This document shows, one piece after another, positions 1-64,000 of a stretch of DNA of 64,000 nt. Source of the stretch: Marsupella aquatica (Eukaryota; Plantae; Marchantiophyta). The position numbers were made by a program, and so were the translations under genes. The notes below the pieces were generated by a model that made no database searches, was not told where the DNA came from, and saw nothing but the letters and a program-made list of their open reading frames with translations. The stretch lies in contig OZ316896.1 of assembly GCA_973895155.1 (NCBI GenBank), positions 1,178,001-1,242,000 of the forward strand, read 5' to 3'. Position 1 is the stretch's first letter; each line of letters opens with the position of its first letter.

Positions 1-2730
1 TTGCCTATGAGCGGATAATTTCATGCGCAAGTTGTGGTATACACTACTTGAAAAGTAAGCAATGGAATTCTCTTGTGAGTTATTGGGCATTCATCAGCAT
101 GGGTTGGATTATACACGGGACACCTTACAAATTTTGCGGTTGCTTGAACTTCAGGTGAATGGCTTCTCAAATTCTGAGGAGGAAGCTTTTGGCAAAACCG
201 CCAGAGTTCCTTTTCTGCTCGAAAGTGAACTTATTAAGCTCGGAGGTTTATACGAGAAGGGCTCAGATTGGGTATGTTTCTAGTGAGTTCCGCAGATTGT
301 TCTTCGCTATGTGTTTGGAAATAATTCTTTTTCCTAAAACTTTCTATGTGTGTTTTTCGTAGAGCCGGCATGTGCCTTCTCTTTGCTCCATTTTACGTCA
401 TACAAATACTAAAAATTTTACCCGTGTGTTATGATTGCAGTCGGCGTATGCCATAGCAGATGGAAATCTGATCACAGGTCAAAACCCTATGAGTTCCGAG
501 AAATTGGCAGGATTGACCCTGAAAGCATTGGGAGTTTAATTTACTTACATTGCACAGGAATGTTGTGAATGTCTGTGTTAGAGTGATACCTGGATGTCTC
601 TGAGTACTGGTCTTGCTCCAGAACGGAGGATTTGCCGGGAAAGTACTCTGTATCAACATAGAAATCACTTCCATATTGATGACTGATGAGCTAGGTATGA
701 ATTTCCTTGATCAGCGAGCTGCCCTCTGGGCGTCTCTGCAACTTAGATAGCTTGAAGCACAGCGTAGTACTCCATACTGATAGGTACAAATCCCATGATT
801 TGTGTATGAATGTTGCAAACCATCGTGACTACTCGTCAGTAATGTCCAATTCGATGAAGTAGTGGAGTCGAACTGGTTCGATCGAGATTTGTGCATCACG
901 ACTCTCAAACCTTCCTAGGATGCAAGCACTGCAAACTCAACAGATTAGTACAGAGAACGCCCAACATAACCTACAGTCACTCCTGAGGAACCTGAGGGTC
1001 AACAGGTTAACTCGACAAGATGCACGAACAATTTGGGTGGAAAACAGTCAAAGAAAGCTCTGCTTCTAGCTCTGTGGAGGGAGCAAACTAGCTCTCTGGA
1101 GGGAGAAAGGACTCCTGAGACACCATGAGCCGTACCCAGTTTAACTGACAATAAAATGCGGTCAGCACATTGTAACTCCAGCAACCACACAAAAAATGGC
1201 TAATATTCTATTGAAATTAGACTACTATTTTGGAACTGAGAACTGGCATGTAACTGGCATGTACTCATATCTTTCGTTTTGATCTCAATGCCCGTGACCA
1301 CGTAAGTTGCACAATTATCATGGTGACTATGTTGTCCACGTTGTCATTGCAACCATGCCCACCACAATGCATGATGTGGTTGTGTAAGTCAATTGTTCTT
1401 TTTTAAATGGGGCTATAGATGTGGCTGGGATTGTGGCTAAGTATGTCCAATTTTTGCGGAAATGTTGATGTTCGTCATCTTTGCAGTCATGTTGAATGTG
1501 CTTGCTGAAGGGTCTTCATATTCGTTGGTTGGTTATTGTGTGTGGAAATAGTGTCATTATATTGGTCAATGCCATTTCAGCACAAGACAGGCAATGATGG
1601 CCACAACATTGCATGGGTCCATGTGTGGTCGCCCGGTGTTATTGGGAGGGAGACTTTTCCCCTGCTTCTCCCTGCTTCTCCCTGCTCAAGGGGCTTGGGG
1701 CACTTGTGCACAGGAGGGCAAGCTAGGGTAAGGCACAAGGCCATAGGTACATATGTTCTGCGTGCAGGCTAGGGGCTTTGCTTGGAGCACCTCAGCCCCC
1801 CACACACAGGGCTTGCACTGTGCCCGTGGGTAGCATGGTGAGAAGGAAAATTGTCAAGCGAGACTACACACTACACAGTGATTCATCCTTGCAGCTCTTC
1901 ATCGGCCATTCTTCACTTGCTTCGTCCTTCAATGTCGTCTAACATTACGTAAAGCGGGACGTAAAGGACCCCTATCTTGCTCGCTCTCACTTGCAATGAA
2001 TCATCTATCGAGCAAGCAGGTTACCAAGCTCAATGAGTGCATCAGTCAGTCATCAGTGACTTTCCTGGCATCCATTTCATCCGCTCCGCTCCAATCTGCT
2101 CCCCTCGCGCTGCTGCTGCTGTTTTTCCTTTCCCTTGACTTTGTGAAGCTTCGACGAGATTTGAGAACCTCACACGCCAGCCATAGCTTCAGCCGAACAC
2201 CAGTCCTCCTAACACGCCAGCAGCCAGGCCCTTTCTTTTGCTCTTTCCCTTTGACTTTTCTTCTTATTAGGAGGTCCTAAACAGCCAGGCCCTTTGTTTT
2301 GCTCTTATTAGGGGGTCCTTATATCTCCTCTGTTATCTTTGCTTCTTCTTATGATGAGGTCCTCAGATATCTGCCCTTCAACCTCAAAACCTCACATATT
2401 GTGCCCTTCAACTTACAAAATCAATATCTCTAACTTGCAATTTCATGTAGTAAATATCACACCGTTTGGAGAAGTTGATTCTTAGTTATTTCTGTGGACT
2501 TCTACATTTTTTCTGTTCCTTAGTAAGCCTTCTTGTTCCATGAATATAATACCAGCATGACACATAGATACACCCCTCTTGGAAGAATCTTAGCTTATAG
2601 TAAGATGTCTCTTTCTATTTGTTTATGTCCATGCCTAACTTGATATTACACATGGAAGTGAACACACATAGGTGAGTTCCACAGTGACAACCTGGAATTC
2701 TTAAATACTTATTGTTCTATATGCAGCAAT

Positions 2731-3110
2731 ATGGACCACAGGCGAGGTGTCCGTGTCAGCATGACTGACCTCAATCATGGGACATACAAACTGAGCTGGC
2801 AGGAGCTCAATGCTCCTTCCCATGCCCCTCTCATCCAACGCACCACTACAATAGCGGAGATTCAGTCAGACTTCCCTGAGTGGTGCAATGTTATCAAATT
2901 TTATCATATTGCACTAAACCATACTGCTCCCTTGGATGACCTCTGGATTTGTGCCGCATACAGTTACTGTGAGAGATTGATGCGTCGGAAGAGGTTCCAA
3001 GTATCTACTCACTTGGCTTTCCTTTGTGGATCAACTAGTAGACATACACTACCCCGACCCGTGAAAGATGTCATCCTTGCTACTTGGCCCATGAGGAAGA
3101 AGAGGAATGA
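2731..3110 (+). pseudogene. KolX/P2X7-ballast-like ORF, copy 1 (C-terminus apparently frameshifted)
   Basis: Aligns by eye over about 120 aa with the ORFs at 3360 and 3870 (TY.L.W...PE.C....H..LN...PL.DL..AAYS.CE....KRFQV.THLA..CG...R..LP..V...I..TW). After TWP the acidic tail (gaggaagaagaggaa) is in another frame. An acceptor tgcag| ends at 2726, just before the ATG. Confidence 0.6.
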
Positions 3111-3359
3111 TAGGCTAGGAACCATACTCCTGGTTTTGTTACTCAAAGTTCCATTCTACTTTTATGAGATCGGTTTTTTCTTTCCTATGTTCAAGAGTTC
3201 ATGGCTAAATCATCAATGAGTATTGCATAATGATGGAGCATGTAAGTCATGCCTTTTGTATTTGACCAAATAGAAACAAGTTTAGGGTTGCAAATTTGGC
3301 TTTATGCCTATTGGCTACGAGATTGGCTAATATGTGTGACTCTAGTTTTCTCTGCAGAT

Positions 3360-3761
3360 ATGGAAGGTAGACATAGCCAAGTCATCACTCTAGAGTCCCT
3401 TCATGGTGACACATATGTTGTGTCTTGGCTCAAACATCCAATGGACACTATTGGACAACGCCAATTCTCCATGGATGAACTTGAAGATTCATACTTTCCT
3501 GAATTTTGCACTGCTGTGCGAGATTGCCATCACCTCCTCAACCCCGTTCTATCTGTTGAGGAGTACTTACGCATGGCCGCTTATAGTTGGTGTGCAACCA
3601 AACCACACCAGAAAAGATCATTAGTACATAGTTATAATTTGGCTCGAGCTTGTCATTTGGACGCAAGAGGAAGGCTCCCAGATACGTTGGATGAGGCTAT
3701 ATGGAACACTTGGCAGTCAGAGGAAGAAGCTTTGTTTGGTTTCACTCCTAGACCCTTATAG
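3360..3761 (+). CDS. KolX/P2X7-ballast-like ORF, copy 2
   Basis: ATG at 3360 follows acceptor ttttctctgcag| (3357). Ends AAYS...R..LP..L.EAI..TW..EEE.LFGF, resembling the R..LP..V...I...(W/Y)P....Y.GF end of KolX/P2X7 ballast domains. The family call is inference. Confidence 0.6.
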   Translation: MEGRHSQVITLESLHGDTYVVSWLKHPMDTIGQRQFSMDELEDSYFPEFCTAVRDCHHLLNPVLSVEEYLRMAAYSWCATKPHQKRSLVHSYNLARACHLDARGRLPDTLDEAIWNTWQSEEEALFGFTPRPL

Positions 3762-3869
3762 GTACACATTATGCACATATAATATTTGGGCTAGCATAAT
3801 AATAATAATAATGCATAATTTGGGCTATACATAATAATAATGGCATTTGTAAATGTTATGTTTTGTAGA

Positions 3870-4262
3870 ATGGCCAATAAGACGCCAAGGAGCACTGCCA
3901 CATTGACGGTGATGGATCCTGACCTTGAGACGTATCGGTTAGTGTGGATGGATGGGTCTACTCAATGTGAGCAGGTTGTGAGCTTGCTAGAGGTTGAGTG
4001 GGATCAACCATTATTGTTCAAAGCAATCGCTGAATGTCACCAGTTGTTGAACCCTGCTGTGCCACTCCACGACCTGCAAATGTGTGCTGCTTATAGCTTC
4101 ACCGAAACTGTCAACAAGAAAAAACGGTTTCAAGTTTACACCCATTTGGCTTGGGTGTGTGGGTTTGCTGAGAGAACACGATTACCTCCAGCTGTGGAGG
4201 AAGCCATCAAGGATGCTTGGCATGATGAGGAGGAAGTGTTTGTGGGCTTCAGTGAAAACTAA
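3870..4262 (+). CDS. KolX/P2X7-ballast-like ORF, copy 3
   Basis: ATG at 3870 follows acceptor ttttgtag| (3868). Ends KKRFQVYTHLAWVCGFAERTRLPPAVEEAIKDAWHDEEEVFVGF. Paralogous to the two upstream ORFs. Confidence 0.62.
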   Translation: MANKTPRSTATLTVMDPDLETYRLVWMDGSTQCEQVVSLLEVEWDQPLLFKAIAECHQLLNPAVPLHDLQMCAAYSFTETVNKKKRFQVYTHLAWVCGFAERTRLPPAVEEAIKDAWHDEEEVFVGFSEN

Positions 4263-5091
4263 ATGTGGCTACACATCCCCCATGGATCCCTAAGGCTGTT
4301 GATTTTATATTGTGGGAATATAAAATAGCATGACCAAAGTATTCAGAGAAGGCAAAGTGGCCTTCAATGTGTTTGAGGCAAGCCTTTACCAATGTTTTGC
4401 TCATGCAAATATAAACATATAAATAAATAAATTCTCCTGTTGGAGAAGAACTCTTACTGGCCGGCAGTACAAGGGGTTCAAGTCCCCTTGAGTTTGATGC
4501 GTTAAGATTAAAATTAGGGGGTTAAAATCATCCTTGAAGGCAAAAACATTATCATGTAAAATGAAAATGGCAGACCATAATGCGGTACACAATATATACA
4601 CAGACAACTTCCAAGTAAAAACTTAGGGGTTCAAGTCCCCTTGAGAGTGGAGACAAAGGTTGAAACTAGTGGGTTAAAATCATCCCCTAAGGTAAAAAAT
4701 TATCAAGAAAACACATTATTAGCCCAATGAACATGTTCTTCCCCCAATGAAAATGGTACACCTAGGTAATCCTAGACACAATACACTGATCATATATACA
4801 GAGACAACTTTCAAGTCTAAAATACCAAAAAAAACACCATAGAAAGTGACCAAATGAGTATTGCACATAGAGTAAGTCAATAGAGTAAAAGTCTCAACAA
4901 TTGACCAAACACTTGGGTGTGACTACCTTTCCTATACCACCGCATGAAAATAAATCCCTGCAACAAAATGGCCATATGCCCCAAATAAGACAAAATATTC
5001 TCCAAACACTTTAGCAAATGAATGGACATATTAAAATGCAATGAAAGTGTAAGTAATACCATAATTCAACTATCAGATACACACCTGACTG

Positions 5092-5403
5092 CTCAGGGGC
5101 CTCAATCCAAGGGGTGTCCCATATCACGCTCAAAATTTTGGGGGAATAAACACCCTAAAAGTTAAGTCAATAAAGTTTTTTTAAAGAATTGTTTTACCCC
5201 TAACTTAATGGAATATTCTGAGAATATTCTCATATTTGATTTTAAAAAACCCTATGATTCTTATAATTCTCAAAATTGGATTAAAATAACCCTAATGTTC
5301 TTCAACAAAAATTTAAAAGTATTTCACTAAACCCAATAAAAAAACCCTTGGCTATACTTATTTGCGCGTGATGGGTCGGAAGAAAAGAAATGAGTACCCC
5401 GGG
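5092..5403. mobile_element. MITE (312 bp), divergent member of the 8-bp-TSD family
   Basis: Perfect 8-bp TSD cctgactg (5084-5091 and 5404-5411). Ends ctcagggg...taccccggg. AT-rich interior resembles 30335-30631 (accctaatgttctt motifs). Confidence 0.85.
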
Positions 5404-5430
5404 CCTGACTGAACATCCCTGGATCATAGT

Positions 5431-8400
5431 TTAGGTGCCTCCATACATGCTTTGACTAATTGCATCTTTCCAGTTAGTGGTCCTCTCCACCAACAGTCTA
5501 CTATGAGCTGGCCTATCTCTCACAACAGTATTCACCAGAATACGAGGAACTATCTTCCATACAGGGCGGCCAATGTTCTCATTCCAATCCATGAATGCAC
5601 ACATCAAACGAGCCTCATGAGATGCTGGAAAGTGAATCATGCGTTTTGTGGCAAACTTTCCCATCACTGAATGAAATGTCTCGAATAAGAAGTTCTCTCT
5701 AGCCATGGTGTACCCTTGCATCTTTCCTGGAGTGATGTACTTTGCCATGAATCCCTTCATGGAAACATGGGTTGCTGAGTCTGCCCCAAACACCAAAATA
5801 TTTTAACAGTGTAACTAAAGATAAACAAACCACAATAGCATTGAAATGTAGATGTCCTCAACTTGAGAACTAACCTCTTGCATAATACAAATCCAACTGG
5901 GGTCCTCCTTCTTCTCCAATATGGTGGCAGGGCCGGTCTGGTAGTGTCAAACACGCTGTGTGTATACCAGCCCAGTGATTTGCACAATTGGCAACCTCAA
6001 ATGCTAGTGATTGAGCATCACCCCCTCTACATAAGAAGACAATCTCCATTAAAATATTTGTACAATTGTGAATAGGACAAAACAATTCAGTGTGAAAGTC
6101 ATATCTTTTTCAATGTAGTAAAACACTTACGATGTTTTGCACCTCCTGCAACAAATATAGAACCAAGTCTTGAACTTCATGGACATGTTGTGCTGACTAA
6201 GCTCTGGATACTTTAGTCCACGGGGAATGATCGGCATCAATGTGTCCTCAATTGGTAGTCCCCTCCAATCTCCCACCTTGTGGATGAGGTCAATTTTCCT
6301 GAACTTAGATAACCCTCTTACCCCTTTTGCCTTCAACCAATCTTGCAACTGCTTGACAGTAGCACTTTGCAGTTGTGACCTACACAATCATCCCAAGCAT
6401 TTAGTGGAAGCTAAAAGTACATACAAAATTGTACACTCAATTCAAATAATAGGATTGAAACTAGGAAGACTTACAAACACTAACCTGGTTGTTGCAGTAT
6501 CAATATCCACTGTCAAGGTAAATGTGCACTTCACCAACTTGTCCAGGAATTTCCTGACAAGATTTTTGGCTTTGTGCCACAAATCTTTTTGATTCATCAA
6601 CCCTAGGTCTCGAAGGATAGCATCCTGGACAGCAGAGTTATCATCATGGATGACCTGAAAATTACAAGTGCCAAGGTAATTAGCACTAAACTATGTATTT
6701 TACTGACAAAGGAAAACAACAACAAAATAAAGGAAAACAATAAAGACATTATGAATTTGATAAAGTAGAACACTAACCTCTTTGATTACAATTCCATTAT
6801 CTCTCAATCTTTCCAATCCTTTTCTGGTCCCTAGTTCCTCCATCAACCATGAATTGGGTTCCTCTTTTTTGGTCGTAGTCACCATTTCTATAACCTTACT
6901 ATCCGCAAGGTTGATAATTGAAACAGTACCATGATAACCACTACGCGAGGAGTCCCATCAAGCATCTAAGTACACGACAAGACCTGGATCTGTCCAAAAC
7001 CCCAACATGCCAGTATCAATAAATAGATAAGTATTTGCAAAGCACAACAAATTAATGAACAGGAAGCTAATTATGCTCAAGAGACAAACAATAACACAAT
7101 GGGAGTTAGTACTTACCAGCTTGAAGGTCACCCCCACACTGGATATCATGTCTCAAATTTTGCCACAACTCTTTTTTGTTTTCCTCCCATTGTTGATTGA
7201 CAGCTTTAATCCAACCAACCCCGGGACGCCCTCGACCTGTCTGAAAGTCATACCAATGCTGCGAGGTAGGGACATGCAAACCTAGGTGTGATGCAACAGA
7301 TGACAGTGATGTATATGTGAGCCCGGCACATAATGTAGAGTGATACAACTTGGTGGTAACCAAAGGTGAACCCCTTCCCGACTCCATCTCTCCAGTAAGA
7401 AAAGTCCAACCATGTCCCTCCAGCCCACAACTAATCCGTATAGACCACAACTGTTGTAACTCCCTCACATGATGTACTGTAGGGGTCAAAGGGCATCCGG
7501 ATATATGACATCTAGGTAGTAGTTGCTCCACAAAAGTATGCACCAAATGGCGCTCTATGAAACCAAATGTGGCAGGCTCACGGGGTCAGAATCTTGTTTT
7601 TGGAACCTCTTCATGAGCCTCACAATGTTCCACCTGACTAGGAGGGATCTGAGAGTCCATCACTACAAGAGGAGGGATTTGAGAATCCATGACCTCAACT
7701 TGAGAAAGTTGGGAGTCCGTCACGTCAACAGGCACCACTTGAGAATCCATTACCGCCGAGGGAAGCGACTCCGAATCCTCAATGCTAGTTGTTTGAGTCT
7801 GGTACATGATCAATATATAACACATAACAGACTAAGTATGCTTGCAAACTTTTCCTGTAAAAAAATATTAAAATATAAAAGTTGTAAGTTAAAATACCAT
7901 AAAGTTACATTACATACCTGGCCCCCTAGAGCAGCCACCACATCTGGATCATCATTTCCAAAGATGATGTCGTCTCACCAAAAGATCCCTGGATAATGTC
8001 CTCAGGCCATTCATCGTAAGCCTCAAATACTCTCCCACTCTGGTGCATTCCCTATGGATTAGATACAAGAGTTGGTGGTCAAGGAAAAACAAAAATTCAT
8101 CAAATGGACAAACAATAACATTGAAGACTCGGGACAATTTAGAGAATATAGATAAAAAAAACTACCAACTTAAAATGCTGATGTATGGTGAAAGAAAGGA
8201 CAGAGGAAAAAGCAAACTTGGGAAAGAAATGTGAGTGAGAATGAAAAAAATAAAGGAGGCATTAGATCTGAGACTGGTCAAACTCCATGGGTCCCCTCTC
8301 CTGTCGTGAGTGCTGTTCCTCGTCCAAAGACTCCTGGTAATGTTTGACTTGAAAAAGTTAGTACATTAAATTGTGAAAACTGAAATTGCAACATTAGATA

Positions 8401-8855
8401 AACCCAGCAAGTTGTACAATGAAATAGAATAGGAAAGAACCTCTTACATGGAGGGAGTTGTTGGCCGGGACTGAATTGAGATCGAACATGTGTTCTTCAG
8501 GTGCACCAAGGGGTTCTTCGTTCTCCACCCCAAGTGGCAATGCCTCACTTGCAAGTGTTGCTGCCTGGACCACTTGCCGTCTCTTCAACTCGTGTATCGC
8601 AGCACTGCACTTGTCAAGTAACCAATGAATGACTTTAGCATGGGTGGTATTCAAGTCATCTCCCAATAAAATTCTAAGTTCCTCCCACTCATCCCATCGC
8701 TCCACTGGGACCCGGATTGGTGGCTTGGCATCCAGTCTCATCCTCTTCCTATACTCCATGTCATCACTCGGGTACTTTGGTCTTGGAGGACCACCACCCC
8801 GAGGAGGACGTTTACACCGGCTAGCAGGGAGTTCAGGAGGCTCCATCCCTGACAC
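5431..8855 (-). pseudogene. Multi-exon Kolobok-type DDE transposase with an in-frame stop
   Basis: Exons read in order: IRVPVERWDEWEELR...HAKVIHWLLD; a C-C-C-H region (CHISGC...CGLEGHGW); YLDA*WDSSRSGYHGTVS...SWLMEELG; VIHDD...KDLWHKAK (after intron 6655-6777); an HeH/SAP-like segment (TVKQLQDWLKAKGVRGLSKFRKIDLI); ETFHS..GKFATKR..F....EARLMCAFMDWNEN. This matches the D-D-E layout of Kolobok-like transposases. TGA at 6958-6960 sits in the first catalytic motif. Confidence 0.72.
7600..7790. repeat. Degenerate 30-bp coding tandem repeat inside the transposase gene
   Basis: The minus strand encodes repeated 10-aa units (VMDSQVVPVD/VTDSQLSQVE/VMDSQIPPLV/VMDSQIPPSQ). Confidence 0.7.
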
Positions 8856-9887
8856 TATGACCGTAATATAACTAAGACTATCTAGCTAAAAATAAATAAA
8901 ATCTCAAACTAGAGGTAGATACAATGAAGGAAAACTAATACTACATAAACTTGATGTAAATAAAATCTCACACTAACTGTAGATACAACATAGGATAACT
9001 AACAGTTCCTAACTATAAATAAAATAAAATCTAGAGGTAGACCAAATGCCAAGCCCCACCGGTTGCATCATGGAAAGAGTAACTACCTAAATCTGAGTGA
9101 AAATGAGTAACAATGGGAAGGTAACATTGGGGAAAATAGAACTGAGTGTCCACAATAATGGTAGCCAGGCTTTTATCCTCACCCCACCCAAGGGCCCCTC
9201 AAACCCCATGATCATCCTATGCCATTGGATCTACATCTGAGGGGTGTAATTTATTTATTTGATCCACTACAAACAATAAGTGTTTATTCACGTACCTACT
9301 TGATACGAGTAATATAAGATTTCAAAATTTTACTCCATTTTTCACTCCATTTTTCATTCCATGATGTAAGGTAGCACATAATACTCTTTCAATTGGTGTG
9401 TTAGAATCTTACCTAAGGACAAGCGCTACAGATGGCTCCATTTTTCACTCCATATTCCATAATGTTACGTAGCACATGATCGATAATGGGACAAGCGCTA
9501 CAGCTGGCTGTACAATTTAGGCCAATATATATAATCATTCACACTATACCCAATGCCTACGTATGTTGGGGGATGTGCACTTTCCTTTGTACTCTCAATG
9601 TGCTGCCCGAAACTGCCCAAAGCTGCCCGAAATATTTCAAAATTCAAAAAAACCCTGACAACCAATGAGATTACAATGTTTGTTTATTGGTATTTTCATA
9701 CTCAATATGGATCATTAGCTCCTGCGGTTTTTTCCTAGACGTAGATCTCATCGAGATCTACAATTTGAGCCCTAGATAGGATCGAACGGCCAAGGATTGA
9801 TGCATCTGTGATTAGAAATCCAAGGGTCAGAAGAGGTGCAGTATAATCCCCCAATACTTGAGCTACAGTTGTGAGGAATAAATGAGC

Positions 9888-9915
9888 ACTCCGCGTAACG
9901 CGGAGTTACTTCTAC
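9888..9915 (+). other. GC-rich hairpin resembling a Helitron 3' terminus
   Basis: Perfect stem actccgcg-taa-cgcggagt (9888-9906), followed after a few nt by ...ttctac|t (CTAC instead of canonical CTRR). No 5' end identified. Confidence 0.4.
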
Positions 9916-9967
9916 TTGGATGCGTGGTTTAAGGGAATCAACTGAAGGCAGAGAGGATCATGCTAAA

Positions 9968-10264
9968 CTCGGGGGTTTCACTTCCCCCAAAATGACATAT
10001 CATGTGCTACGAAGTATATGGTCATTTTATTGGTTCGAAGTGAAGACTTAAGAATTTTCTGAGAAGAACAATAGGGTCTCTTAAATCCAATTTTGAGACT
10101 TATAAGAACATTAGGGTCCTTATAACCAAATTTTTGGAATAATCCAAGAATATTCCAACTTTATAGGGGTTGAAAAATAATTTTTTTTTCTTACATTTTA
10201 GGGGGTCTAAGGCCTAAAAACGTCGCAGGTGATGGGGAGGCATCCATATAGTGAGACCCCTGAG
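9968..10264 (+). mobile_element. MITE (297 bp), 8-bp TSD family
   Basis: 15-bp TIRs ctcgggggtttcact / agtgagacccctgag. TSD atgctaaa (9960-9967) / atgctgaa (10265-10272). Homologous to 11366-11624 and, inverted, to 30335-30631. Confidence 0.9.
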
Positions 10265-10308
10265 ATGCTGAAGGAATTTCTGAGAATGCTTAATTAGACC
10301 TCGGAAGC

Positions 10309-10362
10309 GAGGTGGATTATATACAGTCTTAACTTCCGAGGTGGATTATATACAGTCTTAAC
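10309..10362. repeat. Short tandem duplication (gaggtggattatatacagtcttaac x2)
   Basis: Direct repeat visible in the sequence. Confidence 0.8.
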
Positions 10363-11365
10363 GTCAGACCGTTGAGAGCCAGAGAGTAAGAGCCGTGGAT
10401 TAAGATCCACCAGAAGTGTCAGACAAAGATGATGAGCGGCAGTGGAGGTAGAGTATCCTAAGTGGGTTTTGTCCCAAGCGACTAATGGCTAACAGTAATT
10501 AGGTAACTGGACTAATACTAAATGACTAACCGTGAGCAAATTAATTACAGTGTGGCGACGGCTCTACTAAATGGTTTAGGCAGTTGGCATGATGGTGGGA
10601 GGATCCTGAGACAGCGCAAGTCTCAGACTTCCAACACATGCATGAAGAGGTGATATTGGCTTGATTTGATAGTGACCAAAAGATATGTTTTCAACAAATT
10701 AATGACCAAGATTTGCTCCTACCTTTTTTGCTTTTGTAAACAAACTATCCGTCACAATGAGTGGGATGACATATTGTAGTGTTTGATTGGTACCATCCTA
10801 CTTGGATCTTTTCACCAATTAGCCCTTGTTGTGTATTGTGTGGCTAGGCAGTCAAGTCTTGGACTTCCCTGACTCCCTTATTTCAGTCCATCACTGGTCT
10901 ATAGTTGGCTTGTTGGCCGTGTTTGTATCTCTAAGTCTTGTTATAAAATAATGGATTCCTCCTTGTAAGCCTCCTTTCTCAAATTATGTGGCTATCGTTC
11001 TTGCCTGGGCTTAGTTTTGCGTTGCTTCAGTCCCCCTCGATCCCTCAATCCCCCCCATAAAAAAGGGAAGGGTTTCCCAAGTGCCCCCAAACACACTATC
11101 CCATCCCCATAATGACAGATGGCAGTGACATACCTTGGATGCCACATACCATGCCCTTTATAGTGTCATATAGCCTAGTAAGTAATCCCCTGCATGCAAT
11201 ATGTGGTCCTTTGTGCATAAGGACCAACTTTGAAGGAGATCCCTGATTCAGAAAAACATGAGATAAATCAGGCTGCTCACAGATTTTCCCACTCAAAGTT
11301 CTTTTTTTTGTAAATAGACCCCTCCCCTTTTTTGGGGTGATTGGTTATTAGGGTTCTCAAATATC

Positions 11366-11624
11366 CTCAGGAGTTTCACTTCCACAAAAATGACACATCA
11401 CATGCAACGAAGGATGTGGTTGTTTCATTAACTTATTAAGACTTACTTAATAAGTTTTTGAAGAAAAACATTAGGGTCTATTAAATCCAATTTTTATACT
11501 TATAAGAACATTAGGGTATTTTTAATCAAAATTTGGGGATGACTTTTTTCTTACATTTTAGGGGGTCCGAGGCTTAAAAACATTGGAGGTGATGGGGAGG
11601 CCTTCATATAGTGAGACCCCCGGG
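11366..11624 (+). mobile_element. MITE (259 bp, internally deleted), same family as 9968-10264
   Basis: Ends ctcaggagtttcact...agtgagacccccggg. TSD caaatatc / taaacatc (2 transitions). Clear internal homology. Confidence 0.85.
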
Positions 11625-12183
11625 TAAACATCTTCTGCGGACAAAAACTTGCAGGAAGGGGCAAAATGCTAACAAGTTATGTGTTATCCTCTGACTTATG
11701 ATCCAACATCGTTGTGCTTTTTGCACAATCTTAATTTTGTTGCATTTCTCAAGACCCCCATATGCAAATTGGCCCATTTTTGAGGAGCTTTGGGATGCTG
11801 GTGGAGCGATTGCATCCCTCATTGTTTGTGCCTTGTTTGGGACTCCTGCCCTTACATTTTTTCTACTCTGACCGTCTCAGCCTGGGCCCTACATGATTTA
11901 GTATTCTTTCCGAGATGGGCGCAAGCAAGGCCGGCAGGGGGATCCTATTGGTGGGGCTCTGTTTGCCATGGGACAATTTTGTGCACTCCGGGTCTCTTTG
12001 GCTGCAATTCCCGGATGCATGTTAGTTTCCGTCCATTGCTGATGATACCCATCTTGTGGCACAAACATCAGTTTTAGGTGATGCTTATATTCATTTTAAT
12101 TGTGAACCAGTTGACCCTAGTTACTCAACCTTTCTGTTCAGCCTTGCAAGTGTGGGGTTTGGTCTCTGCATCCCCTTCCCAAC

Positions 12184-12632
12184 CCCGGGTACGCAACTCT
12201 TGTATAATAGGTAGGGGTCTACATTTTTATATGGACTAAAAATTTGGCTATAAGAAAAATTTGAATTTGAATAAACTTGTTTTCTTATTTTTCCACATAA
12301 AATTAAAAAATATTCATAAACCTATTGTAATTTTTATTAAAATATTTTTAGAATTTTAATAAAAATCCCCAAAAGCTGGCTAGTTTGGCAATAGATCCTT
12401 GTCTTAAAAAAAAGCCATGTAATTTGGTTTTGATGAAATCTCTCCATATATATCAAAACAAGTTTATTTATTTTTAAGTTACATCTTTCATTGGATCAAT
12501 TCCTTGAATTGAGAGGTATAAGATTTTAGTAGACTAAAATGCATGAAACTTCACATGGCCAATTGGATATAAAGTCATTATAAGGAATTATAAACTTGCC
12601 TTATATATAAAAAGGGGAGTTGCATACTTGGG
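12184..12632. mobile_element. MITE (449 bp) nested in the non-LTR relic
   Basis: TIRs cccgggtacgcaactc / gagttgcatacttggg. Perfect 8-bp TSD ttcccaac (12176-12183 and 12633-12640). Very AT-rich interior. Confidence 0.85.
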
Positions 12633-13111
12633 TTCCCAACTCTTTCTCGATTCCCGCCCCTCGGTATATATCCCCATTCGGACTTAGGGCATCCGGGTCC
12701 TCGGTGTACCTTTCGGGAAAGGAGGCATTTGTACCTGACTTTTTTCAGGCTGCATTCATTTGTCTCAATATGTCGTCAGTTGGTGGCCCTTGGAGACATC
12801 CAGATTGTTTTGTTTCATGATTTTGGTGCAGTGCTTTGTTCGGCACCCTTAATTTGTACCTCCTTCAGACTATGTCCCATCCCCATGTTTATGTCCCGAC
12901 TCTTTTCTTTTGACATCACAGCTGTGATGGAGGCTTTGGTCACTGACTGACCTTATTGGCCCTTGGGCCTTTCACAAAGAGGACGGTTCTTTTGCTACTT
13001 GGCAGGCCTCTTTGCTCCCTTTTGGTGGAGGCATGGGTGTTTCCTCTAATGTGGCCTTCTAGTGGCCATTGCCCAGGACTCTGGATTGGGCTCTGGGTCC
13101 TAGGGCCTTCA

Positions 13112-13735
13112 GCAAAATTAATATGTTAGTAGGGAGGACTGCGAACAACTCAAGGGTATTTTTAATGCAATACAAACTAATTTTTATAATAGTTTTTAAA
13201 GTACATAGGACTTCAACATCCCTTTATATACACTCGACACAATGCTAGTAATAAGGCTCTTATAAAACACATGTCACATTAATCTTGTGCAAGGGGTACC
13301 CAAAATGCCAAATGTACAAATGTCACTATATGGTTGGCACATGTGTCATCACTTCATTGGCACACGTGACCATATAGTAAATGGGTCATTTAATTATTTG
13401 TTGTCCCAAGGCAAGTTTGGTTTTGTGGGCCCCCATAAGGTGGGACAAAATGAGTTTGGGGAGACATGTTTGGGAGTTGAGTAAATGTTTGGGAGACATG
13501 TTTGGGAGTTGAGTAAATGTTTGGGAGACATCTTTTGTATGATATTTGCAATTTAAAAATTCAAGGGTGCTTTCAATTCCTTGAAAAACTCTATTATAAT
13601 TTACAAAAGAATCAAAGTTAATAGGAAAAGTTAATATTTTTACATTAACAAGGGATTTTTTAATGTGAAAAACTATTAACAAGTGGTACAAGGCGGGGGT
13701 CTGTTCTCAGGGGGGTTCACTTACTATAGTAAGAG
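13112..13735. mobile_element. Unclassified AT-rich insertion in the non-LTR relic
   Basis: Abrupt composition shift between RT and RLE remnants. Contains an approximately 31-bp tandem repeat (gggagacatgtttgggagttgagtaaatgttt, about 13455-13531). Ends not resolved. Confidence 0.45.
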
Positions 13736-14369
13736 TGAGGGCCTAGGGCTCTGGGTGCCATTGATGCTGCTATGGAGCAATAGCATGTCCTTCCCCCCAT
13801 GAATGTCATTCCTGACCAGCGTTGGGCAGACCTGGTCATTTTCCGGACTGGAGTATGTTCCCCTCGTGATCTGGTGGTTGTTGATCATACGGGTGGGAGT
13901 ATGTTGCGATGGCAGCCCATGTACATGGATATGCTGCAGCCAAGGCAGCCCGGCGCAAGGAGGAGGCTTATGCCATTTGTTACCCAGGTGATATTTTCCA
14001 CCCTTTTGCCCTTGAGGCCTTTGGTGTTCTCCACTCTCGTTTTGACCACTTCCTTTGGGCTTGTACTGTTTTAGTATTGTATTAAGGCCAGGGAGGTCTT
14101 TTCCCTCTATTTCTGTCCTCATGGACTTCTTTTGACAGAGGGTGTCATTGGCACTTCAATTAAGGGCCCAGACTTCCACTATTAATTCTTTGTAGAGCCG
14201 AGGCAGTGGTTTTAGGCCATGGGACTCTAGACAGATTCCCGGCCCTCCGTGACCCTCCTGTGCAGTTTAATCCAGTGATTTATGAGGCTTTTCAGTTTAC
14301 CGCCCAGTAGGGTTTTTAGTTTGTGTTTTTGCTTCTTAGTGGATTTTAAGTGTTTGTGGGATACTCCTT

Positions 14370-14480
14370 TGTTTGTTGGGTCTCTTTGGTAGTCTTGGGG
14401 TCTTTCCCTTTCCCTCCCTTTACTGGGTTCATTTGTTGGGCCTCTTTGGTCTTCTTGGGGTCTTTCTTTTCCCTCCCTTT
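14370..14480. repeat. Approximately 60-bp tandem duplication
   Basis: tttgttgggYctctttggt..tcttggggtcttt..tttccctcccttt occurs twice. Confidence 0.7.
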
Positions 14481-17322
14481 GGCCGTGTGATATATACTCT
14501 TAGCTTTCACATTTGGAAACTTCGTGTGCAGGAGTGCATTACAAAGCACTGACTTTTTCTACAGCTTGCACATAATGTACCCGTTCCACCACTAAGTCAT
14601 GCACATAATGTACCCGTTCCACCTCACTAAGTCACGCGCAAAGTTGGTTGTAACTATAAATAAATCCATTCGATGAATTTAAGGGGGTTGCGTGCTGTCT
14701 ATGCTTCTCGAGCTAGTGCTTTATCAATCACTTCAATGGTCCCACTTATACATGAGCCACCCTCCAGATCGCAACGCCGCAGACGGCACTCTTCCTTGGC
14801 GACTCAAATATTCTTCATTCTATAGGCGAATCCATTGACGAGTGTCAAATTAAAGACTTGATTGTTTTCTGTGTTCAACTGTAGAACTTGAAATGATGAA
14901 ACAGCTCGAATTAAAGGGTCCCCTTCACTCAGATTTGTGGGTTGGTAGGCCGGACAGAATTCTCTTTTAGCTTTTCCCCCCCATTTTCCTTTCAACTCAC
15001 CTGTAATTGAAGGGACTAACAAGGTCATGTTGGGAGAGATCGGAGAGGAGTTAGACGACCCAAGACCCATGCTAAAAGGTACTCTTGTAATCTCTACGGC
15101 AAAATTAGAAGGCGGCCACAGCCAAAAATTAGTTTCCGGCTACCAACTTTCGTCTCGAATGCGAGAACCCTGTGCCAGATCAAAACCCGCGAGTTGAACA
15201 GGAGGGCCACAATTTGGCCTCAAGTGAATGCGCCGGCAATGAATCTATAAAATAATGCAAACAGTCTTGAAAGAGGGATTTGCACTTGCAGGTGTCAGTA
15301 GAGGAAATGGATTGAGATGATCTCTAGTACATTAGTTAGATGAAGTATCGATCTAACTGAAGCCCAGGTGCTTTGAAAAGCAAGCTCTGGTTGTCTTGCA
15401 AAATACAACGATGGCAGTAATTAAGTGTGTCCCTTGTTTCAAGGGACAACTTTGGCTGCAAATCGAGTTGAGGATTGAGATGATTCAAACTTGACTGTCT
15501 TCAAAGGAAAACTTCTGGAAAAGTCCGAAGGAACGTCGTGGCAGGCAGAATGGAAAGACAACGCATCGATCAGACTCCAGAGGACAAGGTGTCTCCTGGG
15601 AAGTCGGTCGGGTTTAGCAAAATCGCAACAGGTGGACAGAAATCGGATGTCTTTCTTGTCTTCGTCGACAGGTCCGGATAGGTTGATGGATGCTCGATCC
15701 GTCAGTGTCAATTTTGGGGGACGTGGATAAGTCTGGAAAGGTCGCTGCCACAGCACCGACCGAAATCTTTTGGAAGGACATGATCTGGTACTCGATTTAT
15801 ACTAGTTTTTTTTTGCACTTGTTGATTTTGTCTGGACAGTCAGCTAGCTCGATGGCCAGCTGACCACAAACCCACCACCAAGCCGAGACGTCAAGGCGCG
15901 TGCGAGAGGATTCTTTCGATGCCTCGAAAGGATAGACACGGAACTCCGAGGAAGGGGTAGCCTCCAAAGGCAGCTACTGCAGTATATACTGATCGAAACT
16001 CCGTCCGTAGCAAAGCATTACACCTAGTCACCCTAGCTGTCTGCACTCGGTGGCGTGCTCGCCTCAAAACATGAGGATTATAGCGGAACATACAATGTCG
16101 CTGTACTTGTCGTACCTGGAGTCTGATGTGTAGAGCACCAGGATCACAGGAGCAATTCAGGACTGAAGCACAAAAATTATCCTACTTTCATGATGACTTG
16201 GCGCTGCTGGAGTCCTGGAGGCTTGTCCCATGCGCTTATCCGAACTTCAGCAATGGATAACGAGCGAAGACCTTGTATAGTTTCGGCGGTTGGACACGTA
16301 ATCTCTGCAATTTGATATATCATCCGATGCGCAGGAGGCGGCAGATCTAGAATAAGCTTGGCTTACACGGGATGGTCGTGTACTTGATGAATTAAAACAA
16401 GACCAGTCCAAGGCCATGCTGACCTGTGGCCCAAGTTTTCGGATAAGGCCGTGATTGGAAATTCCAAAGAAATATAATTGTCGTCGCCTGGTGGTCACTA
16501 CCGTGCCGGGCCTCCTCGGGACTTCTAGCTTTGCTTGTCCGGCCCGTTGCTCGCAGCGAAACGTTTGGTTTTGCCTCTTCCTGACAGAAAGAGTCTCATT
16601 GATCTTCTAACTTGGAGTCTTCTGCCAGGTGAGCGTACAAAGCGCGTACAGCTCCACAAAACCGTCCGCTTTCTCATTTTGTATTCTATCCATCTGTTAC
16701 CACCTCAGCAGACGTTAGGGACTGGGTGTGCTTGCTCAGATACATATATTTGCAGGGCAACCCACTTAGTTTGAGGCGTACACAGTATTAATTTTGCACA
16801 AGGGCTTGAAACGGGAGAGAGTGGTAATCAAGGAGTGCTGAGCGCAGAGAAGTTGAGGATAAGAGAGGAGTGAAAGATCGGAAGCTAAAACTTCTCCCCG
16901 TGGAAGTTTCTAGAGATCCCTGTCAGACTACAAATTACGTGACGGTTCCAGGGGAGAATTCACTTGACGATTGGATTCTAATTCCAATACTTAGTCGGCG
17001 GAGTACGTGAGTGCGGTTGGCAATTGCACTACAGAAAACGAAAAATTCTGTAGAATCACGTGAAGGTGGAGAGGGGACCCGGAGTACACATCATTCAAAG
17101 TTACAAGGAGGGATTTGCAGTGGTCTTGACTTGAGCACGAGAGGAAAGCATTGCCAATCATACTCGTCGTTAGAAGTAAAACTTTGAGTGTCTTTAGCTC
17201 ACTGGCAGTTCCATTACCTCCTCCCATCAACTGCCAAGTGTTTCGAAGCCCACTGACGGTTCGGAGGCGTCTTCATTGCACGCCTTAATTGCAAACAGTG
17301 TAGTAAATTTTGCTAATTTTCA

Positions 17323-18131
17323 ATGGCACAGTACGTGACGAGCGGTGCCTGTGGACAGATGATGAAATGTGGAAGTCCTTCGCGTTCTCCTGGACGCTCT
17401 ATAGGTTCTCCGGCACGTTCTTTTGGATCTCCGGTGTCCTCGTGTGGTTCTCCGCGACGCTCATTTGGTTCTCCCGGACACTCTTTTGGTTCGCCTGGAC
17501 GCTCGTTTGGAAATTGTGCTGACATCTTCCGGACAGACAGTACATACCGCTCGGGCAAAATCCATAGCGGTAAACGCGCAACCAGAGTGAGAGCGGCAGC
17601 TCTGATGACAGATCACTTTGCAACACTTGGCATCCGCCACAATGCTTCAAAGACGGAGATCAAGAGTGCGTATAAGAAATTAGCTAAGCAGTTCCACCCC
17701 GATGTTTGCCGAGGAGATCAGTGCCAAAGCAAATTCATTCAGATCAAGAACGCGTATGAGGTAACTCACTTTTCTATACAGTACCTAGCCTTCCTAGCTA
17801 GAGTCTACTTTCTTTTCGTTTCTGTGGCGTTCATTGTTTTTTGAATATTCTAACTGCTGTAAGTGAGATTCAAGGAAACGTAGTCAAATTAAAGAACGTT
17901 TGCTTAAAGTATGATTCTTTAGGCAAATTCTAATATCATGTTCTAACCTCTTTGTCTGCTTGATTACAGAGTGCTCTCAACTGCGTTACTGGATCACATT
18001 ACTCATCAGGCAACTGCGATGCTGAGAACTATGCCGAGGATTGTAGAGAAGAATTGGAAGACTGGGAAGAATTCATGGGTTTTGAAGGCGCTGCGAGTAT
18101 ATACTACTCAGTCGACTTCCCTTGCTCATAG
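17323..18131 (+). CDS. ATJ8: Chloroplast DnaJ (J-domain) protein, DnaJ8-like; exons 17323-17760 and 17970-18131
   Basis: S/R/G-rich transit-peptide-like N-terminus. J-domain with HPD (DHFATLGI...EIKSAYKKLAKQFHPDVC...KFIQIKNAYE). Phase-0 GT..AG intron at 17761-17969. Exon 2 gives ...EDWEEFMGFEGAASIYYS..., like the WEEWMGWEGA C-terminal motif of plant J8 proteins. The symbol names the likely Arabidopsis homolog. Confidence 0.85.
17384..17512 (+). repeat. 21-bp coding minisatellite (SPGRSFG-like heptads) in DnaJ exon 1
   Basis: About 6 units of ggttctccNggacgctcNttt, translating as SPGRSIG SPARSFG SPVSSCG SPRRSFG SPGHSFG SPGRSFG. Confidence 0.85.
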
Positions 18132-19511
18132 CTGTCACGTTCTCGGTTGACTGAGACGAGGCGGAGGAGGATCTAGACATATTACTGAAGCTGGCAAGAT
18201 CGTCAGAGCCAAAGAAATTTTGGAGGCAAGGTTACTTTGAAGAGGCGAAAATTCATTGCTCTATCTACGGATCAATATTAGCAGAGGTGGCTGCAGAGTA
18301 TCTGTGCTCATGCCCAATTAACATCACATACGATTCGCTTCCAGGTCGCTGAAGACTTCTGTTTAGTCACTTCGATTATTTCGACTTGGAGCGTCTTCTA
18401 AGCACTCACGGCGTCCTGTTCAAGACCCCGAGGAGGAAAGCTCGCGTACAACTCACAGGAAGTCACGCTTGAAGAGTTTGAAGAGGAGGAAAGCTTGTAA
18501 CCCTCTTTGACACTCTTTGACGTACAGGTTCTTCATCCACTAGTTGATCAACAAGAAATATTCCCTGAATTGACATGATGCGGAACAAGTTGATACGAGC
18601 AGAAACGAGTATTGCTGTCTAATTAGTATCAGCAGTCCAATCTGCTACTAGAGGCGTTTTCCTGATAATTTAGAATTAACTGCGGCCGCACTGTAAATTT
18701 GCCACTCTCGACACCGCTCTCCATGTATATGATTCCACCCCTTTCATCGCTCCCCATCAATTTTTGCCTTACCTTCTTTGTCCCACACGCTGCATGCTAT
18801 ATACAGCAGACTTTGGGAGACTGCCCAGTTCTGACTCAAGTTCCACGTTCGTGGCTTGATCATGATAGGAACGGATATGTTCGGTAGTTGAAGTCGAGTA
18901 CAGGCATATTTTATTATATCATTAGCATAGATAGAGCTGGCAACAATCTGAACGAGGAAACCGACCTGATCGGAGAATGATAAATTTATTTGAGTTCTGT
19001 GATTTCATGGAAATCTTTACCAAACTGTAGAACCTTAGGAAGGGATTTCCCTGATTTGTCAGAAGTTTTGAATCTTTGTATAAAGAAAATATTTTCCCTA
19101 CTGGCTAGCTTTGAACCGAAATGATCGGATCTGGTATGTAGGAGTCGTAGATTACAACGATCTAGTGGACTTAGGCTAGGGTAACCTGGCTAGGGTAACC
19201 TTGTAGATACAAGGACCTGCAGTCTCGTTCACTTGAGACCAATATTGGAAAATAATATGGCATAACTGCCGTCTTTGAACTCCAGTGGTGCCATGATGTA
19301 TCTTATTCTTCTGTTTGAGGAAACGAATACCCTCCCGTTTTTCAGTTCCAATTGACCCACACGTTTATGGAGTCTTTCATCGACATTTTTGCACCTCCAT
19401 TTTTCTGTACTCTGCAGTCTGTACCTCGAAACAAAACACAGCGTGCTGAAGATAATTATGGAAAAGCGCTCATTGTTGAGAGATCGTACGGCTAAAGCTC
19501 CACCTGTACTA

Positions 19512-20094
19512 CCTTGATCTGTGGAGAGTGTTTCAAATTTATTGGCTGTTTTTCGTATCATGGCTGGGTTTTGGGTGATGAACTTCTGTTTCTTCTTCAA
19601 ACTGATGATTCACGATCACTAAATCATATGGCCCATTAAAATGGATAAAATTTAGGTGTCGCTTTCAAATCCGTTCTATGAAGATGTAAGTCAACTTCTA
19701 AGGAATATGCGTCACCTATTGGAGGATCATTTTGGTCAATATGTACCAGTAACCTCGGTTTATCTGTACTCTGCAATGGCTCGAATCAAACCCAGGATCT
19801 GTGGACAGATATGGAGATGCGCTCGTTGTTGTGAGATACTGTTAAAAGCTCCTATTTAACCATGATCTGTGGAGAGTGGTCCATGGGATGTGCACATCTT
19901 AATTGCTAGGAACCTTAAAGTTTAATAGCTGTTGATGTCCGGGCTCCTATCCTGGCTGGGGTCTTGGATGATGAGTTTCTTTTTCCTTCCTCAAAATGCC
20001 CATTCACGACGGTGAAATCATATGGCCCTCTGAAATGGATAAACTTTAGGTTGGCTTTCAAAATTCGTTCTAGGAAGATGTAGGTCACCTTCTA
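19512..20094. repeat. Diverged tandem duplication (about 19512-19700 and about 19860-20094)
   Basis: Shared blocks gatctgtggagagtg...tggctggg...attcacga...aaatcatatggccc...aaatggataaa.tttagg...gctttcaaa..cgttcta.gaagatgta.gtca.cttcta. Confidence 0.75.
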
Positions 20095-20220
20095 TCGAAT
20101 GTTGTGACCGGTTGGATTTCATTTATTCTAGTTTTGGCCCGCAGGCAGGAGGTAGGTGTCCATGGAGAGCAGAAGAGGTCTAACCGGTTGGAACTTGAAG
20201 AAGAATTGATCTCACGACAT

Positions 20221-20940
20221 TTACCCAGTTCTGGGACCTTTGCTCTCAGGGGCTGCCCTTCTCGAGAGAGGATAGCTTGGGTGAACATAGCTAGGCTCCC
20301 TATCTGTATGAGTTCCGTAAGGATATCGTACATCATGGTACTCTGACACGCGAGTGCAATTAAACTCTCCAACATATGTATGTGCGTCCTTCTCCTTCCC
20401 AACGGGGAAAGTACGCACATAATTGGGGAACTTGGGCACATACGATCTTCGAGCAAAGCGTTTTTGCAAAGCCCAGCCGGTGGCAGAGTTGTAAGACGTA
20501 CCCAACGTATATGACGTTGGGTCATGCACATCTCGCTCATATACCCTTATATTGGGATACACCTCTGGATTAGGCCTGCTTTCGAACTCTTTGACCAGAG
20601 GCAGTGAATCGGAATCCCCAAAGATGAGGTTATAGGATGGCTCCCATGATGCCTGCCTCACCTCATAATCCTTCCACTTCACGAGGTAATATGTGACTGT
20701 CAGTCTAGGGTCTTGTGGATCCTTTACAAATTGTTTGCTCAGGATTTGTTCCACTTCTATGAGCCTGGGCTCCACATGATCTGGTGGAGGCGGAGGTGTG
20801 AGGCAGTCCACACATTCCCAAGAATGATGGAGGTGAGGATCTGGGACATCTGGTACGATTAGGTGCTGTGTTCTCTCCCTGTGTGCCTTGGCAGTGTCGG
20901 ACTCCCCGTAACACTTCTCCCTCTCTACCCTTGATAGCAT
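20221..20940 (-). CDS. Intronless chromodomain-containing protein (239 aa) with unknown C-terminal domain
   Basis: PPPP...EVEQILSK...YYLVKWKDYEVRQASWEPSYNL is a chromodomain signature. The ORF is uninterrupted. Expression is unknown. Confidence 0.65.
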   Translation of the reverse strand: MLSRVEREKCYGESDTAKAHRERTQHLIVPDVPDPHLHHSWECVDCLTPPPPPDHVEPRLIEVEQILSKQFVKDPQDPRLTVTYYLVKWKDYEVRQASWEPSYNLIFGDSDSLPLVKEFESRPNPEVYPNIRVYERDVHDPTSYTLGTSYNSATGWALQKRFARRSYVPKFPNYVRTFPVGKEKDAHTYVGEFNCTRVSEYHDVRYPYGTHTDREPSYVHPSYPLSRRAAPESKGPRTG

Positions 20941-23900
20941 TTTCGGTCGCTCTTTGATTCCGTCGCCCTATATTTATGTCACGCAAAAATTCTGATTACA
21001 TCCAAGTTCTGATGCACCTAAGAAGAATCTAAAGTTGCGGTGATTGTTCTTGAAAAGTTGAAATGATTTGCTCTGGTTAAAGTGAAACCAAATTGTTCAA
21101 AAGCTTATTTTCCTACTACAAACGGTATGACACCACTATCGTAGATGATTTTAGCGTGAACCCTCGACATTTCTTTGAATCGCAAAATTAATCAATTTGA
21201 TCGATCGGTGCCATCTCAGATTTATATTGGACAGTAGTTGTTGCAATCTTCGACGTGGTTTAAGAGGAAAGTAATTCGATTCAGAAAATCAATACAGAAT
21301 CAATTCTGGATCGAAAATCAATAGACAATCAAATAGTCAAACAATGACATGAAATCGTAGCAAAAAAATACCACCCGCGTTAAATCGAGGATATATGCTA
21401 TGTAGCCTTTCCAGAATTCGCAAAATCCACTGCTGCTTTCGTACAGAAATCTTTTCAGAGTTTATGGCTCTACCTTGACCAGTCTTGACAGTATTCTCTT
21501 TCCTTCACAGTTCTCTCTTTAATTCTCTATCAAGAGAGTTGGGTGACGATCACCTTGGAACGTCTTCCTTGCAGTAGCTAGCTGTCAGATATTCTCATCA
21601 TATTAATGTTACCATCATCCTGAATGTACGTGGTTCGACTTTCTGTACATCATACAGTTGTCCCCGTACGAAGGAATCTTACCCCACATTTTGTAAAGTT
21701 GAGAAGGATCTTAGGTTTAAATTGATTATGGAAGAACCTCTTGGTATAATGTGTTCTTAACGTGTCTCTCCGTTGATTCGTGTCTTTTCGTCCACCACCA
21801 ATCCAGTTGTTAGGCCTCTTAAAGAGAGTCGTCTCAAAGAATTTCTCTCTAAAGGGACTCGAGAGTATCCAGGACCAAATTGTCACCGATATGTAGTCTG
21901 CTTGGTTCAAAAATTATGATTGGTTTATTGCTGGGCTGTCTCTAGCCTTTAAAGTCTTCTGTTTCCGATGGATCATCAAACATCTCTAGGTTGTGATCAC
22001 AGAGGAGAACAGGTGGACGCAGGTGGAAACGCGCATTCGCAAAGGGTCAAGGGCCTTCAATTGACGAACAAAAAGGGGCTTTAGCGCATACATGATGCAT
22101 CCAGCGAAGCCGGATACCTTGGCCTGAGAAGGCAAAAGGGTGAATGTCAACCTCGCTGCCAATGCCAGTGGCCGCCTTGCGAAGTCCTCACGATAACTCG
22201 TGAGTGCATTCTGTTCTTTCTGCAATCACCCTTGCGGCTCTGCCAAAGCCACTGAGTTTCCCGGACAAGTGTGCTTGTAGGTGTGTTTGATTGAGGATAG
22301 CCGGGAGACAGGGGAACTGGGGCGTCGGAGAGCACTTCGGGTATTAATCTTTCTGTTGGTACGGTGCTGGAGGCTGTTGTCAAACTCTGTGGAGCGTGGG
22401 AGAACAGCTGCAGTGAGAGGGTCTGGAGCAGTAGAGATCCATTATTCTCTTTGCTGCGAGAAGGCTAAAGCAGGACTTCCCTGATAAACAGCCATTTAAA
22501 TGCAACGATTTTTAGTAAACCCTCACCAGAAATCCAATTTTGGAATGCGCCTTGCTGTACTTGCGATGGCGTCCATCTTGTTGACCAACCTTTCTTAGCG
22601 ACGAGACTGTTCTACTATGGGGGTTTGACACACAGATCTGAGAAGCCTACATATTGAACAATCGACTTGATGGATGACAGAATTCAGCTAATTTTGCTCA
22701 AGACCTCGTATGTCAGACACCCTGCCAAACCTGTTCACCAAATCTCTACAATCGGTGCTCAATTGACTCTTTTCAGCGCTACGCAAATCAATATTGACTT
22801 TAATGCCATCATCCGAAGGCTCAGGCGATCGTGTTAAACAAGGCTGACGAAGCATTTTGCGTCGTCCCCTGTCAATTCTATATTCGTCCCCTGTCAATTC
22901 TTCTGGCAGTGCATTTGAACTGATGAAACAAACGTAGGGTTTTCGAATTCCTGACAGGTCATGCTTCCAATCGATCTTGTTTTCTTACGATTCACTGAAG
23001 CAGTGGTTCCAAAGAAGTGCGATCAAGGTCAAAGATAGTCGCCTTACTAAACCTTACCCGATTTCCTGCAAATCAAACGATGCTGGAAAGTTCAGCCCCG
23101 GCCAGCAGCTGTCGAACTTCGTAGCCGAGTCTCCCTAATTACGACAGAAATTTCGTTACAGCGTGATACAGAATTATCGCGGAGTTATTAACAGGAGAAG
23201 ATTACTTTCACATTGTAGTCCCCAATACGCTTGAATTCATCATGTCAGTTGTTCTGCGATCCCTCTCACGCCAGCGGAAAATGGTTACGAGAACATAACA
23301 CATTCGGCATTGGTGCACGATATCCGGTGTTGCCCGACAACTACAGCTCTATTGCTGTCACGAAGTGGGTCCAGCTATACTGGTACACTGTCTAGTCCAA
23401 TTGTAGCCCCGCACAAAAGCCCACCTTTCCCTACTTTCCGCACCATTATTGCAGCTTCAATTATAGAGTCGATTCTGCAGGTTTATGACAGCATCTGCCA
23501 AAAAGGAAAAATGCATAAAGTATGTAGTCTTATGCAAGCGCGCCGACATCAGCCAATGATCTACTGCGCAGGCAGAACGCCCGTAACAGTCCCATTCCCT
23601 TCTGGGTGCCCCGCAGTGTGCTGTTTCAAAGAATGAATTTTATTGAAATCTGTTCAGGCATAAAGACAGTCCCATCACACTGCTCGTTTGGGAGACGATA
23701 GGCTACCCTCTTGTAAAACCAGCAGACACGTACCCCTGACCTGGACCTTCTAGCAATTGGTTGGAAAACATCCACATATCTCATTGGCCTCGATCGATCG
23801 TGCGTCGCTCGATGTCAGCATTCACCCCTAAACTATTCACCTGACACTCAAAGAGCCGACTACTGGAACACACGCGAGCCCCGAACCTGCAGTGGTATGA

Positions 23901-24349
23901 AAAAGCGATTAACCCGGGCACGATGTACGTAATCTAGGACAAAGCCGAGGCCAGTTCACCGAACCTCAAAGCGTGGGCCGCATTTCGTTCTCCACTGCCA
24001 TTTCGTTCTCTCCTGTACGACTGGTCACTGGTGTCTCGAAAGGCCAAGTCAGGTAGCTCAGTTTACAAGAAAATTTGTCAGCTCTTCGCACGCTGAACTG
24101 CTCCTCTGCCCCATGTGGTCATGTGGAGAGTAACGTATGGGTAAGGGTGGGTGTGGGACTGTGGGGGTAAGACAGTGCCTATAATCAGTGGGTGAGTCAT
24201 GCGATTGAGGGAGATTCCCCGTTCTGGATTCAATCCACCTACCCTATGCTGGTCCTTTGCTAGCATGTAAGTCAGCTTAGAAGGGGAGGGTAATCTGTAA
24301 TATGCATTCTCTGCAAGAACAAAGGATTCCAGAGTAACATACAATCATA

Positions 24350-24604
24350 AGCTTGCACGAATTTCCTGCCTGAATTGCGATGATTCAAGAAGCGCATTCC
24401 TCTAGGCTTTCCTATAGATTGAACCCATCAGTAAATTGCGAAGATTCAAAATGGATTTTAAACTCCAAGGTTTCATGTAGATGAAACACAACAGAGCCTC
24501 AGTCTCTTCATTTTGTCAACCCACAAGGCTCGAACGGGTTTTCCCAGCTGAATTGCGATGATCCAAGAAGCGCTTTCCTCTAGCTAGGCTTTCCTTTAGA
24601 TTGA
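24350..24604. repeat. Dispersed approximately 55-bp direct repeat
   Basis: ctgaattgcgatgatYcaagaagcgcWttcctctag...gctttcctWtagattga at about 24370 and about 24548. Confidence 0.7.
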
Positions 24605-27600
24605 CCGTTACCAAAGCCTCTTTGTGTTAGTAAAGAAAAACATCTCAATCACTGCGACAGAGGGTTCTAGGAGGATGACTGCTCACCAAAGAGCTAATAT
24701 GCATATCTATTAGCGATCATTCTGCTCATGCACGAGTTTTCTAGGTCCAACAACACATTTGTAGAACGATCATTTGCTAGCTGTCCGACCTTAGGCCCAT
24801 TCAAAACAATTATGATTGTTGTGATCGACCGGGTCTCATGCGATTTGAGGTTCGAGAATACCGTGGATATATATGTCCTCCCAATTCTTCCCACTTCTTC
24901 CTGCTACTGTAGCTTCACAACACAAGACAGTAGAATCAGATCCAAATATGCCCTCCCCCACCAACCAGAAAAAGATCATGCTACCTTACCTTGAGATGCT
25001 CGAAGGCGAGTTGGACACACCCGTCTTCAAGAATGTTTGCAGATCATGGTGTCATATCGATAGTGCTCAAGTTACGATTCCGACCGTCTTGGATCTTTTC
25101 AGATCATGTCATGTTTGAGATCGAATGATTCCAGCTAAGATCAATTACTTTAGCATAATCATTGGATCTCTCAAACAAGAGACAATCTGGAAAAATCTAT
25201 GTTAAAACTTGATTCCGGGCCATGTAGAGATTCATACGTCGCGCATCCAGTAGCCCACTTGAATACGATCCAAATGTACCAGTAGCGGAAAATCACAAAT
25301 AGAAATGGATCACTCGTCGAAGACATCGCGAAACGTACGGTACGAAGAGGCACTCATCTGCAATGAAATAAACATCGAGATGCGGCCAAGCTACAATGAT
25401 GTACTAGTGTAGCCAGGCTGGAACCCGCCGTCATTTACACAGCTATGTACAAATGCATGATCAGGTTCCAAGTTAGATTGATGGGCCGGCATGGAGCGAA
25501 GCGAGATGAACATCGACAAGCTCGTGACCGAGCTGTGGGCCAAAAGATTTGGGCACTCGTATACTCTCGATCACATTGTCCTCAATTGTAGCAAGAAAAC
25601 TGCTCACCCTGTTCAACTTAAATCAAATCACATCAACCTAATCGATTCACCTGGTATTTTAGTCTCTGCATCAATATCACAGGCTCTGCCGCCAGAACTG
25701 AAAAGGATGGAAGTCTTGGACGTTGATCCAACTCTGTAATTTGTCGAAGCGAGAGCAACAAGCGAGCACCTTAGCTCATCAGAGTGGCCCGCGAACGTTC
25801 CGTCAGTTACTACAGAAATCCAATGAGAGTGACACGGTCTCATTCACAACTCATCCACTAATGAAGAGCGTTACACATGGGTTGCGAATTCAAATCCTTT
25901 CCAGTGAGACAACCTCTTCTCGGCACGAGATAGGTTGGAAACTCACAAAAAGGAGCCTCGGAACGAAATGCTAGCGAGAATGCGAGGGCACCACGAATCA
26001 TCAAACTGGCTAGGGCGAAGCTGCTTCGACGGTTGTTATGTGAGGGGTTTATATGGACACTAGACAGGTCAGCAGAAGCGACTCTCAGTCCAATGTGAAG
26101 CACGAAATGCAAATATCATCCTGGTGGGTCCACATTACAAAGATTCCCGATCTCGTTGCTCGCATGAACAGGGTGGGTACTGGGTGGGTGTGGGCCTGTG
26201 CCCTGTGGGGACTGTTGAACTAGTAGACATAATTTGGAACTAGTCATCATGGGGTCCCGAGAAGAGATGTATGTCTAGAAAAAGCAGATGCAGTTAGAAA
26301 GGCTCGCGCTGTCCGCATTCTCAACATATTTTTAGTTCCGTCTGATCCGGCCGGAATTCTCTTCATCTACCAATCCGGAGCCAACCAGGCTGTAGACGAT
26401 CTTGTCCACTACATGATAGATTTGTATGCAAAGTGGGTCCAGTGAAATTAATAGGTTTCTTACTTTACGTGACCTGACCGGGCATCACCTTTCCACTAAA
26501 ACGCACCTTTTCCTCCTGACCCAGACAAAAACCCTATGCCTATATCCAATTGAAGCAAGCTTATGATCGATGCATTGTAAACTTGTTCAACTGAAGCTCC
26601 CTATTAAGCCTAGATCTTGCAGCGAGTCACTAACTTCAAGAGTTATATCATATTAATACTCGGTACACACGTGTTACGGTTGGCAAAACGGAGCGTTTTC
26701 AAAGTTTTATCACAGTTATCGCCCTAGGTTGAGAGGTCTAGCAATTTTGAGCTTATTTCCAATTAGCTTATTTCTCTCACTGTTGGGCGTTCTCGTCGCA
26801 ACTAACGGCTCTCGTTCATATCTTCTGGTTCTCGTATTAGGACAGGACTCAGTGCATCACGATAGTGGACATTTTTGGACCGTCTATGGTGTGGACTCGT
26901 ACCAAACCAAATGATAGCAAGATCGATAACACGGTCTGACCTTGCAACTCGTCAGAAATTTTGGTCGTGCTCATTGATGATGAATGCTTCTGTTATTTAT
27001 CGAGCAGATTGTGAGTCTCACGTGCCCAGATCAAAAATATCTACACACCTACTTCTTCAAGTACCGATAGAAATCGTCCTCCTAAACGATTGAAACAAAG
27101 CCTCCGTCTACAATCTTGAGAATGGATTTGAGTGCACATCATCGCAATTATCAACACACTTATCCACTGAAACGCAGCCTCTGCCCGCAATCCTGAGAAT
27201 GGATCTGAGTGCACCTCAACATTCACCACCCCACTAACAAAATATATTAAAGCAGCAGATACTGAGGGATGTCTGGGCTCCAGACCTCGATATGCTGAGT
27301 TTCTGCCCGCTATTGAATCAGAATCCCGTACCTCGATCGCGCATCAAATTAATATATCATTCTCCTTTTCACAGTATCTCCAGTAGTGTCCATTAATGTG
27401 TTGGTACAGCCAGAATTGGGACTTAGAGCCAACTAGCATGCGACCGCTCACTGACAGATGGTGTCCTTAGCATTAGCTAAACCCTCGGATAAGAAAACAC
27501 TCGCCAAATATGATTTAGAAGAGTATCTGCTCAAATGCACCGTCTATGCTGTTACTTTATTATGAATTCAAAGGTGAGGAAACTTTAGGACAAGTGTCTT

Positions 27601-28677
27601 GTCCTCGAGCTTGTCCTTGCCCTGGCTTGGAAGTCCTCAATCTGAGCCCGCCAGGCCACAGGAGGGGTTCATCAATGTGAAGTGCCCGTTACGGCTAACT
27701 CGCATGTATGCCAACTCAGTTTGGTGTTATGGTTCGGGAGACTACTAAAGTTATTTTTGTCTCGTTATCTTGATGGTAAAAAATTATTGTTTTGATAACA
27801 CTACGAGGCTCCTTCAGTACTGTTATGATGTAATTATAGAATTTCAAACCCCCATAACAGATCTGGTGTTCCCCGCAAAATAAAATCCTATAGGAAAAAA
27901 CTGACAGACCCTTATATATATAGAGAGAGAAATTAACCTTTCAATTTGGCAATTTGGCCAACAGAAAAATACGTTTAATTGAGTCCTGGCTGACAAATGC
28001 ACTACAGCCCTGCATACAGGACATTAAATGACATAGCCTTTGGTCATAGGACTATGAAAATTTTACTTTTCACATTCCAAGAAAGAAAGTCAAGCTTGGA
28101 TGAACCTTATCACATTTTGCTCTGACCAGAAGCTTTCCATCACCAGAGCGGGCACCAGAGTTTTTCAACATTTTGAACACTTTAATGTCTCCACCAGTTT
28201 TTTTTTTCAAAATGCTGAACACTTTCATGTCTTTCCCCAGTTTTTCAACAAACTAGTGAACAACTCTAATGTCTTTCAGTTTATCCATACAGAAATTAAC
28301 CATTCAAATTGCACCAACAAGAGTGTACATTTGCTTACAATACTTGTTCCCAACATTTCCCAACATTTCACAGTCCTATGTATAGGATAAGAAACCAAAG
28401 TCTTTGTCCAATGACAATGAGAATTCAGCATTCCAATAACTTTCACTATGCTCACATTGCATGCATCCTGAGAAAAAGCCTTTGCACCAATACAATTAAG
28501 ATAGTCATAGAATGGTCATGCTTTTCTTTACAAAATGAGCACACTTGTGGTTACATGATTTAAGAGATAACACTAAGCTGTCATTGCACTAAAACAATGT
28601 CAATACTAGCAATGTAAATTAAAGATTTTCAAACAATTATATCCTCTCTATAAACATGATTCTCAGGCCAATATAAT

Positions 28678-29017
28678 TGTTGAGCATAGACGACAATCGC
28701 AACGGCAAGCCCATGAACCATCCAACGCACAAGAGTCAACACAAAGAGATACATGGTTCACCTCCACATAAGGCTACGTCCATGGGAACACACATGAGCT
28801 GCACTCTAGGCCGACCGGCCATACCAAGCATCCACAGCACAAGCTCTCTCTATCTCTCAACTAGTTCCGTAACAATGAGCCTAAGTTCCCACTCTCCAAG
28901 CAAACACCGCTTGGTTATAGAGTGTGCACAACATGATTAACCTAACCAAGTCTGCGACTAAGGTTAGCCTTAACTACAATACAATCATTACTCTAGACCT
29001 AAGAGTAAATCCTAACA
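28678..29017 (-). repeat. 3' LTR (340 bp) of the minus-strand Copia element
   Basis: On the minus strand it reads TGTTAG...TCAACA and is preceded by the polypurine tract aagggggagat (29018-29028). About 215 bp are near-identical to the LTR at 46246-46593. Confidence 0.9.
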
Positions 29018-30334
29018 ATCTCCCCCTTTATTTTGGTCTAGGGGAGGGTAAAGACTGCTACCAATATGATTGCTTAGCGGAAAGTTCTGGAAAGAAAAAC
29101 CAAACCGGTTTTACCATCTTTATATATGAGAGTAGACCAGAACTAAGTCGTAGCCTATACAAGGAATGAGCAAGAGCATATCTTAGTATCTACATAAATG
29201 TTAAATAATTAACCCTACTTGTGAGGCAATTGCAATACCTGCAACGCATCACGGTGTCTAGAAAAACTCTCCAAACGAATCACTTTGGTAAAAGCGTCAG
29301 CCGGGTTGAGTTTATCGTCAATCTTAACTAGCTCAAACATATTATCAAACATAGTCTACCTGATAAAATGGTACCTGAGATCAATGTGCTTCACTCTACT
29401 GTCCATCACCTAGTTCATAGCAAGGTGGAGCGCACTCTGACTATCACAATGGAGCTTCACATTCCCCTATGGCAATCTCATCTCAGTGATCATTCTATCC
29501 AACCAAATCGCTTCCTTTGCTGCTTCCGTTGATGCAACATACTCCGCTTCTGTAGTAGACTGAGCAATATACTTCTGCAAAGTAGACCTCCAACTTATGC
29601 ATCCACCGCCAAGTGTGAACACATAACCTATTGTTGACCTCCTCCAATCCAGATCCTGTGCATAGTCAGCATCTACATAGGCCATCAATGATCTAGCATT
29701 ATGAGCATGTGTATCGAATAATAGACCATGATCCACGGTACCCTTCAAGTACCAAATAATCCACTTCACTGCTTCCTAGTGTACCTTCCCTGGATTCGAC
29801 ATGTACTTGCTCACCTTGCCCATAGCCATGGCAAGATCAAGTCTAGTGCAAGTCCTCAAATACATGAGACTCCCCACTGTCTTGTCATAAGGAACCTTTG
29901 ACATCATTCCCTTCTCTGTCTCATCTGTAGGACAGAAAGTTGATGACAACTTGAAGTGTGGAGCCAACGGGGTACTCACTGGCTTACTATCCCCCATGTT
30001 GAACCTTGCAATTATTTTCCTCACATAACTGCGTTGTGTCAACCTAGCTTAAGACCAGCCTCCAAGTCCCTAGTGATCTCCATACCCAAAATCCTCTTAG
30101 TTGGCCCTAAGTACTTCATCTTAAAATCTATATTTAACAGTGTCCCCGACAGTGTCTTGAGCTTAACAATCTCAGACCTATCCTTGGCCGCAAGAAGCAT
30201 GTCATCCACATAAAGTACTAAAACAATGAATCCAAAGACAACATCCTTCACTTGTTTAAGATACTGACACACAAGGGTCAAACACACTCCTGTGAAAGCC
30301 TTGTGCACGAACCCAATCATCAAACCGCTTATTC

Positions 30335-30631
30335 CTCGGGGGTCTCATTATATGGGGACCTCCCCATCACCTGCGACGTTTTTAGGCCTCAGACCCCCTA
30401 AAATGTAAGAAATTTTTTATATTTTTTAACCCCTATGAAGTTGGAATATTCTTGGAATATTCTAAAAATTGGATTAAAAAGACCCTAATGTTCTTATAAG
30501 TCTCAAAATTGAATTTAAAAGACCCTATTGTTCTTCTACAAAAATTCTTAAGTCTTCCCTTAGAACCAATAAAATGACCCTATCCTTCGTCGCACGTGAT
30601 ATGCCATTTTTGTGGAAGTGAAACCCCCGAG
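30335..30631 (-). mobile_element. MITE (297 bp) inserted in Copia RT
   Basis: Perfect 8-bp TSD gcttattc (30327-30334 and 30632-30639). Ends ctcggggg...cccccgag. Removing it restores ...PRQWNKRFD. Reverse-complement homolog of 9968-10264. Confidence 0.92.
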
Positions 30632-30829
30632 GCTTATTCCACTGTCTTGGTGACTGCTTCAACCCGTACAAGGATCTCAGCAATCTGCAAACCAAATCCT
30701 CTTGCCCTCTCTTCACAAAACCTAGCAGTTGTCTTCCAAGGTGTCATAGAGAAAAGTTCCTTATGATAAGGCAATGGGGAGTCTCATGTATTTGATGACT
30801 TGCACTAGACCTGATACATATGAACAAAA

Positions 30830-31600
30830 ATGCACAATATCCTTGCCAAAACTTGAAGGGTTCAGGCACGAGACATTTACACAAACAGGTCAGGCGGCGG
30901 CGGCGGTGGTCCCGAGTGTGGTCCATATCTTGACTATTTAGAGTAATTATCCATGAGCCGCAAGAAACACAGCCTCTAGATTGTAGCATTGCCATCAATG
31001 TGGACAGAAAAGTGCCAGATCGGCAATACCTTCTTGCTATTGTAACAATCATAATACACACACATACGCTCCAAAATGTTCTTATTAGTAAGTGTGACCT
31101 TACTCTTAAGATTAGCCCTCCCATATAACTGGTGAATGGACACTCCATACTCAATATCCTGAGTAGACACATTGTGTTTTGCACAATAATAGTGGTCAAT
31201 CCCTTTACCTTTGACACTAACCCAACATAGTTACCCTTGAAAGTGTGCATCATGCTGCCAGTTGGTCAACATCTTGCACTTCCAACAGGAGTCATTTTCC
31301 CCTTTCCTTACCATCCCATGTACTTGCAAATAGTAATGATGTCAAACTACTTGGCACTCTTAATTACACCTAGCCCTGCAAACCATCATATGCAATCTGT
31401 GTTTTGTCTCTCCTTTCTCTATGGCTACCAAACCACTATTGCTATGGTGAAGAAGTCTGTGCAAATTCTCAATCTCCTCTTTCTCAATATCAACACCTAA
31501 GTAACATATGTTGACAGACAACTCCAATACAGATCTAGTGATCTCTACCACTCTTGACTCACTTTGCCTACTTAGCACAACGATTCAAAGAAGCCATTGC
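30830..31600 (-). pseudogene. Decayed Replitron-like HUH endonuclease
   Basis: Across frameshifts: LELSVNICYLGVDIE...GLVAIEKGETKHRLHMMVC; MHTF..MLG*C..KGIDHY....HNVS..DI..G....LYG..NLKSKVTLTNKNILER..VY; GTFLSTLMAMLQS...SWII....MD..R. Order and spacing match the Replitron Rep motif series as recalled; not database-verified. Confidence 0.62.
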
Positions 31601-32248
31601 AAAGTGCCATTTAGGGGAGATTGTTTCAATTTGGAGCAACCCTATCCAGCCATGAAGAATTTGGCCCTAAGTTTATGGGGGAAATCAGATCTTGACACTT
31701 TGTATGGCATAAGCCATGTTGGATGACTAGGATTGTCGCCAATATTCTCAGTGTGTACTTACACGTCGTGTGTGAAGTTGACGGCCAGAAAATGTTGGGC
31801 CACTCACATGAGAGTTGACTCTCAGCCAAAGAAATTGGGGAGGGAATCCAACCCCTTGGGTTTGCTCCTGCTCAAATTTCATATGAGAGCATGCATGGGA
31901 GGAAGGGTAGTGATGCTAGTTGTAGATGTAATGTTATGTACTTTGACAATAAACTTGTGAAGTGTTACCTGATTTCAACTATGAACTCAAATTGCTCTCA
32001 TTCATTTGAGTATTTGTTCATGCAAGTTGTACGATTCTTGTCAATTGTAGTGTGGTGAGGTTGATCAGATTAAGCCCACATAAGTGAAAAAGGTCATGGC
32101 TCGTAAGTTTATCACAAGGAGGAATTAGTTGCAGAAGGCAAGGTGCATTTATGGTGAAATGCATCTTAGGTGACCAGCAAGTATTTTGATTGAAGCAAGT
32201 GCTTGATTGCCAACTAGCAATCAAAGGACCCTGCCAGTAATCAGACAG

Positions 32249-32409
32249 CAAAATGTGTAATATATGGTGACTGTGCACTCACTCATTTAAAGAAAATAAT
32301 GATGTTTATCGTGGTATGGACCATGACACATCAAAATGTGTAAGATATGGTGACTGTGCACTCACTCATTTAAAGAAAATAGTGATGTTTATCATGGTAT
32401 GGAACCATG
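32249..32409. repeat. 83-bp tandem duplication
   Basis: caaaatgtgtaaKatatggtgactgtgcactcactcatttaaagaaaata...ggtatgga starts at 32249 and again at 32332. Confidence 0.85.
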
Positions 32410-35242
32410 TCTTACACAGTATATGTCATATTTTATGTGCAGTTACCGGGACCACCGCATCAAAGGAAGAGACTGGACAACTAATGAGTGGAACAATTTA
32501 TCTTGATAGTGAAATTTGGATACTACAGGTCACCTGTAATGAGTGGATAACACCCTTCACTCTTGCAGGGGCAGCTGTGTTTTAACACACAAGGTGACAT
32601 TGTTAAATAATCTATATAACCAATCACATGAGAAGTTAGGATGGGGCTCTAGGCTTGTCAAGCTAAGCCTCTAGACAATGACCCTAGGGGCCCACCAAAG
32701 AATCATAACTAAATATTATATATGTCAAAATGATGAACATGCATGACATTTTCTATCATAGTTTCTATTACTATTCAAAGAATGTGCATTGGGCATTCAG
32801 GTTAGTGTAGCATAAATAAACAAAAGCCTGAAAAATGAAGCTGCCCTTGACTCAGTTCTTTCATAAGATGTACGAAAAAAATGGACTGCTTTCAATTTCA
32901 TTACAGCCTCACACAAGGCGACAACGTCACACAAAGTGACGTTACTTTGCAAATCTGGCGAAAAACCGTAACAGCCGCTGCCCTAGACTCAGTTGAGCAC
33001 TTGAGCTTTCTCACAAGATGCAGACAAATTCACTGCTTTCAGTTTCATGAAGCCGAGCTGCAGACTACCATTCCGCCACGAACAATAATTACGTAAGTTA
33101 CTGAAGCTTGAAGTCGAGGGCGAGACGACTAGACGAGGCTGGGACTGTTTAGTACTGCTGGATCATTCTGAGTACAGTAATTCTAGCGTGTGTCAATCCT
33201 GAAATCGAGGCAAAAATTTCGGGCATATAAAACATCTCCGCTAAGCTGGTTATTCCATGGAAGCCCGCCGATGAGAGTATTGACCCCTAAAGCATAACTT
33301 CGACAGTCACGGACACTTAGATACTCGTGGCGCTTTGTTGAGCCACAGCTCCACCTTGGCTGGATCTTCTTTGCTCGTTTCGGAAGCTGTCTGATCAGAT
33401 ACTCACCCGTCGTGCTTTGTTGAGCTATTCTCATTGACTCATTTGGAGTCATTCGATTTATCGCTCTGTTGAAAGCTGATTGAATCGCGCGTCATAGAGC
33501 CATACTGACCACTTTCCCCTTCACCTTGATCATGAGCCAAGTGAACTTGTGAAGGTTTGCAAACAAAAAGTATCCGTGAAGATTGGCAACGAAAAATAAT
33601 GTGAAAATGGTCATTTTAGAATTCTTATAATTGAGGGCTGACGGGGGTAGCTTTGATACGCCTAGTATTGGTATTCCGAGGTGCCGATTCTGCCCAATGA
33701 AGAAGGTTGCCAATCGGTCCCACCAGAAGCATACTTCGACTGTAATCAGCAATTTCGAGTAATCTCGAGCTCTGGAGCATGAAGGAGGTTGTCCGTAGCA
33801 GGTGGTGACTACGAGGTTCACCCATGTGAAGTTGTGAAGATTGGCAACGAAAAGTCCGGACGGCAGTTATGGGTACCGACGACAGCTAAATTGTACAGTA
33901 GTATTGCTTATCACGTATTGGGGTCCCTCAAATTCGCTCTTCCTAGAAGTTTCCCTTGACCAAAATATGTTCTGATCTACTGGTTGCGGACCAACAATTT
34001 ATGGTTCTCGCAAAATATGACTTCAACAACTTGGCAATCAGTGCGATGGCATCCACACCAAGAATCACTTTGCAAAATAAGTTGACAGCAACCTCTTTTC
34101 GCAGGTGCGAATTTTAGCCAGATTTCATCTCCCCAAAAAGTGTCGTCACTTTTGGCTAAAATTTGCTATATTATTTGTATGTCATTAGCCATTTTCAAAC
34201 CAAATCATGGACCCCCATTTGCCAGAATCTATTGGTCTTCCATAAATTAAATCTAAGGATATCTGACAGGAAGAACTGATAAAGAATATTTCTAGCATCT
34301 CCTCCCTTAGAATGACATTGGCCACACTGCTAAACACAGAAAAGAAAACCCATATTAAAAACTAAGCTGGTTGACACCCTTCTTCTGCCCCCCAAGTGGT
34401 GTGAACAATCTCAAACCAAAAACAGGTTGAGGAAAACTAATAGACTGAAATCTCACTTTTCATTAATCCATGACTTAGGAAAGATACTTCAAATCACGAC
34501 TGCCCAAAAATTCGTGGAAATGCGCAAATATGAGATGCCCTAGTAGAGCATTACTAAATTGCGCATATATATACATGAATGTTAGTAGGAATGATGACAA
34601 AAGTCATCGTGCATGATTCATTTTGACATACATATATGGCATAGTTTTTTCCATTAATTTCCAATTTAGGTGGGGCCCTAGAGTCATGATCTATAGTCTC
34701 ACTCTAGAAGGTTAGACCCCAAACTCTAGCATATACACCAACTCTGGCTTGTGTTAGTGATTAATTAGTAAAATTATTATGTGCACTGCTTGGACTGTAA
34801 CTAGGGAGGATCGAATACGGCTACTGAGGGACTAAGAAGGAATATAAGTGAGACACACCTAAATGAATGTATATTATCAACATTTCCATTTATATCAAAT
34901 TATATAAAACCATTAGATTTTTCATGATCTTAAGGATAGTGATAAATGTTCAAAACAGTCACATATCAAATCAAATGACAACTAAAAAGAAAATCTGGTG
35001 AATGTTGTCTTCCCAGAGAGCCTTTTTTCTATGTACTATAGGAGTAACTAGGGTGAACCTGACTCATGCCAGCATATAAGTGAGCAGGCATTATATGCCT
35101 GAACCCTTCCTGTGTCAAGCTTGATGGCAAAAAATTGGAATTGAATTTCATAATCAAACAAAGTGTATATCTTGAGGGGGTAATGACAATGGAGGAACAA
35201 GACCAGCCTCATGCACTATACATTTTGAAGGGCAGCAGAACT

Positions 35243-35483
35243 GCTTTTTCCCAATCAATTTGCAAGTGCTGATTTGCTTTTTCCCAATCAATTTGCAAAT
35301 GCTGAGGGCCGCCATGGTGAGGGCTGTTACATGCCAGTTGGCTCGTACTTTTCCCAATCAATTTGCAAGTGCTGATTTACTTTTTCCCAATCAATTTGCA
35401 AGTCCTGATTTTCTTTTTCCCAATCAATTTGCAAGTGCTGAGGGCCGCAATGCTGAGGGCTGTTACATGCCAGTTGGCTCGTA
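35243..35483. repeat. Compound minisatellite (about 32-bp unit ttttcccaatcaatttgcaagtgctga plus a duplicated 45-bp block)
   Basis: Five copies of ttttcccaatcaatttgcaa and two of gctgagggccgc...gagggctgttacatgccagttggctcgta. Confidence 0.85.
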
Positions 35484-36427
35484 GTCATGCTGGGAAAGGA
35501 AAAACACAAATTGCAAGAGGCACCTGCACTTTTTTTTATACCTTCAGGCCCAGCTATACTAGCACTATGGGGCCTGTGGAAATGCTCTTACCCTCCATCA
35601 CCAACACCAAAAAAAACATTCCCTGCATCCGACTTCTGGTCCTCTTTGTCAAACACGCCCGCCACTATTAAAAAAACATTCCCTGCATCGAAAATCTTCT
35701 GTTGTTTTTGTCATACACGTGAATCTGACTCCATATAGAACTATTTTTTCCCGCCTGAAAAACTACGGTATGGTGCCGATAAGTCACCTTCCTCATGATT
35801 ATCTCTGGGCCATTGTGGAGCGGAAGCCGGCCAGTAAGCGTGTGAGATTTGGCTGTTTTCAGCTTCCACAGTACGCGTACTCACATTTGTTTAGTCAACA
35901 CTCAAACGAACGATCCTCGTTGAGCAAGTCTCAGGTACAGTACTGTAGTGCTCTACATTCTACTACTGTAGAGAGTTCTAGAATTCCCTTGCCCCTTGGA
36001 ATTACTTCGAGGCTGTGCTTCCTTCTCATCAGCATTCCAACGCTCTTTCTTCCGGAATCCGCGGACCTTTATTCAGCTCGAACCCCTTCGTGCTCTCTAC
36101 TCTCTCTCACAATCTCCCATCTCTCACAATCTGTCCTCTCTTGCTCCTGCCTCTTGCTTCCCTGGGCGGTGACTCTAGCCCCCTCTCTCTCTCTCGGTTT
36201 CCGCAACCTGCTTCTAAATTGTTCTCGAATCAGAAGTCCTACTATAGTTTACCTGACGGTACCCACTGTCTCCCCATGTCTCACTTGAGTGGTTCCCGCA
36301 ACAAGCTTCTGAATCGCTCTTTAATCACGCTGTTCCATTAGGCATCGTAGTTAGCTTGTTGGTAAGAGCAGTTTCTGCATTCCTCGGGTTGACGGTTTGG
36401 TTTGCCACGAATTAGAGAGGTTCCGAG

Positions 36428-37192
36428 ATGGCGTTGCCGACCGTGACGGATTTGTTTTACAACGACAGGCAAGAGCCGGTGATGGTGGTTGGCCAGACAA
36501 GTGATCGCTCTCGATCGCAATATCGGAGAGGTTATCTCTCTCGACAGGACTCGCGCATCTTCAGGTCCTCGGCATCCCCCCCGCCGTCCAGGTCTCACCA
36601 TCACGCGTCCTCCTGGTTTGGGTTGCGAAGATCGTCGCAATCGCCACCCAGACACCACCGTTATCAATCCAATTACTCAGACTACAGGAGAGGTAAGTAT
36701 GGCAGATCTCCCGAGCGCCACGGCATAAGTTCGTGGTTTCGCAGGCGGAGCTCGCATTCTCCACCGTCTAGTTATCACGACTATACATCGCACACGAAGT
36801 ACAGAGAGGATTACACCGGCTACCCCCTCGAGTCTGGCTACACTGCTAAGGACGGTTACAGAGGCCGCTATGGGTATGACGATTACTACGGTCGGCCTGG
36901 GTATTCCTCGGACATGTATCACGGAGAGCTTACAGCCGTGGTTCCTCGAACGTATCAGTCGACTTATGGAGGCGCTTTTAACAAAGACTACTTGGAGACT
37001 GTGAAGCTGAAGGTTCCGTTGTGCTGTGAAGCATGCGAAGAAAGGATTACGAATCACATGCTGGCTCTTGAAGGTGTGGAGTCCGTTACATGTGATCAGG
37101 TGAAGCAGAAGGTGACTGTTAGAGGGACTGCCACGCCTTCGGAGGTTTTGAGGCAAGGCAGAGAATGTTTCAAGCACACGAGATTTTGGTAG
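36428..37192 (+). CDS. Heavy-metal-associated (HMA) domain protein with a long R/S/H/Y-rich N-terminus
   Basis: C-terminal VKLKVPLCCEACEERI...LEGVESVTCD..KQKVTVRG...EVL is an HMA domain with CxxC. Intronless 254 aa. No C-terminal CaaX motif. Pyrimidine-rich upstream leader. Confidence 0.88.
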   Translation: MALPTVTDLFYNDRQEPVMVVGQTSDRSRSQYRRGYLSRQDSRIFRSSASPPPSRSHHHASSWFGLRRSSQSPPRHHRYQSNYSDYRRGKYGRSPERHGISSWFRRRSSHSPPSSYHDYTSHTKYREDYTGYPLESGYTAKDGYRGRYGYDDYYGRPGYSSDMYHGELTAVVPRTYQSTYGGAFNKDYLETVKLKVPLCCEACEERITNHMLALEGVESVTCDQVKQKVTVRGTATPSEVLRQGRECFKHTRFW

Positions 37193-40130
37193 TCCAGGGT
37201 TTCGTGTCGATCTGATGTGTGGACCGAGTAGAGAATCCTGAATTGATCAGACCCTGGACGCCACGGGAATGTCCTTACGTCACTTTCGCAGAAAATCATC
37301 GTAAATTTGGTTGAAACTTTACATTTGGAATCTGTATCTTCACCTCGTTACAGAAATTCGAAGGGGGGCCTTCTTCGAGACAGTTCGCATCGTCACAATC
37401 GTTTTGATGTAAGATGCAAAGCTTGCGTAGGATTTCGTCACAAACTACAACCGCTTGGAAGTGTCTCTGACCAGAGATGTTTGACGTCTTCCCAGCTTTG
37501 GCCTGGGACAGGGCTACGGTAGTCTTGCAGCACCAGTCCCGTGTGTTCCAACTATCGAGCAAAGACCCTCCTCGACGCCGACCGTGACAGACCTAGTTGT
37601 GCGCGCATCAGCTGTTCCGTGGATTTCAATGACCGCGCTGAGACTTTCTGTTTCTCTGGAAAAGTATCTCTAGCCAAATATTCTGGAGAACTCCTAAATC
37701 TGCTTGTCGCAGACCTTTTGATTTCGTGTCCGTTCGACCGTTTGCTAGTTACCTTCACAGAGTTGATCGTTCGAACCGTCCCCCTGTTTGTGCGATTCAC
37801 CATTGCGAGAAACGCCAGGGCTCTCACCGAATTGCGCAAATGGACCCGCACAGCTGTCCACTGTACAGAGACTATCTTCTCAACATGCGCTTCACAGTGT
37901 CTCGCAAGTTGTGGTAGTAGCGTGCAATCATGTAACATTACACGGAATTGATAATGAAGAAATATTATCCACTTCATATAGATTTTAGTTTTTGTCGCTG
38001 GCGTGACTGTTTTTTGAATAAGTACAGTTCTATCAACGAAATCCTGATTTGTGCATACCTACCTTCCTGTCAATTAAGTTCTCTTCACCATCATATTTGA
38101 CTATAATCATTTTCTTGAGCGAGGTTGGAAATGGTCTCACACAACTATGGTTGTTTTGCTTCGGTCCCCTTTTCCATGAATTGTGTTCTTTTTACGCGCA
38201 AATGTGAGCTATGGGTTGTCCTCTAAATACAAGCAATCTTGGTTCTTGACATGGTTATCAATTACTGTGTCGGCAGCACGTTAATCATATATGGCTAGTA
38301 ATGATGCTTCAGTCACGATAGATGATTGGGTTTCACTCCACTGCTTTTGACGTCACTCATACTGAAAGAATGATTCCCTGTAAAGTATTTTGTTTGTCAA
38401 CGACGACCAGCAACGGCCGGGTACCTCGTCCCAGAGAGATCAGATCGAGCTACGAGAATGTCTAGGTTAGAGGGAGAATAGTAGGAAGTTGCCGACAGTT
38501 GGTCTGCATAGTAAGACAGATTTTCCGGCAGAATGCCAGGTTCTGAGGGTTTGGAAAAAGCAGGTCGATGAAAATTACTTGGGACGAGGAAGTAGACTGT
38601 GGGCACCAGTGGCCTTCTGGATGTGCTCAAGAGAAATGCATCCTGGCAATGGGGATGGTAATGGCGATGGCAATGGCGATGGGGCGCGCTGAAGCTAGGA
38701 ATTCAGGCAGAAGCAGCCAATTTGACACAGGGTTATCCAGAGGCAATCACTCATCCAGCCAGATCACTAAGGCAACAAATTTACACAAGTTTCGACTGAC
38801 GGTATAGTTTCTATGAGCAAGGCACAGTTCTTTGAGCACGATCAATGTACCTGGCTGGAATGATGGAAAAAGTATTCTACACTTCTTCGATTGCTAGTGA
38901 CTATCGCCATTGGCAAGAAGCTGAAAAAGGATAAAAGACAAGAAGCATTCTAGAGTTGTGCTGTCTGGGAACTATTCAAGTAGGAAGTTTTAAGAATTCT
39001 TTACGGCATTGAATATTGGCATGAAGACTTGAGAGGTGACGCTCGAACTGTTTCTCCCTGGAGTGTGGACGTGTGTAAGAAAACAGAAAGCTGATCAGGC
39101 CAAAGCTGATCAGGCCACTCGTGGGCCTCGAAACAATAAGCGATAAGAACTCGGAGAAGCTGCCAGCTTTTGTCTCTCCTATTAAATGTATGAATCTAAA
39201 CACCCAGGTTTAGTCCGTCTTAAATTTAGCCAGTAATTCTTGCTAGGCATGAATCCACAGCTAATGATAGACAACGACATCGCATTGCTCGACTCTCAAG
39301 AAAATGAACACCACACACGGTGTAAATAGTTTTTTTCTGGAGAAAATTAGGTACCCTTGGAGTATGGGTCATTCCAATCCAATGCCGTTGTGGGACAATG
39401 CATTGCTGAGCTACTAACAGAAACCACAAGATGCATACTCTTCCAAATTGAAGTGACGACTTCAGTTCTGTGTAACGGAGCTCAAACTAAACCATACTGG
39501 ATTGTCCAGGAAGATCGGTTACCGACATCATTTGGTTAGGCTCCGAAAACCGGTGACAACAACTTTCCTGGTCACAAGTTTTCCTGCTTTCACTTATGCA
39601 CTTTTGAAGGGTATCAGTAATTACGGTAGTCCTAAGTAGTCATGCGACCTTCGGTAATCTGTAAGAACTCTGTATCAGATTGTTAGTGTAGTACTAATGG
39701 ACAACAGGAGGCCACCCATTTTCAAACTAAGGATGCGATGTTCTGCATCCTCGCCATGTATTGCGTCACAAAAGAGGATGTTCACCGCAGAAAAGAATGC
39801 ACAACCTTTCACACCAAATGAACTAATCCTGCGAAATCCCCAGACATGTAGTTGGAGTCATGGCAGACAAGATGATCTAACATGTATGGGTCATTGAATA
39901 CGTTGTTCCAGTGTCTCTTGTCGTTTTCGATCTGAGTAATTGTGAGAAAGGATTGACCAGACAAGAAATCGAGCATAGTACTCAGTTGGATGTTAAAGTC
40001 TCTCGTCAAGCATTCTTTGGACAGGCAAAAGTGTGAAGGACAGGGAGGAGATTCTCTAGTCCTCTAAGACCCTCCACTGCACTTGTCATTCTATTCACAG
40101 AATAAGATTTTGCAGAAAAGCGCATCGTGA

Positions 40131-40664
40131 GATCTCTCGTTAATTCAAATTACAGATTGCAGAGAAGAAGTGGCAACTTTTTCATGAACTGAAAGTCAAA
40201 GGTTTAGTGATCAGGAATTGATCTCTCCTTAATTCAAATTACAGATTGCGGAGAAGAAGTAGCCACTTCTTCATGAACTGAAAGTCAAAGGTTTAGTGAT
40301 CAGGAATTGATCTCTCCTTAATTCAAATTACAGATTGCAGAGAAGAAGTAGCCACTTCTTCATGAACTGAAAGTCAAAGGTTTAGTGATCAGGAATTGAT
40401 CTCTCCTTAATTCGAATTACAGATTGCAGAGAAGAAGTAGCCACTTCTTCATGAACTGAAAGTCAAAGGTTTAGTGATCAGGAATTGATCTCTCCTTAAT
40501 TCGAATTACAGATTGCAGAGAAGAAGTAGCCACTTCTTCATGAACTGAAAGTCAAAGGTTTAGTGATCAGGAATTGATCTCTCCTTAATTCGAATTACAG
40601 ATTGCAGAGAAGAAGTAGCCACTTCTTCATGAACTGAAAGTCAAAGGTTTAGTGATCAGGAATT
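40131..40664. repeat. Tandem array, 6 x 89 bp
   Basis: Units start at 40131, 40220, 40309, 40398, 40487 and 40576 and are near-identical. Units 2-6 contain the perfect hairpin gaagaagt-agcc-acttcttc; unit 1 has a variant. Confidence 0.95.
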
Positions 40665-42384
40665 GAGTGGTGCTCTATTTAGAAGTGCTCGAAAAACGTT
40701 ACCATCACATGAGTATTCAAGATTATTAAATTAGCATATACCGCTACCTACCCAGTTTCAGGCAATTTGAGGGGAACTAGCGTTTTGCAAAAAGCAAGCC
40801 AACCTCAGAATGACCAGCACAAGGACCGCCCGATTCTCACGACGGTTTTCGGTTTCTTATGTTAAAAAGACAGTAGAACTCAATGGGCTTAAATGCTCAC
40901 CAACGGATGACCGCCTAATTGATCTTCAAATCAAGCTTCACGTTTCGAGACATTTAGATAAAGCAGTCCCGGCTGTTCATCTACGGCCAATGCAGCCACG
41001 CACTATTGGGGACATTTACATGATGGACCCCAAATTGAACCGTGTTATTTTATGGACGCCACAAGTGATCCAGACAATTGATAGACCTTAAATCAACCTA
41101 CCCAAAATCTCGCCCCCAAAACCTCGCCACAAGTGATCCGACAGTTGATAGACTTTAAATTAACGTACCCGAAACCTCAAGTGATTCAGATAGTTGATAG
41201 ACCTTAAACCAACGTATCCAATACCTCATGGGTTGGTTGGGGAGAAAACTTTGAATTGGGTGTTCATCAAGTAATGGGATTGGTTGGAGACAAAACTTTA
41301 AATTTGGGTGATCATCAAGTAAGTGTCTCCGCACTGTTGCAATCGACTGAAAGCTCGTCCACCAACTAGAATCAAGGTTTAAGAATGAAACAGAATTTTG
41401 TAATTGCAGGGTGCAAGTAAAGTATTTCCTCGTTGGTAGGAAAGACACTTCGAAGCAAGCTCAATTTATTACTGGTGGCCAACAGACGTTTCATATGCAT
41501 TTGTCTTGCTTCAATCCGAGATGACCGTAACGCTGACTGTCTGCTTGCCAGAAGATGGCTAACTTGGTAGGTAAGGAATTACACAAAATTGGTCATGCCG
41601 TTCATCGCCTTGCACAGCAGATGCCAGGCAGCTCAAGCGCACGAAGACCTTAATGAGGCCTATGACTAGAGGACTATGAGAAGTACCACACGTCTGCCAC
41701 GTCATGCGTGTCGATAACGGTGGACGCATTCTGCCCCCAAAAAATAAAATTTGCCCTTGCTGGAAGCTGCGAAGAGATTTCGCAAGTTCCCAAGGAGTCA
41801 AAGTAGAAACGACGACAGCCAATTTCTATATAAAAAATCAAAAAGCAGCAAAGAAGAAAAAGTTCCCATTGCCCCGAGGAAGGAAAGACCAGGTTTGACC
41901 AATCGTGCCCTTAGCCATAGTAATGGATTCCAGTAAAGATTCCACCAATACCTGACCAGTCGTTGAAATTGCCGAAGAAAATTTTCACACTTTTTCTAGT
42001 TGCAGACTTTACTTGTGATACAAACTTACGGGCATCCATCGGTACCAGAAAATTTGTAACAACAGAGATTCTGATTGTGAATAAGTTCCTTGAGAAGAAG
42101 ATGGTGTACGTCAGCATGGGCATGGTCGTGCGTGGAAATGAGAATATCTTGGTGGGTGTGGGGCACTTTCCGGGATGTCTCTGCGTCAGGAAGCATTCAC
42201 TCTTGATCATTCTTGATCATTCTTGATCAGCGGAGCTTCGAGATTAGAATGTTTTTTTGAATGGATAAATATGAAATAGATGAACCTGAGGTCCGCGAGG
42301 AGCCAGTCATTCTGGCCGTGGGACTCGCTCGTCGGTCATGTTGGGTTGAAAGAACCTAATGGCTACACACATTTCAATGCAGTT

Positions 42385-43895
42385 TCTTTGTTCTTCGCTG
42401 GACCAACGCACCTGAAAGCTGAGATGAGTAGATGACCAGATGACCATGTAGTCAACAACAAAACGATGAGAGATATGAAAGAATGTAGGAGAATGAGGCT
42501 GCTATATGGGGGGAGGGGGGGGGGCACCTTCTGCCTATCTTGGTCTAGTCTATCATTTGGCTTGGTATTAGTTTGAATTTAGCAAATTCTCTAACCCCTT
42601 AGATTTTTTCAAGTCCTTAGTTCCTATTACATATGTTACAAATCTAATGCATTCTTTATTGCATGAAAGGTTGGACTCACCAGGCTCAACCAGAACAATA
42701 ACGAACTATGCAATGTAGGTTATATGTCCATTGTTTAAAAACTGGGCACCTTCTGCCTATCTTGCTCTAGTCTATCATTTCGCTTGGTATTAGTTTGAAT
42801 TTACTAATTTCTCTAACCCCTTTGATTTTGTCAAGTCCTTAGTTCCTATTGCATGTGTTAAAAATCTAATACATTCTTTATTCCATGAAAAGGTTAGACT
42901 CACCAGGCTCAACCAGGACAGTAACTAACTATGCAATGTAGGTTATATGTCCATTGTTTAAAACCTTTCCAATGCTTATGATTCACAGATTAAAAGGTGT
43001 CACCTAAATAGAGAACCTCTCCAAATAGAGTACAAAGCTAGCCTACTTCTCTTTCAAACACAAAGTAAGTACCCCTAAGGTACATGCAATACTTGTCTCA
43101 CGAGTAACGGACAGTGCTTCTTTTCACTTTCAATCACAACTACACATATAAGGACTAGTGGTAACCTGTAGCTCCCATTTCCTACAAATGGAGGGATGGG
43201 AAGGAGTGTTGGGGTGAGGTCCAAGGTGAATTCCACTGTTTTTTGTCGGATCCACTGCTCAGTGTTGGCAGGATTGAATGGTCGCCAGGCAGAGAAAGGG
43301 GCCTTTTGTATGGGCAGATGTGGTTTAAAAGGTGTGCATTTTTATTCCATATATATTTTTAGAATCATTGTTTCAATACATTTTAATACTATAGATAGCT
43401 TCTATTTCAAAACTAGTTCAATTAATCAGTAGTCCAAATAGGATAGAATAGACTTTATTATGAATAAGTTAAGATAGCTTTGTCTTAGAACGAGCCAGCT
43501 ATGTATATGGAGAGTAGAAGACTCCCTATGGTGAGCAGGATTGAAAGAACCAAATGGTTACAAAAACTTCCGTGTAGCCTCTTTGTTCTTCGCTGGACCA
43601 ACGCACCTGAAAGCAGAGATGACAATTGACAGCAATAGTCAACAACGAAAAGATGAGAAATATGAAAGAATGTCAAAGAGTAGAAGATGCAAAAAATTTT
43701 GATGAATAGAAGACACCCTGTGGTGAGCAGGATTGAAAGCACAATTGGTCATAGATATTTCCATCAGCCTCTCTGTTCTTTGCTAGACCAACGCACCTGC
43801 AAGCTGAGATGACCATTCATTTGGCAGCAATAGTACACAACAAAACGATGAAAAATATGAAATAATGTCGGAGAGCAGAAGACACCCTATAGTGT
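42385..43895. repeat. Three dispersed copies of an approximately 100-150 bp repeat (about 42385, 43580, 43772)
   Basis: Shared tgttcttYgctRgaccaacgcacctg.aagc.gagatga...caacaaaacgatga.a.atatgaaa.aatgt. Confidence 0.75.
42522..42964. repeat. 222-bp tandem duplication
   Basis: gggcaccttctgcctatcttg...tatgtccattgtttaaaaac starts at 42522 and again at 42744. Confidence 0.9.
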
Positions 43896-45047
43896 AGAGT
43901 AACTCGTCCTCAAGAGGGGGTAATGGGATCCAATCCCAGAGGGCAGTGAGCCCATTATCCTCAAGCAAGTGGGGATGAGTTACGGAGCGTAAGGCCCAAG
44001 TGAATTCATTGCATTTTTACATGGGAAAAATCTCATTGGTCATTGTCTATCACTTGCATCCTACTATATTTGTCATTCAAATCTGAGAATCCCCAGGCCA
44101 GATTGCATTGGGGTTTCATGGCTTCACCCAGGGGATCATGCCACATAACCATGTATACAATAAAAAGAATAAAACTCACAAGGGGTTTACAGCAGGAATC
44201 CAAGTTTTTCTGTAAATTGCATTCCAAAAAGCAATAGAAGCATATTGTGTACTTCGTTATATGACCGGGTATATGACAAGGGTTTTCAATACCATAATAG
44301 ACACAACTTTTCATTTATATCACTAAGTGTTGCTCTTATACATATCCGATTAGGGCAATTTGATGTGCGGTTATCTCAACCCAAACCCAACATGGTCAAT
44401 GGTAATTCCCTTGGATATCTTAACTGGGCATTGTCAGTAACATGTCATTTGTTGTGCATTTCTTGCTATTGAATTTGAATGTAGCAGCTGCAGAGGCTAG
44501 AAATGTACAATTACCAAGGGTAGTGTTTTAGGAACTTGTAGCCTGAAATATAGTACGAATCCATGGTATGGTATGGGCTGTGGATTGATACAAATCAACC
44601 CAATTCACAGAAAATCCAGAATTTATTTCTTGATCTCAGATTAGCACAAAACCAAACTTTTCAAAGTTTCATTGGTCAAAATAGGGAGCACTAGCTACTA
44701 AGAAGGACCTTATGAATGGTTACTCAACAGAGACCTCATGGTTGCTGTACAGAGTTGGGGGCAATTTTCAACTTTTTCCTGGTCTTGAAGATATGATCAG
44801 GGCCATCCATTGAGGAGGTACAGCCACAGTTCACTTAACAAAACATTAGGGGCAAGTTGTTTCTATATGGTTGTCATTCCTACATGGAATGGAGTGAGAC
44901 CCAGGCCCAGACCCAAGTGAAAATTTTGTCCTAATTTTTAGACCATCTCTACGAGTGTGGCTTTACAAGACGTTGGGGGGTTTCAACTTGTTACTAGTCT
45001 CCAATATGTGATCAGGGTCATCCATTGGGAGATGCACCTGTATGTCA

Positions 45048-45383
45048 TTTTTTTTGTCTTGAACAGAAAGGAGGAAGACTCTCCTCACCCAAATAGTGAC
45101 AAACATTCATTGTAGTGAACCCATTTCAAGGTGAGCCCCCACTGATCAGACAGGGGCCCACACCAAAAGGGAGCGGATTAAATCAGCTTCACAAAGTGCC
45201 TGGGCAACCAGGCCGAGGCAAAAGGAGATCATCAGAACTCCATCCACTATCCACAAAACCCATCCTACCCACACACACCCACACACCCTTCTGTGTGTAA
45301 GAGGGATTGAACTTGGGACCTCTCAGTTCCAGGCTAATTAAGGCCCGGGCTAAGGCTACTCCCCTAGCCAACTGATACACAAT
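45048..45383 (-). mobile_element. tRNA-derived SINE
   Basis: The minus strand begins gtgtatcagttggctagg (A-box-like) ... gaggtcccaagttcaatccc (B-box-like) and ends in an A8 tail (T8 at 45048-45055). Flanked by TSD tgtatgtca (45039-45047) / tgcatgtca (45384-45392). Confidence 0.7.
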
Positions 45384-46245
45384 TGCATGTCACTCTACAA
45401 AATGTTGGGGGCAGTTTCTTTCTATACTGTGGCCAATCCTAGTGGAAGGGAGTGGGCCCCAAATTTTGCTTGTGTGGAATGCATTTTTGTCTCATATTTT
45501 AGACCACCCCTCTTGGAGGTGTCTTCATATTGGCCTGCTGGTCCATCTTAGTTTGAGTCATTTGCCTTAAAAGTGGACCCACAAGTTCTTCATGGGATCT
45601 TCTCTTGTCAGAACTAGAAGAATTATAGCCAAAGAACTACACTGTCTAGGGAACTTTGAGGTGGAGTGGGTCCCCAAGTTGTCATCAGCCATAAAAGGAT
45701 TCCAAACACTCTTTTATCCCCTATACACTATTTTTAGTGTCTAAGAGGACCCTCTAGCTTTCTTTGGTGAAAAAAGTGCTTGCCCCCACAGTCTTGTAAA
45801 GCCATCCTAATAAGAGGTCTCTTCATCTGGCTGCATCGATAAACTCTTATTTTGAGTTATTTTGAGTTATTTACATTAGAAGTGAATTCACCCTTTCCCC
45901 TCCTTTCCCCCCTTCATTCGGCTGCTTTGCCATTGGGATCGGCGTTTTCTGCCATTTGGCACTATGATGTACACTCACCAGTCCTTTATCAGATCTTCTT
46001 CTGGCAGACCTGTTAGGGCTCTAGCCAAACTAAGAGTGTCAGGTGGAGTTGGTCCCCAACTTGTCTCCTTGGAAAAGTACTCCAATACCACTTGCTCTAG
46101 TTAGCTTTACTAGATGTTGGGGCAATAAAAGGATTCCCAAAACTCTCTGGGCTCCCTAAACTATCTTTAGTATCTAAATGGCCGTCCCGTTGGCTTTTGT
46201 ACAAAAAGTTCACATGTGCCCCATCATCTTCTAAAGACTAGTATG

Positions 46246-46593
46246 TGTTAGATATTGCTCGATCTAGTCTTGTGACTCTTGTGCTAACCACAGTTAGGCT
46301 AACTCGGGTTAGGATCTAGCTAAGGTTAGCGGTAGTGCTGTTGTGCATATAGCCAGGGCTGATGCCAGACCCTGGTGGAACTTAGGCTCATTGTTAAGGA
46401 GCTAGTTGAGAGATAGGGAGAGCTTGTGCTGTGGATGCTTGGTATGGCCGGTCGGCCTAGAGTGCAGTAAAGCTCTTGTGTGTTCCCGTGGACGTAGCCT
46501 CATGTGGAGGTGAACCACGTATCTCTCTGTGTCACCTATTGTGCGTTGGATGGTTCATGGGCTTGCCGTTGCGAATGTCGTCTATGCTCAACA
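46246..46593 (+). repeat. 5' LTR (348 bp) of the plus-strand Copia element
   Basis: TGTTAG...TCAACA, followed 2 nt later by the PBS. Homologous to 28678-29017. Confidence 0.9.
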
Positions 46594-46595
46594 AG

Positions 46596-46607
46596 TGGTA
46601 TCAGAGC
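46596..46607 (+). promoter_or_regulatory. Primer-binding site complementary to initiator tRNA-Met
   Basis: tggtatcagagc immediately after the LTR. Confidence 0.92.
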
Positions 46608-48103
46608 ATGCCTGGGAGGTGACGAGGTTTTTTCGTGACAAGTTTTTCCAGCGTTCATTGTCGATGGTACATTCAGAGTTTCGTCGCATGAAACTTGATT
46701 GTGTGTGGCTGAGCGGATAGGTTAGTGAGAGGGCATTCTAACGGTGGTTAGAGCTTGCTGATCGGTATCCGTGGTGCGGAGGAATTGAAGTTTGCGTCGT
46801 TCAGGGTTTATTCGTGTTCGACGGTATTTCGGGGGAGAAACCAGAGATTGTTTCTTCAACGGTGTGAGCTGTGCGATGCGCGGGGCGTCGCATGTGATAG
46901 TTCAAGTTGAAGGTTGGAGCGTGCTGGTCATTTTGGTATCTAGTTTGCTGACGTTTGCGAAACGAGTGCGTCGTGACGAGTGAAGGAGGCGTTCTGGTTT
47001 TTTGACAAGCTATGGTGCTTGTTTTTCCCTGAACCGGATTACTCGTCGTGACGCTTGACTCGGAGGAAGAAACGCGAAGTGCTGAGGCTCAACGGAGAGA
47101 TTGTGGTGAGACGGTCATTTTGAGTCCGGGATTGGCACTTGACGCGGAGTGAAGGCGACGCAACTGAAGTTCTTTCTCTGGTGGAGCTTCAGACGTGCCG
47201 GTGCAATTCAGAAACATTTTCATGTCGGCGGTCATCACTTTTCTCATTGGAAACCAAAGCGGAGGCGGCTGAGGTTTGTAACACGGCCTTTGTGTCATTT
47301 TGGGCACATTTTTAAGGTTAGTTTAGGGCATTTTTTGCCCCAATACGGTCCCAATACCCGACAAACCAGGTTCGCCATACGCCCCGGCGCGCACACCGGC
47401 CTCCCACACCCCTTTAAGCGCAAAAACGTGCTTTTTTGGGCCCAAATACGGCCAAAAACGCCCATATACGACCCAAAAACGCGAAAATATGCGCATTTTG
47501 ACCCCTGTAAACCCGTTTTTTTTCACGTTTTTTGCTGTTTATACGCGATTCTGGCCGCAAATACGCGCACCTTTGCCAGGGGCTTTAAGACCCCTTTAGA
47601 GTGTGTTTTTCTGAATTTTTTTCTCTCCTCCTCCTCATTGGTTGTGCCTCATCTCGGGCCCTGTGACCCTCCATTTTAACCGCTCCAACAGAGGGAACGG
47701 CCCCCTGTGAGCCCTGTTGGACTGTGCGGGAATATTCCCAAAAAAACAGAGAGCTGGTTTTCGGCCATCACACAAAGATTCCGTCCGCCGCACGGTAACT
47801 TTTTTGGTTCTTTTTTGGTGAGGATGTTGCCACTGGAGTTAGCAATGCGGCGCACCCATCACATCGTGATTCCGACGACAGGTTGTACTTGGTATTTCGG
47901 TTATTCTCCGAGGTGGTCAAAACGGGGGAGTTTCCCAAGGTTTTACCCACCCCGACCAAAATTTGAATAACTTTTCCGTCGAATTTCGATTTTGATTTCG
48001 GATTTCAGTATTGGACTCCTAGCTTTGTGGGCTATGCGGCGGTGTTGAGTTTTGAGTTTTATGAGAAGTTTCGAAAAAAGACGTTTTTTCGTGATTGTTT
48101 CAT

Positions 48104-51100
48104 ATGAGTGACTCGGAGGATACTAGAAGAATTGGCGTCGGTGGAGCTTCAGGATCGCGACGGTCAGACGGAGAGTCTGAGGAGGAGCTGCTACCGTTTG
48201 AGGAGGAACTTATAACACCGGTACGATCACCGGTGCGGCGTGCAGTGGAGGAAGCTGTGTTACTACCAGAGCTGTCGGTAGTAGGGAAGAAGAGGAAGAT
48301 GGCTAGATTTGGAGGAGTGAAGTTTGAGGTGGAGAAGTACGATGGTCGTACTGATTACTTGCTCTGGGAGAAGCAAGTGAAAGGTGTTCTACGGGCTATG
48401 GGCTTAGCTCATCTGCTTTCATCGCGAGAGCAGTATGATGGAGAGGAGGAGATTTCAGTGAGGCAATGGAGACAGGAGCAGGTGATTGCTGTCAATGCAG
48501 TGATGCTATATCTCAAGCCGCACATCATCAAGCAGTTGGATGATTATACGGATTGCGCATCACTGTTCAAGGCTCTAAGAGAGAAGTACTACCGGGTAGA
48601 TGCGTCAGACCGGTTATACAAGAAGTCTCTCTTGATGAGCCTCAGGCTCAAGGAAGGGAGCAAGATGCAGGATCACCTAGATGAGTTTGACAGTCTAGCG
48701 GTTGATCTGTCAAACCTGGGAAAAGGAGTTGAAGATGAGGATAAGGCCTTGCTTCTGCTAAGCTCCTTACCGCCGTCATATCAGGGCTTGAAATAGGTGC
48801 TCTTGTACAGAGATCTGAAGTCCATTTCGTATAATGAGGTGGTGAGCTCTTTACTGTCTGATGATGCTCAAAAGAAGCTGGGTCAATCACAGACAGCATC
48901 TTCTTCTGGCACTGCGCTCAATGTGAACAGGGGCAGAGCAACGCAGTGCACGAATGGGCAGAACAAGTTTAGATCAACATCACGGGGGAGATCTAAATCC
49001 AGAGGAAAATCGCAAGAGAGGAAGCCTCTTGCATGTTGGAATTGTGGCAAGACAGGCCACATGAAAAGGAATTGTCGAGTAAAGGTCCCTACTGCCTCTG
49101 CTAATGCAGCATCGAGCTCGCATGAGGTAGATTTACTCGATGATGATGACATATTGTGATGTCAAGGTTATGCTCTCAACGTAGTGTCAAATCCAGGTAG
49201 TGATGACTGGATTCTAGATAGTGCATGTACTTTTCACATTTTCTCTAGAAGAGATTATTTCAGTTCTTACATGGTTTCCAACGGGTCAGTGTTGATGGGA
49301 AATGGAATCCCATGTCAAGTTGTTGGACTTGGATCTGTACGATTTCAGATGTTTGATGGTGCTGTGAGAACATTGAGGAATGTGAGACATATTCCCAGCA
49401 TGATGAAAAATCTCATTTCACTTGGAGTTTTAGAGGCAAATGGCCATCAGTGGAGTTCTGCTAATGGTGTCCTTCAGGTTTCAACTGGTACTAAAGTTGT
49501 ATTGAAGGGAAACAGACATTGCAATCTATACGTTATGGAGGGCAGTGTAGTCTATGATGAAGCCAATGTAACCTTATCTCATGAGGAGACGGCCCGGCTG
49601 TGGCACTTCCGTTAGGGCCACATGAGTGAAAAAGGTTTGGTTATTCTTCAAAAGAAAGGATTACTTTCTAATTTGCAATCTTGTAAGTTGGAATTTTGTG
49701 AGCACTATGTGCTAGGGAAGCAGCACAAGAAACCCTTCGGAGTTGGAACTCACACCAGCAAGGAGGTACTTGAGTATGTACATAGTGATGTGTGGGGTCC
49801 CGCCCCTACTCCCTCACATTCAGGACGGTTATACTATGTCACGTTCATTGACGATTACTCAATGTATGTGTGGATATACTTTCTACACTATAAATCTGAT
49901 GTTTTTGCCACTTTTAAGGAGTGGAAAGCCCAAGTTGAAAATCAGACTGGTAATAAGGTGAGATATCTTCGATCGGATAACGGCGGTGAATACAGTTCCG
50001 GTGAATTTGGAATGTATTGTAAGGAGCAGTGGATTACCCGCCATCTCACAACAAGCTATACTCCTCAGCAGAATGGTGTTTCTGAGAGACTCAACCGAAC
50101 ACTATTGGACCGCTCGAGGAGTATGTTGAGTCAATCATGCTTACCACATGAGTTTTGGGCTGAAGCTGTCAACACTACAGCTTATTTGGTAAATTTTTCT
50201 CCATCCAGTTCTATTGGATTCAAGACGCCATTTGAAATGAGGTACGGGCGTCCAGCAGATTACTCACATCTGAGGATTTTTGGATGTGATGCTTATGTAC
50301 TTACACCTTCCCAGCTTCGATCCAAGCTGGACTCCAAGTTGAAGAAGTGCATTTTCCTTGGTTATCAGAAAGGTGTGAAGGGTTATAGGTTATGGGATCC
50401 AGTAACCTGTAAGCTAATTGTCAGTAGAGATGTGTCCTTTAATGAATCCAGATCATCAAAGGAGGGGGAGAGTTCTCAGGACTCCCATACTGACAAGGGG
50501 AAATCTCCCATCCCGGACCGGGTTGAGGGGGAGATTAGTCATGATGCAGTTCATGACAGGAGAGATGGAGAAGCTCCGGGCTTGGAGCTGATTCTTGTGA
50601 TGGAACAAGAGGAGAAAATTGTTGTTGGGGTACCTCAAATTCAACCAGCAGCAACAACAGATCAGCCTAAGTCATCTACTAGAAGAACTTCCAGTCGTTC
50701 TACTAGAGCTCCTACCAGGTATGGTCAATGGGCAGACTCATCTAAGCTAGATGATATTGACATTGCACCTGATGAAGATGATATGGCTTTGATCTTGGAA
50801 GAAGGAGAGCCTTCTTCGTATAGTGAGGCTTGTGCTTCAGAGCAGAAGCATGAGTGGAATGCAGCAATGCAGAGGGAGTTGCAATCTTTGAGTGACTAGG
50901 CCCAACTGGGCCCTAGCGATGGGCAAGGTTAGCAGATTCATGTCAAATCCCGGGAAGGTACATTGGGAAGCTGTGAAGTGGATTCTCAGGTATCTGAAGG
51001 GAACACAGGACTATGGATTACTATTTGATAACAGATCAGATAGAACGTTAGTTGGCTATGTAGATTCTGACTATGGAGGCTGTCTGGATACAAGGAGGTC

Positions 51101-51468
51101 TACAACTGGGTTTGTATACACTCTTGGAGGAGGATGTATCAGTTGGAAATCTACCTTGCAGAAGTGCATTTCTCAGTCTACTACAGAAGTAGAGTATGTT
51201 GTAGCAGCAGAAGCTGCAAAGGAAGCAATTTGGTTGGATAAGTTGATCGCGGAGATGGGTTTAGAGCATGGAAAAATGACTCTAAACTGTGATAGTCAGA
51301 GTGCTCTTCACTTGGCTGCTAACCAGGTGATGGATAGCAGGGTGAAGCACATTGATATCAGGTACCATTTTATCAGGCAAGCAGTGTCTGATAAAACTTT
51401 TGAGCTAGTCAAGATTGATGGAAAGCTCAATCCCGCTGATGCCTTTACCAAAGTGATTCCTTTGGAAT
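48104..51468 (+). pseudogene. Copia gag-pol pseudogene
   Basis: VEKYDG..DY.LW (gag), CWNCGKTGHMKRNC knuckle, WILDSAC protease, LWHFR*GH, integrase HSDVWGP/RSDNGGE/QNGVSER, GYRLWD, RNaseH YVDSDY/KHIDIRYH/NPADAFTK. Stops at 48794, 49157 and 49613. Jumps from ELQSL to TRP at about 50894. Confidence 0.92.
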
Positions 51469-51936
51469 CACTATATTCATTAAAACTATACTTTTAAAAG
51501 TCCATAAGATGAACCCTAAAGTTATTTTTTTTCAGGCCAAATTTCTATTAAAGCATTCCCAAAAGCTAATTTTTTTCAGCCCAAATATACACTTTTGAAC
51601 GCCCAAAATTTTGTTTTTTTCACCCAAATGTTTAATAATAACTTAAATCATATATTCTAATTAATTTAAAAATTAGAGTAAATTTAATTTAGTCCAAAAA
51701 TCAGAGGCCAATACCACTCAGACCATCTATAAATTAAAAAATATAGATGGTCATAAATCAAGGGTCAAAATGAGATTGACCCACTATATAATTATTAAAT
51801 TGTCCAGTCCAGTGAGAGAGCCTCACACTAAGCATATATCCTAATTATTTACTTTATCCTACATGTTCAAAACATATCCTTTCAAGACATAATATGAATG
51901 TACAATTCAGGGTAGGCACTAGAGCAACCCTATCTC

Positions 51937-52992
51937 CTAATGATCAAGACAAAACTCATTTGAACAAGAAAGTCTGCTTCCAGATTTATCATAGCGGATG
52001 TCACGGTTGCAAGTATCTCTCGCATGGTGGTTCTTAAACTTATTGGTGAGATCCCTAGTTCTGAGAACTTTCCAAATAAAATGCCTTCTATTTTGTGTAT
52101 GAGGACCAGAATAGTTGTCTCCAAGTATTACGTTTGCAGTTTCTTCGATCTCATCCGTGGTCCACGTCTCCAGTGGTGGGTAATGCTGCACCTCATTCTT
52201 TCCGTCCCAAGGAATCTCTTCAGGAGTCACATCCAAGATGGTTCCAAACTCCCTATGGATACAACGACAATCTCCCCACTTCTGTTCCAAAAGAGCATAG
52301 ATGGCAGCATGATCCTCCTTGCTTGTTAATAAATTGAAAACAGACCACTTTGGATTGTTGACAGTGATATAATGTTGAACGCAGTAAGCCTTTCTCAATT
52401 TGCAAAGATACGGCCATAATATCTCGGGCAAAAAAGTGTCATTTGAAGCTGTGTGGGTAAATGGATTTGGAAACAATCCATTCACGTCATAATTCAAAAA
52501 TGCCTTCAATGGAGAATCATCAATAAGAACTGTATTAGAAGCATCATATTTTTCTGGAAAACGGTCCCAAATGGTTTGCAAATTCTTCAGAAGTAAATTG
52601 GCCTTCCCATCTGTTATATCTGGCCTTTGGATGCAACTATCAAAGGTATCTTCTTGAGTAAAGACAAACTTGAACTTCTGTCGCTCCTCCTCAGTGAAAA
52701 TCAACTCCATTAAGTCCATTGTTTTTGGCCTCCTTGCACAGGTCCAAATTGCGATGTCAAAAACCATGAAAGCTGCATATAGAAATTCGTGGAGGTATGG
52801 GCGCTCCACATACATGAAATTAAACCCTCCACGTCTCCCCCAGTGCACACCACGTAAACTTGTCTGATTTCGCCATGGTCCTGAGCTTCTGGTCTTAATG
52901 CAATCCCAACAAATCTTGTTAAGGTCAAGAACCAAGAGCTTTCGCCGGATCGGAGAGTGTAGTATTGGAGTGAATTCTGGAAACATTAACAT
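51937..52992 (-). CDS. FCP1/NIF-family HAD phosphatase-like protein (351 aa, intronless)
   Basis: KLLVLDLN, RPYLHEFL, DIAIWT, FVFTQEDT, KNLQTIW, SNTVLIDDSPLK are NIF-domain motifs, with a DxN variant of the DxDxT motif. Confidence 0.82.
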   Translation of the reverse strand: MLMFPEFTPILHSPIRRKLLVLDLNKICWDCIKTRSSGPWRNQTSLRGVHWGRRGGFNFMYVERPYLHEFLYAAFMVFDIAIWTCARRPKTMDLMELIFTEEERQKFKFVFTQEDTFDSCIQRPDITDGKANLLLKNLQTIWDRFPEKYDASNTVLIDDSPLKAFLNYDVNGLFPNPFTHTASNDTFLPEILWPYLCKLRKAYCVQHYITVNNPKWSVFNLLTSKEDHAAIYALLEQKWGDCRCIHREFGTILDVTPEEIPWDGKNEVQHYPPLETWTTDEIEETANVILGDNYSGPHTQNRRHFIWKVLRTRDLTNKFKNHHARDTCNRDIRYDKSGSRLSCSNEFCLDH

Positions 52993-53330
52993 AAGCCCTT
53001 AGTCAATGCGACTCAAAGTTTAAACAATTACTACGGAGGAAAATTCTCAAAATTTGAAATCAAACAAACTTTGTTATAGCATTTGAAGTAGAGAGGAACG
53101 ACCCTGGGGCGACCCTCCTAGAAAAACATTAATTACATTCAATTGCCATTTTTTAGATCCAAAGTATACTTGGGTCAAACCCTTCCTCCACAGCAACGCT
53201 TTCCGAGGGAATGCCAACAAAATCCTTTGAGGAAGGAGATTCTACGACGGAACTTTGGTCTGTAAAAAAATATATTATTACAAAGATAAAGCTTAGATTG
53301 TTATTAAAATACCAAGAACCAAAGAAAGGG

Positions 53331-56300
53331 CTAATAATTTCCAATGCTAAAATGCCCAAATTCATCTATTGTTTGATCACCTAGAACACTCTGTATCTCG
53401 GAATTGATACCACTGGGAAGTTGCTCTTCAAAGGATGGGGGTGCAAAAACTGGGCTCAGTCTCAAGTTCAGTTTTTTGTAATCTGATTTTGCCATTATCT
53501 TTGGAGCATTGTCTAGTGATTCTATCATTCCAACCTTTGGTCCATTTCTCCATATAAAATGAGTTGCAGGACGGACTGTTTTCATATATCCAGTCCTGCC
53601 GATCTCGGATCCAGAATTTAGTGAAAATGATAATACTACGGGGCTTCCTGTAGAAGCACTTGTAAAAACCAATTTAGTCTCTGATGAGCAATATAGAGGA
53701 GACAGGGGAGGATTTGAAGCACCTGCCTTCTCTTCTTCATTTGCAGCGGTCTCAAGTACTTGACGATCATCCTCCTTTGCAAGCACAATGTCTGACATTT
53801 CTCCCAATTCTACTGCGTCAATATTGCCTAGACCATCTGCGGTTGCCTTCCAATGTGCGTCCGATGTGGACGATGTAAGATCTGGGTCCGATTGGTGCAT
53901 CCAATTCTCTACACCGGCAAAGGGATTTCTTGGTGGGTCGCCATCAGGTCGACCCACAACATCAGCCAACCCCACACCAAAGTAGGGAATACCTACCACT
54001 TGTGTTCCACGTTCATCCAAATTTCGGGTGACCCTGTCGTCTGTGTCGTGACCCAATTCTCCTTCCTCAATATCATCTTCGCCCTGGTCTACGCCTTCTT
54101 TGGCACCAACATGCTCGGAAACCCCATCGCGGGCTCTACCAAATTTGGAACCGCCCATCCGGTCACTCATTATGGAAGGAACTTTCTCGCAAAGAACCCT
54201 TCCATATGCCGAAGTGAAATCATATTCATCCTCAGTGTCTGAATACGCAAAGCATTCTCTGAAACACAACAATGACACCTTCATAACCTGTCCTCCCGAG
54301 AAAAAGTCAAGTATAGTCTCCCCTTCAGCCGAAAAAAATTCAATAATACTCTGCAGCATACATTTTGGCTTAGCGTGAATATTCACAAAGCCACCTCTAC
54401 TTCCCACCATCTCAAACATGGGAGCCTTTTGTAAGAAATCTCCAATGTGAAATGCCAAAGTTGACTCAGTCTCTGTCTCCTTACTTGTCTTACTCTTATT
54501 CTTATCTCGCTTCTCCGTCTTGTCTTCCACTTGGAAATCAGGGTCGATCGCCGAATTGTAAGAAAATTGGCAATTAAATCCAGGCCTGAACACTTGCTTC
54601 CAATCAAATTTCTCCTCAGTGGTGATTCCTGCAAAGATTATCTCCTCCATACCACAACTGAAAAGTAAGCCCTCTGGAACTGGTGTATCACTCCGTCGAT
54701 AGCTCCCGTAGTCGACGTGGATGTCCATTCCCTTTTCATGTTGCAATTTCCTAAGGGCACTCAAAATGTTTGCAGCAAGTGGCCCCGGATGCACAGTCAT
54801 GACAACAACAATTGTTGGATTTCTTGGAAGATCCACAATGTATTGCAGTAATGCAATAATTTCAGCATCGGTCCAAACATGTTGTCGGAGCCTACTGAAG
54901 TCAACAATGGCAAGAGGACACAAAGGCGAAGGCTCTTGTAGCATTTCCGGCACGGTCGTCTTCATCAAATTCTCACTAAAAAATGTCAAGAAAGGCTCCG
55001 TGCGAGAACGACCAATCCCACCAAATTCTTTACAATACAACCCATCTAGTCTGACCATCAGACTTTGTGGGAAACTCTCCTTGACCACATTCTTCTTCAA
55101 TGAATTGTTGAGGTAAACCTCACCCGCTGCTCTCCTCAATTTTGTCATCTCAAGCTCAGATTTCAAGGAAGGCAACAATATCACCAGAGACTCCCAAGAT
55201 GTGCCAACAGGAAACTTCTCACGATACTTTTCCACGAAATAGCCAATAATGACTGTTCTCAATTTGGACATTATCTTGATTGTAAGGGCCAAGTCTCCCA
55301 TTGCGACAAGCTCTGATTTGTTGGTGATATCCTTCTTCAGCAAGACACGCTCCTCTTCAACGTCCTTCAAGATCTCAATTATCTGTTTGCTACTAATCTC
55401 TCCTTCAAAGCATCGAAAGGTACCGGGAGTGATCAATTTTTGGGGTCTTGGCCCTCCATACCCACCAGCCCCGTCTTGGAGCTTCCCACTCAACCATTTT
55501 TCACACACGTTCCGCCATAATTCAAAGAGCTCATCTTCGGCAAAAAGTAACCAATAAATGCTCTTTAGGCTTGACTTCCCCATTGTAACCTTTGCCAGGG
55601 CAAACCAATCCTGCATATCCAATGGACTTGACATTAGTTTCAGGGTACAATGCATATGTTAGAAAATTTATACCTATGTTTGAAACAGGCTAAGCCGCCT
55701 CGCCCCAAGGGCGTGGCGAACCTCTACATCTAACCGCAATTGACTGAAACAGAACTAGGGAATTATTCTTAGAGAGACTAGTCTAGGTTGCCTCGCCCTG
55801 AGGGCGAGGCAACATTTGCTTTAATCTTCTAACCAAGGAAAACAAGAAAAGGCAGCCTCGCCCTTGGGGCGAGGCAAACCTCTACCATTGACAATCTTTA
55901 AACAAAGGGGATCAAGAATAGTTTGCGTTGCTCCAATATGTACCTGATAGTTTTTCCTGTCTGTATTTTGATTGGTCCCAATCCCTGGACGCGGCGGTTT
56001 CCCGCACTCCTCAAACTGCCTTCGTGCATGAACAATAGTCTCTAAAAAACAAGACTTAAATTGCATAGTATCATTGACAGCATTCGATAAACTTGAATGC
56101 TCAACCAAAATTGTCTTCGGAGTGAGGTCAGATAGGATCCTTGCTTTCCTATACTTTAGTTTGTTGGCAAGATCTGTCAGCTTGGCGTCAGTCTCGGCCC
56201 ACCCTTGGATCCATTGGGCAGCTCTTGCAGAATGCTGGCCACTGATGGCAAGGAATTGGATCTCATGCTTCTTCACACCAATCAAAAACTCTTTCCTATC

Positions 56301-58471
56301 CTGAAGTGTGTTGTCATAATGAAGCAACTGTTTAGTGCTCTCGCGATACGGAATCAAATCAGCAACTTGTGGTTCCTGTCCAGGGTTTTTCATCATAGAC
56401 TTTGATATCTCCATTGCATGCGAAAGATTGAACATTCGATATACAAAAACGGCCGATGGCGGATTAATACTTTTTACAGGAATATCAAAAACTTCGCGGA
56501 TGCCAAAAGTATAATACTGCTCAATATTACGCAAAACCTCTTGGCCTTTGAGCACATCATCTTCTTTGGGTCCTTCTATCGGACACATATCATCCTCTGG
56601 ATGCAAGACAAAGTTTGAAGTTGACCCTGACATTGGTTTTGATTTCGCAACCTTTGCCTTCTTTGTCTACTTTTTTTGGGGGCCCTCATCATCTTCATTT
56701 TTTTAGCCATCTTCTTACGGCGTGAACTCCCAGATTGTTTCTCTTGTTGAACAACCGGCTCTTGAAGCTTTTGTTTCTTCTCTGTCTTTGATTGCGCACT
56801 TCTTTCCACTGTCTTCTTTCTCTCCTTTGCCTTATGCTTTGCTTCTTTTTTCTTCATCTCTGAAATCCACGTCCGGCACGCGGCCTCTTGAAACTCTGGA
56901 CAAAAAATGAAACTCTTGTCGATTGCTTGCTCGTATGAAAAATGTGCCTTATCAATCATCCTTTGAACTATCCAAGTAGACGGAGGGTCCACACTGTCCG
57001 CATTGTCATGCATGTGCTTCTTTACATAGAGAAATCCAAACACTAGGTCAACTCCACTTATTTGAGAACGCGTCTTCTCAAACATCTGATCAATTGTTAC
57101 TCCATCTGGGAAGAATCCCATATTAGCTACGCTGATCTCCAATCGAGCCATCCACTCAACATTCAGTAAAGTCGAGTAGAGTTTTATTGGCACTAGAAGT
57201 CTCATCCACTGAGATTTCTCATTGGACTCAACAATAATCGTTGCATTGCAGTTGTTGTCCGTGTTCACAAGGACGACTGGACCTAGAGTAACAATTGTCT
57301 TGCGGTCATTCAATTGACTTGTGAGGCCCTTGAAACAAATCAAGAGACTGCCTTCCGCCGACACCCCAACTTCTAGTGCCCATCTAAATCCTGGAGTATC
57401 TTGGTCAGGGAAAACAAAGTCCTTGATATCCTCGTCCATAATATTTAACTCCGGCTTCTCAAGATTTTTTCCTGGTAAGAAACATTGAAAACAAAATGGT
57501 CAGCATCATATTTTTAACATTGACATGTGGAAAACTTTCAAGGTGCCTCGCCCTTGGGGCGAGGCGACAAATAGAAGATTGCAAAATCTTCTTTGCTCCT
57601 AGTGCAATTAGCCCTGCCACCTCATCCAAGCAATCAAACATTATTTAGGAATGCAGACGACATCGCCTCGCCCCAAGGGCGAGGCAACTTCTAGGAAAGC
57701 AAACAACATTTAGGAATGCAGACAACATCACCTCGCCCCAAGGGCGAGGCAACTTCTGGAAAGCAGACAACATTTAGGAATGCAGAGGACATCGCCTCGC
57801 CCCAAGGGCGAGGCAAATTCTGGAAAGCAGACAACATTTAGGAATGCAGAGGACATCGCCTCGCCCCAAGGGCGAGGCAACTTCTGGGAAAGCAGACAAC
57901 ATTTAGGAATGTAGAGGACATCGCCTCGCCCCAAGGGCGAGGCAACTTCTGGGAATGCAAACAACATTTAGGAATGCAGATAACATCGCCTCGCCCCAAG
58001 GGCGAGGCAACTTCTGGGAATGCAGACTACATTTGAGGAATGCAAACGACATCGCCTCGCCCCAAGAGCGAGGCAAAAAATAGAATATAGCTAAAGATCC
58101 TTTATTAATGTAAGATACAAGGTCCAATACGCCTTCGGAGCAACAAGAAATCTAGAATGAAGTAGACGTTGCCTCGACCTTGGGGCGAGGCGACTGCAAA
58201 GGAATATAGAAATTTTCCTAATAAGAAGTTTGAAATCCAAATTAAAGTAAAGTTGCCTCGCCCTTAGGGCGAGGCAAGAAGTTGAAGCAGGTGGTGCCTT
58301 ACGTGGAAAAGTTAACTGGGCTTTCTTTGACGCCTCCAACGCATTGTTAACAAATTTTTGGACATCCGGGTCTTCAGGGTCATATTCATACAGAGAGTTA
58401 TAATTGAAGTTCAATGACTCTTGAGAACTGGCGGAGGTGGTGGAAGCTTCAGAACTGGAGGAAGTAGACAT
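53331..58471 (-). pseudogene. Spliced gene for a ParB-like plus degenerate N6/N4 DNA-methyltransferase-fold protein; exons about 58471-58303, 57471-55944 and 55610-53331
   Basis: Phase-compatible GT-AG introns at 57472-58302 (FP c|ga KN) and 55611-55943 (NYQ|DWF). ParB-like: VFDIPVKSINPP...YR.FN..HA..I...M...FLAISGQHSARAA (about 56200-56500). MTase-like: PLAIVDF...HAKPKCMLQSIIEFFSAEGETILDFFSGG...RECFAYSD..EY (about 54220-54920). Frameshift plus TAG near 56670-56705. Confidence 0.62.
57637..58075. repeat. Intronic tandem array, 7 x 64-66 bp, each with palindrome GCCTCGCCC-CAA-GGGCGAGGC
   Basis: Cores start at 57665, 57730, 57794, 57858, 57923, 57988 and 58054. Additional solo cores at 55697, 55790, 55855, 57545, 58171 and 58255. 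Confidence 0.95.
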
Positions 58472-59636
58472 TGTAAGGGGCGAGTGAGATTTAAGATGAC
58501 ACATGGCAGCAATGGAGAATGCCACAGGCTGCAAGAGGGCACTAACAGGCAAACAATGATCGAGGGAGCGACCCAAAAGGGAAGGGAGCAAGGCGGAAAT
58601 AAAAGCCTTAGAGCGAGGCGGAAAACAAATCCCAAGAGCGAGGCAAAAACAAAAGCCCTAGAGCGAGGCAAGAGGGAGGCAAGGAGTGAGGAGACGAGAG
58701 AGGAGGCAAGAGGGAGGCAAGGAAATGAGGCCTCAAGCGCAAGGCCTGCCTTCCTATACCCCCTGCAAGCGAGGAGTCCAAGGAGGCAAGGATCTGAGAG
58801 GGTACGGAGGCATCAATGCGCGCCAATGATGGAGACCCTCCTCGGTGCATGTGATCGTGAGTCACCGATGGTGTGACCACTCACGACCACTCGCGACTCA
58901 CCTACCAATTTTAAACTTTCGAGCTGTCAGCGGTGTGTGCTCGCAACTCACCTATCACTCGACGTGAGTGATTGGCTGACACCCTATCCGATGTCTACTT
59001 GTGTGCTGGGTGCGTGCCTCATCCACCCGTGCCCGATCTGTTGGTGTCCACTCGTGTGCTGGGTAATGTGTGGGCTTTTTGCCTCTCAAACTGAGTATAG
59101 ACCTCCCACAATCCATTTTTTGGTTCATTGTCATTTAGACAGTGATTGGTACGATCATTGACTCTCCTCTGTCCGAGTGCCTTGTTTAGGTCCGCATGGT
59201 TGAATGCAAGGTTTAGTAAGGGCACTAGTGAGCACTGTGGTGCTAAGAGTTACAATGCTGGCATCCAAGGTACCCATTTAACTTGTACAAGGGTGGACAG
59301 AGATATATTGCGGAGCAGGTTAGTGATTTTATTTATTTATCTTAGAAGTACTAGCTCAACTACATCTAATTCAATACCTTTAAGCCAAACCTAGATTAAG
59401 ATTTACACATTAGGTTCTAGATCATATATTTTACTCATTCTAGACCTTTATCCACAGTCTAGCATGTGTAGAACTTACTGTACCCCTTTATGTGATTACT
59501 AACATAGTTTCTAGAAGTGGGTCGGAATTATTTCGTGCCGACCTGACTATGTCATCTTAACTAGCATTTTAAACTGGTATATAAAAGCATAAGCAAGATA
59601 GTTTCACAAATAGTTTTGACATAATTTCAACTTAAT

Positions 59637-59965
59637 AGTTGGAGTAGGGTCGAAATAATTCCGACCCAACTTATCAATGTTTAGTCAATTAAATCATTTT
59701 AAGACATATTGTTGGAGGAGGGTCGAAATAATTCCGACCCGACTTGTAAATGTTTAGTCAATTCAATCATTTTAAGACATATTGTTGGAGGAGGGTCGAA
59801 ATAATTCTGACCCAACTTGTAAATGTTTAGTCAATTCAATCATTTCAAGACATATTGTTGGAGGAGGGTCGAAATAATTCCGACCCGACTTGTAAATGTT
59901 TAGTCAATTCAATCATTTCAAGACATAATGTTGGAGGAGGGTCGAAATAATTCCGACCCGACTTG
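59637..59965. repeat. Tandem array, about 4.5 x 73 bp, each with near-palindrome GGGTCGAAA-TAA-TTCCGACCC
   Basis: Cores start at 59647, 59720, 59793, 59866 and 59939. A partial inverted copy lies at about 59519. Confidence 0.93.
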
Positions 59966-60091
59966 AATGTATTTAGGGTTTTGAGTGATTTTACAATATT
60001 TTTTGGAGGAGAGTCCAGATTTTGAAACATGATTGTAACATGGGGAACTTAACAATTTCTAACTTTATTTGAATACAGATAGTCCGCTATC

Positions 60092-63000
60092 ATGATCAAT
60101 TTTACACGAGGGGATGAAGTGTCATTGGTGATCGATGGATTTGAAACGGCAATTGGGATAGTTCAAAAGGTTGACCCCCAGGATACTATACAGAACATTT
60201 GTCTAGGGGACAATCGAATTGGGGTATTGATCGAAAAGTGTTTTGATGGATCGCATCAACTTCCATTTCCTTCGCCCAAATTTTCTACATTGGCTGAGGC
60301 AATTGACTCCTGCGTGATTTGGGATTGTGCATTGGCATACTTGAGGTCATCAACTCAGCGCCGAAGAATCAATGTCGATGATTTCTCTTTGGCTGGAGAT
60401 GCTGGAAATGATAAATCCAAAATTGATGCAAGGGTTGAAGAGGAAGTGTTCAAGGAAGGAGATGAAGTTCAGATGTTCATTTTTGATCAGTTGGTTGCAA
60501 ATGGAGTCGTTTTCAAGACAAATCCGATGGATATTTGTCATACTGAAACACTCGGGGTTGGTCGCATCAGTATAAGAATATCTGATATTGTTAAGGGAAA
60601 TCAAAAATTACCATACTCGCACCCTGGAGCTGATACAATAGAAGAGGCCTTGCATACCTGGGTTATCTGGGATGTTGCGCATGTTTCTAGAAAGGGGACT
60701 CTACGAGATTTTGGCGTGTTTGGTAGTTCAAATATTTTCAATGATCTTCCATTAAAAGATTTTACACTACGTTCCAACTGGATGGCGGAGGAGGTTGATT
60801 TGTATGATGCTTCTCGTTGTCGAAAGGTTGCAACAGGTGTTATCACGGTCCCATTTGAAATAGGTGCCGTTGACGATGAACTTCTTGGTGCAGATCATGT
60901 TGGTGTTGCTGTTGTGAATATCAATGAACCCGGATTATTTCCAAATATCCGTGTTGGTACCCCTGGCTTGGTGAGGTGGGAAATCAAATCCCTTCTATTG
61001 ATTTCGTCTCAAAGGTTTCTTGGGGATATCCTTGAGGAAGTTTCAGAGAAGTGGATGGAGTCGGGTCGAACTAAGGGCGATCCGGATTCGGATGGTGATG
61101 GTAAACCTACAAAAAGACCATACAATTTCATTAGGAGGACAAAAGTTGATCTTGAGGAGAGGAAGAAAAGGCATTTGGAGTCGAGGGCACTTTTGAAAAT
61201 TAACGAGGAGTCCATTGATTCCATCCAAAGAGAAGGTTGTTGCAAGCTGAAGTGTTGCTTGAACATGCCCAGGGAGGACTTAGAGGCAATGAGGAGGGAA
61301 TACCATGGAATGTCAAGTGACAACAAAACAAGTCACATCTTTAGTCTCTTTGGGTGTAGAGAGGAGCAAGTCAAGAGAAAGGGATTTTTTGTTCTAAAGG
61401 GACGTGTGGTTTGTAAAGATGCATTTATTAAAATGCATGGGTTCAGTACAACAAAGTACTATGACTACAAAAATCAATACGAAGCTGGTTGCACAATTGG
61501 TTTCCATGGAAATCAGGGACAACGGAAGACACGATCAAGCACTTTGCACGCTCGCGCCTTGTTGGAGTCCATTTTAATCCAAAATGGGGAACCAATGCCA
61601 CATCTTCCCTATGGTGGGTCCAACGGCACTGACACTATTGAATATCGGCTCCCATCTTGTTTTACTAAGAAGGAGATTTTCCAAGAGGTGTTTACCAAGA
61701 TGAAATTAGATGGGTTTGCTAAGGTTACTGAAGTTACTATGTACAACATCTGGAAAAACTCATTTGATAATTTTGACTTTCACAAGGGAAGTGCATTTGC
61801 CAAGTGCACATTTTGCACTGAGTTCAAAGATCAATTGATGCGGGAGAAGAGAAAAAAAGAGCGTGCAGAGATTGAAGAGAAAAGAACGCGACATCTTCGT
61901 GAACAAATGTCAAGAAGATATGTTTACTATGCTCATAGGGTTCTTGCAAAGAAGGATCCTCAAAACTATCTTTGCATTATTCACGATAAGATGGATCAAG
62001 CCAAGACTTGGATCCCCAGGTTGGTCCCCACTCCAAAATCCCTCTCTGGTAGTGGTCAGCCTTTGCCTATTGCTCTTACTGGGATGTTCACCCATGGAAG
62101 AGATCCTGGAGTGTATGCACATTTCAGTTTAACTGGACTTTGGCTTGGAGATGCAGACTTTACCGTGACATCTTTGGCCAAATGCCTCCGAGATTTGGAA
62201 GATTACACAGGAGACAAAACTGGAGACCTTCTTGAGGGATTGAATTAGAATGCAACTAGGCCAATATTTCAGTCCCTTCTAGACTTTGAAGCATTTCTGG
62301 CCGGTTACTTGGAACCCAAAAATGTTTCAATTGTTTGATTTCAAGGCATTGAAGATGGTCAGGAGACTAAAAAGTCAAGCACAGTGGATGTTGGTTCTAA
62401 GGATGATCCTGAGACTACTAGGGGCTCTTTCAAGCCCTTACCAAGGCACCTAATGTTGCAGATGGACAATTCAGGGAAAGATAACAAAAATCAATATGTG
62501 ATGGCATTTTGCACTGAGCTTGTTAGCAGGGGGTGTTTGAAACTGTGCAAATGTCATTCCTCATGGTTGGCCACACCCATGAAGACGTGGATGCATTATT
62601 TTCTCAAGTATCCAAACAGGTCAGATACAAAGAGGTTGCTACCCTCTTGGGGTTGATGGCTGAGGTTTGGGAGTGTGAAAGCATTCATCCTGTACCACGA
62701 TTGATTCAAGAGGTTGCATCTTACAAGGAGTATTTGAAAACGTTCCAGGTGAAAGAGATAGAAGGTCACTCAAGACCAGTGGCATTTATTTTCTCCATGA
62801 GGGATAATGTGCCAGTGTATCAATATAAAGCACATGTCAAGCAACCTTGGCTTCCGGCAATGGGGAGGTCCATTTGGAGAACTGATCCCATCACAAATGC
62901 GCTCATTTTACCGGAAGGCCAACCATTTGCAAAACCTATATCTGGGGATGTACAAAAGAAGGCTGGAGAAATCATCCCATTCCTTAATCGCTATATTGAT

Positions 63001-63807
63001 TTCTTGAAGAAAAGTTGTAAGGATGAGACCTCTGCAGCATATAAAGAGAGATTTCCTCTAGTCAAATATTGGGAGAATCTTGTGCAAGCACTGTCCGAGG
63101 AACTTACAATAGAAGGGGAGGGGGAAAGACATTTGCCATTGACAACTGATTTTTGGCCAAAGACTAACCATGGCACAGGTTACAAGATGATTTTGGGGAC
63201 ATCTCAGCCGTCAAGTGAACCTTCTCAAAATCCAGAGATGATGGACCTTCAAAATGAGTACATGGAAGAGATGGAAGATCAAGCTGCACCCTTTGTTGGT
63301 GCACGACAAGAGCGAGAACCTGCACGTTGGATTCCTCTACAAGATATTCAAGAAGGTCACTTTGTATTTTTACGTCCAGAGGATGAATGAGAACAGGAAA
63401 ATGGCAAAGGGCGTTTCTGGTTGGTTCGAGCTTTGGGTGGTGTGGATCCAAACCATGAGGTTCCCTCAACAGATTTGCAACATATTGAAGGGTCTTCTTC
63501 AACGTCTGTTGAGAGCATTCCTCTTAGGAATGCTCCTATATTCCAAGTACAATGGTGGAGGCCTAAACATGGTAAGCATGATGCAAAGGATGATGTTCGA
63601 TATGAACGTTGCTTTCAAACCACTAAGACTTGGGAGCTGGATCCTGGGTTTGACAATGTTACTCAAAGTTGGCAGTTTGCAAATTCTGCAATGTATGGGT
63701 TTAAGTCAGGTGCTAAAGAACAAAATATTATGGATAGAGGTTTGACAATTCCTAAGAATGTTTTGAAAACTCTCAAAATTTACATGGAAGGTATAATTGA
63801 TGAGTAG
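60092..63807 (+). pseudogene. Sola-like DDD transposase with three N-terminal Tnp1/En/Spm-like repeats; disrupted
   Basis: Three repeats of GDEV.L....A.G.V...P......LG..RI.V.I....LP.P....TL.EA....VIWD. Then CCKLKCC, VCKDAF..HG, HGN, AKCTFC..H, IIHDKMDQAKT, LQMDNSGKDNKN, FLMVGHTHEDVDALFS. C-terminal FWLVRA...QVQWWRP. Stops at 62246 and 63388; frameshifts at about 62330 and 62533. Confidence 0.75.
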
Positions 63808-64000
63808 ATTGATAGAACTCGTAGGTTACAAGTCTCCACTCAAATGACTTGTGATTAAGAGGGTCGAGTTGATTTCCATGCGTTGGTCTAAAGTGAGAGA
63901 ACAAGACAATCAAATTAATACTCTATGATCTCTCAAAGCTATTGAATGGACTTTCTTATAATTATTATTTTATTTGTCTTAGTATATTTTAATTCTAGAA

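What the first reader, a model, noticed from the sequence alone, without database searches (positions are those of the whole stretch)
2700..8900. Kolobok-like transposon in a land-plant-type genome, with spliced transposase and convergent KolX-like genes
The minus-strand exons reproduce the Kolobok transposase motif series (D.R.DS.G..GT; S..ME..G; HD; DLWH..K; E.FHS...A.KR..F...AR....D.NEN). The convergent small ORFs resemble KolX, the partner protein related to the P2X7 cytoplasmic ballast. Kolobok is best known from animals and other non-plant eukaryotes, so an intron-rich, adapted plant lineage would be notable. An HeH/SAP-like insert lies between the second D and the E.
Basis: partly seen in the sequence, partly recalled or inferred. 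Interest (0 to 1): 0.75.

Follow-up and report, generated by a model that had tools for sequence, protein, structure and literature searches.

The report
Liverwort transposon with TCP-like DNA-binding domain
This is a broken copy of a likely Kolobok-type jumping gene in what is probably a liverwort, and its transposase begins with a domain that resembles the DNA-binding domain of plant TCP transcription factors, which suggests that this major family of plant regulators may have come from such an element.

Summary
The minus strand (8846-5431) holds a predicted nine-exon DDE transposase with DLWH, a SAP insert and a zinc finger before the last E; exons 4-9 are 44% identical over 524 aa to a Riccia protein. 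Three convergent paralogous ORFs (2731-4262) resemble the Cys-less end of KolX/P2X7 ballast only weakly (Z 3.5-3.7, rmsd 3.1, 69 residues). This copy is dead (two stops, frameshifts, a lost splice donor, a nested MITE); related copies exist. Relatives occur in Calypogeia, Riccia, Closterium, Chara and Klebsormidium; the nearest outside clusters have Kolobok architectures, not MULE. No TIR or TTAA duplication was found, so membership is likely, not proven. TCP genes are reported absent from Klebsormidium, so a transposon origin of TCP is a testable possibility. The scan noted Kolobok elements on other DNA (89 notes), none matching this sequence or a plant or TCP query.

The parts
8448..8846 (-). 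Transposase exon 1; residues 21-92 (8786-8571) form the TCP/RHH-like N-terminal domain
8268..8333 (-). Predicted exon 2; donor reads AT here, G at 8267 in other contigs
7918..8051 (-). Predicted exon 3, acidic linker, one frameshift
7117..7798 (-). Exon 4: 30-bp repeats, premature TGA at 7588-7586, Cys/His module, region matched by PF20700 in relatives
6778..6989 (-). Exon 5: first catalytic D (6966-6964), premature TGA at 6960-6958, S..ME motif
6485..6654 (-). Exon 6: second catalytic D (6645-6643) and DLWH (D/CxxH) motif
6131..6379 (-). Exon 7: SAP/HeH insert (about 6357-6274) and following helix
5875..6026 (-). Exon 8: H-W-x3-H-x2-C-x7-C zinc-finger motif between DxxH and E
5431..5780 (-). 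Exon 9: catalytic E (5682-5680), C-terminal region, stop
2731..3110 (+). Accessory ORF A (KolX-like); one base missing after 3090 relative to other contigs
3360..3761 (+). Accessory ORF B (KolX-like), 133 aa, open
3870..4262 (+). Accessory ORF C (KolX-like), 130 aa, open; predicted 3-strand sheet plus 5 helices
5092..5403 (.). Nested high-copy MITE of another family with an 8-bp target duplication (5084-5091, 5404-5411), absent from other copies
   Evidence: (joint 5083 to 5404)
1880..1916 (.). Approximate left limit of sequence shared with other copies; no TIR identified
   Evidence: (depth step, loose end at 1916)
8847..9960 (.). Upstream region of the transposase, shared with other contigs to at least about 9800; right end not delimited

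Best explanation
This is a decayed copy of a likely Kolobok (Kol0-like) cut-and-paste DNA transposon of an undescribed streptophyte lineage, in a probable liverwort, whose predicted spliced transposase carries an N-terminal domain likely homologous to the TCP DNA-binding domain, an RNase H DDE core and a SAP insert, faced by three tandem likely KolX-derived genes. Inferred mechanism for intact family members: the two gene sets are transcribed inward from the ends; the N-terminal domain would dimerise through a short antiparallel strand pair and bind sites near the element ends, in place of the THAP domain seen in animal clusters; the SAP domain would add non-specific grip on target or flanking DNA; the DDE core would cut and rejoin; the accessory proteins would act as transposition cofactors. 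Shown: sequence anatomy, homologies, lesions, presence of diverged copies. Inferred: splicing, DNA binding, accessory function, mobility. This copy cannot make full-length transposase.
For: Kol0-type motif series against Data S5 of PMC9587614 (compared by eye). Zinc finger between DxxH and E, which that paper says MuDR, P and hAT lack. Atlas neighbours of the Klebsormidium relative are PF20700 clusters with THAP, DEDDh exonuclease, YqaJ/lambda exonuclease, or from Parabasalia, the described Kolobok architectures; best TM 0.55/0.73 over 393 residues. Model of a Riccia relative matches P element (E=3e-5), Hermes and ISCth4. N-terminal profile of 14 sequences: TCP15 E=2.1e-4 and 2.6e-4, PCF6 E=0.01, next hit 0.22, among 177,635 PDB sequences; Riccia-only profile of 8: TCP15 E=1.3e-3; Klebsormidium alone ranks TCP15 first of 2 hits (E=1.3); the Pyramimonas-cluster protein ranks it 2nd and 3rd of 6 (E=0.36). 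Homodimer model score 0.38, best of 3 controls 0.00, contacts agree at least 71%, pLDDT at least 61; mark reached by 21 of 30 pairs and 0 of 23 single chains in microbes, 17 of 29 and 0 of 30 in eukaryotes, but only 1 of 7 without an older solved relative, so it may be from memory of TCP/RHH structures. Diverged contigs lie beside exact ones over both gene sets and bridge ORF C to the transposase end. 14 of 25 listed differences in the accessory ORFs are synonymous.
Against: No TIR, RR..YY end or TTAA duplication found. No tree with curated Kolobok sequences could be built. TCP scores are below Pfam's cut-off (12.7-16.3 bits against 23); the window's own domain does not hit TCP in the PDB; a poorly aligned profile of 5 non-Riccia sequences gave no TCP hit; for the Pyramimonas-cluster stretch VAPB_antitox scores E=0.003, better than the best TCP value among members, 0.017. 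The N-terminal profile was cut after the weak hit was seen. P2X7 ranks 22nd of 48,161 chains, below unrelated helical proteins. Riccia shows many transposases but 1 accessory-ORF hit.
Confidence: 0.78

Rival explanations
1. Same transposon, but the N-terminal domain is a generic ribbon-helix-helix domain acquired independently (for example from a bacterial or organellar source); the TCP match reflects a shared fold only.
For: Weak Pfam hits to RHH_1 (0.053), VAPB_antitox (0.003), ParD_like (0.17); TCP helices resemble bacterial RHH (PMC9841405); all TCP scores under the curated cut-off; domain is only about 45 aligned residues.
Against: TCP chains are the top three hits and the top two, and no listed hit to E=10 is named as a bacterial RHH protein; the match includes the IR-x-P saddle and the W/F-L-L/F-x2-AE-P-A end of helix 2; the Klebsormidium alignment extends into the basic region.
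Confidence: 0.3
2. The transposon captured a host TCP domain (direction host to transposon).
For: Similarity is strongest in liverwort sequences, whose hosts have TCP genes; plant transposons often capture gene pieces (established knowledge, recalled).
Against: The domain is in the Klebsormidium nitens transposase, a genome in which no TCP was found (PMC6679135; TCP gain placed at Phragmoplastophyta in PMC12866927), and in a cluster with a Pyramimonas member; capture would need later horizontal spread or TCP loss.
Confidence: 0.12
3. The transposase belongs to MULE or another DxxH superfamily and the three small ORFs are an unrelated liverwort gene family that happens to lie next to it.
For: PF20700 is named 'Mutator-like'; ISCth4 is among the fold hits; no TTAA found; no profile hit of the ORFs to P2X7.
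Against: No MULE-domain (PF10551) hit in 27, 19 and 9 proteins scanned (the sets overlap); zinc finger absent from MuDR is present; PF20700 clusters carry Kolobok accessory domains; ORFs co-occur with the transposase in other contigs and align to P2X7 506-594.
Confidence: 0.08
4. The locus is a domesticated host gene cluster under selection.
For: Intron-rich; ORFs B and C are open; synonymous bias among accessory-ORF variants.
Against: Two stops, frameshifts and a lost donor; 8 of 11 listed transposase differences are non-synonymous or nonsense in this copy; several diverged copies.
Confidence: 0.04

Closest known systems
Kolobok superfamily, Kol0/Kolobok0 lineage (type Kolobok-1_XT; PMC9587614)
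   Same: D-x-R-x-DS, S-x2-ME, D-x-WH-x2-K, His/Cys finger, E-x-FHS; no CCHC finger after the first D; a small second protein-coding unit
   Different: SAP insert between DxxH and the finger (no SAP mention found in that paper's supplements); TCP-like N-terminal domain; three tandem accessory ORFs lacking the seven-Cys cluster; streptophyte hosts; ends and TTAA not shown
Kolobok_1_KlNi and Kolobok_1_MicRcc299 (green-lineage Koloboks in Data S5 of PMC9587614)
   Same: Kolobok already recorded in Micromonas and, judging by the label, in Klebsormidium nitens
   Different: Those cores are of the DG-x-W type with a CCHC finger after the first D and no SAP insert: another lineage
KolX / P2X7 cytoplasmic ballast; Cys-poor KolX-like proteins of piggyBac-2_GrCh and piggyBac-14_PI
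   Same: C-terminal pattern R-x2-[IL]P-x5-I-x3-W-x-[DE]..GF by eye; model 51-130 on P2X7 506-594, Z 3.5-3.7, rmsd 3.1, 69 aligned
   Different: N-terminal half is a predicted three-stranded sheet, four scattered Cys; no profile-level hit
TCP transcription-factor domain (PF03634; AtTCP15 7vp3/7vp6, OsPCF6 5zkt)
   Same: Saddle strand plus two helices, predicted symmetric dimer with strand-strand contact at I24-R25-V26
   Different: Below Pfam cut-off; DRH loop only loosely echoed (D/N-Y-H in Riccia, absent in the window); fused to a transposase
P element, hAT (Hermes), IS256/MULE (ISCth4) transposases
   Same: RNase H DDE core with helical insertion and C/DxxH
   Different: Lack the finger between DxxH and E (PMC9587614); 10-14% identity

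Membership tests
Kolobok superfamily | DDD/E triad with C/DxxH signature | tested here: met
   D 6966, D 6645, DLWH 6585, E 5682; conserved in relatives
Kolobok superfamily | Zinc finger between C/DxxH and the last E (absent from MuDR, P, hAT) | tested here: met
   H455, H460, C463, C471 of the joined core; H, W and C invariant in 11 of 11 rows; definition
Kolobok superfamily | Closest transposases are Koloboks | tested here: met
   Atlas neighbours carry THAP, DEDDh or YqaJ domains or are parabasalian; identification as Kolobok is inferred from the architectures in PMC9587614
Kolobok superfamily | Short TIRs with 5'-RR..YY-3' ends | tested here: inconclusive
   No inverted match above shuffles; ends not delimited and no genome held
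Kolobok superfamily | TTAA target-site duplication | tested here: inconclusive
   No TTAA in 1750-2300; copy is decayed and its ends unknown
Kolobok superfamily | Phylogenetic placement among Repbase Kolobok cores | not testable with these tools
   Reference cores could be read but are not stored sequences
Kol0 lineage | Second gene encoding KolX (ballast fold) | tested here: inconclusive
   Z 3.7, rmsd 3.1, 69 aligned, rank 22 of 48,161; Z 3.5, rank 2 of 998; Foldseek E=1.1
Kol0 lineage | Seven conserved Cys binding two zinc ions in KolX | tested here: not met
   Four Cys per ORF, one aligned in all of 4 rows; so not filed as Kol0 proper
Kol0 lineage | No CCHC finger after the first D | tested here: met
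MULE/Mutator | MULE transposase domain (PF10551; accession recalled) | tested here: not met
   0 of 27, 0 of 19, 0 of 9 proteins
TCP transcription factors | PF03634 above gathering score | tested here: not met
   12.7 and 16.3 bits against 23; a likely homologue, not a member
TCP transcription factors | Homodimer through paired saddle strands and two helices | tested here: inconclusive
   Predicted only: 0.38 against best control 0.00, possibly from memory
TCP transcription factors | Binding to GTGGGNCCCAC / GTGGTCCCCAC via DRH loops | not testable with these tools
   Definition in PMC9841405

The most novel reading that the evidence does not exclude
The TCP transcription-factor family (TB1, CYC, PCF) was domesticated from the N-terminal end-binding domain of this green-plant Kolobok lineage, which predates TCP genes (present in Klebsormidium and a Pyramimonas-linked cluster) and is still multi-copy in liverworts, just as the sister Kol0 lineage gave animals the P2X7 ballast.
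Probability: 0.4. Interest if true: 0.88.

Novelty: new variant of a known kind. Interest (0 to 1): 0.72.

Why it matters
It extends Kolobok transposons to land plants with a distinct architecture; a screen of 1007 plant genomes that included Kolobok profiles reported recently active elements from seven other superfamilies only (PMC12973397, passages), and public databases label these proteins 'SAP domain-containing'. More important, the origin of the TCP domain is open in the papers I read: they date it to Phragmoplastophyta or land plants and note only a bacterial RHH likeness. A transposase carrying a recognisable TCP-like domain in lineages without TCP gives a concrete donor and makes the question testable by trees, structures and DNA-binding assays.

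Tried and rejected
No genome held. No RNA holder listed, so splicing and expression are untested. TIR/TSD searches: an ATACTTATTGTT-type pair at 2705/9283 with TTAA on one side only is at the level expected by chance from my rough estimate for 3.4 million comparisons and lies 26 bp from ORF A's start, right of the shared left limit; rejected. First exon-5 acceptor (6965) replaced by 6989, which restores the strand before the first D. P0031 dropped as a repeat artefact, 1 of 67 hits. Accessory ORFs: no Pfam family in more than 1 of 19 members, PDB profile hits only formate dehydrogenase fragments, Atlas blank, Foldseek no E<=0.001, NCBIfam 0 of 9. Metagenome scan 0 of 286 and viral scan 0 of 13 pattern matches confirmed. 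Non-Riccia N-terminal profile misaligned and without TCP hit. The tree is the quick one, the careful search did not finish; deep nodes are weak and no direction of transfer is drawn from it. Run X5 (share 0.07) was laid but not used. Fused or longer forms of the accessory ORFs were not searched.
Full report
Observation. The minus strand from 8846 to 5431 can be read as nine exons separated by eight AT-rich introns of 94-216 bp, with 8 of 8 AG acceptors and 7 of 8 GT donors. Exons 4-9 joined align without a break to Riccia sorocarpa P0094 at 44% over 524 aa, E=2e-139. Three plus-strand ORFs (2731, 3360, 3870) are paralogues at 32-35% identity. The exon model is a prediction; no RNA data bear on it.

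State of this copy. It has TGA codons at 7588 and 6960, a frameshift in exon 3, an AT donor at 8267 and a one-base loss in ORF A after 3090. Contigs of public runs show CGA at 6960, G at the donor and the extra base at 3090, so these three lesions are not shared by all copies. Of 11 listed transposase differences 8 change or stop the protein, whereas 14 of 25 listed accessory-ORF differences are silent (these are the tool's best-supported rows out of about 1,200 and 480, not a full count). A 312-bp high-copy MITE with an 8-bp duplication sits at 5092-5403 and is skipped in other contigs. Exact and diverged contigs lie side by side over both gene sets, and some bridge ORF C's end to 4944-5067 and 5083 to 5404, which links the accessory array to the transposase end in other copies. 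Shared sequence starts near 1880-1916 and runs to at least about 9800. No TIR or TTAA was found.

Relatives and host. The last exon found 67 proteins (one dropped as a repeat). Of 30 looked up, 15 had an organism: Riccia sorocarpa 5, Chara braunii 4, Closterium 3, Calypogeia fissa 1, a cluster with Pyramimonas and Prorocentrum members 1, Porites lobata 1 (the weakest hit). A profile search gave 49 hits among 7,990 candidates: R. sorocarpa 22, R. fluitans 11, C. fissa 4, Chara 2, Klebsormidium nitens 1, unnamed 9. None was named from Marchantia, mosses, hornworts or vascular plants, a limited negative. The accessory ORFs have 16 relatives among 857 candidates: C. fissa 2, R. sorocarpa 1, unnamed 13. 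In a quick tree of 45 rows the window groups with two C. fissa and three unnamed proteins (SH-aLRT 99), and Chara and Closterium rows form their own groups. The host is therefore probably a liverwort (inference).

Which superfamily. The core matches, by eye, the Kol0-type rows of Data S5 in PMC9587614. That paper defines a zinc finger between C/DxxH and E that MuDR, P and hAT lack; it is here. No MULE domain was hit. With SAP clusters excluded, the Atlas neighbours of the Klebsormidium relative are PF20700 clusters joined to THAP, DEDDh exonuclease or YqaJ domains, or parabasalian; these are the KolobokD, KolobokE and Trichomonas architectures of the paper, so I infer that PF20700, though named 'Mutator-like', marks Kolobok. 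A model of Riccia P0007 (pLDDT 77.8) matches P element, Hermes and ISCth4, the C/DxxH group. SAP is found in 15 of 19 aligned members. Kolobok membership is likely; the end and target-site tests remain open.

Accessory ORFs. ORF C's model (pLDDT 84.7) has a three-stranded sheet and five helices. Residues 51-130 align to P2X7 506-594: rat Z 3.7, rmsd 3.1, 69 aligned, rank 22 of 48,161; human Z 3.5, rank 2 of 998. This is the predicted region but a weak score, with unrelated helical proteins above it; profile searches found nothing. The seven Cys are missing, as in the piggyBac-borne KolX-like proteins of the same paper. I put KolX homology at about 0.7. Each ORF has an AG acceptor-like site 1-4 bases before its ATG, and A and B are followed by GT donor-like sites, which suggests alternative acceptors or a multi-ORF transcript (untested).

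The N-terminal domain. Exon 1 gave Pfam TCP at E=0.2 and a full-length profile gave TCP15 at E=0.2. About 65 residues are conserved from Klebsormidium to liverworts (Riccia against other members, hhalign probability 95). A profile of 14 such stretches finds TCP15 (E=2.1e-4, 2.6e-4) and PCF6 (0.01) as the first 3 of 15 PDB hits; 8 Riccia stretches alone give TCP15 at 1.3e-3; Klebsormidium alone ranks TCP15 first at E=1.3 and the Pyramimonas-cluster protein second at 0.36. Against: the window stretch alone has no TCP hit in the PDB, a badly aligned 5-row profile has none, only 2 of 14 members hit Pfam TCP and weak RHH-family hits are as good. The window domain is predicted to dimerise with I24-R25-V26 pairing across the axis: 0.38 against best control 0.00, contacts agreeing at least 71%, pLDDT at least 61; mark reached by 21 of 30 pairs and 0 of 23 single chains (microbes), 17 of 29 and 0 of 30 (eukaryotes), 1 of 7 without an older relative, so possibly from memory. 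TCP uses such a strand pair (PMC9841405). TCP was not found in K. nitens (PMC6679135); its gain is placed at Phragmoplastophyta (PMC12866927) or land plants (PMC5737466). Homology to TCP I put at about 0.65-0.7, transposon-to-host direction at about 0.4 overall.

What is in print. Searches: Kolobok with KolX, liverwort, land plants, Marchantia, plant genomes, bryophyte, PF20700, and three on TCP origin. None listed a description of this lineage or a TCP-transposase link. Seen: PMC9587614 (abstract, first two of six text parts, passages, section 10, parts and passages of supplement 3; Figure S6 is a picture and gave nothing); passages only of PMC12973397, PMC6337768 (an automated spinach annotation that lists Kolobok), PMC8616336, bioRxiv 2021.09.26.461848 (supplements closed; its host tables may list plant Koloboks), PMC9841405, PMC6679135, PMC5737466, PMC12866927, PMC9480096. 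Four other land-plant papers with one Kolobok mention were seen as listings only. Repbase and subscription journals were not searchable and may hold plant entries. That THAP is the usual animal N-terminal domain rests and recall; convergent orientation of KolX in Kol0 is recalled and echoed by an unchecked scan note.

Verdict. A decayed member of an apparently undescribed streptophyte Kolobok-type lineage: new variant of a known kind. The plant range alone is of moderate interest; the TCP link raises it to 0.72.

Noticed in passing
window 5092-5403, 9968-10264, about 11365-11623, 30335-30631: Four copies of a very high-copy MITE family with CYCRGGGG ends and 8-bp target duplications; its autonomous partner is unknown.
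   Followed up: partly
window 51937-58657 (minus strand): Run of long intron-free ORFs: NIF/FCP1-like phosphatase (E=9e-17), a 775-aa ORF with a weak N6/N4 DNA methylase hit (E=0.005), two unassigned ORFs and arrays of a GCCTCGCCC palindromic repeat; may be a large cargo-bearing mobile element.
   Followed up: partly
window 60083-63807 (+): Long ORFs with DUF7869 (E=3e-22), likely a DNA transposase of another kind, divergent from the ORF run above.
   Followed up: partly
window 48095-51497 (+) and 29270-29899: Ty1/copia-type gag-integrase-RT remnant, with an inverted partial relative at about 29.3-29.9 kb.
   Followed up: no
window 20221-20967 (-), 17317-17844 (+), 36416-37192 (+): Chromodomain ORF, DnaJ-domain ORF and HMA-domain ORF.
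   Followed up: no
window 2727-3869: Acceptor-like AG just before each accessory ATG and donor-like GT after ORFs A and B: possible alternative-acceptor or multi-ORF transcript.
   Followed up: partly
Pfam PF20700: Named 'Mutator-like transposase' but its Atlas clusters carry Kolobok accessory domains; probably a mislabelled Kolobok profile.
   Followed up: partly
P0100 (Chara braunii): Annotated as a fusion of this transposase with a Harbinger-type DDE_Tnp_4 domain; may be a gene-model artefact of nested elements.
   Followed up: no
window 9720-9912: Two short palindromes upstream of the transposase (about 9742-9760 and 9887-9905); role unknown.
   Followed up: no

Follow-up and report, generated by a model that had tools for sequence, protein, structure and literature searches.

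Organisation of the locus

The right-hand part of the window, by which we mean the whole 64-kb stretch of Marsupella aquatica DNA that was analysed, holds a block of more than 12 kb that encodes a DDD transposase on the plus strand and, on the minus strand, a spliced ParB-like and methyltransferase-fold gene and an open NIF/FCP1-homology frame (Table 1). The first-pass annotation had placed this block inside a Copia RNase H gene, and the junction bore this out. The Copia RNase H frame (...VIPLE) ends abruptly at 51468/51469, with the Copia match lost from 51466-51468, whereas a second Copia copy within the window (29270-29695, minus strand) and the Copia contigs of all four public runs are uninterrupted across the equivalent point. 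These runs represent three coded organisms and three studies.

Table 1 Features of the insertion and its surroundings in the window.
Feature	Position	Strand
Decayed Copia pol, 3' part (RNase H), split by the insertion	50892..51468	+
GAAT, last four bases before the insertion, candidate target-site copy	ends 51468	+
Left terminus, starting CACTATATTC	51469..51505	+
NIF/FCP1-homology frame, open, with the motif DLNKI; exon probably starting at 52976	51937..52998	-
Predicted small exon that could connect the methylase and NIF exons in frame	53170..53259	-
Cargo gene, exon 3: helical region, beta-class N4/N6 methyltransferase fold, acidic linker, small conserved C-terminal domain	53331..55610	-
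Cargo gene, intron 2: 3 copies of the 21-bp palindrome	55611..55943	-
Cargo gene, exon 2: conserved domain, Lys-rich linker, ParB/Srx-fold domain with SGQHS	55944..57471	-
Cargo gene, intron 1: 10 palindrome copies, partly in a 65-bp tandem array (57643-58076)	57472..58302	-
Cargo gene, exon 1: predicted ATG at 58471	58303..58471	-
Divergent intergenic region	58472..60091	
25-bp repeats with palindrome half-sites, within the divergent intergenic region	58586-58669	
73-bp tandem array with a second imperfect palindrome, within the divergent intergenic region, upstream of the transposase	59638-59965	
Transposase gene, about 1240 codons, broken in the window copy	60092..63807	+
Element continuing to the window edge	63808..64000	

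The left end of the insert is CACTA (51469-51473), a terminus that the first-pass annotation had passed over. Unrelated flanks are joined to the element at 51466/51467 (three plus two contigs in run X1 and two in run X5, among the contigs listed), agreeing with one another at 0.49-0.68 among those contigs. Because these differing flanks meet the element at 51466/51467, the sequence common to all copies includes AAT or AT ahead of CACTA. Two of the flank consensuses (three contigs in X1 and two in X5, among those listed) close with an A before AAT, so that other copies would have AAAT where the window has GAAT; on this left-side evidence, the pair fits a 4-bp A+T-rich target. Two X5 contigs diverge after 51505, and the first ~37 bp of the insert may constitute a terminal inverted repeat. 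No inverted partner of the left end occurs within the 64-kb window, no right terminus was seen up to its edge, and neither the left end nor the last 140 bp forms a hairpin. A scan of 38 related loci for terminal inverted repeats and target-site duplications found no credible ends. A long inverted pair in locus L049, considered as element ends, resembled a separately inserted repeat and was rejected.

The transposase combines three N-terminal Tnp1/En/Spm-like repeats, a Cys-rich region, a DDD core matched by Pfam DUF7869 (E 5e-11 and 2e-22) and a weakly BAH-like C-terminal domain. Its acidic motifs are HDKMD (Asp at ~61985), MDNSGKDNKN (~62465) and GHTHEDVD (62569-62592), and the triad (HDKMD, DN..NKN, GHTHE-D-D) is present in intact relatives as well. 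The plus-strand DDD transposase of the first-pass annotation was thus confirmed in its motifs, but the window copy is not intact: stops interrupt its frame at 62246, 62336 and 63388, and the frame shifts near 62525. At two of the three stops, G was found at full depth in all four runs (62247 and 63390), indicating that sister copies are open there. PF03017 scored above its cut-off in the N-terminal repeats of three Calypogeia relatives and weakly in the window transposase (E 0.017); the four transposase relatives that carry names are all from Calypogeia fissa. The BAH identity of the tail was not retained, as the match was weak (SHL BAH, E 0.5) and had no Pfam support.

The 64 kb contain 13 copies of a 21-bp palindrome, GCCTCG-N9-CGAGGC, where 0.01 would be expected, and every copy lies in one of the two introns of the cargo gene. 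Related loci have their own, family-specific palindromes beside transposases. Arrays of this kind adjoin the related transposases in L003, L005, L011 and L016, on contigs too short to show cargo, and the transposase could for this reason be the binder.

Folds and motifs of the cargo proteins

The large minus-strand gene that the first-pass annotation had described as spliced, with ParB-like and methyltransferase-fold parts, was recovered as three predicted exons with good GT..AG sites and a predicted product of about 1325 residues. The intron 2 junction agrees with that of the spliced homologs P0035 and P0128. The Lys-rich linker of exon 2 is disrupted in the window copy, by a frameshift near 56699 and a stop codon at 56667-56669. 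A single chain holds both the ParB and the methylase part in P0128, P0107, P0101 and P0035.

We modelled the ParB part from 10 sequences (pLDDT 80). Foldseek searches with this model ranked Noc, ParB and sulfiredoxin first in the PDB (best E 8e-4, Noc) and, among viral models, matched ParB-like proteins of phages (best E 2e-5). All of the top eight VIA-align rows were ParB/Srx-fold proteins, led by PadC (Z 7.8, rmsd 3.3, 98 aligned residues); a Z below 8 is modest on its own, and the weight lies in the shared fold of these eight rows. Dynein-fragment clusters found for the same part in the Atlas were discarded for low recognition (1525). Sequence profiles did not recover ParB in the PDB, Pfam, PHROGs or NCBIfam. 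Judged from the predicted model, the assignment of the exon 2 domain to the ParB/Srx nucleotide-binding fold holds up. CTP-binding ParB proteins carry the motif GERR and a helix-turn-helix that recognises a palindromic site. The GxxR arginine motif of these CTPases is absent from the family, which has SGQHS in its place, with S, Q, H and S invariant in all 10 rows; this motif is closer to the DGQHR/DndB type, and PF14072 matched one relative at E 0.05. The ParB exon has six longer relatives, and none among the metagenome contigs.

Profile searches also recovered a beta-class methyltransferase fold in exon 3. The family profile matched residues 153-270 of M.RsrI at E 3e-9 over its C-terminal half, in a permuted arrangement with the SAM-binding motif I placed C-terminally. 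PF01555 scored weakly in seven relatives, one of them at the cut-off, and phage PF01555 clusters scored 0.87-0.89, which we treat as a lead only. The methylase exon has 108 relatives at E up to 0.001. An ordinary methylase is not supported, since [DNS]PP[YFW] occurs in none of 111 relatives and is absent from the window exon. At the presumed motif IV, located by position and not from a structure, the window has DFSR; all 42 rows have an acid there (40 D, 2 E), none has PP, and 36 of the 42 have a basic or His residue three places later. Motif I reads DFFSGG in 26 of 41 rows and in the window, one residue shorter than in M.RsrI. The permuted beta-class fold is shared with phage ParB plus beta-class N6/N4 methylases, M.RsrI, MpDN4MT1 and rotifer N4CMT, as these sources describe them; those enzymes have DPPY or SPPY, whereas the window family has neither (PMC4738411, bioRxiv 2021.02.12.428880, PMC8885841). 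A tblastn search with two relatives against 50,697 phage records gave no match, and viral contigs contained no methylase relative.

The intact minus-strand NIF frame was confirmed as open from 52998 to 51937, with a Pfam NIF match of E 9e-17; the protein fell under all NCBIfam cut-offs. FCP1/SCP phosphatases carry the motif DxDx(T/V). The label of a CTD-phosphatase-like gene did not survive in this respect: the window protein resembles the HAD phosphatases of the FCP1-SCP type in its NIF domain and has UBLCP1 as its closest solved structure (PDB 3shq, E 1e-9), but it has DLNKI, in which the second Asp is missing, and neither a BRCT nor a UBL domain. The corresponding motifs are DVEGL in P0094 and NLNGV in the remnant at L039.

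On predicted splice sites, the NIF frame may be spliced to the upstream cargo gene, as two further predicted introns would merge both frames into 1686 residues. Two gene models, which are not transcripts, bear on this: Riccia P0109 has a methylase and a NIF part in one protein, and the last residues of P0094 are the beginning of a NIF domain. Coding-like sequence conserved past the required donor in P0004 and P0028 argues for a separate stop.

A multicopy element and its relatives

In X1, long near-identical contigs covered the left end at a depth of 499, the NIF gene at 515, the methylase at 480, the ParB part at 474, the spacer at 421 and the 5' transposase at 509, and divergent contigs had depths of 12-22; contig depth does not equal copy number, and X1 is possibly the source sample itself. 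All 30 bins were covered in each of the four runs, and among the contigs listed no single one spans the whole element. These data suggest that young copies sharing this gene content number in the tens. The even depth over the three genes and the recurrence of the same left end in other flanks indicate that the genes move as one multicopy element. Together with cargo remnants beside related transposases, they support the first-pass proposal that the three genes travel together, and we consider it very probable that the transposase, ParB-methylase and NIF genes form one mobile element of at least 12.5 kb. The block in the window is one decayed copy of that element.

Half of the 20 relatives that we looked up carry names, and all of these are from liverworts (nine Riccia sorocarpa, one Calypogeia), which points to a liverwort as the likely host. 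The Riccia sorocarpa relatives, one cluster member included, are spread over at least five scaffolds. A metagenome scan yielded 203 related transposase stretches, the best 80 of which correspond to 52 distinct loci. Within these 52 loci, NIF remnants were found in six, with a profile for which only window and Riccia sequences were used, and methylase remnants in two (L020, iE 3e-5; L055, 0.03); the ParB profile matched none, and reversed decoys gave no hits with any of the three profiles. The remnant at L039 is NIF by Pfam (E 4e-8), and queries derived from it add L023 as a cargo locus. The remaining 44 of these 52 loci (best 80 of 203 stretches) show no cargo and are old, decayed or on short contigs. 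L020 carries plant-like, intron-bearing host genes.

The arrangement seen in the window, with cargo upstream and on the opposite strand, recurs in six of the eight cargo loci; the exceptions are L039, where it is upstream on the same strand, and L055, where it is downstream. The lack of a ParB remnant in the 52 loci and of any cargo in 44 of them speaks against the working reading given below. All eight cargo loci belong to a clade of decayed transposases (39 rows) that is separate from the four-row clade of the window, and the cargo label is unclustered on the transposase tree (8 changes, with 212 of 500 shuffles as low). The loci closest to the window are contigs of 2-6 kb, too short to show cargo.

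Possible roles of the cargo, superfamily placement and known parallels

Our working reading, in which we place roughly even confidence, is of an element with self-recognition and copy protection provided by the ParB-methylase-fold and NIF proteins. Intact copies would supply the DDD enzyme for cut-and-paste transposition. The ParB protein might load on the palindromes in its own introns, as ParB does on parS and as has been proposed for Plavaka PAG3. The methylase fold, whose SAM side is kept and whose target-base motif is replaced, could read or shield DNA or perform some other chemistry, and the NIF domain would contact the transcription or chromatin machinery. On this reading, the cargo would mark or shield copies of the element rather than carry out ordinary DNA methylation, with an outcome that may be akin to the anti-silencing of VANDAL/VANC, a function demonstrated for VANC.

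A more specific form of this idea is tentative and rather doubtful. It holds that the giant Sola1 elements of bryophytes contain a chromatin module directed at the element itself, in which a ParB clamp on intronic palindromes delivers a re-purposed methylase fold and a phosphatase-like domain that contacts Pol II. The methylase fold would here be a modified-base reader or a writer of new chemistry, possibly within one chain of 1686 residues. Were such a module real, land plants would have gained a second anti-silencing system, one of bacterial derivation and independent of VANDAL/VANC.

Alternatively, the methylase fold could be an active writer with a non-canonical site and could modify the element with 4mC or 6mA, an activity that has been proposed for Sola1-1_Ec32. 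The conserved acid at the presumed motif IV, the basic or His residue after it and the common DFFSGG would suit such an enzyme, and liverworts are reported to use a bacterial-type 4mC writer (bioRxiv 2021.02.12.428880). We nevertheless consider it unlikely, in view of the family-wide lack of [DNS]PP[YFW] and the shortened motif I; in rotifer N4CMT, the SPPY motif is reported to be required for activity (PMC8885841).

Quite unlikely, in our estimate, is that the cargo consists of transposition cofactors. In this scheme a ParB clamp and the palindromes would pair distant ends, or the Tnp1-like repeats of the transposase would bind the palindromes as TnpA of En/Spm does. The three N-terminal repeats, with PF03017 above cut-off in the Calypogeia relatives, and the family-specific palindromes adjoining related transposases speak for it. 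However, the palindromes of the window are intronic, 4-7 kb from the left end and not subterminal, and the methylase and NIF domains would be left without explanation.

The superfamily is a separate matter. The element probably belongs to the Sola1 group, of which we take DUF7869 to be the transposase core; the literature searched contained no paper naming this domain. A DDD triad is given as a Sola trait (PMC10741241), and the hallmark of Sola1 is described as a 4-bp target duplication, AWWT (PMC3845634). Filing the element instead under CACTA/EnSpm (CMC), a superfamily with 3-bp target duplications, would leave the function of the cargo unaffected and is improbable. Its CACTA terminus, its weak BAH-like tail and the PF03017 of its relatives, a CMC marker according to PMC5751038, point that way. 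Set against them are the Asp as third catalytic residue, the DUF7869 core and the absence of a match to PF02992 (Transposase_21), the DDE core of CMC elements, from every protein scanned (window, P0007, P0012 and the loci). In addition, other copies seem to have AAT, with A ahead of it, before CACTA, which suits the AWWT target of Sola1, and AAGTCCAT is similarly placed in an insect Sola1 terminal inverted repeat (both PMC3845634). The CACTA end and the Tnp1/En/Spm-like repeats are CACTA-like traits on a probable Sola1 core.

It is very improbable that the cargo represents neutral Pack-type DNA captured from the host or a phage, or that three separate insertions adjoin by chance. The window copy is broken and most related transposase loci show no cargo, but relatives at 35-76% identity have kept their frames open over long stretches and share the intron position, the same gene set recurs next to another transposase clade with its orientation mostly unchanged, and depth is equal over all genes.

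The closest parallel to the element is Sola1-1_Ec32 of the brown alga Ectocarpus, a giant Sola1 element of 21.5 kb with an opposite-strand gene for a ParB-like and N4/N6 methyltransferase protein, for which self-binding and self-modification have been proposed (PMC12477816). We likened the two by layout and description. The algal cargo protein has 1104 residues, against about 1325 predicted here, the termini are AACCG-CGGTT with a 282-bp terminal inverted repeat and a 4-bp target-site duplication, and the main text contains no occurrence of the word phosphatase (PMC12477816). Sola1-1_PPa of Physcomitrella, named in the supplement of PMC12477816, with moss Sola elements in PMC10741241, resembles the present element as a bryophyte, and thus land-plant, Sola1 transposase; compared by description only, it has no cargo mentioned in these sources. 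In the red-algal Plavaka elements of Bostrychia (EnSpm, PAG1-3, 17-19 kb), PF01555 methylase and ParB-like genes are likewise accessory genes, and tandem inverted repeats beside the ParB gene recall the palindromes described here (bioRxiv 2025.02.11.637652). These elements differ in their EnSpm transposase, in having methylase-SET and ParB-2OG oxygenase fusions on separate genes and, as that preprint describes them, in having no phosphatase (bioRxiv 2025.02.11.637652). VANDAL/VANC elements (Mutator) share the principle of an accessory protein proposed to act on repeats of its own element (bioRxiv 2025.02.11.637652), but they belong to another superfamily and use an unrelated protein, and the function of the window cargo is predicted.

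The first-pass annotation knew of no described plant transposon with this gene set. The combination of a transposase with an opposite-strand ParB-methylase has been published in algae (PMC12477816), and what stands of the claim is the occurrence in a land plant and the NIF gene. Our literature search, which left subscription papers and Repbase Reports mostly outside, found no land-plant element with such cargo and no transposon-borne FCP1/CTD phosphatase. Novel aspects are the presence of young copies in a land plant, a NIF passenger that a second plant clade also has, the loss of the catalytic motif throughout the family, the confinement of the palindromes to introns and the CACTA-like traits on a DDD transposase. 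That loss suggests that the 4mC/6mA writing predicted for the algal element may not apply, at any rate in this family. Tools for transformation and methylome analysis are available for liverworts. A recently multiplied liverwort family with a candidate 21-bp intronic binding site makes the algal proposal directly testable in a land plant. Genes of the element also swell liverwort annotations, where they appear as 'hypothetical' or 'FCP1 domain' proteins.

Accessory domains of the transposase and the cargo protein

At its N-terminus the DUF7869 transposase bears Tnp1/En/Spm-like repeats of the PF03017/PF26133 type, three in tandem; a DDD core is here combined with an accessory domain of the CACTA type. 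Such repeats likewise occur in 8 of the 80 related loci examined (the best 80 of 203 stretches). At the C-terminus lies a conserved Trp-rich domain, which weakly resembles the SHL BAH domain (E 0.5). In the cargo gene, a conserved domain some 200 residues long precedes the ParB domain; it was found in all six homologs and had no match in Pfam or PHROG searches.

Positions of the features described, in the window unless a related locus (L) is named
Feature	Position	Strand
Tnp1/En/Spm-like repeats	60092-61006	
Trp-rich domain	63340-63807	
Pre-ParB domain	56760-57471	minus
Locus-specific palindromes	L003:640-1570; L005:630-930; L011:50-690 and 2835-2920; L016:198-345; L012:557-934	
Tandem NIF remnants	L039:3849-7166; L049:1165-3657; L055:13555-15485; L064:1782-3402	
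Cys/His-module frames	2662-4262	
DnaJ and heavy-metal-associated domain exons; chromodomain frame	17317-17844; 36416-37192; 20221-20967	
89-bp tandem array	40131-40666	
Dispersed repeat family	5188-5348; 9968-10264; 11365-11627; 30332-30632	both
Interrupted Copia	47500-51468	
Second Copia 3' end with LTR, inverted	28677-29899; 46377-46594	minus (first segment)

Palindromes and NIF remnants at related loci

Five loci with related transposases each possess their own repeated palindrome, differing from that of the window. At four others, two or three diverged NIF remnants stand in tandem, adjoining decayed transposases.

Surrounding genes and repeats

The DnaJ and heavy-metal-associated domain exons are host-like, and the chromodomain frame probably derives from a Gypsy element. 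Three related frames in tandem share a repeated Cys/His-containing module; a Pfam scan of one of them gave no hit. The tandem array comprises six copies (98%). The dispersed family, with 40-bp subrepeats, possibly represents the ends of another DNA transposon.

The interrupted Copia, a very high-copy family in contigs of all four sequencing runs, lacks most of its reverse transcriptase, and its integrase passes into RNase H near 50900. The second Copia 3' end is about 78% alike to it.

Follow-up and report, generated by a model that had tools for sequence, protein, structure and literature searches.

A likely transposon-borne liverwort gene joining a predicted ParB-like fold to a degenerate methyltransferase fold

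Gene structure

The window (the whole 64-kb stretch of Marsupella aquatica DNA analysed here) contains, on the reverse strand, a gene of three exons. Exon 2 (57471-55944, 1528 nt) is joined to exon 3 (55610-53331, 2280 nt) across intron 2, a GT-AG intron of phase 0 (55611..55943, 333 nt). Exon 1 (58471-58303, 169 nt), a Ser-rich stretch of 56 codons with the ATG, and intron 1 (57472..58302, 831 nt; GT-AG, phase 1) are predicted from splice signals, including the GT donor of exon 1, and compatible phase. Once one missing base near 56697-56699 is allowed for, the product is 1325 aa.

Two lesions of this copy lie close together (56667..56699, reverse strand): the frameshift and an in-frame TAG at 56669-56667. 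The TAG is a sense codon in every covering contig of X1, X3 and X4, three of the four public runs compared (the fourth, X5, has no coverage of the site), and the same three runs contain one extra base at the frameshift site. Eight of nine exon-2 homolog ORFs end at the position of the intron 2 donor, and the relative at locus L002 contains a 109-nt intron at a site identical to that of intron 2. The possibility that the exons belong to separate genes is ruled out by the 12 of 179 proteins that carry both the ParB and the methyltransferase motif in a single chain; the spacing of these motifs is 535 aa in this gene versus 533 aa in the uninterrupted ORF P0128. The intron-containing gene is real, and it is broken in this copy. 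A preliminary description of the locus had proposed three exons with phase-compatible introns, a stop and a frameshift, and a product of roughly 1300 aa. The GT-AG introns, the absence of the lesions from other copies and the length of the product bear this out, and the motifs quoted in that description are all present in the sequence.

Domains of the predicted protein

The 5' part of exon 2 (56700..57471, reverse strand) encodes an N-terminal domain and a basic linker, conserved in P0114-P0122, and the domain has no credible match in Pfam or NCBIfam. For the following region (55944..56624, reverse strand), predicted structure and motif counts point to a ParB/Srx fold. The model (pLDDT 84.6) aligns to M. 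xanthus ParB with Z 9.2 and rmsd 2.4 over 94 residues. In a wide search of 48,161 chains the nine best matches all belong to the ParB/Srx superfamily, with a top Z of only 7.5; the highest-ranked structures include KorB and Noc, and the best Foldseek E is 0.002. By sequence, the domain goes undetected in Pfam, NCBIfam and PHROGs, its profile alignment with phage ParB domains is non-significant (probability about 1%), matches from an Atlas search are uninformative, and DndB is matched weakly in three of 38 rows (best E 0.03). A ParB/Srx fold in the N-terminal half is supported by these models; the match is middling, weaker than that of the methyltransferase half, and has no sequence-level support.

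The segment ISGQHSARAA had initially been likened to the GxHR motif of ParB/Srx proteins. The fold was recovered by structure prediction and search; the motif itself reads GQHS, and the arginine is gone. Here, ISGQHS replaces GxxR: Q130 is present in 35 of 35 rows, H131 and S132 in 34 of 34 each, and the position of the GxxR arginine is a serine in all 34. In ParB CTPase clamps, nucleotide binding requires this box II arginine (PMC12704722).

Between the two folds lies a region of about 200 aa (55011..55610, reverse strand) with confidently predicted helices, a candidate DNA-binding part. A structure search with this region gave no clear match. ParB clamps bind a parS-like palindrome through a helix-turn-helix; in searches with parts of the helical region, which follows the ParB domain here and straddles intron 2, no helix-turn-helix family or structure matched.

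The C-terminal half, as modelled, is a beta-class amino-methyltransferase fold (54150..55010, reverse strand), on the evidence of structure prediction, profile matches and motif counts. Its layout is that of the beta class: a permuted Rossmann fold, with motif IV (region AIVDFSR) ahead of motif X (with a conserved K), motif I (DFFSGG) and motif II. CcrM aligns to the model with Z 17.6 and rmsd 3.9 over 219 residues; the 11 best structural matches are all beta-class DNA amino-methyltransferases (Z 14.5-17.6, the first unrelated row scoring 5.4), and M.RsrI matches the domain at E 1e-9. The beta-class block recognized in the preliminary description is recovered as a fold, and its reading of AIVDFS where DPPY or SPPY is expected also holds. 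Motif IV was placed at D237 from strand order in the model, the profile alignment having failed to place it. Of 53 relatives, 51 retain this Asp and none has PP[YFW] after it; (D/N/S)PP(Y/F/W) is absent everywhere in the 160 proteins examined. As judged from this alignment, the missing DPPY/SPPY is a family trait, and local damage is ruled out as the cause of the degeneracy.

It is quite unlikely that the domain is an enzyme still working through a non-canonical active site, with DNA, RNA or protein as its substrate. In its favour, D237, motif I (residues kept in 56-58 of 60 rows), the motif X lysine K414 (63 of 64 rows) and the whole fold are strongly kept across deep subfamilies, as expected of a cofactor pocket in use; passages of the report on a comparable Ectocarpus protein also predict 4mC or 6mA production (PMC12477816). 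Against it, the three residues following D237 vary freely, giving 21 distinct four-letter motifs across 53 rows. Motif I lacks one residue, and no acidic residue stands where motif II aligns in any of 57 rows; 24 of them have one at an adjacent site. Moreover, in CcrM it is the Asp and Pro of DPPY that touch the target amine. The fold is thus predicted to be catalytically inactive.

The protein ends with a conserved domain of about 130 aa (53331..53722, reverse strand), terminating in DE[FY]G, which starts at a candidate alternative splice donor (53722); a PDB sequence search with this domain gave no informative match.

Genomic context and relatives

Head-to-head with this gene is a DUF7869 transposase-like gene (60083..63807, forward strand; PF25273, E 2e-22 and 5e-11) with three candidate Asp motifs. 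It is broken here by stops and a frameshift, and two of the stops are missing from other copies. DUF7869 may correspond to the Sola1 transposase; Sola1 DNA transposons have a DDD transposase, terminal inverted repeats and a 4-bp, AWWT-biased target duplication. Upstream of the transposase-like gene, a 73-bp tandem array (59638..59965) contains a second, imperfect palindrome.

Downstream of the ParB-methyltransferase gene lies a NIF/FCP1-like phosphatase exon (51937..52976, reverse strand; PF03031, E 9e-17). A candidate exon of 90 nt (53170..53259, reverse strand), with GT-AG signals, an open frame and phase 1 at either end, would join it to exon 3, and Riccia gene models fuse a NIF domain to members of this family. 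The catalytic motif of FCP1/SCP phosphatases is DxDx(T/V); the exon here reads DLN, and five Riccia proteins read DVE.

A candidate left end of the element (51467..51480) cuts off a copia RNase H frame: the match to a second copia copy stops at 51466, and a contig of run X5 starts at 51467. A CACTA-type end is an alternative reading of this junction. The window holds this end only, the right one lying outside it; no Rfam family was found in 51000-64000. A transposon link, at first a guess, gains support from the DUF7869 neighbour, the truncated copia element and the existence of multicopy relatives, and from this sequence context the gene likely rides on a plant DNA transposon.

The named relatives are multicopy liverwort genes, and in Riccia and Calypogeia the multicopy family has deep subfamilies. 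Scans of metagenomes, viruses and prokaryotes returned one true relative, L002, and no other, along with one phage type III Mod gene. The family tree comprises 33 rows, each spanning 65% or more of the domain, shorter fragments being excluded; about 67 columns are alignable between the family and the phage and DN4MT enzymes. Changes between lineages number 15 synonymous to 6 non-synonymous, and those confined to this copy 3 to 8 (p 0.027). Ten of the 12 transitions confined to this copy fall in CG/CHG contexts, so this copy was unprotected. It is dead and decayed under methylation.

Intron palindromes and proposed role

The introns of the gene contain all 13 palindromes, ten in intron 1 and three in intron 2. 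None arose in 100 shuffles, which rules out chance. Seven of the 13 form one 65-bp tandem array in intron 1 (57643-58076); the six outside the array have unrelated flanks and occur in both introns, with none elsewhere in the 64 kb. The orthologous intron of L002 has no palindrome, its longest arm being 4.

Taken in sum, the data give an even chance that a large DNA transposon of plants carries this as an accessory gene, and that the product, a predicted dead ParB-methyltransferase fusion, binds the palindromes in the gene's introns and protects the element from host silencing without methylating DNA. If so, the mechanism would involve: movement of the transposase, ParB-methyltransferase and NIF genes as one element; recognition of the palindromes, probably as a dimer via the helical middle region; a role for the dead methyltransferase fold in DNA binding or as a scaffold, perhaps with SAM or SAH still bound; and a spliced isoform with an added NIF phosphatase-like domain that could engage RNA polymerase II. 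The net outcome would be lower methylation and continued transcription. This proposal draws on the folds, the motif loss, selection, the intron palindromes, the multicopy family, CpG retention and the precedents of Sola1-1_Ec32, PAG3 and VANC21; it is weakened by the middling ParB match, the L002 intron free of palindromes, the lack of an identified helix-turn-helix and the unprotected state of this copy.

The same fold, motif and palindrome evidence would also suit a transposition helper or a transcriptional regulator of the element (compare CACTA TnpA and plasmid KorB) that leaves host methylation unaffected. This reading, possible if doubtful, gains from KorB and Noc among the structural matches and from the second array upstream of the transposase-like gene; the palindromes are internal, however, away from the known end, and it does not by itself explain a plateau of CpG. 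In a further, very improbable reading, the palindromes have nothing to do with the protein and would be RNA hairpins, sites used by the transposase or a small repeat, and the protein would serve as a decoy for host proteins of silencing or transcription. The array makes seven of the palindromes non-independent, L002 has none in intron 2, neither of the folds nor the NIF motif looks catalytic, and the inactive methyltransferase domains of DIRS1 retrotransposons offer a precedent, but the six palindromes outside the array, with their unrelated flanks and restriction to the two introns, argue against this.

The CpG record bears on the shielding proposal. In the coding parts of 51.9-61.2 kb the CG/GC ratio is 0.74; the values are 0.37 for the transposase core, 0.47 for copia and 0.38 for repeat-like stretches elsewhere. 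These regions were picked after viewing the data and amino-acid composition was uncontrolled, so a differing history of the transposase core may account for the step at 61.2 kb. The element has kept about twice the CpG of neighbouring repeats. In an unlikely extension, a triple pseudo-enzyme (ParB, methyltransferase and alternatively spliced NIF folds) would load at parS-like intron palindromes, spread over about 9 kb and block host CG methylation. The bacterial centromere-clamp design would then serve as a VANC-independent, sequence-specific form of anti-silencing, and the CpG plateau would be the footprint it left in evolution.

Comparison with known systems

The architecture is already in print for Ectocarpus, where passages of the report on Sola1-1_Ec32 describe a ParB and N4/N6-methyltransferase gene in a giant DNA transposon (PMC12477816). 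As here, a single protein, of comparable length at 1104 aa, contains both domains and is encoded on the strand opposite the transposase, and the best match of that transposase is a Physcomitrella Sola1 element (PMC12477816). The liverwort locus has this algal-type accessory arrangement, a single gene for both domains opposite a transposase-like gene. Compared by description, it differs in its land-plant host, the family-wide catalytic motif loss, the NIF domain and the intronic palindromes; the Ectocarpus protein is predicted to be an active enzyme, its motif being unstated in those passages (PMC12477816). The literature searched contained no account of this family in land plants, of its loss of the catalytic motifs or of its fusion to a phosphatase.

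In Bostrychia, the parts read of a preprint describe Plavaka PAG2 and PAG3, accessory genes likewise carried by a transposon, which between them encode a PF01555 domain and a ParB-like domain; tandem inverted repeats adjoin the ParB gene, PAG3, and self-binding was proposed (bioRxiv 10.1101/2025.02.11.637652). Unlike here, each domain has its own gene, with fusions to SET and to a 2OG oxygenase, and the transposase is EnSpm/Plavaka (same preprint).

Phage ParB_N and N6_N4_Mtase fusions (e.g. the L004 ORF and L085-L093) share the order of ParB followed by a beta-class methyltransferase and are alignable with this family from motif X to II (probability 94%, E 2e-7). They differ in length (about 420 aa), in an intact DPPY (14 of the 14 used), in a GHxR-type motif in most, and in having neither the helical middle region nor introns.

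Kinship with Marchantia DN4MT1 and rotifer N4CMT, suggested in the preliminary description, is unsupported. These are also eukaryotic beta-class folds of prokaryotic origin, but in the passages available they are active enzymes of their hosts that keep (T)SPPY and have no reported ParB domain, DN4MT1 being compared by description (bioRxiv 10.1101/2021.02.12.428880, PMC10406627). N4CMT scores Z 15.0 within the beta-class range of 14.5-17.6, no closer than bacterial enzymes, and special kinship with N4CMT is rejected on this ground.

A functional precedent for the proposed shielding is VANC. Passages on VANC21 of Arabidopsis VANDAL describe a transposon protein that binds repeated motifs in the introns and non-coding DNA of its own element and lowers methylation; the element is of Mutator type, and the likeness is a functional analogy in which homology is not expected (PMC5735166). 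According to the Bostrychia preprint, VANC proteins alone are known to bind the transposon that encodes them and relieve its silencing (bioRxiv 10.1101/2025.02.11.637652). ParB-methyltransferase accessory genes have been proposed, from algae, as a second anti-silencing class. The family-wide motif loss suggests that the members described here, at least, write no 4mC or 6mA, which changes the mechanism to be expected, and a multicopy liverwort family near genetically tractable bryophytes, with a defined candidate binding site, makes the anti-silencing proposal directly testable.

Gene structure and lesions

The ParB-methyltransferase gene occupies 53331-58471 on the minus strand, with a predicted exon 1 (58471-58303), exon 2 (57471-55944) and exon 3 (55610-53331) joined, as the preliminary description held, by phase-compatible GT-AG introns (831 and 333 nt). 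Allowing for one missing base, the protein is 1325 aa, in agreement with the roughly 1300 aa first estimated. On sequence comparison intron 2 is genuine, because 8 of 9 exon-2 homolog ORFs end at the same donor, the relative locus L002 has a 109-nt intron at this site, and both motifs lie in one chain in 12 of the 179 proteins compared (11 Riccia gene models and the uninterrupted ORF P0128). Two contigs of public run X1 align to exon 3 but part from the window sequence at the intron 2 acceptor (window position 55616), which suggests a second subfamily whose intron differs.

The two defects corrected in that reading are an in-frame stop (56669-56667, minus strand) and a frameshift near 56697-56699 (minus strand). 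Every contig of runs X1, X3 and X4 that covers the stop reads a sense codon there (the site lies outside the X5 contigs), and contigs of the same three runs have an extra base at the frameshift. Both are lesions peculiar to the window copy.

The methyltransferase half

An N6A/N4C methyltransferase fold had been proposed here. The Pfam match (PF01555, E 0.005) falls under the cut-off, and a profile built from 110 relatives reaches M.RsrI at E 1e-9. The predicted structure (pLDDT 91) matches M.PvuII and CcrM in Foldseek (E 3e-7). In a structure search of 48,161 chains, the top 11 rows are all beta-class DNA amino-methyltransferases (Z 14.5-17.6), followed by MT-A70 proteins and then unrelated folds from Z 5.4, which bears out the assignment.

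Motif IV is probably the strand ending in D237, placed by strand order in the model; the structural aligner gives ranges only, and the profile alignment recovered motifs X to II only. Of 53 rows, 51 have Asp at this residue, and 41 of 43 do once rows more than 80% alike are removed. The three residues after it are variable and read PP[YFW] in none of the 53, and a catalytic motif of this type is absent throughout the 160 proteins examined; the DPPY/SPPY site is degenerate, as suspected. The motif X lysine and motif I are near-invariant among relatives, motif I lacking one residue, and none of 57 rows has an acidic residue where motif II aligns. In CcrM, DPPY binds the target amine through its Asp and Pro (PMC10406627). 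This motif state makes canonical DNA methylase activity unlikely and a retained cofactor pocket possible. An active non-canonical enzyme, weighed with near-invariant motifs X and I on one side and the missing PP[YFW] on the other, appears improbable.

The ParB half

The predicted structure of this half (pLDDT 85) finds nothing reaching E 0.001 in Foldseek, where Noc, ParB and PadC take the first 8 rows. Realignment superimposes 94 residues on M. xanthus ParB (Z 9.2, rmsd 2.4), and ParB/Srx members fill the top 9 places among the 48,161 chains, with Z no higher than 7.5, a range graded middling. The domain is undetected by Pfam, NCBIfam, PHROGs and profile alignment to phage ParB domains. The ParB-like fold originally proposed is upheld; the arginine of its GxHR-like motif is not, the motif reading SGQHS (Q in 35/35 rows, H and S in 34/34) and lacking the GxxR arginine. 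In tested ParB-fold proteins, replacing this arginine abolished NTP binding (PMC12704722), which makes a canonical CTP switch doubtful. The domain is followed by a helical region of 200 aa, for which the structure search gave no clear match.

Element context and selection

The DUF7869 gene (60083-63807, plus strand) lies head-to-head with the ParB-methyltransferase gene, and a NIF exon lies downstream of the latter. On the left, a copia LTR retrotransposon gag-pol with stops (48095-51466, plus strand) has its RNase H frame severed at the element's candidate left end, and an X5 contig starts at this cut point, 51466; the other end falls beyond the 64-kb window. Positions 29270-29832 (minus) hold another copia fragment. 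In long X1 contigs the depth is similar (421-515) across the NIF exon, the ParB-methyltransferase gene and the DUF7869 gene start, a weak hint that the three form one unit.

A candidate 1571-aa isoform would include the NIF exon: the predicted splice path, which leaves exon 3 at the 53722 donor and runs via a 90-nt exon, is GT-AG, phase-consistent and open. Three Riccia models combine ParB, methyltransferase and NIF in a single chain. Where this donor lies, 15 of the 16 proteins that possess the C-terminal domain have a [KQE]AG motif; the 16 include some near-duplicates.

All named relatives come from Calypogeia fissa or Riccia sorocarpa, with many per genome and several deep subfamilies, which makes a land plant the likely host, and probably a bryophyte; in run X3, 2139 contigs match 2.3 kb of the locus. 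Among 40 of 92 variant rows (32 of the 40 exonic), between-lineage differences are 15 synonymous and 6 non-synonymous, against 3 and 8 for changes found only in the window copy (p 0.027). By these sequence counts the family is under selection and the window copy is decaying.

Elsewhere in the window, end-like repeats that are related to one another and occur both direct and inverted (5226-5302, 9968-10264, 11365-11627, 30332-30632) suggest a further family of DNA transposons. Frames of degraded, transposon-like character occur at about 2600-8900, and a chromodomain-like stretch was identified by eye in a 248-aa frame (20224-20967, minus).

Intronic palindromes, CpG retention and mechanism

The 21-bp palindrome GCCTCGCCCnnnGGGCGAGGC has 13 copies in the 64-kb window, all of them intronic (10 in intron 1, the other 3 in intron 2), and 100 shuffles produced none. 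Seven of the 13 belong to one tandem array, and the L002 intron matching intron 2 yielded no palindrome. That the protein is a decoy and the palindromes unrelated to it, a reading to be set against this intronic confinement and beside the L002 result, seems very improbable. Immediately upstream of the start codon, a 25-bp array (58586-58721) contains three half-sites of the palindrome. A separate 89-bp tandem array (40131-40666; 6 copies, 98% alike) has a perfect 8-bp-arm palindrome in each copy.

Coding parts of 51.9-61.2 kb have a CG/GC ratio of 0.74, above that of the transposase core (0.37, p 0.002), copia (0.47, p 0.014) and other repeat-like stretches (0.38) and below that of two host-like exons (1.14); these ratios are raw, unadjusted for composition, for regions picked post hoc, after inspection. 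Of the window copy's own transitions, 10 of 12 lie in CG/CHG contexts (28% expected), an excess that counts against protection of this copy. Two host-like plant genes with intact CpG, identified by eye, encode a DnaJ-domain protein (17317-17841) and a heavy-metal-associated domain protein (36416-37189, plus).

Taken together, the case for an accessory gene with these two folds is strong; the feature is real and was correctly read. We propose a self-targeting accessory role for the protein, which would bind the intronic palindromes, its presumably dead methyltransferase fold serving as a DNA-binding or scaffolding module. Host silencing would be lessened, and the divergent transposase promoter would remain usable. 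Palindrome binding and anti-silencing are argued from analogous systems and the CpG plateau, and we give the mechanism overall about an even chance. A transposition or transcription helper, to be considered alongside the head-to-head transposase-like gene and the same palindromes, is rather unlikely.

Comparison with known systems

Iyer et al. describe clades in eukaryotes that descend from phage ParB loci, DIRS1 elements with inactive methyltransferases, and few such enzymes in land plants (PMC4738411). VANC21 is reported to bind its own element's introns (PMC5735166). A literature search, with subscription journals and Repbase outside its reach, returned nothing on a land-plant member, catalytic-motif loss or NIF fusion. 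The kind of transposon accessory gene is already known, its function so far a proposal. Bostrychia Plavaka elements have PF01555 and ParB genes adjoining inverted-repeat arrays (bioRxiv 10.1101/2025.02.11.637652). Ectocarpus Sola1-1_Ec32 encodes a 1104-aa ParB and N4/N6 methyltransferase gene opposite its transposase and, as described there, resembles the window element in uniting both domains in one gene with the transposase on the opposite strand (PMC12477816).
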